DNA of 32,000 nt, from the NCBI RefSeq assembly GCF_000619845.1, contig NZ_JHUX01000009.1, positions 75,019 through 107,018 of the forward strand, given 5' to 3'. The stretch comes from Alkanindiges illinoisensis DSM 15370 (GTDB lineage: Bacteria > Pseudomonadota > Gammaproteobacteria > Pseudomonadales > Moraxellaceae). The notes under the pieces are model-generated. The model did not search any database. It was not told the origin of the DNA and was given only the letters and a program-made list of their open reading frames with translations. This document shows positions 1-32,000 of the stretch, one piece after another; positions within the stretch are counted from its first letter, which is position 1, and every line of letters begins with the position of its first letter. Position numbers and translations under genes: made by a program.

Positions 1-369
1 TTTTAAAGTGAAATTGTATTTGCCACTCATGTTGTGTCCGTCTTTACCCATCGTTGTCCAGATCACGGTATAGGTAGAATCTGGGAGGGCAGGTAGCGCC
101 ACGGTATGAGCCATTTGAAGGTCTGATGTGACTTTATAATTTAGATCAATATTTTTCTGTTGAGTGTCAACCAGTTTAATATTCATCAGCATGACTGGTT
201 CACCAAAATTAAGTAACAGTTTGGTCGGCTGTGTACTAACCGTAGCATTAATAGCGGGAGATGCACTTTGTAGCGTGGTGTGTGCAAAAGCACTGGTGGC
301 TGCGACGGCAACTGCTGAAGCCAGGACGATGCTGCGTAGTGAAGTACTAAAGTGTTGACGTAAATTCAT
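1..369 (-). CDS. copC: Copper resistance protein CopC (periplasmic copper-binding protein); the 3' end runs off the window
   Basis: Absent from the ORF track because no stop lies inside the window. Reverse-strand ATG at 369-367 is preceded by AGGA. The translation MNLRQHFSTSLRSIVLASAVAVAATSAFAHTTLQSASPAINATVSTQPTKLLLNFGEPVMLMNIKLVD...TYTVIWTTMGKDGHNMSGKYNFTLK shows a signal peptide, a mature N-terminal His and a CopC/YobA-like pattern. It sits in a copper locus. Confidence 0.8.
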   Translation of the reverse strand, partial: MNLRQHFSTSLRSIVLASAVAVAATSAFAHTTLQSASPAINATVSTQPTKLLLNFGEPVMLMNIKLVDTQQKNIDLNYKVTSDLQMAHTVALPALPDSTYTVIWTTMGKDGHNMSGKYNFTLK

Positions 370-499
370 GAAACTATCCTGCCGCTCAAAAAATAAAGAC
401 TATTTGTATTGGAAAGACCAGTCCTAAAAAAAGATTGCATCTCGCCAATTCCTGAACTTTAGTATGTAAAGCAGAGCACGACGACTGAATGACTAAAAA

Positions 500-515
500 A
501 TTACATTCTTGTCAT
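500..515. promoter_or_regulatory. Candidate CopR/CusR-type operator (cop box 1), ATTACA-TTCT-TGTCAT
   Basis: Half-sites identical to the boxes at 1545-1560 and 3799-3814. The reverse complement ATGACA-N4-TGTAAT resembles published CusR/CopR boxes. It lies in the copC / Cys-rich protein divergent intergenic region. Confidence 0.6.
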
Positions 516-831
516 TTTTAATATGTCCTAAATATTAAGATTGGACGTTTAGAGGTCTGTCATTAGGCGAACTATCGACAAGAACTTTCTCATAATTTAT
601 TTAATTTTAGGGCTATACCCAATCCTTTGGTAAAGCCGAATTAGAGCTAAATTACAGTTGGCTAGTCTTATAAAAAATATTTTTACATTATTTGGGACTA
701 AAATTTAAATTAAAATATTGGTAAATTTAATAAATTTTACGCTTAGTAACTTAATACATATTCTGTATTCGGGTTTTTTTATTTAGCTTATTCGATATAT
801 CAATTTTGATGTTTAAATTTGGAGAGTATAA

Positions 832-1161
832 ATGAATAGTATTAACCTTTCAGAATGTGCGAAAGCCTGTGTGTTATGTTCCTTAACCTGCACTTCATGT
901 GCACATTTGTGCCTGGATGAGGATTCAGTTGAAATGATGCGTGAATGTATCAAGCGATGCTTGGATTGCGCTGATATCTGCGACTTATGTGCGCACGCCC
1001 AACAAAGAAATTCACCTTTTACCAAGGAAATATGTGAATTATGCGCTAAAATGTGCGATTACTGCGCGGAAGAGTGTAGTAAGCATGAGGTCGAACACTG
1101 CCAGCAATGCGCAGAAGCTTGCCGTAAATGTGCTGCCGAATGCCGTAAAATGGCCGCTTAA
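832..1161 (+). CDS. Cys-rich four-helix-bundle copper-binding protein (DUF326 / Csp3-YhjQ-like), cytosolic
   Basis: 109 aa with 21 Cys in repeated CxxxC/CxxC spacing (CVLCSLTCTSCAHLC...CLDCADICDLC...CELCAKMCDYCAEEC...CQQCAEACRKCAAEC). No signal peptide. GGAG lies upstream of the ATG, and the gene is in a copper locus. Confidence 0.8.
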   Translation: MNSINLSECAKACVLCSLTCTSCAHLCLDEDSVEMMRECIKRCLDCADICDLCAHAQQRNSPFTKEICELCAKMCDYCAEECSKHEVEHCQQCAEACRKCAAECRKMAA

Positions 1162-1182
1162 GACTGGTGCTTTTATATAAAG

Positions 1183-1207
1183 AGGATGCTTTCAAAGAAA
1201 GCATCCT
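1183..1207. terminator. Bidirectional stem-loop terminator (10-bp perfect stem AGGATGCTTT / AAAGCATCCT)
   Basis: Perfect inverted repeat with a 5-nt loop, 22 bp after the stop of the Cys-rich gene. T-rich flanks on both strands. Confidence 0.6.
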
Positions 1208-1544
1208 TTGGTTCTCTTATAGATAAATAAAAATTCAAAGATTTTCGACGAGACGTGATTGTAGGTATTATTGGTATTTTTTGCTAAAATAGAGATAAGG
1301 TGCGAAAAATAAATAAAAAACATATTTTTATTTAAATCCTCTCCTTTAAATTACTTAAAATAAAGTCTGATTTTTGAGTATTAAATTAAAATATATTTAA
1401 GTAGTAATCTTTCGTATTTAAAATATTGGATATTTATCTCCAAGAAATTATATTTTTAAAACCTGTAATTGCCCTATCATTAAAATGAAAATTATATTTT
1501 AACCGAATTATATTAGACCTAAGTAACGCAGGAGTGACCGTAAA

Positions 1545-1560
1545 ATTACATTTATGTCAT
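1545..1560. promoter_or_regulatory. Candidate CopR/CusR-type operator (cop box 2, orphan), ATTACA-TTTA-TGTCAT
   Basis: Same half-sites and spacing as boxes 1 and 3. It lies in a 525-bp gap between two convergent genes with no ORF of 60 aa or more. Confidence 0.5.
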
Positions 1561-1686
1561 TTATAAACTTTTGCTTTACCCCTACCAGCAAACTCATGGC
1601 GTAGGGAAAACATCATTTATTAGCCGAAAGCTTGACTTAGGATAAGCACTTTGTGGTTAAGTTTATTTTTACAGGTATTTGATTGT

Positions 1687-3063
1687 TCATGAAGCCTGTT
1701 TAAATAATTTAATCTTAAACGTCGTCTTTTCACGTTCTGAATCAACCTCGATACAACCGCCATGCGCCTCTACAATTGATTTGGTAATTGCCAGTCCCAG
1801 GCCTGCTCCCTCATCCGTTCTTCGTCTGGATGCATCAGTCCGGTAGAAGCGATCAAAGATTCGTTGCTGCTGGTCTTTACTGATGGTTGGCCCTTCATTT
1901 TGTATGGTAATTATTGTTGATGAGGCTTGCTGAACGATAACTACATGAATATCAGTCCCTGGCTTAGCATAGCGGAGTGCATTCGAGAGTAAGTTGCTTA
2001 AGGCACGCCTTAACATAAGTGCATCGCCCTGAATGGTTGCTTTACCGGAAGAAGCTAACTTCATTCCTTTTTCCGCGGCCAAAGCATCGTAAAACTCAAA
2101 AAGGGCTTGTACTTCCTGATCCAATTTTACTGGCTGCAAATTGGGTAGACATAGACCATGCTCTGCTTTAGCCAAAAACAACATATCAGAAATCATACGT
2201 GCCAAGCGCTCATATTCTTCCAGATTAGAAAATAGTACTTCCTGATAAGTACTAATATCTCGCTTTCGGGAAAGGCAGACCTGAGTTTGGGTCATTAAAT
2301 TATTGATAGGTGTTCTTAGCTCATGAGTTAGATCAGAAGAAAAATCAGAAAGCCTGGCTACTGCGGATTCCAATCGATCTAGCATTTCATTAAAGGCAAT
2401 CGCTAGAGATCTTAATTCTACCGGGATGTGATTAACTTCGAGCCGACCTGTTAAGTCCTGAGCGGAAATACCCTCAGCGACTCTGGCCATAGTATGCGCT
2501 GGGCGAATTCCTCGCCGGGCGGCAACCCATCCTAAAAGCATAAGCGTTAAGGTGCCAGCACTACCAATAATTAACAGCTGCTGGCGAAAATCATCTAGAA
2601 AAAGTTGGTGTTCGGTGGTGTCTATTCCTAGGATAATTTGATGACTATCCGCTAATTTTGTGTGAGGACTGGTAACGATCAGGCCACGAAAATTGTGTCC
2701 ATTAGTCTGCCATTCGGTCAATGGATTCTTTGCATCTTGTAAGCGCAATTTACTGGAGATGAGGGGAGGGTGCGAGCTGAGCAACAAGTGTCCGATCGGC
2801 CGTTCGATCTGTACCATAAGCCCGTGATGGCCAACCAACGCATCTTCAAGTTGTGTGGTCAGGAATAAATCATTATTGTGGTACTGCTTTAACAAATTCT
2901 CGATAAGTTCTACTTTACCCTCAAGTTGCGTATGATCCTGCTGTTCAAAGTGGTGCATGACTAATTGATGAATCACTATGCCCATAATCAGCAAAATAAC
3001 GATAGTGAACAGTGAAAAAATAAGACTTATTCTTAAGCTAATTGCGTTAAGCAACGGGGTCAT
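1687..3063 (-). CDS. copS: Heavy-metal sensor histidine kinase (CopS/CusS family)
   Basis: Two N-terminal TM segments, HAMP, H-box [14 protein letters not shown], and N/G boxes ([19 protein letters not shown]). I place the start at the ATG at 3063-3061 ([10 protein letters not shown]...), which overlaps the copR 3' end. The 3165 start in the track is probably an over-extension. Confidence 0.9.
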
Positions 3064-3736
3064 CCTTAACCTCCAGCACATAACCCATGCCACGTATATT
3101 TTGAATAAGCCGGGTATCAAAATTATTGTCAATCTTGCTACGTAGCCGCTTAATGGCCACCTCAACTACATTTGTGTCGCTATCAAAATTCATATCCCAG
3201 ACCTGAGAGGCAATAAGCGAACGAGGCAATACTTCTCCACGCCTGCGCATAAATAACTCCAGCAATGCAAATTCTTTAGCCGTTAAGTCAATGCGCTGTC
3301 CTGCACGTGTTGCCCGGCGCTTTCTTAAATCAAGTTCCAAGTCTGCCACACAGATTACATCATCTTCTCGAAGCTGCTGGCCACGCCTAAGCAAGGTTCT
3401 AACGCGCGCCAATAACTCGGCAAATGCAAAAGGTTTGACCAAATAGTCATCCGCACCAAGTTCCAGCCCTTTAACCCGATCATCAATTTGGTCTTTTGCT
3501 GTAAGAAATAAGACTGGCATTAATTTTCCGTTGCGGCGAATCCCTTCAAGAACTGTCCAGCCATTCATGCCGGGTAGCATCACATCAAGTATGATCAGAT
3601 CATACTCTTCTGTGAGAGCCTGATGCTGACCCGATATCCCATCGGTGACCCAGTCCGTAATATAGCCAGCTTCGGATAAACCTTGCTTGAGATAATCACC
3701 AGTTTTTTGTTCATCTTCAACTAATAGTATTCTCAT
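3047..3736 (-). CDS. copR: OmpR-family copper-responsive response regulator (CopR/CusR)
   Basis: MRILLVEDE...[11 protein letters not shown] receiver domain plus a winged-helix C-terminus ([14 protein letters not shown]...IRGMGYVL). Coupled to copS. Confidence 0.9.
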
Positions 3737-3798
3737 TTCCGAATCCTAAGTCATTCATTAAAACTATAATAACGTTATAAAACATCTGATCGAGATAG

Positions 3799-3814
3799 AT
3801 TACAAATATGTCAT
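3799..3814. promoter_or_regulatory. Candidate CopR/CusR-type operator (cop box 3), ATTACA-AATA-TGTCAT
   Basis: Centred in the divergent copR / 3885-ORF intergenic region, with -10-like hexamers about 40 bp away on each side. Confidence 0.65.
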
Positions 3815-3884
3815 TTTCAAGTCACTTAGATGTTCAGTGCTTCACTTTATTGTAGTAGCAAGAAATTAACTTTTAGAGAAACTT

Positions 3885-4181
3885 ATGAAAACTGTAGTGC
3901 GTCGTAGTCTAACAATTTTAATGTGTGCTGGAACTTTAATTGCTGGTACTCAATCTTGGGCAAAAGATGTATCAACCTCAAGTGCCACTAAAACGGTAAA
4001 AGCACAGGAACCTTGTACAAAACCTTGTAAAATGGAAAAAGATGACAAGACTCAGCAAGATCATAGTCAACATCAGTCTCCTAACTCATCTGACATGTCA
4101 AAAATGGATCATTCTATGATGAATATGGACCATTCTAAAATGGATCATTCAAAGATGAATATGCCTAGTAGCAATAAATAA
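3885..4181 (+). CDS. Small secreted His/Met-rich protein, probable periplasmic copper-binding protein
   Basis: Signal peptide (…GTQSWA/KD). The C-terminal half is DHSQHQ...DMSKMDHSMMNMDHSKMDHSKMNM, i.e. repeated MDHSxM motifs like the Met-rich loops of CopA-type oxidases. It is the first gene downstream of cop box 3. Confidence 0.6.
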   Translation: MKTVVRRSLTILMCAGTLIAGTQSWAKDVSTSSATKTVKAQEPCTKPCKMEKDDKTQQDHSQHQSPNSSDMSKMDHSMMNMDHSKMDHSKMNMPSSNK

Positions 4182-4270
4182 TTTTATAAATAGCGAGAAA
4201 GAAGTATTAAAGTTTATACTAAATATTTGCTTTATTACTTCAATCTTGACCTTTCTAAAGGTGAGATAGA

Positions 4271-6154
4271 ATGTCAAAAAAGTTAAGTCATATACTCTTA
4301 ATTGGAGTTGGTTTATTTTCATCAACTTGGGTAATGGCGGCAGTTAAAGAATATGATTTAACAATCGCTGAACAAACTGTAAATATCACAGGAAAACCAG
4401 TTGAGAGAATTACTGTAAATGGTAAATTCGTTGCACCACTTCTTGAATTTGAAGAAGGTGATGAGGCCGTTATCCGTGTTCACAATAAGTTAAAAAATCA
4501 GGACTCTTCAATCCATTGGCATGGCTTATTATTACCTGGAATTATGGATGGTGTACCTGGATTTAACAAATTTAATGGCATTGCCCCTAATAAAACTTAT
4601 GAATATAAGTTTAAAGTCCGCCAAAATGGTACTTATTGGTATCATTCACATAGTAAAGGACAAGAACAAGACGGTTTATATGGTGCTTTTGTTATTTATC
4701 CTAAAGATAAAATTCCACTAACAGCTGCTGAAAAAACCGATAAAGATTACGTTGTTTTGCTTTCTGATTTTCATAATTCAACAAGTGATCAAATTATGAA
4801 AAATCTTAAAAAAGAAGCAGATTACTATCAGAACCGTCGCGAAACAGTATTCGATGTATTAAAACAAGTTAAACGTGATGGATTAAAGGCAACTTGGCAA
4901 GACCGCTCTATGTGGAATCAGATGCGGATGTTGAAAACAGATATGTCCGATGTGACTGGTTATACATTTTTAATGAATGGCAAAACACCTCAGCAAAATT
5001 GGACCGGTAACTTCAAAGCTGGTGAAAAAGTTCGCCTTCGTTTTATTAATGCTTCCGCTATGTCATTCTTTGATGTACGCATTCCAAACCTAAAAATGAC
5101 TGTAGTCAGTGCTGATGGTCAACCTGTAAAGCCCGTTCCTGTAGATGAGTTCCGTATTGGTACTGCTGAAACCTATGATGTCATTGTGGAACCAAAACAA
5201 GCACATTACCAAATTGAAGCTGAATCTATTGATCGTACCGGTTTTTCAGTGGGAACATTACATGAAGAAAGCAGCCCAGCAGTCAAACAAATTGAGATGC
5301 CTAAATCTCGCCCTCGTGCTTTATTAACTATGGAAGATATGGGGATGAGCCATGACATGTCATCTATGAAAGATATGAATCACGATATGTCTTCTATGAA
5401 AGGCATGGATCATGATATGTCTTCAATGAAAGGTATGGATCATGATATGTCTTCAATGAAAGATATGAATCATGATATGTCTTCTATGAAAGGCATGAAT
5501 CACGATATGTCTTCAATGAAAGGTATGGATCATGATATGTCTTCTATGAAAGGTATGGATCATGATATGCCGATGAATAGCGCTACTGTTAAGGCGGCTT
5601 CAGACAAGAATGATAATACCGTATTTGGATGGGCAAATGCTTCAACACCTGAAGGTAATAAAGCATTGCAATATAGTGATTTGCAATCGTTAGATCCTCA
5701 AAAAGACACTCGTGCAGCTGAACGTGAAATAGAGATCCGTCTTGGTGGAAACATGGAGCGTTATATTTGGACAATAAATGGTAAAAAATTTAATGAAGCC
5801 GACCCACTAGTGGTGAAGTATGGTGAACGTATTCGCTTAAAATTTGTCAATGACAGTATGATGGCTCACCCAATGCACTTACATGGCATGTTTATGCAGC
5901 TTGAGAATGGTCAGGATCCAAGCAATATGCCAAACAAACATACGGTAATTGTTCCACCTGGGAAAACGATAACCACTCTACTCACAGCTGATGAGTTAGG
6001 TGAGTGGGCTATTCATTGTCACCTGCTTTACCATATGAGTGCAGGAATGATGAATAAACTCATTGTAGCTCAAGTGGAAGATGGTAATTCTACAAAGACT
6101 GTTCCTCAGTCCCAAGTAAATGAGAAGGGAGTAAATCCACATGCACATCACTAA
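4271..6154 (+). CDS. copA: Multicopper oxidase CopA/PcoA
   Basis: All four MCO copper-ligand motifs are present: HWHG (SIHWHGLL), WYHSH, HPMHLHG, HCHLLYHMSAGMM. There is a long Met/His-rich insert. An in-frame stop 9 nt upstream of the ATG fixes the start. Confidence 0.95.
   Translation: MSKKLSHILLIGVGLFSSTWVMAAVKEYDLTIAEQTVNITGKPVERITVNGKFVAPLLEFEEGDEAVIRVHNKLKNQDSSIHWHGLLLPGIMDGVPGFNKFNGIAPNKTYEYKFKVRQNGTYWYHSHSKGQEQDGLYGAFVIYPKDKIPLTAAEKTDKDYVVLLSDFHNSTSDQIMKNLKKEADYYQNRRETVFDVLKQVKRDGLKATWQDRSMWNQMRMLKTDMSDVTGYTFLMNGKTPQQNWTGNFKAGEKVRLRFINASAMSFFDVRIPNLKMTVVSADGQPVKPVPVDEFRIGTAETYDVIVEPKQAHYQIEAESIDRTGFSVGTLHEESSPAVKQIEMPKSRPRALLTMEDMGMSHDMSSMKDMNHDMSSMKGMDHDMSSMKGMDHDMSSMKDMNHDMSSMKGMNHDMSSMKGMDHDMSSMKGMDHDMPMNSATVKAASDKNDNTVFGWANASTPEGNKALQYSDLQSLDPQKDTRAAEREIEIRLGGNMERYIWTINGKKFNEADPLVVKYGERIRLKFVNDSMMAHPMHLHGMFMQLENGQDPSNMPNKHTVIVPPGKTITTLLTADELGEWAIHCHLLYHMSAGMMNKLIVAQVEDGNSTKTVPQSQVNEKGVNPHAHH
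5351..5569 (+). repeat. 30-bp in-frame tandem repeat (7 full units plus a partial one) encoding HDMSSMK[DG]M[ND]
   Basis: Units at 5351, 5381, 5411, 5441, 5471, 5501 and 5531 differ only at a few wobble or D/G/N positions. Confidence 0.95.
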
Positions 6155-7061
6155 TAATTTGTTTTCAAAAACAACTTTGATGATTGCGCTATTTGGATTA
6201 TCAAATCTAACGTTCGCTAAAAATGAAACTCCTGTACAAGACAGTAATATTACAAAAAATATGAAAATTCTTTTACAGGAATCTGGAGGATTAAAGTATT
6301 CCCTTCAAGAGCGTTATCCAGAATATTATTCAATGGAAAATGCGAATATGGGGGATAAGAGTGTCCAGATTGCGCTTGAGAACTCTAACTCACCTCATGA
6401 CAATCATCTTAAAGAACATGGTGGACAAATTTATCAAACGACAAAATTTGAAAATGAATGGATGGTTGATGAAGACGGTAAGGGCAACCTAGGAACAAAG
6501 TTTGAAACTTTAATTGGAACAGATGAAAATCGTCTATTTATTGAAGCGAATTTGGATAAGCCAGAAAGCCATGACCCCAAATATGATGTGTCAGCACTTT
6601 ATAGCCGCAATGTAGAACCTTTTTGGGATTTACAAGCTGGGGTGAGATACAGTGAAGATAAAAATAACAGCAACAGCGATCGAGTTGATGGTGTTATTGG
6701 GGTATTAGGGCTAGCACCTTATTTCTTTGAAACCCAAGCTTATTTATATGGTGGGGAAAATAACTTTTGGGGAGCAAGTTTTGAAGTCGAACGTGATTTC
6801 TTGTTAACCCAGAAATTGATTACCCAACCTTACCTAGAAGTAGATGCTGTATTTAGTGATGATTCTAACTATGCTGCTAAATCAGGTTTATCAGAATTAA
6901 AAACTGGTATTAAAACGCGGTATGAGATAACTAAAAGAATCAGACCTTTTATTGATGTGGCTTATCAATATGAAAAAGGACAAAAAGCGACTAGTATGCA
7001 AGAAGCTACTGAGTCTGAAAAAGGTTGGAAATATGGTGCAGGTATCGAATTAGTTTTTTAA
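6141..7061 (+). CDS. copB: Copper resistance protein B (CopB/PcoB outer-membrane protein)
   Basis: Signal peptide (...SNLTFA/KN) and a C-terminal beta-barrel-like sequence ending GAGIELVF. The start overlaps the copA stop by 14 nt and is preceded by AAGGGAG. This is the classic copA-copB order. Confidence 0.85.
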   Translation: MHITNNLFSKTTLMIALFGLSNLTFAKNETPVQDSNITKNMKILLQESGGLKYSLQERYPEYYSMENANMGDKSVQIALENSNSPHDNHLKEHGGQIYQTTKFENEWMVDEDGKGNLGTKFETLIGTDENRLFIEANLDKPESHDPKYDVSALYSRNVEPFWDLQAGVRYSEDKNNSNSDRVDGVIGVLGLAPYFFETQAYLYGGENNFWGASFEVERDFLLTQKLITQPYLEVDAVFSDDSNYAAKSGLSELKTGIKTRYEITKRIRPFIDVAYQYEKGQKATSMQEATESEKGWKYGAGIELVF

Positions 7062-7078
7062 GGTAATATGACTTAGTA

Positions 7079-7110
7079 TCATGAATGATAGCTTTGGCTA
7101 TCATTCATGA
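7079..7110 (+). terminator. Stem-loop after copB (14-bp perfect stem TCATGAATGATAGC / GCTATCATTCATGA, loop TTTG)
   Basis: Perfect inverted repeat 18 bp after the copB stop. The downstream tract is only moderately T-rich. Confidence 0.5.
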
Positions 7111-7172
7111 AATTATTGCTATTTAATTTCGAATCTGTAAAACTAAAAAAGCTTAAATTTTGGTCTAAATCT

Positions 7173-7568
7173 ATGCAGTGGTTAAAGACATGCCTATCGC
7201 TGTTTTTATCGTTTGCTATCCTGTTCGTCGGATCGGCTGCTGTTGCTTCGTCTGTACATAAGCGGTGTTTAATGCCATCTGAACAGATGCAACCTATACC
7301 AATGGAAGCATCTCAAAATCAGGATACAATGCACACTGATTGTATGAAAGTAGAGACAAAGGCCAAAAAATCTTTACATGATCCATCCTGTATGTCTGAG
7401 CAGGAGTGCATTATGTCTTTTGCCAAGATTGCGTATACCCCTTCTCCGCAAGAATTTCTGTACGCAAAGGTGTTCCCTCCTATAGAGCGATCGGCTTTTT
7501 ATTCTCTGGATCAAAACCTTCCTGCTCCTTTTCCTTCTGTTCTCTGGAAACCTCCACGCTCTATCTAA
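7173..7568 (+). CDS. Hypothetical exported Cys/Met/His-containing protein between the pco-like and cus-like modules
   Basis: The track ORF is 7107-7568, but its ATG lies inside the terminator stem. The ATG at 7173 gives MQWLKTCLSLFLSFAILFVGSAAVASS..., a plausible signal or anchor sequence. I recognise no family. The assignment rests on position only. Confidence 0.4.
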   Translation: MQWLKTCLSLFLSFAILFVGSAAVASSVHKRCLMPSEQMQPIPMEASQNQDTMHTDCMKVETKAKKSLHDPSCMSEQECIMSFAKIAYTPSPQEFLYAKVFPPIERSAFYSLDQNLPAPFPSVLWKPPRSI

Positions 7569-7647
7569 TTTAATGATTCATCGTCATTCATAGCATTTTT
7601 ATGGATGTTCTGCGCGTGCGCGTGTATATCATTTTAGAGCTAAAAAT

Positions 7648-8952
7648 ATGAAATTTTATAAAGAAAAGCTATCTCGCAGGGTGAGATGGCCGATAGGTGT
7701 GATCTGTTTTTCTCTGGTCTATGGCCAAGTCTATGCCCAGCCACTGACCTTGGATACAGCTTTGAATCTCGCTGAGCAATATGCACCTACCCTAAGAGCA
7801 AATAGCGCCCAGATTGAAGGGGCCGAGAATGTAGTTTCAGCTTCAGGGATTTTACCCAACCCTAAATTATTTGTAGGTTTAGATAATTACCCTGTATCCG
7901 GCGATGCCGCATGGTCAGTCACACGCGAAGGTATGACTATGCAGAAAATTGGCGTGATGCAAGATTTTCCAAATCGTGCCAAAAGACAAGCTGAGGTCGA
8001 TTTAGCAAAAGCTGAACTAGGTTCGGCCAATGCTCAAACTGAGATTCTGCGTATTGAGTTGCGTCAGAAAGTCGCATCTGCTTGGCTTAAGCGCTTTTAT
8101 CTTGAACGTAAATTAGCACTATACGATGAACTGTTTTCAGAGAATCGATTACTTTCTCAAATTACTCAAACACAGGTCATCTCTGGTCGTACAATCATTG
8201 CCGATGCACTTGATCCAAGACAAGAAGCCACGGTATTGCTTGACCAGAAGGATGATTTACTTCGTGATTTAAATAAAGCCAAGTTGGAGTTGCATCGGTT
8301 AGTCAGTGCAGAACCTACTGAAAATCTCTCTCAAATTGAAACCTTACCTGACCAAGCACCATCTATCTACCTTGATAGATCAAAGCTATATCATCATTTG
8401 CATCAACATCCTGAATTAAAAGCATTTCAGGCAGAAAAGCAAACTGCTGAAGCAAAACTGAAGCAAGCTCAGGCTTTACAGAAACCAGATTGGGGTATTG
8501 AACTTGCTTATCAGCATCGAGCACCCGAATTTGGCGATATGATCGGGGTGCAACTAACAACAGAGCTTCCTGTGTTTTCAAAAAGACGTAGTAGTCCACT
8601 CATTCGGGCAGCTTTAGCCGAACAAAACAGGATTACTGCCGATCAAGAAGTCCAATACCGTGACCATCTCACTATGCTAGATGATGGGTTATCCGATCTT
8701 GATGCACTTGATCAGCAAATTAGACGTGCGATGCAAACAAGTATTCCACTCGCTAAACAAAAAGTGGGTTTACAGTTGGCAAGCTATCAAGCAGGTAAAA
8801 GTAATTTATCTAATGTTATTGCTGCTCGACAAGCTCTTTTAGAACAGCGTTTGCGTCTCATTGATCTCCAACAGCAACAGGCTGTGACTAAAGCCCAACT
8901 TTATTATGCCTTTGAAGAACCGACCTTAAACCATGTTGAGGGGCAGCCATAA
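7648..8952 (+). CDS. cusC: Outer-membrane efflux protein (TolC/CusC family) of an HME-RND system
   Basis: Signal peptide, then LTLDTALNLAEQYAPTLRA, typical of the OEP family. The two-repeat architecture is present. The stop overlaps the cusB start (ATAATG). Confidence 0.85.
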   Translation: MKFYKEKLSRRVRWPIGVICFSLVYGQVYAQPLTLDTALNLAEQYAPTLRANSAQIEGAENVVSASGILPNPKLFVGLDNYPVSGDAAWSVTREGMTMQKIGVMQDFPNRAKRQAEVDLAKAELGSANAQTEILRIELRQKVASAWLKRFYLERKLALYDELFSENRLLSQITQTQVISGRTIIADALDPRQEATVLLDQKDDLLRDLNKAKLELHRLVSAEPTENLSQIETLPDQAPSIYLDRSKLYHHLHQHPELKAFQAEKQTAEAKLKQAQALQKPDWGIELAYQHRAPEFGDMIGVQLTTELPVFSKRRSSPLIRAALAEQNRITADQEVQYRDHLTMLDDGLSDLDALDQQIRRAMQTSIPLAKQKVGLQLASYQAGKSNLSNVIAARQALLEQRLRLIDLQQQQAVTKAQLYYAFEEPTLNHVEGQP

Positions 8953-10442
8953 TGTTAAGAAATAAATTAGCAGTTACTGTCATGGGCGTTGCGGTAATTA
9001 GTCTGGCTGCGGGTGGTGGCGCTGGATACTGGATTGCACATCAGAAATACAATCCTCAATCAGGTCCGCAACAGGCTGCCAAAGTGTTGTATTGGTATGA
9101 CCCAATGAAGCCTGAACAGCATTTTGATAAACCGGGGAAATCGCCATTTATGGACATGCAACTGGTTCCTAAATATGCAAATGAAAATACTACGATGACT
9201 GAAGACAGTTATCCTGCGGTTAAGATTGATCCATCCCTCCAACAAAATTTAGCCATCCGTTACGGCACAGTTGAACAGGCTGTAATTGGAAATGCCATGT
9301 TTACTAATGGCATATTACAAGCAAATGAACGGCAAACAGCTATTTTACAAACTAGAGCAAGTGGCTTTGTTCAGCGAGTGTACGGGCATGCTGTTGGAGA
9401 TATGGTGACCGAAGGAAACCCTATAGCTGATATTTCAATACCGGAATGGACTGGAGAGCAAACTGAATTTTTAGCTGTGCTCCGTACTGGAGATCGTTCC
9501 CTTATTCAAGCAAGCCGTCAACGTTTACAGCTTTTAGGAATACCACAAAATGTGATTCATCAAGTTGAGCGAACTCGTCGAGTGCAATCTAATATAACTT
9601 TGCAAGCTCCAACTAGTGGATTTATTGATTCACTAGAAGTCCGTAATGGTATGGCTTTGGCTATGGGACAAACCTTGGCCACAATTAAAGGTGTCAACCC
9701 GATTTGGCTAGAGGCAGCCGTTCCTGAAAAACAAATTGCTGAAATCAAACGAGGTATGAGTGTAGAAGCCAATTTTGCTTCTTTTTCTCAAAAAGTAGCT
9801 GGCAAAGTTATCGACATTTTGCCTACCTTAGATACAACATCAAGAACTATTAAAGTTCGGATTGAATTACCAAATCCTAGTGGTCAACTTAAGCCAGGGA
9901 TGTTTGCTTCTGTCAATATAATAAATAATCCTCAAAGCAGTTTGGTTATACCAGAGCAAGCTGTTATACGGACAGGTACTCGGAATGTTGTCATTGTAGG
10001 GCATGAGCAAGGACGTTTTGAACCTGTTGTAGTACAGTTAGGTCAAAGTGATGGCAATAAAATTGCAATTCTACAAGGGTTGAAAGCTGGTCAGAAGGTA
10101 GTAATTTCAGGGCAATTCCTGATTGATTCTGAAGCAAATTTACAAGGTGTATTGGATAAGCTGAACACTGGACAATCGATGACTTCATCCCAAGTGGTTA
10201 AGACATCAATATATCAAGGCATTGGTAAAGTTGAAAAAGTCACAGCTCAAGACATTACCATTTCACATCAGGCGATTCCTGAGTTGGGTTGGGGGGCTAT
10301 GACTATGAGCTTTAAACAACCAGTGCAACCATTTACCCAAATTCAGCAAGGCGATCAGGTCCGTTTTAGTTTTACACATGCTAGAGATACTTACGTTATT
10401 TCTGACATTTCCAAGATGTCTATGACATCTATGAAGAACTAA
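8952..10442 (+). CDS. cusB: RND periplasmic adaptor (CusB/SilB family) with a fused C-terminal CusF-like domain
   Basis: N-terminal [27 protein letters not shown] motif, then a barrel-sandwich/beta-barrel MFP core. The last ~76 aa (nt 10212-10439) read [18 protein letters not shown]..., which carries the CusF H/W/M/M metal-site pattern. Confidence 0.9.
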
Positions 10443-10456
10443 ACGGGAGGACGATT

Positions 10457-13400
10457 ATGATTGCCCGTATTATTCGTTTTTCAATTGCGAATCGTGTATT
10501 TGTCCTGTTAGCCGCTTTAATTCTGGCTGCTTGGGGAACTTGGGCCGTAAAGAATACTCCGGTCGATGCATTACCAGATTTGTCTGATGTACAAGTAATT
10601 ATTCGAACTAATTTTTCTGGTCAGGCGCCACAAATTGTTGAAAATCAGGTGACCTACCCTTTAACAACAACCATGTTATCGGTACCTGGTGTTAAAACTG
10701 TTCGCGGTTATTCTTTTTTTGGTGACTCATTTGTTTATGTCATCTTTGATGAGCATACGGACCTTTACTGGGCCCGTTCTCGTGTATTGGAGTATCTAAA
10801 TCAAATTCAAGGGAAAATGCCTGCAAATGCGAAATCTTCATTGGGACCAGATGCCACTGGCGTTGGTTGGGTTTATGAATATGCATTGGTAGACCCAACA
10901 GGACAGCATGATCTTTCGGAGCTGAGAAGCATACAAGACTGGTTTTTAAAATATGAACTGAAGACATTACCTAATGTGGCTGAAGTTGCCACAATTGGGG
11001 GAATGGTTAAGCAATATCAGGTCATCTTAGACCCAAGCAAGATGGCTGCTTTAGGTGTCACACAAAACAATGTCATTGAGGCGATTCAAAAGGCTAATCA
11101 GGAAACTGGTGGTTCAGTTCTAGAAATGGCTGAAACGGAATATATGGTGCGAGCTTCTGGTTATTTAAAAACTTTAGATGATTTTCGCCAGATTCCACTA
11201 CGAACAAATAGTTTCGGTGTTCCTGTTTCTTTAGGTGATGTTGCAACTATTCAACTTGGTCCAGAAATGCGTCGTGGCATCAGTGAATTGAATGGGCAAG
11301 GTGAAACGGTTGGGGGTGTCGTGATTTTACGAGCAGGTAAAAATGCACGTGAAACGATTACTGCTGTGAAAGCGAAGCTAGCTGAATTACAACAAAGTCT
11401 ACCGAAAGGTGTACAAGTTGTTCCTGTATATGATCGCAGTCAATTGATTGATAGAGCAGTAGAAAATCTCAGCCATAAATTAATTGAAGAGTTCATTGTG
11501 GTGGCTTTAGTCTGTGGACTATTCCTCTGGCATTTACGTTCAGCAATGGTGGCTATTGTTTCTTTGCCGCTTGGGATTTTATCTGCTTTCTTGGTGATGC
11601 ATTATCAAGGGCTAAATGCCAATATCATGTCGTTGGGTGGTATTGCTATCGCGATTGGCGCTATGGTTGATGCTGCAATTGTAATGGTTGAAAATGCACA
11701 TAAGCATATCGAAACTTGGCAACACGAACATCCTGAGCAAGTCTTGGAAGCACAAGTCCGTTGGAACATCATTACACGTTCTGCCAGTGAGGTCGGGCCA
11801 ACTTTATTTTTCTGTCTACTCATCATTACCTTATCCTTCATTCCTATTTTTACTTTACAGGCACAAGAAGGTCGCTTGTTCTCACCACTGGCATTTACTA
11901 AAACCTATGCAATGGCAGCAGCAGCAGGTTTATCTATTACCTTGATTCCCGTTTTAATGGGTTATTGGATTCGAGGGAAATTACCTTCTGAACAGCGTAA
12001 TCCACTGAACCGTTTTCTGATCAAAATATACAGCCCTATGTTGGATAAGGTTTTAGCTCATCCAAAGACAATTTTACTTGGTGCATTGCTAATTTTCCTT
12101 ATTAGTCTTTTCCCTTTAACACGGTTAGGTGGGGAGTTTCTACCCAATATGGATGAAGGTGATTTACTGTATATGCCTTCAGCTTTACCGGGATTGTCCG
12201 CAGCAAAAGCTTCTGAGCTACTCCAACAGACTGATCGAATGATTAAAACCGTTCCTGAAGTTGCAACAGTATTCGGTAAAGCTGGTCGCGCTGAGTCAGC
12301 CACAGATTCTGCACCATTAGAAATGTTTGAAACCACGATTCAGTTCAAACCACGGTCTGAATGGCGTTCAGGTATGACACCTGACAAATTGATAAAAGAA
12401 CTAGATAAGGCAGTCCAAGTACCGGGTTTAACAAACATTTGGGTGCCACCTATCCGTAACCGGATTGATATGTTGGCAACTGGGGTGAAAAGTCCAATCG
12501 GGATTAAGATTTCAGCAAATGATCTGCAAGATATTGATCGGGTAGCACAGCAAATTGAACAAGTGGCTAAACAGGTGCCCGGTGTTAGTTCAGCTTTAGC
12601 TGAACGGCTCACAGGTGGTCGATATGTTGATGTCGATATTAACCGTATGCAGGCTGCGCGATATGGTCTCAATATTAAAGATGTACAGCAAATCGTCTCA
12701 TCAGCGATTGGCGGGGAAAATATTGGTGAAACTGTTGAAGGCTTGGCACGGTATCCCATTAATGTACGTTACCCACGAGAGATTCGAGATTCACTGGAAG
12801 CCTTAAGAAATTTACCGATTCTAACAGAATCTGGTCAACAAATAGTCTTGAGTAGTGTTGCTAATATTCAAATTACAGATGGGCCGCCAATGCTTAAAAG
12901 TGAGAATGCCCGTCCAAGTGGTTGGGTCTATGTCGATGTACAAGGACGTGACTTAGCTTCGGTTGTACAAGATTTGAAGCAGGCCATAGACCAAAAAGTA
13001 AAACGTTCTTCTGCCATGAGCATTAGCTATTCAGGACAGTTTGAGTTCATGGAGCGTGCGAATGCTCGCTTAAAAGTTGTTATTCCAATTACTTTGATGA
13101 TCATTTTTCTATTGCTCTATTTGATTTTTAGGCAAGTACAAGATGCTGTTCTGATTATGGCAACACTACCTTTTGCGTTGATTGGTGGTATTTGGGCTAT
13201 GTACTTGAGTGATTATCACTTTTCGGTTGCGATTGCTGTTGGTTTTATTGCACTTGCTGGTGTTGCCGCAGAGTTTGGTGTAGTCATGTTGTTCTATTTA
13301 AAGCAAGCAATTGAGCATGCACAGCAAAGCCTATCTTCTTCAACGGCATCCTTAACAGAGCAACAACTCAATGAGGCAATTCATACAGGGGCCGTGCTAC

Positions 13401-13603
13401 GTGTTCGCCCTAAAGCAATGACAGTCGCTGTCATTTTGGCGGGGTTAATCCCTATTCTGTTGGGGACTGGAACAGGTTCTGAATTAATGAGTCGTATTGC
13501 TTTACCTATGGTTGGGGGCATGATTTCAGCCCCTCTCTTATCTATGTTTGTTATCCCTGCGGCATATCAGCTTTTAATCAAAAGAAAACTATCAAAGAAT
13601 TGA
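10457..13603 (+). CDS. cusA: Heavy-metal efflux RND pump CusA (Cu(I)/Ag(I) type)
   Basis: 1048 aa with the 12-TM RND architecture and a typical HME-RND N-terminus ([18 protein letters not shown]...). Positioned in the cusC-cusB-cusA-cusF order. Confidence 0.95.
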
Positions 13604-13636
13604 TAGTTTTATTATTTCGTCAAAAGAGGTTTTATT

Positions 13637-14002
13637 ATGTTGAAATTTATGAAAACTGTGGCTCTTGTTGCAACCGTTGCTGCGTTAAGTGCATGTAGCA
13701 AAAATGAGGCATCAGAGCAAAAGAAAGCGGAAGCACCGATGGAGCAGATGAGTAAAGAGTCATCTACAGTTGCAACAGCTCAAGCTGTTGGTGTGATTAC
13801 TGCTATTGATACGAAAGAAAATATTCTAACACTCGACCATGAAGCAATTCCTGCAATTAAATGGCCAGCAATGACTATGGGCTTTAAAGTCGCCAACCCG
13901 GCTTTATTAAGTGGTTTAACCGTAGGAGACAAAGTTGATTTTGAATTAAAAGCAGAAGGAGAAAATTATATAGTCATCGCTGTGAAGGCTAAAAGCTCAT
14001 AA
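13637..14002 (+). CDS. cusF: CusF-like periplasmic Cu(I)/Ag(I) chaperone, predicted lipoprotein
   Basis: Lipobox LSAC, and LDHEAIPAIKWPAMTMGF matching the CusF His/Trp/Met/Met site. GAGG RBS. Confidence 0.85.
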   Translation: MLKFMKTVALVATVAALSACSKNEASEQKKAEAPMEQMSKESSTVATAQAVGVITAIDTKENILTLDHEAIPAIKWPAMTMGFKVANPALLSGLTVGDKVDFELKAEGENYIVIAVKAKSS

Positions 14003-14083
14003 TTACGTCACTATCTTATGTCTAGAATAGGCTATTGCCTAGTTATTGTTGGTTAAATAGACATAGCGTGAAAGCCCTAAGTG

Positions 14084-14125
14084 ATATGTTAAATAACCTT
14101 ATTCTTATAAAGTTATTTAACATAT
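14084..14125 (+). terminator. Hairpin with 14-bp perfect arms (ATATGTTAAATAAC ... GTTATTTAACATAT) followed by TTTTT
   Basis: Perfect inverted repeat with a 14-nt loop downstream of cusF, followed by a T-run. The arms resemble XerD half-sites (see the rejected list). Confidence 0.4.
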
Positions 14126-14286
14126 TTTTAGAAAACAAAACTCGCTGTTACCATGCGAGCACTGAGTAAGTCTTACAACGGGACTAATGACTTTATATGT
14201 TTATGCATTTGGCATGAGTAGGGCTATACACCAAATTAGCCAAATGTAATTATAGTACCTCTGGGATCAAAGCTGTTCCACACCTT

Positions 14287-14314
14287 ATTTAACATAATTA
14301 GTGTTATACGACAT
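14287..14314 (-). other. pdif-type XerC/XerD recombination site
   Basis: Plus strand reads ATTTAACATAA-TTAGTG-TTATACGACAT. The reverse complement is ATGTCGTATAA-CACTAA-TTATGTTAAAT. That is a XerC arm one mismatch from ATTTCGTATAA, a 6-nt spacer, and a perfect XerD arm TTATGTTAAAT, as in Acinetobacter plasmid pdif sites. Confidence 0.8.
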
Positions 14315-14320
14315 TAAATT

Positions 14321-15800
14321 GTAACTCCAAAATAGAAATGTCCGGTTTCTCCAAAGTAAAAATGTCCGCTTTTAGAATATGCACTTTTGCAATTTCCTTA
14401 GCGGACGGTTTGATATGTTGGTGTCTATGTCGGATAAAGAACTTAAACGATTGTCGGTCTTGCAGGAAATCTGCGATCAACGCATAACTCAATCCCAGGC
14501 TGCTCAGCTACTTCATATTTCAGAACGTCAGATCAGACGCTTACTGCAGAAATACAAAGCCCAAGGTCCAGCTGCATTAGCCCATGCCGGTCGTGGCCAA
14601 ATCAGCAATTCTAAACTTCCTGAAGAACTCAGACTCAAGTGCCTCAATATTGTTTCTGACCAACTCCATGGTTTCGGACCCACTTTAGCGCATGAAAAGC
14701 TCACCACCGTACATGGATTCGATCTTTCAGTAGAAACCCTGCGTTCTTGGATGATTGCAGCTGATTTATGGATTCCTCGCGCCAAGCGTCTGAAACGCCC
14801 GTATCAGCCTCGTTACAACCGGGACTGTTATGGTGAACTGATCCAAATTGATGGCTCACACCATGACTGGTTTGAAGGACGCGCTGCTAAATGCTGTCTG
14901 CTGGTGTTTATCGATGATGCTACAGGAAAATTGCAGCATTTACGCTTCTGTGAGTCAGAATCAACCTTTGACTATATGATTTCAACACGTTTATATGTCG
15001 AACAGCACGGTAAGCCTTTAGCGTTTTACAGCGACAAACATTCAGTCTTTAGAGTGAATCAAAGCAGCAAGAAAGACACCAAGATTACCCAGGTTGGACG
15101 TGTACTCAGCACCCTGAATATCGATATCATCTTCGCTAATTCACCGCAGGCCAAAGGCCGTGTGGAACGGGCCAACAGAACCCTTCAGGACCGTCTGATC
15201 AAGGAGATGCGCCTGAAAGGCATCTGTTCGATTGAGCAAGCTAATGTCTGGCTACCCTGCTTCATTGAGCAGTTCAATCAGAAGTTCGCCAAGATGGCTT
15301 TTAATCCTAAGAATCTACATCGGACTGTCACTGAAACAGCCGAAGAATTAGATGATATTTTTACCTGGCGTGAACCTCGCAGAGTCACGAATAGCCTGAC
15401 GATTACTTATGATAAATGCGTCTATCTGCTGGAAAATACAGAAGAAAACCAGAGTCTCATGGGTAAATACATTGAATTTCTAGAATACCCAGACGGTACG
15501 GTCGCCATTGAATATCAGGGAAGAAAAATCAATTACAGCATCTTCGATAAATTAAGTCAGCTGAACCAGCGAGAGATTGTTGAGAATAAACGTTTGAGTT
15601 CAGTCTTGGCCCATATCCAGCAACAGCATGAAGAACTGGAACAGCAAAACAAACGAAGTCGTTCTCAATCTATGCCACGTAGACGAGCACAGAAAACAGC
15701 AATTCAACAACGAAATCTGAATCCTGTGCTTGACTTGGAAATGTCTGTATAGGACATTTCTATTTGGTTATTAGGTAGGACATTTCTACTTGGGAATAAC
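14321..15800 (+). mobile_element. Intact insertion sequence, IS1202-group (ISNCY)/IS481-like, ~1.48 kb
   Basis: Terminal inverted repeats are GTAACTCCAAAATAGAAATGTCC (14321-14343) and GGACATTTCTACTTGGGAATAAC (15778-15800), matching at 19 of 23 positions. There is a second subterminal copy of the (A/G)AAATGTCC motif at each end (14351-14367 and 15752-15767). A single DDE transposase lies between them. The flanks (TAAATT / AGCCGG) show no direct repeat. Confidence 0.85.
14379..15752 (+). CDS. IS transposase (N-terminal HTH plus rve/integrase-core DDE domain)
   Basis: LSVLQEICDQRITQSQAAQLLHISERQIRRLL forms the HTH. The DDE candidates are IQIDGSHHDW, FYSDKHSVF and GRVERANRTLQDRL. The true start may be the internal Met (MLVSMSDKELK or MSDKELK). 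Confidence 0.9.
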   Translation: MHFCNFLSGRFDMLVSMSDKELKRLSVLQEICDQRITQSQAAQLLHISERQIRRLLQKYKAQGPAALAHAGRGQISNSKLPEELRLKCLNIVSDQLHGFGPTLAHEKLTTVHGFDLSVETLRSWMIAADLWIPRAKRLKRPYQPRYNRDCYGELIQIDGSHHDWFEGRAAKCCLLVFIDDATGKLQHLRFCESESTFDYMISTRLYVEQHGKPLAFYSDKHSVFRVNQSSKKDTKITQVGRVLSTLNIDIIFANSPQAKGRVERANRTLQDRLIKEMRLKGICSIEQANVWLPCFIEQFNQKFAKMAFNPKNLHRTVTETAEELDDIFTWREPRRVTNSLTITYDKCVYLLENTEENQSLMGKYIEFLEYPDGTVAIEYQGRKINYSIFDKLSQLNQREIVENKRLSSVLAHIQQQHEELEQQNKRSRSQSMPRRRAQKTAIQQRNLNPVLDLEMSV

Positions 15801-15842
15801 AGCCGGCTTAGGCTAAGTTGGGTCTTATGGTAAATCAAAGAG

Positions 15843-15865
15843 CCTGCCTGAGAAACCTGGGCAGG
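15843..15865 (-). terminator. GC-rich stem-loop terminator downstream of the deaminase gene
   Basis: CCTGCC...GGCAGG stem. On the minus strand it is followed by CTCTTTGATTT. It lies 22 bp after the stop at 15887. Confidence 0.55.
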
Positions 15866-15886
15866 TTTGGATTGAGATCAAAAAAA

Positions 15887-16882
15887 TTAACCCGTCAGCT
15901 TCCATGCTTGCCAGATCTGATCAATTTTTGCCAGCTGTCTGGCTTTTTCGGCATCACTTAGCCAGGAGGCAATAAAACTATTTCTGGCCAGTTGCACGAT
16001 ATCCTGATCAGACAGGTTGAGCGCCGTGGTGCAGGCTTTAAAGTTGTCATTCACATAACCGCCAAAGTAGGCCGGATCATCCGAGTTAATCATGACCATT
16101 AAGCCCATATCCAGCATCTGCTTTAAGGGATGTTGCTTTAGGGAAGGGAAAACTTTCAGGCGGATATTTGACAGTGGGCATACCGTCAGGGGTGTCTGGT
16201 CAGCCACCAGTTGCTTGAGCAGCTGATCATTTTCAAGGCTGCGCACGCCATGATCAATGCGCTTTACCTTCAACAGATGCAGCGCATCCAGCACATATTC
16301 AGCAGGGCCTTCTTCCCCGGCATGTGCCACACAGGGCAGGTTTAATGCCTGGCAACGCTTAAACAACTGTTCGAACTTGGCCGGTGGATGGCCCTTTTCA
16401 CTGGAATCCAGCCCGAAGCCATCTATGCCATGCAGAAAAGGCAAAGCCTGTTCGAGAATCTCAAAACCTTCCTGCTCAGTCAAATGCCTTAAAAAGCTCA
16501 TAATCAGTCTGGATGACAGGCCCCATTGTGCCTGTGCCTCATCTAATGCCTGGCGAATGCCCTGATACACGGTGGCAAACGGTACACCCCGCAAGGTATG
16601 GGTTTGCGGATCAAAAAAGATTTCCGTGTGGACGACGTGATTACTATGGACTTTTTGCAGATAAGCCCAGGTCAGGTCATAAAAATCCTGCTCGGTCAGC
16701 AACACGGCTGCACCAGCGTAATACAGGTCTAAAAAAGATTGCAGGTTATGAAAATCATAGGCGGCGCGTAACTCGTCAATACTGGCATAAGGCAAATTGA
16801 CATGATTGCGCTGGGCCAGTGCAAACATCAGTTCTGGTTCAAGCGTGCCTTCAATATGCAGATGCAGTTCGGTTTTGGGCAA
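15887..16882 (-). CDS. add: Adenosine/adenine deaminase (amidohydrolase superfamily, Pseudomonas Pa0148-like type)
   Basis: [39 protein letters not shown] and [11 protein letters not shown] are hallmark motifs. The start is a TTG, and an in-frame TAA sits 6 codons upstream, so the 5' end is uncertain or slightly shortened. Confidence 0.85.
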
Positions 16883-16953
16883 TTGTTCAATTAGTTGTTA
16901 TAGCCTGTCCTGAGTATTACTGCATTGCATGGTCATGATGCACCTATCTTAAG

Positions 16954-16992
16954 TATTTGGCTTGATTATTTGGCTTGAACATTTGGCCTGAA
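16954..16992. repeat. 13-bp tandem repeat x3 (TATTTGGCTTGAT / TATTTGGCTTGAA / CATTTGGCCTGAA)
   Basis: Read directly from the sequence. It lies 70-110 bp upstream of the deaminase start. Confidence 0.8.
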
Positions 16993-17171
16993 CAGTTAGC
17001 GCTAAGGCATGACCAGCAATTAGCCAGTATCAGGCCAGCACGCTGCTGTTTGAGTCATTATGCCTGTTTCAGTATAACCACTATGCATAGTGTAGCCCCT
17101 TTGCTGGCGTGGCATAGAGGTTGCTTCTTTTATTTCTTATAAAACACCGTGTAACGATGCAGAGCTGATCT

Positions 17172-17747
17172 CAATACCGAGGTTGGTTCATCCAGAATGA
17201 GCAGTGCCGGGTTTTGTAGCAAGCAGCGTACGATTTCTACCCGTTGCCGCTCCCCAACCGATAAACTATGGACAGTGCGTTTGGGATCAAGCGGCAGGCC
17301 ATATTTTTCCGATACCTCAATCACCCGGGCTGACAGTGCCGCCAGCTCAAATTTTCCCTCGAGTCCCAGCGCGATATTTTCCGCCACGGTCAGGGTTTCA
17401 AACAGGGAAAAATGCTGATACACCATGCCAATTCCTATGCGGCGCGCTGCTGCCGGGCTCTCAATGCTGACTGAACGGCCATTCCAGATGATTTCACCCT
17501 CATCAGCTGTGGCCGCGCCATAAATGATTTTCATCAGGGTACTTTTGCCTGCCCCGTTTTCACCCAGAACCGCATGAATTTCGCCCACCCCCACCTTTAA
17601 ACTGATATGGTCATTGGCAAGCAGCGCGTTATAGCGTTTGGTGATATTGACCAGTTCCAGACGCGGCGGTGCGTTTTCAGCAATGGGGTGCTGTGCTGTA
17701 GTAATTTCACCTATAAGCGGATTTTTAGTGCAATCAGCGCTGTTCAT
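17172..17747 (-). pseudogene. Truncated ABC transporter ATP-binding protein (N-terminal half of a duplicated-ATPase sugar/nucleoside-type importer)
   Basis: Walker A GENGAGKST, Q-loop, signature LSVGERQR and Walker B LILDEPTSVL are followed by unrelated residues RSALHRYTVFYKK and a stop. The second ATPase half expected for this family is missing. Homology is lost at about 17171/17172. Confidence 0.8.
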
Positions 17748-17794
17748 GTTTAAAACTTCTCCAACGTTCACCAGCCTTTTGCAATTGCTAAATA

Positions 17795-18475
17795 CATTGC
17801 CAGCCAGGGCTGGCTGCCAATCAGGCTGCGTGTGGTCTGGCACTCACCATTTTTGGGGTAGGCCTGTCGGCGTTCATCGGGCAAAGCTTTGTCAGTACCA
17901 GTTTGCCCGGTTTACAGCCGTTAAGCATTCCCGGCCTGTCTACAATTCCCTTTATTGGCCCGGTTCTATTTCACCAAAACTATGTGGTGTACCTGTCGAT
18001 GATTGTGCTGTTGCTGGTCTGGTGGGTATTGGCAAAAACCCGTTTGGGGCTACTGCTCAAGGCAGTGGGCGAGTCGCCAGAGTCAGCACATGCCATGGGC
18101 TACCGTGTACTAGCCATCCGCTATGGTGCGGTACTTTTTGGGGGGGCGATGGCCGGAATTGGCGGGGCATTTTTATCTACGGTCTATACGCCGCTCTGGG
18201 TAGAAAACATGGTGGCAGGTCGTGGCTGGATTGCCATTGCACTGGTGGTATTTGCAACATGGAAGCCGCTGCGCCTGATGCTCGGGGCTTATTTGTTTGG
18301 TGGAGTGACCATCCTGCAATTTCATGCGCAGGCATTGGGGGTTGAGGTGCCTGTCGAGTTACTGGCGGCACTGCCGTATCTGGCAACCATTATAGTGCTG
18401 GTGATGATTTCCCGTGACCATAAATTATTGCGGATGAATCTCCCGGCATCACTCGGCAAATCATTTTTGCCTTAA
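17795..18475 (+). pseudogene. Truncated ABC transporter permease (C-terminal part only)
   Basis: The frame is open from 17792. The translation ...NQAACGLALTIFGVGLSAFIG...LLKAVGESPESAHAMGY...GRGWIAIALVVFA... is typical of the C-terminal half of BMP/ribose-type permeases. There is no N-terminal half and no start context. It abuts the 5' end of the inverted ATPase fragment. Confidence 0.75.
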
Positions 18476-18791
18476 ACTGGCAAAAATCATTAGTTAAACC
18501 GCAAGCGTGCACACTACCTTATGGCATTGCAGCAAAATATTGGGTTGACTCGGCAGAGTTCATTTTGCCAAATTGATGAGTGAGCTGAATCCGTTGCATA
18601 GGCCAGAGGCATTTGAGCGTATCATCAGGTAGGGCAGCCCATTCAAACCAATAACGGCAAGTCAATACAAACTTGCCGCTTTGGTCAGTAAAAACCAGTA
18701 GTTTTCATTGAGGCGCTGTTTTCATTAAGACGTAGTTTGCCGCTGCGCTTGTATACACAGGATTAAAACTTCGGTGGAATTACTCCGGTGA

Positions 18792-18859
18792 CATGGGTTT
18801 AAACTGAGCATGGGTTTAAACTTAGCAACGATTTAAACTTAGTAACGATTTAAATTTAG
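18792..18859. repeat. 17-bp tandem repeat x4 (CATGGGTTTAAACTGAG, CATGGGTTTAAACTTAG, CAACGATTTAAACTTAG, TAACGATTTAAATTTAG)
   Basis: Read directly from the sequence. It is non-coding and lies 47 bp beyond the last gene of the cluster. Confidence 0.85.
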
Positions 18860-18905
18860 CAGCATATCAGCACAAATCTTAATGTTCCCAAGGATAGCAG
18901 ACGAG

Positions 18906-19352
18906 CTAGATGTTGCTTTTATTGTCTTTGCGGCCAACCGTAAACAGAAAACGGCCGATGCAAACCAGCTTGTCATCAAGCAGTAACTGAACGGATACTG
19001 TGGTAATGCGCCGGCCAGCACGAACAATGCTGGGTATGGCCTGCAAAGTTCCCTTAAACGCTGGCCGCAGGTAATCAAAGGTCATTGTCGAGCATAAGGG
19101 AAGCGTAGCATCGCCGCGCTGACGGGCCAGATAGGCTGCTGCAGCCACTTCACCAAAGCTTGCAAGAATGCCACCATGAAAGGTTCCAATCATGGGATTG
19201 CCGATATGCGAATCACGGAAATCCATAAAGTAGCGTGTTTCTCCATTTTGCAGTTCTTCGCGAAAACCCAGAAACTCGACAAACGGCTCGTCATACAGGC
19301 TCAGGGCCGCGGTGCCGGGTGTATCGGCGCTGTTGTGCTTTACAATACTCAT
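18906..19352 (-). CDS. PaaI/hotdog-fold thioesterase (second of a tandem pair)
   Basis: I place the start at the ATG at 19352 (MSIVKHNSADTPG...). The central GTFHGGILASFGEVAAAAY matches the PaaI/4HBT-type HGG motif. The 19475 start in the track over-extends into the upstream gene. Confidence 0.75.
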   Translation of the reverse strand: MSIVKHNSADTPGTAALSLYDEPFVEFLGFREELQNGETRYFMDFRDSHIGNPMIGTFHGGILASFGEVAAAAYLARQRGDATLPLCSTMTFDYLRPAFKGTLQAIPSIVRAGRRITTVSVQLLLDDKLVCIGRFLFTVGRKDNKSNI

Positions 19353-19353
19353 A

Positions 19354-19815
19354 TCAGTGGTCTCGCACTTCATTGTCAAAGGCAGGCCCCATTGTGCCAA
19401 TAGCAAAAGAGCCAGCCGCTGTTGCCAGCAGTTCGCCACTTTCTTCTGCAAACGCACGGCCGGTAATAAAGGCAACTGTATCTGTCCTGCCGATGCAATC
19501 CACTACAGCCTTTAAACCCATTGCCGCGGGAATGCTACGTAGAAAATCGACACGCAAATCAATGGTGGCAATTGGTTCCAAAGAGCGCAATGATGAAAAA
19601 ATAGACAAGCCGCACGTGGTATCAAGCAGTGTTACCAGGGCTCCCCGGTGCAGCGCACCCTTACGGTCCGCCAGTTGTTCAGAGAAGGGCATGCTCATTT
19701 CGGCATGACCATTGCTCACGGCGCCGACATTAATATTGAACATATTGAACAACGCATGATTCGTCCCAAAAAACGCTTTAGCCATCGTAAGATGTGTCGC
19801 GTTATTACCGTCCAT
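19354..19815 (-). CDS. PaaI/hotdog-fold thioesterase (first of a tandem pair)
   Basis: GALHRGALVTLLDTTCG motif, about 150 aa. The stop is 1 nt from the next ATG (TGAtATG). GGGAG RBS. Confidence 0.75.
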   Translation of the reverse strand: MDGNNATHLTMAKAFFGTNHALFNMFNINVGAVSNGHAEMSMPFSEQLADRKGALHRGALVTLLDTTCGLSIFSSLRSLEPIATIDLRVDFLRSIPAAMGLKAVVDCIGRTDTVAFITGRAFAEESGELLATAAGSFAIGTMGPAFDNEVRDH

Positions 19816-19870
19816 TGTTGACTCCCGCCATTTCTGACTAATTGAATTACAAAAAAATTAACGGCACGTT

Positions 19871-20839
19871 TCAGAGTGCAAGGGCGGCATCTACATAATT
19901 GCGCTCTGTCTGCATGACCGCAAAAATTGCCGCTTCAATGGCAGCATGCGGAAAGTCCGGGCTTTCAGAAGCCGATTTCAGGCACATGGCTAAAGCAGTC
20001 CATGTTTTTTCACAAGCCCGCATTAACAACGGCAACTGCTGCTGCTGTACACCGGCGTTATAGTGAATCGCCTCATCAAGGAACTCGGCATACATTTTCC
20101 GGAACCCGCCGCCACCTGTTCCACGCTTCTCGATGACCTGATAGGCAAAGCGGGTGGTCCAGTGCCAGTCACCTGTGCTGCCCCAGCGCCCAAGGTCATC
20201 TAGCCAGGTTTGCAGGGCCGATAGACCCCCTGTGGCTAATGAGCTGGCATTGTCACGGATGACCTGGGTGATTATCTCGGGCGTAATGTGCCCTTGAAAT
20301 GCGTTCGGGGTGAACATGTTGCCATGATGAATAAACGGCGGCTGCGTAGAAAATCGCGCGCGCGTGAGAGCCTGTTCGCTCACGGACAGCACATCAGGGC
20401 GCTCAGTGTCAGTAACCAGAATCTCGCCCGTCTCTGGGTTTTTCGACCAGGCCGCAATGGCGTGACCGGGAAAGTGAGTGGTGCTGTTAAAGTAAGGCAG
20501 GTAAAAAATATCTGTCAGCAGCAGGGTGGGGCGTCCCGCATCCAGGCAGTTGCCAAGCGCTACGGCTGCCAACTCGGGGGAATCGAAAGTTTGCCATTCA
20601 AAAGGTATGCCCAGGCTTTGAAATACGCGTGCTTCAAATCCCAGGGAACGCACATGCACTAAAAATGGCACAGGGGCATCCGCCGCTAGCTCCAGGTAAG
20701 TCACCCCAAGCCCTGAACCTAATCCAAGGCACATGGCCTCAGAAATAGTCAGCCCATTAAATTCAAGCAGGTCACGAATTGCAGAGCTGCCACAATGTCT
20801 CCCGATGGCATGGGTAATTTGAACATCCCGTTTCTTCAC
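19871..20839 (-). CDS. BtrH-like protein (BtrH N-terminal Cys-peptidase-fold domain plus DUF4872-type C-terminus)
   Basis: The N-terminal HAIGRHCGSSAIRDLLEFNG pattern (candidate nucleophile Cys) and overall length match the butirosin BtrH-like family, as far as I recall it. A GTG start overlaps the TetR stop (GTGA). Confidence 0.6.
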   Translation of the reverse strand: MKKRDVQITHAIGRHCGSSAIRDLLEFNGLTISEAMCLGLGSGLGVTYLELAADAPVPFLVHVRSLGFEARVFQSLGIPFEWQTFDSPELAAVALGNCLDAGRPTLLLTDIFYLPYFNSTTHFPGHAIAAWSKNPETGEILVTDTERPDVLSVSEQALTRARFSTQPPFIHHGNMFTPNAFQGHITPEIITQVIRDNASSLATGGLSALQTWLDDLGRWGSTGDWHWTTRFAYQVIEKRGTGGGGFRKMYAEFLDEAIHYNAGVQQQQLPLLMRACEKTWTALAMCLKSASESPDFPHAAIEAAIFAVMQTERNYVDAALAL

Positions 20840-21474
20840 AGGTTTTTTGCCTCGTCGTGAAAATCCATATTAAGTATGCCTCTTGTCATCATTTGCCATA
20901 TGGCATCAGCGATTTGTTCAAGATTGTACTTTCCATTGTCCTTATACCAGGTGGCCGCCCAATTGATGGCGCCTAGGCCAATAAGCCTTAACAGATCCAC
21001 ATCCACATCCTTACGGATAAAACCCTGAGTCTTCAGCTCATTTAGGATGGCGTGCCAATATTGTTCGTATCGGTCTCGTTCGGCGATCATCTGCTCACGT
21101 GCGGCACCATGGAGCGAGCGCCACTCAAACAAAAGCACATATACCATATCATCACCAGACATGAGTACATTAAGATGGGCGTGCAGTGCCGATTTCATTT
21201 TTTTTAGAGGATCCTGGATCATTGAGGTTGCTTCAATGATCCCGTGGATAGTTCTTTCAATGGCCAGCTGCATCATATCAACCAGAATATCATCCTTACT
21301 GCGATAGCGATAATGAAGGCTGCCGGGAAGAATGCCGCAAGCCCTTGCAATTTCTCGGACGCTTGCACGCTCAAAACCCTTTTCCCGGAACAGCCTGGCA
21401 GAGGCAGCGAGCACTCTTTCGCGGTCTGTAACCTCGACTCGAGCAGATTCTCGACTTAACACGGCTTCACTCAT
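20836..21474 (-). CDS. TetR/AcrR-family transcriptional regulator
   Basis: N-terminal HTH ILAASARLFREKGFERASVREIARACGILPGSLHYRY, about 210 aa. Confidence 0.9.
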   Translation of the reverse strand: MSEAVLSRESARVEVTDRERVLAASARLFREKGFERASVREIARACGILPGSLHYRYRSKDDILVDMMQLAIERTIHGIIEATSMIQDPLKKMKSALHAHLNVLMSGDDMVYVLLFEWRSLHGAAREQMIAERDRYEQYWHAILNELKTQGFIRKDVDVDLLRLIGLGAINWAATWYKDNGKYNLEQIADAIWQMMTRGILNMDFHDEAKNL

Positions 21475-21541
21475 ACTATGGTATCAGACCAATATAATAC
21501 TCGATTTAGTCGTGTAAAATCTTCCAGCACTTCTGCTTATT

Positions 21542-22411
21542 TTATGCTGCCGCCGCAATTGGAATGTTAAAAACAATTCGCGAAGCTTCCATGGGGTCCT
21601 GATGCTTGTCATATTCTGCCAGCCAGGCACTGACTTTTTCCGGGATACCTGTATCAGCAGGGTGGAAGCCCGGTTTAAACCAGTCCAGATAGCGTGGAAT
21701 AAGTCTGGTAATCAGGCCACGTGGCCCATACAGCCGATAAAACCCTTTGGCAAGCACTAAGGGCTGACCTTGCATTTTATCAACCTTTAGCATATGCCAA
21801 AGCACCGAGCCCACAACGGCATGCACTAGCACAGTGCCTACAATCAGGGCGGACGTGCGTATGAAATAGCCACCACCTGCTGCTTTTTCATACACATCAA
21901 AGGCCACCGCCTTGTGTTCGACTTCTTCTACACCGTGCCACATGTACATGGCGCGCATGGCGGGATGGGCGTTCTTGAACATCTCACCTTCATCGTCCAT
22001 AAAGCCTTCGCCCAGTGTGGCGGTAATGTGTTCAAAGGCAGCTGTCATGGCCAGCTGATACTTGGCAGGCAGGTGTTTCTGGAATACCTGAATAAAAAGC
22101 TTTAATCGGGATATGACTTTTTCGACATGAATGCCCTGCGCCTGCATCACAGCATTATACTGGTCATGCACGATACCGTGTTGGGCTTCCTGACGGAAAA
22201 AGTTTTTGATATCTGCTCTGAGCGTGGGATCGGTGACCTGATTTTCATAGTTGCGTACCGACTGAATAAAAAACCGCTCGCCATCGGGGAAGTGAATAGA
22301 AAGCGCGTCAAAGAAACGCGTCAAAACAGGATCGCCATCGTTCCAGAAAACGGGAACGTCACTTAAGGCAAACCGCGGCTTGCGCGGCTGAATAGTCATT
22401 AGATGCGTCAT
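21542..22411 (-). CDS. 'Predicted metal-dependent hydrolase'-family protein, paralog 1 (paired ExxH motifs)
   Basis: 289 aa with motifs HFPDGERFF, FRQEAQHG, AAFEHIT, GVEEVEHK and a hydrophobic C-terminal stretch. Highly similar to the 25311-26135 product. AGGAG RBS. Confidence 0.7.
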   Translation of the reverse strand: MTHLMTIQPRKPRFALSDVPVFWNDGDPVLTRFFDALSIHFPDGERFFIQSVRNYENQVTDPTLRADIKNFFRQEAQHGIVHDQYNAVMQAQGIHVEKVISRLKLFIQVFQKHLPAKYQLAMTAAFEHITATLGEGFMDDEGEMFKNAHPAMRAMYMWHGVEEVEHKAVAFDVYEKAAGGGYFIRTSALIVGTVLVHAVVGSVLWHMLKVDKMQGQPLVLAKGFYRLYGPRGLITRLIPRYLDWFKPGFHPADTGIPEKVSAWLAEYDKHQDPMEASRIVFNIPIAAAA

Positions 22412-22542
22412 GGTAAAGGTCTCCTTTAAAGCGATTAAACGGACGTAGACCTGCTATCAGCTTTGCCCTCAGGGGCGAGACAGGTCATGAGTTACCGTCT
22501 GAACCAAAGTCAGACTGACTGCTCGGTCAAGTTCAAATTAGC

Positions 22543-22571
22543 ACTATATTGGTCAATTGACCAAATGTCAA
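22543..22571 (-). promoter_or_regulatory. Consensus-like sigma70 promoter with an operator palindrome as spacer (promoter A)
   Basis: The minus strand reads TTGACA-TTTGGTCAATTGACCAA-TATAGT, i.e. -35, a 17-bp spacer and -10. The spacer contains the perfect 16-bp palindrome TTGGTCAATTGACCAA (22549-22564). Confidence 0.8.
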
Positions 22572-22649
22572 ACCCGCCTTCGTCAGCACTGCGTTATAAA
22601 TCTGTACAGGAACTCTGGCTGATGCAGAGTGCAGGCGATATGAGTTGTG

Positions 22650-23861
22650 TTAACGGCCGGTCAGTGCACCCAGAAGATTTTTTGCTTCGGAATGGCTCAT
22701 GTATTTCGGCACGGCATAGGTGCCATGCGCCTCGGCAAATGCAGCATTTGCCATGGCTTCAAAGTCGCTGCTGTTCATGCCGGGAATACGCGTATCAATG
22801 TTTAACTCAACAAGCAGTGCCTTGACATGGGCGATAAGGGCGTCAGTTGCTTTTGCATCACTAACGCTGGCCTCAGCGAGGCCAGTCTGCCGGGCCAAAG
22901 CTGCCAGGCGCTGGCGTGATGCCTTGCGGTTAAACTCAAGGATATGCGGCATCACAATTGCATTTGCGCGGCCATGGGGGATGCCATAGTAGGCGCCGAG
23001 CTGGTGTGCAATGGCATGAATATAGCCAAGACCTGCCTGATTTAGCGCCAGACCTGCATAATGGGAGGCCAGGGCCATGGCTTCGCGTGCATTCAGGTTG
23101 TTGCCATCACGCCAGGCCAGTGGCAGGTTTTCAAAAATCAGGCGAATTGCTGCACCCGCGTAATAGTCACTTTCTGGCGAAGCAAATTCACTGACCCAGG
23201 CCTCCAGTGCATGGGTTAAGGCATCAAGGCCGGTATCGGCCGTCACGGAACGTGGCATGCCCTGCATGATTTTTGGATCCAGCGCAGCAGCAAGCGGCAC
23301 CAGCTTCGGGTCAATGACCAATCCTTTCTGGTGGGACTGGTTGTCAGAAAGTACTGCGCCGATACTGACTTCCGATCCCGTTCCTGCGGTGGTGGGTATG
23401 ACAAACAAGGGTAGTGAGCGCTTGCTGCCCTTGAATATGCCAATCAGTTCTTGTGGGGTTTTTTTGTTGGTGGCTGCCAGGGCAATGACCTTGGCTGCAT
23501 CAATCGATGAGCCGCCACCGACGGCCAGCACACTGTCGCAATGAGACGACTGTAGTACTGACAGCCCGTCTTCAACCACACGAATGGTAGGGTCAGGGCT
23601 AACCCCGGAAAACACCGAGGTCTGGATACCATGCTGTTTGAGCGCCTTCTCCAGCGGCTGGATCAAACCCAAGTCATACAGGATTTGATCAGTAACAATC
23701 AGCACATGACTGACCCCGAGATGGGAGATGGTTGAGCACAGCCTGAGTGCCGAATCGGGGCCGACCAGGACAAGAGGACGCGGGACAGGCACAATGCGGA
23801 TAACCAGTTTAAGCGCAGCCAGCTGTGCTTTTGCCTTTAGGATAGTGGTCAGGATTGCCAT
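22650..23861 (-). CDS. Iron-containing (group III) alcohol dehydrogenase
   Basis: GGGSSIDAAK, TTAGTGSE and the His-rich metal site (HAIAHQLGAYYGIPHGRANA) are typical of the Fe-ADH family. Confidence 0.9.
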   Translation of the reverse strand: MAILTTILKAKAQLAALKLVIRIVPVPRPLVLVGPDSALRLCSTISHLGVSHVLIVTDQILYDLGLIQPLEKALKQHGIQTSVFSGVSPDPTIRVVEDGLSVLQSSHCDSVLAVGGGSSIDAAKVIALAATNKKTPQELIGIFKGSKRSLPLFVIPTTAGTGSEVSIGAVLSDNQSHQKGLVIDPKLVPLAAALDPKIMQGMPRSVTADTGLDALTHALEAWVSEFASPESDYYAGAAIRLIFENLPLAWRDGNNLNAREAMALASHYAGLALNQAGLGYIHAIAHQLGAYYGIPHGRANAIVMPHILEFNRKASRQRLAALARQTGLAEASVSDAKATDALIAHVKALLVELNIDTRIPGMNSSDFEAMANAAFAEAHGTYAVPKYMSHSEAKNLLGALTGR

Positions 23862-23966
23862 GAAATTTTCCAGTCAGTGGTTTACGTGTATTTAAGTGTT
23901 TGGATGAAAATGCCCCGAGTTGCTAATCAGCTCAAATCAGGGCTGTTGCTTTAGCAGAAGCACAAA

Positions 23967-25163
23967 CTACGCTGCTTCGTGATCCAGTTCTTGCACCATT
24001 TGCTCGCCACTCACTTCCGGCGCGGCCTGACCGGAAAAGTAAATGCCCAGGCCTGCTTTTTCATAGTGCGGGCGAATGCGGTCAGACAGCAGGCCAATTT
24101 CCCGGATATTTGGCACCAGCCGGGTAAACATGGTTTTGCGGAAACGCTGCATGCCTGGTGAGTTCATGATCAGTTGGCGCCATTGATCCCTGCTCACGCT
24201 GGTTCCGTCAAACCATTCTTCATAGACTTCATAAGCCATAAACCGGTTACGCATCAGAAGTGCCACTTCATAGGCCCAGTCTTCGCGCTCATTCCGTTCT
24301 GATTTGGAGATGCCGTAATTGATGTGTTCTTTGAGTGCCAGCACCCCGTAATGAACGTGCCGCGCTTCATCCTGAATCACGTATTTTAGCAATTCCTTGA
24401 GCAACGGTTCTTTGGTGCTTTGATACAAAAAGCCAAAGGCGCCCAGTGCCAATCCCTCAACCATGATCTGCATGCCAAGAAATTTCAGGTCCCAGCGCGA
24501 ATCTGTCATCAAGGCATCGATAATGACAAACAGGTTGTCGTTGATGTGATACATTTTGCCCAGTTTTTCAGTTAGATAGCGATGGAAAACCTCGACATGA
24601 CGGCCTTCATCCATAACCTGAGTGGAACCATAGAGCTTTCCATCAAAAAAGCTTACAGATTCGGTCACCTGTGCGGCAGCCAGCAAGGCGCCCTGCTCAC
24701 CATGCAGAAACTGGGACAGCATCCAGCTGGACATGGAGTGCACCATGCGTGGCTGGTCCTTGCTGTCCAGCCTGATGCCCAGTGCTGTGGCAGCATTCAG
24801 GTCAATAAGGTCCAGGGGAGCGATGGGCAGGTCGGGATTTAATGGATCCACCGGGGTATGCCAGGGTAAATCAGAACCATTCCACTGGCCGCGTTTGGCG
24901 CGCTCATAAAGCGCATGCATTTCAGGATGGTCATGCGGGTAGGCCCAGTTGAAATGTGCGGCATGGGCTGCCGGCATGTCGGTGGTATCACTACGCTTGC
25001 CCACACTAAAAAGCAGCCCACGCACGGCAGAGGGCGCTATGGCGCGCATGACACTAGGGCTTTTCATCGATGCAAAAATGTCGGCGGCTTCCATAAGGCC
25101 ATCGACACGGTTTTTGAGGTGGCCAGGTAAAATGTTTCGAATGCTATCAAGGGGAGTGTTCAT
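23967..25163 (-). CDS. Ferritin-like di-iron carboxylate oxygenase (AurF-like family), substrate unknown
   Basis: Two E...(D/E)ExRH motifs are present: HGEQGA...MDEGRHVE and MVEGLA...QDEARHVHYG. There is an N-terminal extension of about 130 aa. Confidence 0.7.
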   Translation of the reverse strand: MNTPLDSIRNILPGHLKNRVDGLMEAADIFASMKSPSVMRAIAPSAVRGLLFSVGKRSDTTDMPAAHAAHFNWAYPHDHPEMHALYERAKRGQWNGSDLPWHTPVDPLNPDLPIAPLDLIDLNAATALGIRLDSKDQPRMVHSMSSWMLSQFLHGEQGALLAAAQVTESVSFFDGKLYGSTQVMDEGRHVEVFHRYLTEKLGKMYHINDNLFVIIDALMTDSRWDLKFLGMQIMVEGLALGAFGFLYQSTKEPLLKELLKYVIQDEARHVHYGVLALKEHINYGISKSERNEREDWAYEVALLMRNRFMAYEVYEEWFDGTSVSRDQWRQLIMNSPGMQRFRKTMFTRLVPNIREIGLLSDRIRPHYEKAGLGIYFSGQAAPEVSGEQMVQELDHEAA

Positions 25164-25336
25164 GAGATGTCTCCGGTGGGGGTGATAGGGCTTGGGGGGT
25201 CAACTTCAAACGTAACGGCAGTCAAGGGCCGGCTGATGCACGCCAATGCGTAATGGGCCTTGCGTTCCTCCGGCATCAGACAATTCGGTTCATCCATGTC
25301 AACTTCGCCGTTAAGAATTTTCACGCGACAGCGCCC
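25160..25336 (-). pseudogene. Remnant of a plant-type [2Fe-2S] ferredoxin domain (last ~58 codons only)
   Basis: The minus-strand frame gives GRCRVKILNGEVDMDEPNCLMPEERKAHYALACISRPLTAVTFEVDPP...*. The last Cys of the C-x4-C-x2-C cluster is present and the fourth ligand Cys lies 30 residues later, but the first two Cys are missing. The stop overlaps the oxygenase start (ATGA). Confidence 0.7.
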
Positions 25337-26135
25337 ATTCAGCCAGCCAAGAATTAACCTTTTCTGGGATTTCGGTGTCGCTAGGATGGAAACCTGGCTT
25401 AAACCAGTCCAGATAGCGTGGAATAAGTCTGGTAATCAGGCCACGTGGTCCATAGAGGCGATAAAATCCCTTAGCAAGCACCAATGGCTGACCTTGTAGT
25501 TTGTCAATTTTCAACATATGCCAAAGAACTGAGCCAACCACCGCATGTACCAGTAGCGTTCCGATAATCAAAGCAGATGCGCGGGTGAAATACCCCCCAC
25601 CTGCCGCTGTTTCGTAAACATCAAAGGCTACTGTTTTGTGTTCGACTTCTTCTACCCCATGCCACATGAACATGGCACGCATTGCGGGATGAGCATTCTT
25701 GAACATCTCACCCTCACCCTCCATAGCACCCTCGCCTAGTACAGCAGTAATATGTTCAAAGGCAGCTGTCATGGCCAACAGATACTTGGCGGGCAGGTGT
25801 TTTTGGGAGAGCCGAATAAATAATTTGAATCTTGCGATGACCTTTTCGACATGAATGCCTTGCGACTGCATCACCGCATTATACTGGTCATGCACAATGC
25901 CATGTTGCGCTTCTTGGCGAAAAAAGTTTTTGATATCTTCTCTCAGTTTAGGATCTGTGACCAGATCCTGATAGTTACGCACCGACTGAATAAAAAAACG
26001 CTCTCCATCGGGGAAGTGAATAGAAAGTGCATCAAAGAAGCGTGTTAACACCGGGTCACCGTCGTTCCAAAAAACTGGAACATCACTTAAATCAAACCGC
26101 GGCTTACGTGGCTGGATATTGATCATATGAGTCAT
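25311..26135 (-). CDS. 'Predicted metal-dependent hydrolase'-family protein, paralog 2 (C-terminus replaced at a deletion junction)
   Basis: Start at MTHMINIQPRKPRF (ATG at 26135); the 26201 start in the track is an over-extension. By eye it is collinear and roughly nine-tenths identical to paralog 1 as far as ...WLAE. It then diverges (WALSRENS*) at about nt 25337. Confidence 0.7.
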   Translation of the reverse strand: MTHMINIQPRKPRFDLSDVPVFWNDGDPVLTRFFDALSIHFPDGERFFIQSVRNYQDLVTDPKLREDIKNFFRQEAQHGIVHDQYNAVMQSQGIHVEKVIARFKLFIRLSQKHLPAKYLLAMTAAFEHITAVLGEGAMEGEGEMFKNAHPAMRAMFMWHGVEEVEHKTVAFDVYETAAGGGYFTRASALIIGTLLVHAVVGSVLWHMLKIDKLQGQPLVLAKGFYRLYGPRGLITRLIPRYLDWFKPGFHPSDTEIPEKVNSWLAEWALSRENS

Positions 26136-26254
26136 GGCGAGAGTTTCCTTGTAAAGGCATCGAATGTCTGTAAACCTGCTATCACATTTGACCTTGAGCA
26201 ATATTTTTCACCTTGGTCAGGCACAGCAAATATCACACAAGAATTCAACGGGTA

Positions 26255-26270
26255 TTGGTCAAATGACCAA
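26255..26270. promoter_or_regulatory. Additional operator copy TTGGTCAAATGACCAA (operator B)
   Basis: Same 7-bp arms (TTGGTCA/TGACCAA) as the promoter palindromes. It lies just downstream of the predicted start site of promoter C. Confidence 0.65.
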
Positions 26271-26284
26271 ATGCATATTTTGAA

Positions 26285-26313
26285 TATATATTGGTCGATT
26301 GACCAAATGTCAA
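26285..26313 (-). promoter_or_regulatory. Consensus-like sigma70 promoter with an operator palindrome as spacer (promoter C)
   Basis: The minus strand reads TTGACA-TTTGGTCAATCGACCAA-TATATA. The geometry is the same as promoter A, with one arm mismatch in the palindrome. Confidence 0.8.
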
Positions 26314-26477
26314 GCCTGTCCTCAAAATTTGATAGAATGAGTTAACAACGCAGCAGGTGAGCCAGATCATCTTTGACATCGAATATAGCTACCAGACCTT
26401 TTGGCAGAGGTGTTTTTTTAATGTTAGTTTTTTTACATTAGAGTGTGTTGACGTTTGAAAATATTGATTGCAAATTG

Positions 26478-27022
26478 GAGGCAGACTCAGAGAATTAAAG
26501 CTCTCCCCATCCGAGTCCACCATGCCACGCTTTATGCTGAACGACCAACATTGAGCAAAGATTTCTCCTATGCTCAAGCAACAGGACATTGATCACAAAC
26601 CAAATTTACGGCTCACCGTAGAAGCCATGCTCTACAGAATGTGGGTGAAATGTCCATGGCTAGACCTACCTCCTGACTGAGTTTGGTCAGCAGCCTAATC
26701 TCTACAAAAGATACAACGACTGGTCAGCAAAAGGTTTTTTCCAAAGCATACTCAGGGTTTTATCTACTGACTCTGATATAGAGTAGGGGTTATGGATAGC
26801 AATTACGTCAAGGCACATCAACATAATGCACGTGCTGCAACTCACGATCAGGAGGCGATTGGCTTAAGTCGAGGTAGCAAGACAAGTAAGATCCATCTTG
26901 CCGTAGATGGGTATGGATTACCCATCGTGTTTGCGATCACGGGTGGTGAATTACACAAAGCCAAAGCTGCACCTGACTTGCTCTCACAGGTATCTATCGA
27001 TGCCATTCTGATTAACATCTGA
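26478..27022 (+). pseudogene. Degraded, 3'-truncated IS5-family (IS427/IS1031-like) transposase / IS remnant
   Basis: From the ATG at 26522 the translation is MPRFMLNDQH*AKISPMLKQQ...LRLTVEAMLYRMWVKCPWLDLPPD*. After frame breaks it continues MDSNYVKAHQHNARAA...AIGLSRGSKTSKIHLAVDGYGLPIVFAITGGELH. This is the conserved IS5-family order but carries stops and frameshifts and lacks the C-terminal third. The left-end coordinate is approximate. Confidence 0.7.
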
Positions 27023-27060
27023 ATCAGCGTAATGCAAATCTAGCCTGATGTAGTTTTAAG

Positions 27061-28275
27061 CTACCCCATCAACGCCTGTACCGCAATCGACTCATCCGCC
27101 AACCGCAGTGGATCGACCGCCGTACCAGCCGTGATCAGCTTTTTGCTTAGCATAAACTCCTGCGGACGATTCACACAATCCGCCGCAATCAGGCGACCCG
27201 CCTGCAAATAAAACGCTGCAAAGCTACGCCTTTGCTGCACATCACCCCGAATCACGATCTGATCATACCCCTGACTGAGTCCCGCAATCTGCAACTTTAG
27301 ATCATACTGATCTGACCAAAACCAAGGCAAACTCTTCGAGGTCCGCTGTAAGCCACACAAGGTCGCCGAGGCAATTTTGGCCTGTTCATTGGCGTTTGGT
27401 ACCGACTCCAAGCGCATCCGCCGCTGATAAATCGGATTAAACGCATTGGCACAATCCCCGATGGCCACAATCTCTGGCGCACTGGTACGGCAATACTCAT
27501 CAATCACAATACCATTGTCCACCTGCAAGCCCGCGTCCAGCGCCAACTCGATATTCGGTACAACCCCGACCCCGATGATCACCAGATCTGCATCGAACAT
27601 CGAACCATCGGCACACAGCACCGCTTGCGCCCGCCCCTCACCCGTGATCGCCGTGACCGACACACCGGTATGAATCGTCACACCCTGTTCGCGATGAATC
27701 CGCGTATAAAAGTCCGACACTTCCGGTGCAGTTACCCGCTGCAAAATCCGCTCGGCGGCTTCCAAGACCACCACCTGCATGCCCTGCTCGGTCAATGCGG
27801 CGGCTGTTTCAAGACCGATATAGCCACCACCGATCACCACTGCTTTGCCGTTGGGTTGTACAAATGGCTGGATAGCCTGTACATCGCTGATATTTCTAAG
27901 ATAATGCACACCTGCCAAATCAGACCCAGCCAGCGACACCGTCCTGACTCGTGCACCGGTACACAGCGCCAACTGGTCATACGCAAGCGTACTGCCATCT
28001 TGTAGTGTCACGCTGCGCGCTGCCCGATCAATCGCAACCACCCGCCCGTGCCGAAATTCGATCTGATTTTTTTGATAAAAAGCGGCTGGCCGAATCAATA
28101 ACTCATCGACCAGTTGTGCACCGCATAAAAAGGTCTTGGACAACGGCGGTCGATGATACGGCAAATACGGCTCATCGCCGATCACCACAATCTCGCCCTG
28201 CCAGCCATCTGGCCGCAGACTTGCCGCCAACTGCGCCGCAGCATGACTTGCGCCAATGATGACGATTGTTTGCAT
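27061..28275 (-). CDS. FAD-dependent ferredoxin reductase (putidaredoxin/rubredoxin-reductase type) of the CYP153 system
   Basis: GASHAA and GGGYIGLE dinucleotide folds are present, and the GDCA motif appears in AIGDCANAF. It is the last gene of the ferredoxin-P450-reductase operon. Confidence 0.9.
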   Translation of the reverse strand: MQTIVIIGASHAAAQLAASLRPDGWQGEIVVIGDEPYLPYHRPPLSKTFLCGAQLVDELLIRPAAFYQKNQIEFRHGRVVAIDRAARSVTLQDGSTLAYDQLALCTGARVRTVSLAGSDLAGVHYLRNISDVQAIQPFVQPNGKAVVIGGGYIGLETAAALTEQGMQVVVLEAAERILQRVTAPEVSDFYTRIHREQGVTIHTGVSVTAITGEGRAQAVLCADGSMFDADLVIIGVGVVPNIELALDAGLQVDNGIVIDEYCRTSAPEIVAIGDCANAFNPIYQRRMRLESVPNANEQAKIASATLCGLQRTSKSLPWFWSDQYDLKLQIAGLSQGYDQIVIRGDVQQRRSFAAFYLQAGRLIAADCVNRPQEFMLSKKLITAGTAVDPLRLADESIAVQALMG

Positions 28276-28361
28276 ATGAATTCACTCAGTTCATGGTTGA
28301 TGCACAGCATCAATTGTTGCCGACGACAGTTGCAAAATGCCTCTGTCGCCTATTTTGATAC

Positions 28362-29753
28362 CTACGCTTTGGCAGTCAGTTTGACCATCATCTTGGCATA
28401 GCCGCGCACAAAGTTAGACTGCACCAACTCTGGCTCACCCAATACCTCAATATTGTCGAAGCGAAGCAATAACTCCTCCCACAGAATCCGCAACTGCATC
28501 TCGGCCAAGCGATTGCCCATACAGCGATGCACACCAAAGCCAAATGACAAATGATTGCGTGCACCTTTACGATCAATCAAAAACGCATCTGGCTGTTCAA
28601 TCACCCGCTCGTCACGATTGCCCGAGGCATACCACATTAAGATCTTGTCGCCCTTACGGATGGTTTGGCCGTGCATCTCGATGTCTTGCTTGGCGATGCG
28701 ACGCATATACGCCAGTGGGGTCTGCCAGCGAATGATCTCGGACACCATATTTGGAATCAGGCTCGGTTGGTTTTTCAGTTTGACAAACTGCTCAGGAAAC
28801 AGGTTCAGCGCATATACCCCGCCGGTCATGGAGTTCCGCGTGGTGTCATTCCCACCGACAATCAGCAAGGCCAAATTGCCCAAAAACTCCATCGGACGGT
28901 GAATCAAATCCTTGGTATCGTCATTGCTCAGCATTAAGCTAATCAAATCAAATCCCATCGGCTCACCTGCCGCTTGCTGAGCCGCCTTGGCATGCCACAG
29001 CGCGGCAAACTGCTTGGCCATATCAGCGGCGGCATTAAAAAGCACATCGTTGTCGCTAATCTCACCGCCCGTGGCTTCTGCGCTGCCCGCCAACGTATCA
29101 GACCAGTACACCAGCTTGTGCCGCTGTTCATACGGAAAATCTAACAAGGTCGCCAGCATGCGTGCGGTGATTTCTTTGGACACCCGCTCCACCCAATCAA
29201 ACGGCGTATCGAGCGGCAAATCATCCAAAATCTCTTGTACCCGACTGCGGATCAGCCCTTCCATTTCTTTTAAATTTTTCGGTGCGACCACACCTTGTAC
29301 CGCTTGACGCTGCACATCGTGCTTAGGCGGATCCATTGCAATAAACATTTCCACATCCAGTCCGGCGGGCGGCTTGCCAATCACAATCACCGGTTCCGCC
29401 GAAAACAGCTCGTGGGATTTGTCCACGAACACAATATCGTCATAACGGGTAATCGACCAAAATGCACCGAATGGACTGCTTTTTTGGTAATGAACAGGAC
29501 GCTCGTCGCGTAGCCGCTTAAAGTATGACTGCCATTGATGCTGTCGATATAAAAACGGATTGCTCATATCGATGTCTTCGAGCTTGAGCGTGGCAACATC
29601 GGGGATTGGCTTTTCTACAAAATCAGGGAACGGTTGCGCCTGTGTCACCCGTTGCTTGACCTTTTGGAACACCTGCATGCCTTTCACTTGTAAATGCATG
29701 GGTATCGGCAGCAGGGCTGAAATTTGGTTTAGTGTGGCTTGCATGTTTTTCAT
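28362..29753 (-). CDS. Cytochrome P450, CYP153-type alkane terminal hydroxylase
   Basis: Heme loop FGFGVHRCMGNRLA, I-helix LLIVGGNDTTRNS, ExxR (SEIIRW). The length, the gene order with ferredoxin and reductase, and the divergent AraC match the described Acinetobacter CYP153 clusters (EB104/OC4 type), as far as I recall them. Confidence 0.9.
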   Translation of the reverse strand: MKNMQATLNQISALLPIPMHLQVKGMQVFQKVKQRVTQAQPFPDFVEKPIPDVATLKLEDIDMSNPFLYRQHQWQSYFKRLRDERPVHYQKSSPFGAFWSITRYDDIVFVDKSHELFSAEPVIVIGKPPAGLDVEMFIAMDPPKHDVQRQAVQGVVAPKNLKEMEGLIRSRVQEILDDLPLDTPFDWVERVSKEITARMLATLLDFPYEQRHKLVYWSDTLAGSAEATGGEISDNDVLFNAAADMAKQFAALWHAKAAQQAAGEPMGFDLISLMLSNDDTKDLIHRPMEFLGNLALLIVGGNDTTRNSMTGGVYALNLFPEQFVKLKNQPSLIPNMVSEIIRWQTPLAYMRRIAKQDIEMHGQTIRKGDKILMWYASGNRDERVIEQPDAFLIDRKGARNHLSFGFGVHRCMGNRLAEMQLRILWEELLLRFDNIEVLGEPELVQSNFVRGYAKMMVKLTAKA

Positions 29754-29802
29754 GATTCATTCCTCAATGATGATGCTTAACAGCTGTTGAAATCTGCCGT
29801 CA

Positions 29803-30123
29803 CTACATTTGAAACTCAGGCAAATGCACCACCATGCCATCCATTGCATCGGACAATTGAATCTGGCACGCCAAACGAGACGACGCCGTACCTTCTGGTA
29901 CCATCTCTAGCATGCGCGCCTCTTCGTCATTGGGCTGTCCTGTCGCCGCCAGCCAAGCACCGTCAACGATCACATGACAGGTTCCACAAGCACATTCGCC
30001 ACCGCAATCTCCATCAATGCCGGATACGCCGTGATCGATAGCCAGTTGCATCAGCGACTTGCCCGCTTCGATGTCAAGTACGGTGGCGGTACCGTCATAC
30101 TCGATCAATGTAATTTGACCCAT
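29803..30123 (-). CDS. [2Fe-2S] ferredoxin (putidaredoxin/adrenodoxin type), P450 redox partner
   Basis: I place the start at the ATG at 30123 (MGQITLIEYDG...), preceded by AGGAG. The Cys ligands lie in CGGECACGTCHV and LACQI. The 30348 start in the track is an over-extension. Confidence 0.9.
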   Translation of the reverse strand: MGQITLIEYDGTATVLDIEAGKSLMQLAIDHGVSGIDGDCGGECACGTCHVIVDGAWLAATGQPNDEEARMLEMVPEGTASSRLACQIQLSDAMDGMVVHLPEFQM

Positions 30124-30339
30124 TATTACTACTCCTGTGTGGTATACGGTTGCTGGTGACGCCGATGAAAATAGCCATCCCTCTTTACTCATAATAGACA
30201 TGTATCCATACTGCTTACAGGTCTCTTGTTGACAATATAGGGTCATTAAAAGACGATTATGGCGCTGTAGCCCCATCGTCGATTGCATTTTTCTAGTCGA
30301 TGTTCTTTCATACTGGTCTGTTATTGAGGTGTTTGAGCC

Positions 30340-31419
30340 ATGTTGCATCCAAGTCTGCTGACTGGTCTCGCCAGTACAAGTGAATCTGCTAATATCCCCT
30401 GTAGCTATACCCGTCTGATTGGCCGAGAGCTGGACTTGCAGGCGCGTGACCTACCTAAACTATTAAAATTCACCACGCTGACCGCTGAACAACTGATGCG
30501 TGACGACACGATGATCACGGCCAGCCAACAGATTCAAATCTTACAAAATAGCTTGGAGTTGTCCGCATCCGATCAGTTTGGCTTGCGTTTAGGGCAGCGG
30601 CTCACGCCGTCAACACATGGCTCGATGGGCTTTTTAATCAATAGCAGCCCGAACTTATTGGCCGTGTTACAAGCGTTTCAAACTTTTTTGCCGACCCGTA
30701 TGAGTTTGATTAGGCTCGAAACACACACCAATGCTGAGTGGACGACCTGCTTGATTTTCTTTGAGCAGACCTTGAGTCATGCAGTACATCGGCTACTGTC
30801 CGAAACTGTTGCGGTGATTTTTTCGGAATGTGCCGAATTTATTGTTGGACGACCGCTGACCGAGGCGGTGATTCAGTTTAGCCATCCCGCCCCCGATCAT
30901 CATGCCTGTTACGCGGATTATCTTGCCGGTACCTATCAGTTTGATCAGCCACAACTGTCGATCCGAGTGCCGACCGAGTTGTGCTTGATTGCCAATGCAT
31001 CCGCGCAGCACGATAGCTATCTGCTGGCGATGCAACAATGCGAAATGATCCTCAACCGGCTCAAGACCCAACAACACAGCACCACCTACCAAGTGCAAAA
31101 AGCCATGCTGTCCTATCCGCTCGGGCAACTGAGTGAAGAGGATCTGGCTGCAGCCTTGTTTATGAATAAGCGTACGCTGGCCAGACGTCTGGTCAAAGAG
31201 AACACGAGTTACCGGCTGATTCGAGATCGGATTTTATCTGAGAAAGCCAGTAGTTATTTACATGACCCTCAAATATCGGTCGAGGCAATTGCCAGCTTAC
31301 TGAATTACCACGACTCTGCTAATTTTCGGCGCGCGTTTAAACGCTGGTTTGGTGTATCACCAAGTGCTTATCGGCGAAAAATCACCCATCGGCAAGAAGA
31401 AAATGACCTGAGAGAATGA
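30340..31419 (+). CDS. AraC/XylS-family transcriptional regulator, divergent from the CYP153 operon
   Basis: C-terminal double HTH (KRTLARRLVKENTSYRLIRDRIL...IASLLNYHDSANFRRAFKRWFGVSPSAYRR). The exact start is uncertain. Confidence 0.85.
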   Translation: MLHPSLLTGLASTSESANIPCSYTRLIGRELDLQARDLPKLLKFTTLTAEQLMRDDTMITASQQIQILQNSLELSASDQFGLRLGQRLTPSTHGSMGFLINSSPNLLAVLQAFQTFLPTRMSLIRLETHTNAEWTTCLIFFEQTLSHAVHRLLSETVAVIFSECAEFIVGRPLTEAVIQFSHPAPDHHACYADYLAGTYQFDQPQLSIRVPTELCLIANASAQHDSYLLAMQQCEMILNRLKTQQHSTTYQVQKAMLSYPLGQLSEEDLAAALFMNKRTLARRLVKENTSYRLIRDRILSEKASSYLHDPQISVEAIASLLNYHDSANFRRAFKRWFGVSPSAYRRKITHRQEENDLRE

Positions 31420-31626
31420 GGTTGTTCGTATGATTGTTAATACGTTGAAACATCAATACGCCCTAGAAAAATACCTTAAAACGCTATGTCAGAGATGGCA
31501 ATCATATGGCAGCCCTCCACTTCCAATCCGATAACCTCAACTCAACCCAACGCTTGCAACCCGCTGTGAACTCTGTAGAGGTTTTAATTCCCATTGCAGC
31601 CCATCCACCGTCAATGTCTTCAGTTA

Positions 31627-31664
31627 GGGGTCGTCTCAGGAAACGGAAAATATAGCACGCTAAG
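31627..31664 (+). repeat. 38-bp terminal inverted repeat of a Tn3-family (Tn21-subgroup-like) transposon; the outer end is at 31627
   Basis: GGGGTCGTCTCAGGAAACGGAAAATATAGCACGCTAAG. By my recollection it differs at only two positions from the Tn21-type IR GGGGTCGTCTCAGAAAACGGAAAATAAAGCACGCTAAG. It has the canonical GGGG...ACGCTAAG ends. Confidence 0.8.
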
Positions 31665-32000
31665 GATTTTCACTCCGACTTCTTTTAACGATATCCAACA
31701 CGGTATTTTTGCTTAGATTGACCAGCCGACCGACTTGTCGATAAGAGTGTCCAGCAGACACCAACTCCAACACTTTAGGTGCCAGACGATCTGACTTGGT
31801 ACGTTGACCAGGACGACGACCAAACACAACGCCCCGCGCTTGTGCCGCTGCTACACCAGAGCGCACACGTTCACGTAGTAAATCTCCCTCAAACTCTGCT
31901 AATGCAGACATCACAGAAGCCATGAGCTTTCCCTGAGATGTGGAAAGGTCAAACTGCAAACCTGTTTGTGCCACCAGAGATACCCCGAAATGCCCAAGAT
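31660..32000 (-). CDS. tnpR: Serine recombinase / resolvase (TnpR-like); the 5' end runs off the window
   Basis: ...LQFDLSTSQGKLMASVMSALAEFEGDLLRERVRSGVAAAQARGVVFGRRP...AGHSYRQVGRLVNLSKNTVLDIV shows a resolvase catalytic-domain C-terminus plus HTH. The frame stays open to nt 32000. The stop TAG (31662-31660) lies inside the IR. Confidence 0.8.
   Translation of the reverse strand, partial: LGHFGVSLVAQTGLQFDLSTSQGKLMASVMSALAEFEGDLLRERVRSGVAAAQARGVVFGRRPGQRTKSDRLAPKVLELVSAGHSYRQVGRLVNLSKNTVLDIVKRSRSENP

Follow-up and report, generated by a model that had tools for sequence, protein, structure and literature searches.

An uncharacterised, repressor-controlled set of iron- and thioester-handling enzymes of oil-degrading bacteria, present here as a recombinant copy

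The window, by which we mean the whole 32,000-nt stretch analysed and in whose positions all coordinates are given, holds a gene cluster lying entirely on one strand, as the original prediction had it, namely the minus strand, with domains assigned by Pfam/NCBIfam profile searches. Beside it lies the predicted CYP153 alkane hydroxylase cassette, whose proteins are 100% identical to plasmid-borne proteins. The features are as follows.

18906..19352, minus: TE2, hotdog (4HBT/PaaI-type) thioesterase, 148 aa (Pfam 4HBT 47.8 bits, TIGR00369 47.9 bits)
19354..19815, minus: TE1, second hotdog thioesterase, very divergent, 153 aa (Pfam 4HBT 28.6 bits, TIGR00369 42.7 bits)
19871..20839, minus: BtrH-like papain-fold protein (Pfam BtrH_N 124 bits, DUF4872 118 bits)
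20836..21474, minus: TetR-family repressor with FadR/YsiA-like ligand domain (Pfam TetR_N, TetR_C_24, TetR_C_4)
21542..22411, minus: MH1, PF10118 Metal_hydrol, intact (Pfam 267.6 bits)
22543..22571, minus: promoter of the MH1-TetR-BtrH-TE-TE operon, TTGACA-17-TATAGT, with a TetR-type operator (22549-22564) in its spacer
22650..23861, minus: group III iron-containing alcohol dehydrogenase, Fe-ADH (Pfam Fe-ADH 156 bits, ADH_Fe_C 171 bits)
23967..25163, minus: DiFe, predicted ferritin-like di-iron oxygenase component, 398 aa (invariant metal ligands, weak fold relatives)
25160..25349, minus: reductase remnant (FAD_binding_6 / NAD_binding_1 / Fer2), last 62 codons, translation CRVKILNGEVDM...GDIS*
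25337..25349: recombination junction, seen as an identity switch, where the IS-flanked island gives way to the plasmid Tn3-type CYP153 cassette
25311..26138, minus: MH2, second PF10118 gene, plasmid type, 3'-truncated (Pfam 264.5 bits)
26255..26313, minus: promoter of MH2 with two operators (26255-26270, 26291-26306); TTGACA at 26313-26308, 17 nt, TATATA
27061..31419: adjoining CYP153 alkane hydroxylase cassette (Pfam), consisting of the next four genes
27061-28275, minus: FdR (Pfam)
28362-29753, minus: CYP153A (Pfam; 770 bits to PDB 8b2p)
29803-30123, minus: 2Fe-2S ferredoxin (Pfam)
30340-31419, plus: AraC regulator (Pfam)

The cluster genes belong to two modules: module A, consisting of a PF10118 protein, TetR, the BtrH-like Cys-His-Asp protein and two hotdog thioesterases, and module B, consisting of an FNR/2Fe-2S reductase (Red), the 398-aa ferritin-like protein and Fe-ADH. 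Direct reading of the sequence confirmed all three tight couplings claimed earlier: the GTG start of the BtrH-like gene overlaps the TetR stop as GTGA, TE1 and TE2 are joined as TGAtATG, and the stop of the reductase remnant overlaps the DiFe start as ATGA. The count of eight intact genes did not stand, because MH2 has lost its 3' end at the recombination junction.

Consistent with a higher-GC imported block, GC content rises from ~0.40 to ~0.50 beyond 16 kb of the window, but the block proved to be two different mobile elements fused rather than one. Positions 14320-25349 are 99.84% identical to an intact IS-flanked island (L088) and positions 25337-32000 are 99.955% identical to pAba7804b, with the break falling in the imperfect microhomology CAGCCA(G/C)CCA; the same chimera is present in L089 and L090. 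The reductase remnant matches the 3' end of the 425-aa reductase gene of the intact island, and the fusion left 62 codons of this gene and took ~24 codons of MH2. These comparisons showed that a Tn3-type plasmid CYP153 cassette had recombined into the island, deleting the reductase and its promoter. The DiFe and ADH genes now lie downstream of the promoter of the truncated MH2, which is predicted to drive them as well. Both this deletion and the two-component nature of the oxygenase had been overlooked in the original prediction. Without its own reductase, the oxygenase in the window may be inactive; speculatively, it could work here only with a foreign electron donor, such as the adjoining CYP153 ferredoxin and reductase. 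Elsewhere, a separate in-frame recombination scar joins a GMC gene to a PF10118 gene (GMC::PF10118).

Palindromic operators overlap the promoter spacers before both PF10118 genes. The site at 22549-22564 (TTGGTCAATTGACCAA) lies within the TTGACA-17-TATAGT promoter (promoter score 11/12), and the MH2 promoter carries TTGGTCAAATGACCAA (26255-26270) and TTGGTCGATTGACCAA (26291-26306). The expectation of duplicated, operator-containing promoters was thus borne out, both by the duplication of 21613-22469 and 25337-26194 at 80.8% identity and by the palindrome TTGGTCRNNYGACCAA, found at three sites in the window (22549, 26255, 26291) against 0.02 expected. An operator common to both modules, TTGGTC-N4-GACCAA (that is, TTGGTCA-N2-TGACCAA), emerged, with three near-consensus sites also upstream of the reductase gene in the intact island. 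Other Moraxellaceae loci have the motif in front of Red, MH and an FMO-like gene, and in Myxococcota it precedes TetR-DiFe pairs, in which TetR homologues of 41-47% identity lie directly upstream of the di-iron gene and share the operator. Conservation of the predicted operators in different loci and phyla supports the proposed gating by TetR. The TetR gene is itself located within the second operon, and its product has a FadR/YsiA-like C-terminal domain (Pfam, NCBIfam) with Bacillus FadR as best NCBIfam match (75 bits, under the cut-off of 200). Binding of a long-chain acyl-CoA or fatty acid to this domain would release the repressor.

To evaluate conservation we used two sets of 80 loci, namely BtrH-anchored metagenome neighbourhoods and genome loci for DiFe/Red pairing. 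The cluster did not behave as one co-conserved unit; instead, two conserved modules occur mostly apart under a common operator. The BtrH/thioesterase/PF10118 core is accompanied by the di-iron oxygenase in 2 of the 80 BtrH loci, and the oxygenase mostly occurs without that core. Together with the chimeric window and the second scar, this separation would suit a cluster with no common function, in which recombining mobile elements simply brought unrelated cargo together. We consider this improbable, because both modules have the common operator in front of them, not only in the intact island but in other genera too, and the modules co-occur in at least four distinct gene orders: Red-DiFe-ADH-MH-TetR-BtrH-TE-TE (L088), MH-TetR-BtrH-TE-TE-TE-Red-DiFe-ADH (L003), a divergent arrangement (L007/L121) and Red-DiFe-hydrolase-MH-BtrH-TE-TE (L161). 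The MH-BtrH-TE-TE order is, moreover, kept across Moraxellaceae, Ketobacter and Alcanivorax.

The neighbours of these modules supported the earlier proposal of a long-chain aliphatic or acyl-thioester substrate, as did the FadR/YsiA-like domain of TetR. The module A core is found again, next to fatty-acyl catabolic genes, in Ketobacter, Alcanivorax and plasmids of Acinetobacter, and MH-BtrH-TE-TE is followed by FadD-ACAD-ACAD-GMC (FadD, acyl-CoA dehydrogenases and a GMC alcohol oxidase) in Ketobacter, Alcanivorax and 34-40 of the 80 metagenome loci. One locus (L008) reads CYP153-GMC-FdR-Red-DiFe-hydrolase-FadD-FMO-MH with an AlmA-like FMO; on the other hand, CYP153 lies within 8 kb in only 7 of the 80 BtrH loci.

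Profile searches bore out the domains claimed for the BtrH-like protein and the thioesterase pair. In the former, C16 (GRHCGSSA), H122/H126 (THFPGHAI) and D144 are invariant, which marks a putative thioester-dependent transacylase or hydrolase, and the NCBIfam DarH equivalog was not reached (127 vs 300). All orthologues of TE2 retain an HGG motif and, where the catalytic carboxylate sits, a Glu, and TE1 conserves an H-R-G motif and the LLD Asp; the two share only 12-14% identity, and BtrH is followed by TE2 in 69/80 and by TE1 in 75/80 BtrH-anchored loci.

The "metal-dependent hydrolase" MH1 is actually a di-metal carboxylate protein of ferritin-like type, with E45, E75xxH78, E127/H128, E163xxH166, H197 and H250 invariant in PF10118. 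Its AF2 model (pLDDT 92.9) gave weak ferritin-like fold matches, and a sequence search for PDB relatives found none. Up to the junction MH2 matches the pAba7804b protein at 100% identity, after which 7 foreign residues form a new end in place of the last ~24 codons, with loss of the near-invariant Y267, P273 and A276. Three ferritin-like proteins had been predicted, and ferritin-like they are, but they belong to two families (PF10118 and DiFe) whose sequence relationship is undetectable (hhalign probability 1.8%). The closest PF10118 homologues beyond Moraxellaceae are in Marinobacter, Ketobacter, Alcanivorax and Oleiphilus. In A. venetianus RAG-1 grown on dodecane, ORFs named "metal-dependent hydrolase", matched to ours by name only, were induced 143-fold and 28-fold (PMC5074533).

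From its invariant residues (E156, E186xxH189, E236, E266xxH269), DiFe is predicted to be the oxygenase half of a two-component di-iron oxygenase. Red is the upstream partner in 26 of the 80 genome loci, and single-chain Red-DiFe fusions occur. The description "AurF-like" held at superfamily level only, as the AurF profile match (19.8 bits) fell under the Pfam cut-off of 29.6. Further fusions of ~1400 aa, in more than 30 clusters, join AMP-binding, PP-binding and thioester reductase domains (A-T-R) to a DiFe domain of 37-40% identity with all four metal motifs kept, a point in favour of the fatty-acyl substrate class. These genes adjoin sulfotransferase, and also FA_desaturase and PhyH, genes, and the sulfotransferases suggest that lipids are made or hydroxylated rather than broken down or deformylated. 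The family is also common without alkane genes nearby, for example in Acidimicrobiia (TetR-DiFe-dapA-rnj-ftsK), in Myxococcota with MerR and in Rhodoferax with AraC, so its core role may be endogenous lipid metabolism.

Considering these contexts, the modules might build or tailor a surfactant, signalling or membrane lipid (e.g. N-acyl or hydroxylated/sulfated) rather than degrade hydrocarbons, with the BtrH-like enzyme forming an amide or ester from an acyl thioester and the di-iron enzymes hydroxylating or desaturating the chain. The A-T-R fusions beside lipid-modifying neighbours, the occurrence of ABC1/UbiB-DiFe fusions and the spread of the DiFe family among organisms that do not degrade alkanes speak for this, as do the biosynthetic acyltransferases represented by the characterised BtrH_N members, the thioester-dependent transacylases BtrH and CtaG, and by the NCBIfam DarH model (PMC7183216). 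We nevertheless regard it as rather unlikely, given that carrier protein, NRPS/PKS, amine-supplying and exporter genes do not recur in the 80 BtrH-anchored neighbourhoods, that FadD, acyl-CoA dehydrogenases and GMC alcohol oxidase do, and that the Acinetobacter core moves with CYP153 on transposons.

A salvage role, likened to that of PaaI/PaaY in phenylacetate catabolism, would have the cluster dispose of fatty aldehydes that are toxic and recover CoA from acyl-CoAs left as dead ends by alkane oxidation, with no productive step. It would account for the two or three PaaI-type thioesterases accompanying the cluster, for a reductase whose domain architecture is that of PaaE, and for an island that encodes Fe-ADH together with a di-iron enzyme of ADO-like, aldehyde-directed type but in which no aldehyde dehydrogenase was found. 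The evidence identifies no toxic intermediate, however, and in marine alkane degraders the core heads the FadD-ACAD-ACAD-GMC operon, a placement that looks like a main-line function; we judge such a role quite unlikely.

We give about an even chance to the reading that the locus is an acyl-CoA- or fatty-acid-induced, TetR-repressed accessory unit of long-chain alkane/fatty-acyl oxidation, the chemistry of which we infer. The FAD/2Fe-2S reductase would relay electrons from NAD(P)H to the di-iron centre of the 398-aa DiFe, where O2 would be activated for ADO-like C1 cleavage or hydroxylation of a long-chain aliphatic molecule. The likeliest substrate is a fatty aldehyde or alcohol that DiFe and the adjacent Fe-ADH would pass between them. 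The Fe-ADH gene lies 3' of the di-iron gene in L003-L006, L088, L091, L092 and L093, and the fusion evidence fits an ADH-then-oxygenase order as well as the one originally proposed, in which the oxygenase would act first, then ADH, then thioester processing. In module A, the Cys16-His126-Asp144 enzyme would accept the acyl moiety of a thioester (CoA), the chain would be modified oxidatively by the PF10118 di-metal protein, and the two thioesterases would release product and free CoA. The unit is carried on mobile elements in Acinetobacter as two conserved modules with one operator type. It is a real, repressor-controlled enzyme set of oil-degrading bacteria.

As predicted, the enzyme set falls outside any described pathway: NCBIfam searches of the cluster proteins, Fe-ADH included, gave no equivalog-level match, no description of the cluster or its protein families was found in the literature, and no member with demonstrated activity was found for PF10118, the DiFe family or this BtrH subfamily. 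Among known systems, the nearest solved relatives of DiFe (AF2 model, pLDDT 80.7) are aldehyde-deformylating oxygenase (ADO) and R2lox, both weak by fold (E > 1e-3, TM 0.4 normalised to query) and by sequence. Both are lipid-binding, and there is precedent for R2lox as an alkane monooxygenase (PMC10867098) and for an ADO-like di-iron enzyme, BioE, that cleaves acyl-CoA/ACP (PMC12704756).

Profile searches upheld each gene assignment of the original prediction, with the listed genes all present on the minus strand as follows.

Principal features of the cluster
18906-26201, minus strand, full extent of the listed cluster genes
21542-22411, minus strand, MH1, a ferritin-like protein of the PF10118 ('Metal_hydrol') family
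23967-25163, minus strand, DiFe, a 398-aa ferritin-like di-iron protein
25311-26138, minus strand, MH2, a second PF10118 protein

The two thioesterases (TE1 and TE2) were of the 4HBT/TIGR00369 hotdog type (Pfam, NCBIfam), the TetR regulator carried TetR_C_24 and TetR_C_4 (YsiA-like) C-terminal domains (Pfam), and a group III Fe-dependent alcohol dehydrogenase (ADH) was also encoded (profile search). The claimed gene junctions GTGA, TGAtATG and ATGA could be read directly in the sequence. The adjacent P450 was CYP153A as predicted (770 bits against PDB 8b2p, 761 against 5fyf), and this similarity together with its Fer2, Pyr_redox_2 and AraC neighbours (Pfam) placed it among the CYP153 alkane hydroxylases. 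For the CYP153 ferredoxin, a mechanical ORF at 29803-30348 (181 aa) runs into the divergent AraC start; since related records call a 106-aa protein (window 29803-30123), the longer ORF is an upstream-start artefact.

Literature searches gave no account of the cluster, of PF10118 or of the BtrH subfamily, in agreement with the claim that the pathway had not been described. Searches on PF10118, on COG3687/DUF4872/PF14399, on almA and Alcanivorax hydrolases and on Acinetobacter CYP153 plasmids returned no account of the cluster, and every match to a search pairing BtrH with CYP153 was the strain name BTRH79. In A. venetianus RAG-1 grown on dodecane, 'metal-dependent hydrolase' ORFs, possibly of the PF10118 family, were up 143-fold and 28-fold (PMC5074533). 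We conclude that the cluster is real and uncharacterised.

The cluster had been placed on one imported block; instead, two mobile elements recombined to produce it, and the reductase has been lost in the window. Window 14320-25349 matched the metagenome contigs L088 and L091-L093 at 99.84% identity, and 25337-32000 matched the A. baumannii plasmid pAba7804b at 99.955%.

Gene orders of the two parental elements
Intact IS-flanked island (L088, L091-L093): reductase, di-iron protein, Fe-ADH, PF10118, TetR, BtrH-like, TE, TE
Cargo of pAba7804b on a Tn3-like ISAcsp1 element: AraC, ferredoxin (Fdx), CYP153, ferredoxin reductase (FdR), IS5 fragment, PF10118, TetR, BtrH, TE, TE

An imperfect microhomology, CAGCCA(G/C)CCA, marks the point where the two elements join (25337-25349). 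This fusion cost the island reductase (425 aa, with FAD_binding_6, NAD_binding_1 and Fer2 domains) its promoter and left its 62 last codons, which are the 'ferredoxin remnant' of the original prediction; it also cut about 24 last codons from the plasmid-type PF10118 gene, behind whose promoter DiFe and ADH now sit in the window. L089 and L090, assembled independently of each other, contain the same chimera; this recurrence rules out an assembly artefact and indicates a circulating variant. No ADH/DiFe segment was found in the plasmid database, distant mode included. The window, in effect a natural experiment, is a record of reductase loss when two mobile alkane-degradation cassettes recombined.

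Several further features surround the recombinant. An IS transposase (HTH_28/rve_3) at 14379-15752 edges the island, and in L088 same-orientation IS copies (5336-6673 and 19425-20762) enclose the whole cluster and a DUF4331 gene, so that the intact form resembles a putative composite transposon. Between IS and cluster (15887-18475) lie an intact adenosine deaminase gene and fragments of an ABC ATPase (17130-17843) and a BPD_transp_2 permease (17903-18475), which look like hitch-hiking leftovers of a transporter operon. Downstream of TE2, at a distance of about 45 nt from its stop codon (18906), lies a tandem array in which a 17-bp unit is repeated about 4-5 times (18792-18861; units TTTAAACTTAGCAACGA and CATGGGTTTAAACTGAG); the array falls inside the 99.8%-identical L088 match, but the plasmid homology stops at 18913, immediately short of it. 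Between the MH2 promoter and the FdR gene, a 76-aa ORF (26792-27022) had no Pfam match, and plasmid records label the equivalent ORF an IS5-family transposase fragment (window 99.955% identical there). Further off, window 1687-13603 is a copper-resistance block encoding a CusS/CusR two-component system, a CopA-like multicopper oxidase, CopB and CusC/CusB/CusA efflux, in which CusB bears a CusF domain and the copA-like gene holds a 105-bp direct repeat (5345-5449 and 5465-5569, 91% identical). Elsewhere, protein P0216 (L161 5017-6078) joins a GMC oxidoreductase N-terminus in frame to a PF10118 protein lacking its first ~60 residues; this second, independent scar suggests that recombination within alkane islands has hot spots at PF10118 genes.

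The expectation of one co-occurring gene set also gave way, since 80 BtrH-anchored and 80 DiFe-anchored loci resolved two separable modules: module A (PF10118, TetR, BtrH-like protein, TE1, TE2) and module B (reductase, DiFe, ADH). Neighbours of the BtrH-like gene were counted in 80 metagenome loci.

Neighbours of the BtrH-like gene in 80 loci
TE1, 75/80
TE2, 69/80
PF10118 directly upstream, 59/80
GMC oxidase, 40/80
FadD, 39/80
Acyl-CoA dehydrogenases, 34-36/80
TetR, 20/80
CYP153, 7/80
Di-iron protein with reductase, 2/80

In Ketobacter alkanivorans and Alcanivorax the operon reads PF10118-BtrH-TE-TE-FadD-ACAD-ACAD-GMC. FMO-like (AlmA/BVMO-like) and SDR genes accompany a second PF10118 paralogue, which lies near this operon in Ketobacter and Alcanivorax and is also found in a Moraxellaceae MAG (L094 1-4344, L097 18405-20870, L008 14339-16929); in Ketobacter an esterase gene is added. 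The DiFe-anchored search reached at least 596 species genomes, chiefly of Myxococcota, Gammaproteobacteria and Acidimicrobiia. Among the 80 loci kept, the reductase adjoined DiFe in 26, and the remaining cluster genes stood beside DiFe in Moraxellaceae only, where modules A and B were linked in at least four different orders. In one Moraxellaceae MAG (L008), the reductase-DiFe pair came directly after a CYP153 operon and ahead of genes for a hydrolase, FadD, an FMO-like protein and PF10118. Because high-GC genomes yield antisense ORFs, the clustering of ORFs around DiFe was noisy, and only Pfam-confirmed clusters were used.

The two modules share an operator. The PF10118 genes with 58 nt upstream form a repeat of 80.8% identity, and the palindrome TTGGTCRNNYGACCAA occurs three times in the window, in each case upstream of a PF10118 gene (0.02 copies expected), with one copy in the spacer of a TTGACA-17-TATAGT promoter. 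All Moraxellaceae loci have this motif upstream of PF10118. It also precedes the reductase in L007, in L008 and in the intact island, the last with three near-consensus sites at 31-bp spacing, and the FMO-like gene in L008. Myxococcota TetR-DiFe pairs, whose TetR is 41-47% identical to that of the window, are likewise preceded by it. The shared operator, a sequence feature, is the strongest evidence for a functional tie between the modules, and its presence at both modules and at TetR-DiFe pairs suggests a TetR ligand related to what the di-iron enzyme uses as substrate or makes as product. Against the acyl-CoA-sensing equivalog FadR/YsiA of Bacillus, the window TetR scored 75.3 bits, below the cut-off of 200. 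Context favoured the general idea of the original prediction, in which a ligand would induce enzymes that tailor long-chain aliphatic or acyl-thioester substrates.

We then considered what kind of enzyme DiFe may be. Residues E156, E186xxH189, E236 and E266xxH269 were invariant in 17 sequences, the model was helical (pLDDT 80.7), and its top-ranked informative fold matches were ferritin-like oxygenases without exception. Judged by these motifs and the predicted fold, DiFe belongs to the ferritin-like di-metal carboxylate superfamily, the only assignment that holds. By model and profile, cyanobacterial aldehyde-deformylating oxygenase (ADO) came first, followed by R2lox, PaaA/C and RNR-R2, all weakly; for ADO the values were phmmer 5e-5, profile 2.2e-4, Foldseek 5e-3 and TM 0.63-0.70 by target length, and a Pfam ADO match was absent. 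The label 'AurF-like' could not be kept: the window DiFe reached 19.8 bits against a PF11583 gathering threshold of 29.6. More distant fused homologues exceed that threshold (48-70 bits), which places kinship with AurF at the family edge or at superfamily level. R2lox was rejected at 32.6 bits over a 34-residue stretch (NCBIfam equivalog cut-off 194), and PaaA/PaaC of PaaABCDE for lack of a PaaA_PaaC Pfam match, these being weak fold matches only; no PaaB or PaaD homologue was detected in the window (Pfam, NCBIfam).

A two-component oxygenase pairs with a cognate FAD_binding_6/NAD_binding_1/Fer2 reductase. This partner is missing from the window, is encoded in the intact island (L088, L091-L093), and is supported by fusion proteins. 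DiFe is 62-65% identical to Myxococcota homologues, and 1.84 billion representatives, searched exhaustively, contained 1864 matches at E <= 1e-3, 1062 at E <= 1e-10 and 299 at E <= 1e-30. The family includes reductase-DiFe and ABC1/UbiB-DiFe fusions and more than 30 clusters of ~1400-aa proteins combining AMP-binding, PP-binding, thioester-reductase and DiFe domains. From these architectures we infer that the family works with an FNR/2Fe-2S reductase on substrates derived from long acyl chains (aldehyde, alcohol or tethered acyl). In Myxococcota, a Sulfotransfer_3 gene directly follows the ~1400-aa fusion gene (L182 4054-9427; L183 7001-12324), and one such locus also has FA_desaturase and PhyH genes; these loci look like an uncharacterised sulfated-lipid pathway.

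The PF10118 proteins scored 267.6 bits (MH1) and 264.5 bits (MH2) against a Pfam gathering threshold of 33.2 and carry the di-metal carboxylate signature E45, E75xxH78, E127 and E163xxH166. The predicted model (pLDDT 92.9) resembles, distantly, only ferritin-like oxygenases (RNR-R2, CmlI, AurF, R2lox) and appears unlike any hydrolase fold despite the name 'Metal_hydrol'; sequence and profile searches of the PDB found no relative. DiFe and PF10118 as paralogues were rejected, with an hhalign probability of 1.8% and undetectable sequence kinship. The BtrH-like protein matched BtrH_N and DUF4872 at 124 and 118 bits (Pfam), with C16, H126 and D144, a triad assigned by position, invariant in six sequences of 51-83% identity; as the DarH acyltransferase (NF053550) it failed, at 127 bits against an equivalog cut-off of 300. 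The thioesterases scored 47.8 and 28.6 bits for 4HBT (cut-off 20.6) and 47.9 and 42.7 bits for TIGR00369 (36.6), and both keep a catalytic D or E and an HGG or HRG motif, as hotdog members do; they are not the PaaI equivalog (29.8 against 118.9). TE1 and TE2 are ancient paralogues of 12-14% identity, and complementary half active sites were rejected because each retains the carboxylate and the H-x-G motif.

Beside the observed gene content and its conservation, the operator placement, the reductase partnership and the deletion in the window, we propose a route in which a long-chain acyl-CoA or fatty acid would lift TetR repression, DiFe would activate O2 on a substrate (long-chain aldehyde, alcohol or acyl) traded with the Fe-ADH, the BtrH-like cysteine would capture the thioester, PF10118 would tailor the chain oxidatively, and the thioesterases would free the product by hydrolysis. 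The window DiFe, having no reductase, would require a surrogate donor for activity. The island encodes no aldehyde dehydrogenase, so that aldehyde may be converted to acid, or to a shortened chain, in an unconventional way.

Tentatively, and as a reading we hold rather unlikely, the modules would be two new systems, namely the founder of a reductase-DiFe oxygenase family and a PF10118-BtrH-TE-TE module for thioester-templated oxidation. The reductase and DiFe may be the bacterial founder of a large family, whose members would be ADO-like di-iron oxygenases coupled to a reductase, with long-chain aldehydes or acyl chains as substrates; in alkane degraders the step could be one-carbon shortening (alpha-oxidation-like) or hydroxylation. 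In module A, the BtrH-like cysteine may hold an acyl group while PF10118 oxidises it, and a hetero-pair of hotdog thioesterases would then release it; if true, this module could provide a step still missing from the long-chain or subterminal catabolism of alkanes by Alcanivorax, Ketobacter and Acinetobacter. To our knowledge, the genes for the subterminal hydroxylase and for handling very long or branched chains in alkane catabolism are unassigned, and we found no assigned reaction in the literature for PF10118 or the 398-aa di-iron family. These families are conserved in the best-known oil degraders and carried on Acinetobacter plasmids, including those of clinical A. baumannii. The fusions with an acyl-AMP ligase, a carrier and a thioester reductase (A-T-R), the reductase dedicated to DiFe and the conservation of the TetR operator yield concrete biochemical hypotheses, and the enzymes could be of use in biocatalysis, for instance for alkane or alkanol production or terminal functionalisation.

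The known systems that come nearest are ADO with Fd/FNR and acyl-ACP reductase (AAR), R2lox, PaaABCDE with PaaI, BioE, and BtrH and CtaG. Like cyanobacterial ADO, its best fold and sequence match, DiFe has a ferritin-like E/ExxH/E/ExxH di-iron site and, by analogy, would depend on an outside Fd/FNR-type electron supply; the ADO aldehyde comes from a thioester reductase, which is mirrored by the A-T-R-DiFe fusions and the adjacent ADH. Unlike ADO, from which it differs at ~15% identity and fold E > 1e-3, DiFe is 398 aa long with a conserved ~130-aa N-terminal extension and a C-terminal extension, and its family has a dedicated fused FNR-2Fe2S reductase and occurs in heterotrophs. The ferritin-like R2lox binds a long-chain fatty-acid ligand, and its matches to DiFe are weak (NCBIfam local E 4.8e-8; PDB 4hr0 E 0.016). 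It has been claimed as an alkane monooxygenase performing alkane hydroxylation (PMC10867098). Unlike DiFe, R2lox has no dedicated reductase gene.

The Paa system is a multicomponent di-iron oxygenase acting on a CoA thioester, with a FAD_binding_6/NAD_binding_1/Fer2 reductase as in the island. The present cluster likewise includes PaaI-type hotdog thioesterases and, by analogy, a putative thioester-sensing repressor; its context, unlike that of Paa, is aliphatic rather than aromatic. AlmA-type flavin monooxygenases (BVMO) have a role in long-chain alkane degraders, and in AlmA-type clusters PF10118 paralogues adjoin FMO-like, SDR and esterase genes, while the window has no FMO-like gene. BioE, an ADO-like ferritin-like di-iron oxygenase that cleaves long-chain acyl-CoA/ACP, shows that such acyl-thioester chemistry exists among ferritin-like enzymes (PMC12704756). 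As is predicted for DiFe, BioE is paired with a ligand-dependent repressor; unlike DiFe, it lies beside biotin genes, absent here, with a MocR-type regulator. BtrH (butirosin) and CtaG (closthioamide) are thioester-dependent transacylases with acyl thioester substrates (PMC7183216), and the BtrH-like protein shares their BtrH_N papain-like fold and invariant Cys-His-Asp positions. Unlike BtrH and CtaG, the BtrH-like gene has no carrier protein or amine acceptor pathway near it, and it is always followed by two hotdog thioesterases and mostly preceded by PF10118.

Follow-up and report, generated by a model that had tools for sequence, protein, structure and literature searches.

The 32,000-nucleotide stretch of the Alkanindiges illinoisensis DSM 15370 genome analysed here (the window) carries on its minus strand, in this order, genes for a ferredoxin, a CYP153 P450 and a ferredoxin reductase, the genes of promoter P2 and the genes of promoter P1, with an AraC regulator gene transcribed divergently (Table 1). 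The P1 unit opens with hydB, which is 87% identical to its paralogue hydA. The TetR gene is indeed, as predicted, the second gene of the unit, and the two acyl-CoA thioesterases at its end are the most constant of its presumed co-regulated genes. The genes assigned to P2 probably belong to the same regulon. Since no terminator-like site was called between the stop codon of the alcohol dehydrogenase (ADH) gene and P1, transcripts from P2 possibly read through into the P1 unit.

Table 1. Features of the P2 and P1 transcription units, in minus-strand order.
Feature	Position	Strand	Remarks
Sister promoter P2: TTGACA, T+TTGGTCAATCGACCAA, TATATA	26285..26313	-	operator O1 at 26291-26306
P2 second operator O2, TTGGTCATTTGACCAA (minus-strand letters)	26255..26270		early transcribed region
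hydA, PF10118 "metal-dependent hydrolase"	25311-26135	-	predicted to be P2-driven
Ferritin-like di-iron protein, 398 aa	23967-25163	-	predicted to be P2-driven
Fe-alcohol dehydrogenase (ADH)	22650-23861	-	predicted to be P2-driven
P1 -35 hexamer TTGACA	22566..22571	-	invariant in 22/22 distinct related promoters
P1 operator O1, TTGGTCAATTGACCAA	22549..22564		half-sites TTGGTC / GACCAA, 4-bp variable centre; core conserved with close TetR orthologues
P1 -10 hexamer TATAGT	22543..22548	-	consensus scan; conserved at fixed distance
Predicted P1 5' leader, ~125 nt	22412..22536	-	start site inferred
Degenerate O2 remnant of P1, TTGACCGAGCAGTCAG	22515..22530	-	aligned to O2 of relatives; 4/12 core positions wrong
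Leader block TGATAGCAGGT	22449..22459	-	common to P2 leader 26174-26184
hydB, PF10118 predicted metal-dependent hydrolase, 289 aa	21542..22411	-	first gene of P1 unit; E 1.5e-79
Candidate internal promoter TTTACA-16-TATATT	21491..21518	-	10/12; no operator; just upstream of tetR
tetR, 208 aa from GTG start	20836..21462	-	Pfam TetR_N + TetR_C_24/TetR_C_4
BtrH_N/DUF4872 protein, 322 aa	19871..20839	-	start overlaps TetR stop by 4 nt
PaaI-type hotdog thioesterase 1	19354..19815	-	co-occurs with TetR in loci L001-L061
PaaI-type hotdog thioesterase 2, 148 aa	18906..19352	-	last gene of unit

The original prediction placed the TetR gene at 20836-21474. The gene is present, but its start is not the ATG at 21474 with which the frame opens in the window and for which close relatives have ACG or GCG; the start that is conserved is the GTG at 21462, which was also chosen by gene callers on identical metagenome contigs. 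The candidate promoter just upstream of it is conserved in loci L001 and L009 and not in the plasmids of the L003 type; it may provide basal synthesis of TetR, making autoregulation partial. Besides this promoter-like site the hydB-tetR intergenic region (21491-21541, minus strand) contains an imperfect hairpin, TACACGA-CTAAA-TCGAGTA, and in the L003-type plasmids the same region has a perfect palindrome with 10-bp arms, ACTCGACTTG-AC-CAAGTCGAGT. The di-iron protein shows no Pfam family above threshold, with weak resemblance to AurF (E 5e-4) and to R2-like ligand-binding oxidase; elsewhere its gene and that of a reductase upstream of it share 4 nt. The pair of proteins is suggestive of a two-component oxygenase within the TetR regulon. 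At the head of the cluster, the 181-aa mechanical ferredoxin ORF (29803-30348, minus strand) overlaps the start of the divergent AraC gene; the true ferredoxin begins at 30123 and has 106 aa, in agreement with the gene calls made on identical contigs.

Read on the minus strand from 22571 to 22543, P1 consists of TTGACA, T+TTGGTCAATTGACCAA and TATAGT, correct to the base as it had been read, with a 17-bp spacer, GGCGGGT on the 5' side of the -35 hexamer and GCTAATT on the 3' side of the -10. It has the hexamers near TTGACA and TATAAT, 16-18 bp apart, that characterize a sigma70 promoter, and is the top-ranked match (11/12, 17-bp spacer) in a sigma70 consensus scan of 18.5-31.5 kb and the sole match of at least 11/12 in a scan of all 32 kb. 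TTGGTCAATTGACCAA is likewise the sole 16-bp perfect palindrome in all 32 kb, and lies at the same spot; the near-consensus promoter with a palindrome in its spacer is thus as it was described. The short dyad overlapping a promoter that is typical of TetR-family regulator (TFR) switches is seen here as a 16-bp dyad occupying the P1 spacer. Dinucleotide-shuffled windows contain on average 0.78 promoters of at least 11/12 and 0.52 perfect 16-bp palindromes: either element singly is unremarkable, and their coincidence within 29 bp is not due to chance. When up to two mismatches are allowed, TTGGTCANNTGACCAA has three matches in the window where 0.10 are expected, and none of 100 shuffles reaches three; the matches lie in the P1 spacer, in the P2 spacer and downstream of P2.

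The proposal that the spacer operator serves the TetR of its own unit is supported by phylogenetic footprinting. Seventy-nine genome loci were retrieved solely by similarity to the cluster TetR, and TTGACA-T-TTGGyC-N4-GrCCAA is present in all 15 of those in which the TetR is at least 64% identical, upstream of the hydrolase/TetR/BtrH/PaaI operon and across different gene orders. These loci come from Acinetobacter species and plasmids, Moraxellaceae MAGs, Agitococcus and unclassified Pseudomonadota; their -10 hexamers are TAAAAT, TATATA/T, TATGTT, GATATT, GATAGT or TATGAT, and the flanks on either side of the cassette are unconserved. Conserved hexamers between drifting flanks, the pattern of a sigma70 promoter, thus mark P1 at its orthologous loci, and the conservation of the -35 in these protein-retrieved loci is free of any search pattern. 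In Agitococcus (L012-14), which has no hydrolase gene, the tetR gene comes first after the promoter, as it does in L102, and the cassette is kept in both cases. Among loci with a TetR of less than 55% identity the motif is almost never present. The operator is therefore co-inherited with its regulator across genomes, in the manner of a TFR switch.

A metagenome scan for the -35 hexamer plus operator returned 39 loci, approximately 28 of which have hydrolase/TetR/BtrH/PaaI genes directly downstream. The -10 hexamer was not part of the search pattern, yet it follows the consensus nATAnT in the 22 distinct related promoters (A2 in 17, T3 in 15, A4 in 18 and T6 in 18), and this conservation supports a working sigma70 promoter. 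A few related operons (L090/L096/L100 and L124) carry the cassette with no TetR gene in the operon, which makes the link between TetR and operator one of co-occurrence only. Operator-like sites upstream in L092 and L103 are found beside transposase and toxin-antitoxin remnants and were discounted.

Alignment of 39 distinct operator copies reveals that the 6-bp arms TTGGyC and GrCCAA alone are conserved, the central 4 bp taking 28 different values. The perfect 16-bp palindrome that had been reported is present in P1, but its perfection is incidental, because the central four bases vary freely. At positions 5 and 12 (T/C and A/G) the combinations are T/A in 16 sites, C/A in 10, T/G in seven and C/G in six; the two positions are thus non-Watson-Crick in 17 of the 39 sites, which is what independence predicts. 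Such independent variation points to protein recognition of two half-sites and not to a hairpin. Judged by these copies, the functional operator is two 6-bp half-sites. This provides a testable operator consensus, aT-TTGGyC-N4-GrCCAA, for an apparently unstudied TetR clade, and the occurrences of the operator pattern TTGGYCNNNNGRCCAA in TetR-bearing complete genomes would delimit the regulon.

The sister promoter of the original prediction is present at 26285-26313 and is identical in many Acinetobacter plasmids and genomes. A second operator, O2, is found in 17 of 23 distinct related promoters and absent from six; it begins 32-36 bp after O1, within the early transcribed region, in 16 of the 17 two-operator promoters, and 21 bp after it in L102. 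In P1 the site that aligns with it is too degenerate to be accepted as a second operator. O2 persists in L001, the nearest orthologue of the P1 operon (88% identity), and its loss from P1 is therefore recent. Two operators are the usual design, with P2 keeping the second and P1 having lost it, and repression of the single-operator P1 may be weaker or differently tuned. Both leaders also show everted TGACC...GGTCA repeats, which were discounted as additional sites because their conservation does not extend beyond close relatives. The P1 leader contains, at the would-be O2 (22508-22520, minus strand), a 13-nt palindrome, AGTCAG-T-CTGACT. A (TA)n run at the P2 -10 (26283-26290) varies in length between otherwise identical Acinetobacter copies (L002, L005, L006, L007 and L080), the variants being CCAATATATATTCAAAA, CCAATATATTTCAAAA and CCAATATATTCAAAA; its length alters the -10 hexamer and also sets how far the start of O2 lies from that of O1 (36, 35 or 34 bp), and slippage here could tune expression.

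The long 5' leader predicted for P1 would, as described, measure approximately 125 nt. It can be aligned with that of P2 along its whole length, 74 of 134 P1 leader positions being identical, with TGATAGCAGGT as the longest identical run. The block ACCTGCTATCA, held to be conserved between the two leaders, is present in both but is mutated in orthologues, reading TGATATCAGTC in L009 and GGATAGTACGT in L001; we read it as residual paralogy with no separate cis-element. A search of the P1 leader at a permissive E-value gave no Rfam family, the best score (E = 0.85) belonging to an unrelated sRNA inside hydB. Folding compared with shuffled sequences is not significant for either leader (P1 z = -0.93, P2 z = -1.61), and the consensus fold of six orthologous leaders (RNAalifold) shows no covariation, its only structure being the O2 DNA palindrome. 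A leader RNA element of the riboswitch or attenuator type was rejected on these three counts of family, stability and covariation. A conserved upstream ORF was also discounted: the 17-codon P1 ORF (22488..22435) spans the shared block, where P2 has an ATG-TGA only.

The TetR protein has the HTH and ligand-binding domains of its family, PF00440 (E 6e-14) with PF17932 (E 4e-26) or PF08359. Within the operator-bearing clade the recognition-helix motif LPGSLHYRY does not vary, and the longer segment LPGSLHYRYRsKdDIL is essentially invariant in each TetR that accompanies the operator and changed in more distant TetR relatives. In Marinobacter, Limnobacter, Spongiibacter, Pseudomonas and Halioxenophilus, TetR orthologues of 45-50% identity have a divergent PaaI pair on one side and an AraC-ferredoxin-CYP153 cluster on the other (L017-L061); this context indicates that the core of TetR and two PaaI genes, and its association with CYP153, are old. 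Upstream they have a related perfect 20-bp dyad, TTGGTTGGTTAACCAACCAA, followed by a conserved AAGTCAAG (e.g. L019, 5827-5846). The operator has diverged in step with the TetR protein.

There are 83 PDB TetR-family matches to the cluster TetR. The nearest solved structures are PfiT/I2, 3vpr, a 5k7f chain, KstR2 and Bacillus FadR; PfiT/I2 is the best of these (E 1e-31, approximately 38% identity over 179 residues). We take 3vpr to be Thermus PfmR and the 5k7f chain to be Myxococcus AibR. PfmR, AibR, KstR2 and Bacillus FadR respond to acyl-CoA or fatty acids. PfiT is described as the homologue of Pseudomonas aeruginosa PA2885 (PMC3873459). PA2885 is AtuR, which represses the atu cluster for fatty acids and acyclic terpenes. 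AtuR is autoregulated and has one inverted-repeat operator lying between and over the -35 and -10, and citronellic or decanoic acid releases it in EMSA (bioRxiv 10.1101/2025.09.24.678253). The likeness to AtuR lies in this best structure match and in an operator likewise set between the -35 and -10. The two also differ: the AtuR operator is TACAAACCAAGCGCTTGCTTGGTA whereas that of the cluster is TTGGyC-N4-GrCCAA, the recognition helices read GSIFHHF and GSLHYRY respectively, and AtuR is transcribed divergently from its target whereas the cluster TetR gene stands second in the operon to which it belongs. The targets also differ, being the atu carboxylase and dehydrogenases for AtuR and, for the cluster TetR, the PF10118 hydrolase, the BtrH-like protein and the PaaI thioesterases. 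Given the different operator, the absence of atu genes from the window and the identity of only approximately 38%, orthology with AtuR was rejected.

Bacillus FadR (YsiA) and Thermus PfmR/FadR belong to the same Pfam C-terminal families (TetR_C_4 YsiA-like and TetR_C_24), the corresponding PDB matches being 1vi0, 3whb and 3vpr. In Bacillus subtilis, fadR is the second gene of the repressed operon lcfA-fadR-fadB-etfBA, and long-chain acyl-CoA releases FadR. Both differ from the present regulator in operator sequence, and the cluster-regulated genes are not beta-oxidation genes; against the Bacillus-type FadR equivalog NF053878 the cluster TetR scores 75.4 bits where the cutoff is 200, and the assignment was rejected. 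Tn10 TetR is a dimeric repressor with short palindromic operators, tetO1 and tetO2, overlapping a promoter. Its two tandem operators resemble the common P2-type layout, but they serve a divergent promoter pair and differ in effector class and operator, whereas here the operator fills the spacer of a single promoter and P1 has one operator. The operator of Escherichia coli RutR is TTGACCAnnTGGTCAA, with nearly the same heptamers in a TetR-family dyad. The likeness is superficial since the half-sites stand in the opposite order (TTGACCA..TGGTCAA against TTGGTCA..TGACCAA in the cluster); identification of the cluster TetR as RutR was rejected at 27 versus 368 bits.

The mechanism in question, a TetR dimer on a spacer operator with autoregulation, is textbook; the repressor clade is unstudied. 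No publication on this TetR or its operator came to light in literature searches that covered the operator sequence, PfiT and a TetR beside CYP153 in Marinobacter or Acinetobacter. Papers on the same Acinetobacter plasmid region mention the CYP153 genes only, and Acinetobacter sp. Tol 5, for which a hexadecane transcriptome is available (PMC13572102), carries the same plasmid cluster.

From the promoter-operator features and their co-conservation with the TetR clade, both of which are observed, we infer the following switch. P1 would be the strong sigma70 promoter of an operon hydB-tetR-btrH-paaI-paaI, with its transcription start placed from the -10 hexamer. A dimer of the operon's own TetR would bind TTGGTC/GACCAA in the -35/-10 spacer and exclude RNA polymerase, resulting in negative autoregulation. 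The same protein would bind both P2 operators, in the spacer and in the early transcribed region, and P2 would drive hydA, the di-iron oxidase and the Fe-alcohol dehydrogenase. An effector would then free the repressor, most likely a fatty acyl-CoA or fatty acid from CYP153 alkane oxidation. We consider this scheme, taken as a whole, to be very probable. Taken alone, the idea of an acyl-CoA or fatty acid inducer arising downstream of CYP153 is only a guess by analogy, though the most economical one, made because of the AtuR, PfmR and FadR relatives and the co-regulated thioesterases.

One might argue that P1 is mainly a relic and that the genes downstream are expressed chiefly by read-through from P2, given the lack of a called terminator-like site before P1, its lost second operator and the mosaic of two modules that the window represents. 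This is unlikely: P1 is the best promoter match of the window (11/12), is identical base-for-base in two upstream contexts (L081 versus L082), and has in L001 an orthologue that is the sole promoter of the operon, while a single operator is also found in six of the 23 distinct related promoters. The operator might also be real but bound by a regulator encoded elsewhere, with the cluster TetR controlling something else, as the TetR-less operons of L090/L096/L100 and L124 could indicate. We give little credence to this, since the operator accompanies close TetR homologues in 15/15 loci, is almost absent with distant ones and tracks TetR through three gene orders. Moreover, a 16-bp dyad of 6-bp half-sites suits a TetR dimer, and AraC, the only other nearby regulator, is missing from many operator-bearing loci.

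A nucleic-acid function for the palindrome, either as a terminator or attenuator of the upstream ADH gene or as a structured RNA, is suggested by its position 79-101 nt downstream of the ADH stop and by a terminator scan that flagged the P2 palindrome as terminator-like. However, no T-run follows the P1 palindrome, and it is the sequence that is conserved and not the pairing, as the 17/39 non-Watson-Crick combinations at positions 5 and 12 attest; the hairpin or terminator was rejected on this half-site independence and the absent T-tract. Furthermore, single-operon relatives have no upstream gene to terminate, the palindrome always sits between -35 and -10 hexamers, and neither an Rfam match nor significant folding was obtained, so that this explanation is exceedingly improbable.

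A broader interpretation, possible but doubtful at present, is that the operator marks a conserved, uncharacterised regulon which travels with CYP153 clusters in Moraxellaceae, Marinobacter, Limnobacter, Pseudomonas and others. It would supply alkane oxidation with a "lower" or CoA-homeostasis module that has so far been missing, and an acyl metabolite would switch it. Its members would be TetR, two PaaI thioesterases, the BtrH-like acyl-transferase/peptidase and the PF10118 hydrolase, joined in some lineages by the di-iron oxidase with its reductase and by the alcohol dehydrogenase. If this broader interpretation is true, the TTGACA-T-operator-(-10) cassette could serve as it stands as a sensor for that acyl metabolite. 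The present findings already place several proteins of unknown role in one presumed regulon: the PF10118 hydrolase, the protein resembling BtrH, both PaaI thioesterases and the di-iron oxidase. Once the effector is known, the compact combination of strong promoter and operator could become a biosensor. Plasmids that are widespread in Acinetobacter, among them clinical ones of A. baumannii, carry this TetR clade, and in marine oil degraders it lies beside CYP153 alkane hydroxylases.

A third cassette, ATAACA-T-TTGGTCTTACGACCAA-ATTAAT, is located in L001 (4520-4560) upstream of a gene for a 557-aa GMC (AlkJ-like) oxidoreductase, and extends the regulon there to alcohol oxidation. On metagenome contigs whose sequence matches that of the window exactly as from the di-iron gene, hydA and P2 give way to a gene for an FNR-like reductase; it is preceded by an unusual array of 3.3 tandem 31-bp units, each with an operator (L082, 6628-6730; also L084-L087). 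Each unit has TTGGyC-N4-GrCCAA and its own -10-like TAAAAT or TAAATT, at a spacing of approximately three helical turns.

The hydA gene is 100% identical to a plasmid hydrolase gene (L080, 7749-8615) for 267 codons, and the last seven codons diverge (25311-25334, its 3' end). This divergence marks a recombination junction between a CYP153/hydA module and a di-iron/ADH/P1 module. On the Acinetobacter haemolyticus plasmid NZ_CP139049 a P2-type promoter precedes a TetR of the window type (99%) and a hydrolase that shares 90% identity with hydB; this arrangement looks like a hydA/hydB recombinant minus the di-iron/ADH/P1 segment. A PLSDB search returned no match to the di-iron/ADH segment. On related plasmids, copies of the Tn3-family element ISAcsp1 flank the CYP153/TetR segment.

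Beyond the P1 operon, at 17130-18475, are ABC transporter fragments, namely ORFs for an ATPase (237 aa) and a permease (190 aa); a long ORF of the other strand overlaps these fragments, which look like pseudogene remnants. An adenosine deaminase gene is found at 15887-16882. A copper/silver resistance island occupies 1687-13603 and comprises a two-component system (1687-3736), a CopA-like multicopper oxidase (4271-6154) in which the Met/His-rich motif DHDMSSMKGM is repeated eight times, CopB (6141-7061), a small secreted protein (7107-7568) and CusC/CusB/CusA-like RND efflux genes (7648-13603). Between this island and the deaminase gene lies, on the plus strand at 14379-15752, a 457-aa transposase-like ORF with an HTH and an integrase-type core, which is consistent with a mosaic mobile region.

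Follow-up and report, generated by a model that had tools for sequence, protein, structure and literature searches.

The minus strand of the window, by which we mean the whole 32,000-nucleotide stretch analysed here, carries two promoters that enclose the same palindromic pattern. Two questions follow from this arrangement: which protein would recognise the palindrome, and how did two versions of a promoter and its first gene come to lie in one locus? Our main reading, to which we give a probability of roughly 0.8, is that the upstream promoter (promoter B, PB) would be a TetR-repressed sigma-70 promoter with two operators, and that the two copies were probably brought together by the recent fusion of two related gene clusters of Acinetobacter with ties to alkane oxidation.

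Gene order and two related promoters

On the minus strand the order is ferredoxin, CYP153-type P450 and ferredoxin reductase, followed by an IS5 remnant, PB, hydB, ferr, adh, promoter A (PA), hydA, tetR, a btrH-like gene and two PaaI genes; an AraC regulator gene is divergent from the ferredoxin–P450–ferredoxin reductase genes. The IS5-family transposase remnant (26792–27022, plus strand), identified from its ORF translation and carrying the annotation 'IS5 family transposase' at the corresponding position in plasmids, sits in the 750-bp spacer between the reductase gene of the CYP153 operon and PB. Both hyd genes encode PF10118 ('metal-dependent hydrolase') proteins: hydB (25311–26135, minus strand; Pfam E 1.3e-78) is the truncated version, and hydA (21542–22411, minus strand; Pfam E 1.5e-79) is full-length, with 289 aa. 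Between them lie ferr (23967–25163, minus strand), which has its own GGAG ribosome-binding site and encodes a 398-aa ferritin-like di-metal oxidase that weakly matches AurF, R2-like ligand-binding oxidase and aldehyde-deformylating oxygenase, and adh (22650–23861, minus strand), an iron-containing alcohol dehydrogenase gene with the Pfam domains Fe-ADH and ADH_Fe_C. The tetR gene (20836–21474, minus strand; TetR_N plus TetR_C_24), which encodes a TetR/AcrR-family regulator, the proposed repressor that would bind the three operators, lies 5 kb downstream of PB. It overlaps the btrH-like acyltransferase gene (19871–20839, minus strand) by 4 nt, and two PaaI-type thioesterase genes (19354–19815 and 18906–19352, minus strand) form the distal part of the proposed autoregulated operon; these three assignments come from Pfam/NCBIfam. 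The gene order of the btrH-like and PaaI part (18906–20839) is repeated in about 30 orthologous loci.

PB had been described as TTGACA, a palindrome and TATATA on the minus strand at 26313–26285, with a further site downstream, and direct reading upheld every one of these sequence statements. The minus strand at this position reads, in order, c, TTGACA, T, TTGGTCAATCGACCAA and TATATA. The −35 hexamer TTGACA (26308–26313, minus strand) is kept in 36–37 of the 37 distinct orthologous promoter sequences. The operator O1 (TTGGTCAATCGACCAA, 26291–26306) is a perfect 6-4-6 palindrome that fills the spacer between −35 and −10, and it occupies the same position in 52 of 79 orthologous loci. The −10 hexamer TATATA (26285–26290, minus strand; 17-bp spacer) was placed by direct reading, and TATATT (26283–26288; 19-bp spacer) is an alternative. 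The scan passed over PB because TATATA lacks the conserved final T; the PB of close relatives has TATATT at 17 bp, and the (TA)n tract at the −10 is polymorphic in length among near-identical Acinetobacter loci. Judged from its sequence, the −10 of the window's PB is suboptimal, whether it is TATATA or TATATT with the 19-bp spacer. The second operator, O2 (TTGGTCATTTGACCAA on the minus strand, 26255–26270), is again a perfect palindrome, located 36 bp 3' of O1 (start to start). It follows twenty bases further on, and its position at about +8 to +23 is counted from a predicted transcription start.

PA (22543–22571, minus strand) was the best sigma-70 match of the scanned region, with 11 of 12 positions. 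It consists of TTGACA (22571–22566), T, the single operator TTGGTCAATTGACCAA (22564–22549), which completes a 17-bp spacer, and TATAGT (22548–22543). Zero-mismatch matches to TTGGTC-N4-GACCAA occur exactly three times in the 32-kb window, twice at PB and once at PA. When up to two mismatches were allowed, the window gave 6 matches versus 1.1 expected, a number that none of 100 shuffles reached; the remaining three matches look like chance, and the one at 26683, with 2 mismatches, is inside the IS5 remnant. A pattern search found no extra operator in the CYP153/AraC promoters or the AraC/Fdx intergenic region of the window. A second operator at PA was considered and rejected, the expected O2 position being a decayed remnant, TTGAACTTGACCGAG, with at least 6 mismatches in any register.

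The extent of similarity between the two copies was determined by aligning 21480–22700 with 25250–26450. The two promoters share a block of about 34 nt, GG.TTGACATTTGGTCAAT.GACCAATATA, in which all but two positions are identical and which spans the −35, the operator and the −10; the conservation of extended flanks with the site at 22543–22571, noted originally, holds. Upstream of the −35 this alignment showed no similarity between the copies, and a leader of about 75–95 nt does not align. From 58 nt upstream of the ATG as far as codon 266/267 of the PF10118 gene the copies are homologous again, with 80.8% DNA identity over 858 bp and 87% identity between HydA and HydB over 267 residues. The similarity therefore extends beyond the palindrome. 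An element about 35 nt before the ATG, TGATAGCAGGTYTAC, is present in both copies and partly in L009, and was considered as a possible footprint. It was rejected because it is absent from L001, whose Hyd is 88% identical, and from more distant loci; given this narrow distribution it was treated as residual homology. No Rfam family matched anywhere in the window at gathering thresholds, so the conserved pieces of the 5' leader correspond to no known RNA element.

The TetR-family regulator and its candidate operator

The window regulator has a TetR-type helix-turn-helix at its N-terminus (PF00440 TetR_N, E 6e-14, residues 22–65) and a C-terminal ligand-binding and dimerisation region (PF17932 TetR_C_24, E 4e-26, plus PF08359), with 83 TetR relatives in the PDB. 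The link between this regulator and the palindrome was evaluated in 79 loci that were collected through tetR and carry orthologues of the window TetR at 50–88% identity. These loci came from Acinetobacter, Agitococcus, Fluviicoccus, Perlucidibaca, Alloalcanivorax, Alcanivorax, Ketobacter and metagenome-assembled genomes. The pattern TTGACA-N-TTGG-N8-CCAA, with at most one mismatch, gave 56 matches in 52 of the 79 loci versus 0–1 in five block-shuffled 1.34 Mb copies. The conserved form of this module is TTGACA-T-TTGGyy-N4-rrCCAA, and every match lies just 5' of either a PF10118 gene or tetR itself, both where the two genes run in the same direction and where they diverge. The strict module is absent from 27 of the 79 loci, and Alcanivorax sensu stricto keeps only a degenerate site at the same position. 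Moreover, in aligned upstream regions of relatives whose Hyd is 74–88% identical, conservation is confined to two islands, O1 and O2.

The recognition helix of the regulator is also conserved. Its sequence LPGSLHYRY is invariant in 19 diverse homologues (50–88% identity) obtained by an independent protein search; among the 79 loci its invariance is partly a product of selection, because this helix is one of the two peptide patterns with which they were collected. An inverted repeat of about 15–16 bp that overlaps a promoter is the form expected of a TetR/AcrR operator, and regulator and palindrome are linked across the genomes of these tetR-bearing loci. Strong comparative evidence thus points to the palindrome as the operator of the window TetR (20836–21474). 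The predicted two-promoter mini-regulon, in which PB and PA share an operator and are tied to the downstream TetR gene, gains strong backing from this 79-locus comparative footprinting. A literature search found no paper on the regulator, its operator or the function of PF10118.

The palindromes might instead be bound by another protein, for example the neighbouring AraC-type regulator or a fatty-acid regulator of the TetR/GntR type whose gene lies elsewhere, with tetR merely co-located. Such a possibility is suggested by Alloalcanivorax, where the site adjoins an AraC gene and is 6 kb from tetR, but the AraC/Fdx intergenic region of the window has no site. AraC-type activators usually use direct repeats. 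The motif tracks tetR even at four loci without an adjacent hyd (L012, L013, L015 and L019), and the invariant recognition helix is paired with an invariant TTGG/CCAA core. Furthermore, a 6-4-6 inverted repeat suits a TetR dimer, as it does for PfmR (PMC7022988). We therefore consider recognition by another protein improbable. An even weaker case can be made for the palindromes acting mainly as DNA or RNA hairpins, that is, as a terminator or an mRNA 5' stem-loop. The terminator scan does flag PB O1, a 6-bp stem followed by a T-rich tail, and O2, if transcribed, could fold as a 6-bp hairpin at the mRNA 5' end. However, with only 6 bp, 3 of them G-C, such a stem is very weak, and O1 lies between a consensus −35 and the −10, away from any gene end. 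In addition, the TTGG and CCAA half-sites are kept across relatives without compensatory changes; in orthologous promoters these cores are invariant and the central four bases are free to vary, which argues for protein recognition and not for RNA pairing. The hairpin explanation is accordingly extremely unlikely, and recognition of the palindrome by the window TetR is the reading that we retain.

The double-operator layout was next compared across the orthologous promoters. At least 17 distinct orthologous promoters have a second site whose start lies 31–38 bp 3' of the start of O1, and all of them drive a tetR-containing operon, either hyd-tetR-btrH-paaI-paaI or tetR-btrH-paaI-paaI. The promoters of a distant PF10118 paralogue have one site. 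Because O1 plus O2 is native to tetR-containing operons and usual there, it is the ancestral layout of the autoregulated operon and not an addition made for the oxidase and ADH genes. This result runs counter to the design logic of the original prediction, in which a double operator served the oxidase/ADH genes and a single one the regulator. Even among near-identical Acinetobacter sequences the O1–O2 spacing is 34, 35 or 36 bp, because the (TA)n length differs in the −10 region. A strict helical-phase requirement between O1 and O2 was considered and rejected on account of the full range of 31 to 38 bp, which argues against phase-dependent cooperativity and for two independent blocks. Tighter repression by two sites than by one is plausible; with the spacing so variable, it is not guaranteed.

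Origin of the two copies

The original prediction had held that promoter and first gene were duplicated together. The origin of each copy was traced by comparison with related clusters. In standard CYP153 loci (L003–L008, from A. indicus, A. proteolyticus, A. haemolyticus and other representative genomes), PB lies directly 5' of a full-length hyd, which is followed by a tetR 83% identical to the window TetR. This PB is base-for-base identical to that of the window in three of these loci (L003, L004 and L008), and in the others it differs only in the (TA)n tract. The window ferredoxin reductase has 100% protein identity to that of the standard locus, and HydB has 100% protein identity to the standard Hyd up to residue 267. 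All 45 matching Acinetobacter plasmids of a plasmid collection have a single-copy CYP153 locus, and none of the 45 carries ferr-adh. Copies of the Tn3-like element ISAcsp1 were associated with the CYP153 cluster in two plasmids, those whose flanks were examined.

An exact look-up of the ADH protein returned two arrangements. Five loci (L080, L083, L084, L085 and L087) have the order reductase-ferr-adh-[PA]-hydA-tetR-btrH-paaI-paaI without CYP153 genes, and three (L081, L082 and L086) have the arrangement of the window at 99.9% identity. The segment 25349–14317 of the window is 99.83% identical to L080, in which the reductase gene is intact (FAD_binding_6/NAD_binding_1/Fer2), and PA is identical in the donor-type loci L080 and L083–L087. 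The recombination junction was located at 25337–25349: homology to the standard CYP153 locus stops at 25337, and homology to the reductase–oxidase cluster begins at 25349. According to blastn breakpoints and a three-way sequence comparison, the only microhomology at the junction is GGCTG..T. Here hydB codon 266 continues out of frame into the end of a reductase gene that encodes its 2Fe-2S domain. As a consequence hydB is cut at codon 266 and acquires the foreign tail ALSRENS*, while its full-length relatives end ...AEYDKHQDPMEASRIVFNVPIAKAV. The remaining 3' part of the FNR-like reductase gene (2Fe-2S domain; 25164–25336, minus strand) is 99.8% identical to L080 8515–8702, the end of a 425-aa FAD_binding_6/NAD_binding_1/Fer2 gene, and homologous to L012 18154–18313; in the window it is now untranslated or out of frame.

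The counterpart of copy B is thus the ISAcsp1-flanked plasmid CYP153 cluster, and that of copy A the reductase/di-iron oxidase/ADH/hydA/tetR cluster. In situ tandem duplication would have copied the promoter and the PF10118 gene locally, with later divergence and recruitment of ferr-adh between the copies. The modules are indeed clearly homologous from the −35 to codon 266/267, and they point the same way at a distance of 3.7 kb. However, each copy is 99.8–100% identical to its counterpart in a different single-copy cluster versus 80.8% between the copies, so that neither copy is the closest relative of the other. In L009, from another organism, the Hyd region is nearer to copy B (88.8% DNA identity) than copy A is. 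Copy B also ends at a non-homologous junction within the remnant of an unrelated reductase gene, and five independent contigs have the donor arrangement with an intact reductase. The near-identity to separate clusters, the lower identity between copies and the foreign junction argue together against local duplication, which we regard as very unlikely. Of the original claim, the homology of the two promoter–gene copies (80.8% DNA, 87% protein) stands, and their duplication in place does not. On the evidence of these alignments, the copies are two diverged versions of one module, joined by recent illegitimate recombination or deletion.

Under the fusion reading, one parent would have been a mobile, ISAcsp1-flanked cluster with the order AraC / Fdx-P450-FdR / PB-hyd-tetR-btrH-paaI-paaI, and the other a cluster with the order operator array-reductase-ferr-adh / PA-hydA-tetR-btrH-paaI-paaI. 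Three losses would have accompanied the fusion. The CYP153 cluster would have lost its operon past hydB codon 266 (tetR, btrH and both paaI). The second cluster would have lost most of its reductase gene, which would leave the di-metal oxidase without its adjacent partner, and also the promoter region of the donor, in which 3.3 operator-like units form a 31-bp tandem array, TTGGCCATGCGGCCAAATTAGTGCTAAATTA. In effect, the fusion would have exchanged a three-unit array for the O1 plus O2 promoter ahead of ferr-adh. Since the donor PA was already a single-operator internal promoter, identical to the PA of the window, and an array stood upstream, the layout with many operators upstream and one internal was native to the donor cluster. 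The oxidase and ADH genes there sat behind a different array with 3 to 4 operators, a second point against the predicted design logic. The fusion would place the di-metal oxidase and alcohol dehydrogenase genes under the promoter of another cluster, and one repressor over two promoters of different ancestry. It would be a small, clean case of regulatory rewiring through rearrangement, unsurprising in kind.

Proposed regulation and related systems

We propose that TetR homodimers would bind the 16-bp TTGGTC-N4-GACCAA at both O1 and O2 of PB. A dimer on O1 would occupy the whole −35/−10 spacer and thereby occlude RNA polymerase, and a dimer on O2 would be an independent second block to open-complex formation or promoter escape. 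The terminator scan found no terminator-like site in the adh–PA gap or in the hydB–ferr gap. Since tetR lies downstream of both promoters on the same strand with no such site in these gaps, negative autoregulation from both promoters would be expected, and transcription from PB would probably read through into the PA operon. After the fusion, the surviving TetR would have to control PB, which evolved alongside a TetR orthologue of 83% identity. The DNA-binding regions of the window TetR and the standard-locus TetR differ at three positions only, all outside the recognition helix, in which LPGSLHYRY is the same in both proteins. Since neither the operator half-sites nor the recognition helix differ, cross-recognition of PB is plausible, and the window TetR probably acts on PB too.

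The nearest solved relatives of the regulator in the PDB are PfmR (3VPR), 5K7F, KstR2 and B. subtilis FadR (E 1e-13 to 1e-32). These relatives belong with the TetR regulators tied to fatty acids and CoA thioesters, and CoA thioesters are the ligands to which they respond. Among NCBIfam models the Bacillus-type FadR equivalog NF053878, from the same group, matched best, but at 75.3 bits versus a cut-off of 200 the regulator is related to that family without belonging to it. Family resemblance and the neighbouring thioesterase, acyltransferase and ADH genes lead us to suggest, with moderate confidence, that the effector is most likely a fatty acyl-CoA or a close fatty-acyl metabolite from alkane oxidation.

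PfmR of Thermus thermophilus HB8 (TTHB023) is a homodimeric, autoregulated TetR-family repressor of fatty-acid/phenylacetate metabolism, two of whose promoters carry two sites each, and it binds the 16-bp 6-4-6 palindrome CTGACCGATCGGTCAG with nanomolar affinity (PMC7022988). Of the solved relatives for which a DNA site has been described it is one of the closest (E 2.7e-24), and it shares with the window system the 16-bp 6-4-6 palindrome and the two-site promoters. In contrast, its half-sites are GACC...GGTC versus GGTC...GACC here, and its target genes are different. The kinship is at the level of the family, not orthology, and binding and effector are experimental for PfmR and sequence-inferred here. 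Bacillus-type FadR (YsiA; PDB 1VI0 and 3WHB) and KstR2 have the same C-terminal domain type (TetR_C_4/TetR_C_24), and they likewise repress lipid-catabolic operons from operators that overlap the promoter. Their effector is acyl-CoA, which would fit the thioesterase, acyltransferase and ADH genes of the window operon. What sets the window system apart from both is its operator sequence and its regulon of PF10118, di-metal oxidase and BtrH-like proteins.

A functional parallel is AlkX of Dietzia sp. DQ12-45-1b. This TetR protein represses both itself and the alkW1 alkane hydroxylase operon, and downstream products, C10–C24 fatty acids, release it, so that induction is product-dependent (review PMC8784404). 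What the two systems would share is an autoregulated TetR repressor encoded within an operon connected with alkane oxidation. In the actinobacterial case the hydroxylase gene itself is under AlkX control, whereas the CYP153 operon of the window has no operator and has its own AraC-type regulator, and the window TetR is proposed to control accessory genes that adjoin the CYP153 operon. No AlkX chain was named among the 60 PDB matches listed. The best-known precedents for steric occlusion, for two dimers at one promoter region and for autoregulation are Tn10 TetR at tetO1/tetO2 and QacR at IR1. The tet operators lie between divergent promoters at a fixed spacing, whereas the operon here is co-directional and the spacing in orthologous promoters varies (31–38 bp); QacR places two dimers on a single long site, whereas PB has two separate 16-bp sites.

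Taken as proposed, these comparisons would give a specific operator, TTGGTC-N4-GACCAA within a consensus promoter, to an uncharacterised TetR regulator whose neighbours, on many Acinetobacter plasmids as well as in oil-degrading bacteria from the sea, are CYP153 alkane-hydroxylase genes. Its regulon would become open to direct testing, and promoter, operator and repressor would form a compact set for biosensors of hydrocarbon-oxidation products. A more tentative and rather doubtful extension would be that TetR, operator and PF10118 form a conserved product-sensing circuit of CYP153 clusters in Moraxellaceae, Alcanivoracaceae, Ketobacter and relatives, with PF10118 as a new ferritin-like di-metal oxygenase/oxidase whose substrates are fatty-acyl intermediates derived from alkanes. 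If this were true, the operator would be a portable, ready-made sensor part for the products of alkane oxidation.

The PF10118 protein was also inspected as a separate matter. A sequence search of the PDB returned no match for it. Its invariant residues are Glu45, Glu75-x-x-His78, His82, Glu127-His128, Glu135, Glu162, Glu165-His166, His197 and His250, and its AlphaFold model, a confident one (pLDDT 91.7), is all-helical. The best PDB folds that Foldseek returned for this model were weak (E ≥0.05, TM 0.40–0.45). Nearly all of the top matches were ferritin-like di-metal proteins (CmlI, R2lox, RNR R2 and aldehyde-deformylating oxygenase), a suggestive pattern in the light of which the label 'hydrolase' may be wrong.

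Repeat-length variation at promoter B and the shared leader

Promoter B, which lies upstream of hydB, has a -10 region whose number of TA repeats varies among near-identical Acinetobacter loci (window 26283–26290 compared with L002, L005, L006, L007 and the A. haemolyticus plasmid locus L088), giving TATATATTC, TATATTTC or TATATTC as the -10 variant. The distance between the operator in the -35/-10 spacer (O1) and the second, downstream operator (O2) shifts with the repeat length to 36, 35 or 34 bp, and the fit of the -10 element and spacer shifts as well. The strength of promoter B could be tunable by (TA)n length. A 15-nt leader element, TGATAGCAGGTYTAC, is common to both promoter–hyd copies (window 22445–22459 and 26170–26184), approximately 35 nt before the start codon. 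This element is restricted to the closest relatives and was not found in L001, a Moraxellaceae metagenome-assembled genome, or beyond; residual homology probably accounts for it, not a regulatory function.

The PF10118 genes and the donor cluster

The two PF10118 genes of the window (21542–22411 and 25311–26135) belong to the 'metal-dependent hydrolase' family, in which Glu/His motifs (ExxH twice, and EH) are invariant. Structure prediction gave an all-helical protein with high confidence, and its fold matches, all weak, were nearly all to ferritin-like di-metal oxidases. Across 52 loci, the operator has no more constant target than the PF10118 genes, and CYP153 clusters usually adjoin them. 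The ferritin-like oxidase encoded in the 23967–25336 region of the window matched R2lox, aldehyde-deformylating oxygenase and AurF weakly. In the donor cluster, the stop codon of an FNR-like reductase gene overlaps the start of the ferritin-like oxidase gene; in the window, the oxidase gene has lost this neighbour, and no more than a 173-nt remnant of the reductase gene is left. If still functional, the oxidase might, for example, work with the CYP153 ferredoxin and reductase.

Upstream of the FNR-like reductase gene, the donor-cluster locus L080 carries an operator-like tandem array (7326–7428; unit TTGGCCATGCGGCCAAATTAGTGCTAAATTA, 31-bp period, 3.3 copies, 79% matches), each unit of which also looks like a weak promoter (TTGGCC, 18 bp, TAAAAT). 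The array is also present in the donor clusters L083, L084, L085 and L087 and is absent from the window, from which it was lost through the fusion of the CYP153 and donor clusters.

Mobile elements around the CYP153 cluster

An IS5-family transposase remnant on the plus strand makes up the 750-bp spacer (window 26320–27060) that separates the reductase gene of the CYP153 operon from promoter B, and the remnant was found at the same place on plasmids. On the A. haemolyticus plasmid, the standard CYP153 cluster is flanked by two ISAcsp1 copies (Tn3-like element), an arrangement that looks like a composite transposon. The last 375 bases of the window match, at 100%, a stretch downstream of the CYP153 cluster in L004 and L006. 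These ISAcsp1 and flank observations concern window 31626–32000, L088 1–601 and 10615–13581, and L082 1–2202.

A third operator in L001 and apparently broken ABC-transporter genes in the window

L001 contains one more perfect operator, its third, downstream of the second thioesterase gene (4529–4544); it reads TTGGTCTTACGACCAA and has ATAACAT before it. Approximately 3.5 kb of genes stand after it, and this position suggests further regulon members. Separately, the ABC-transporter genes that follow the operon in the window (17130–18475) appear broken, with an ATPase ORF of 237 aa and a permease ORF of 190 aa. The ABC-transporter genes at the same place in L087 are intact (540, 368 and 305 aa), and those of the window are probably pseudogenes.
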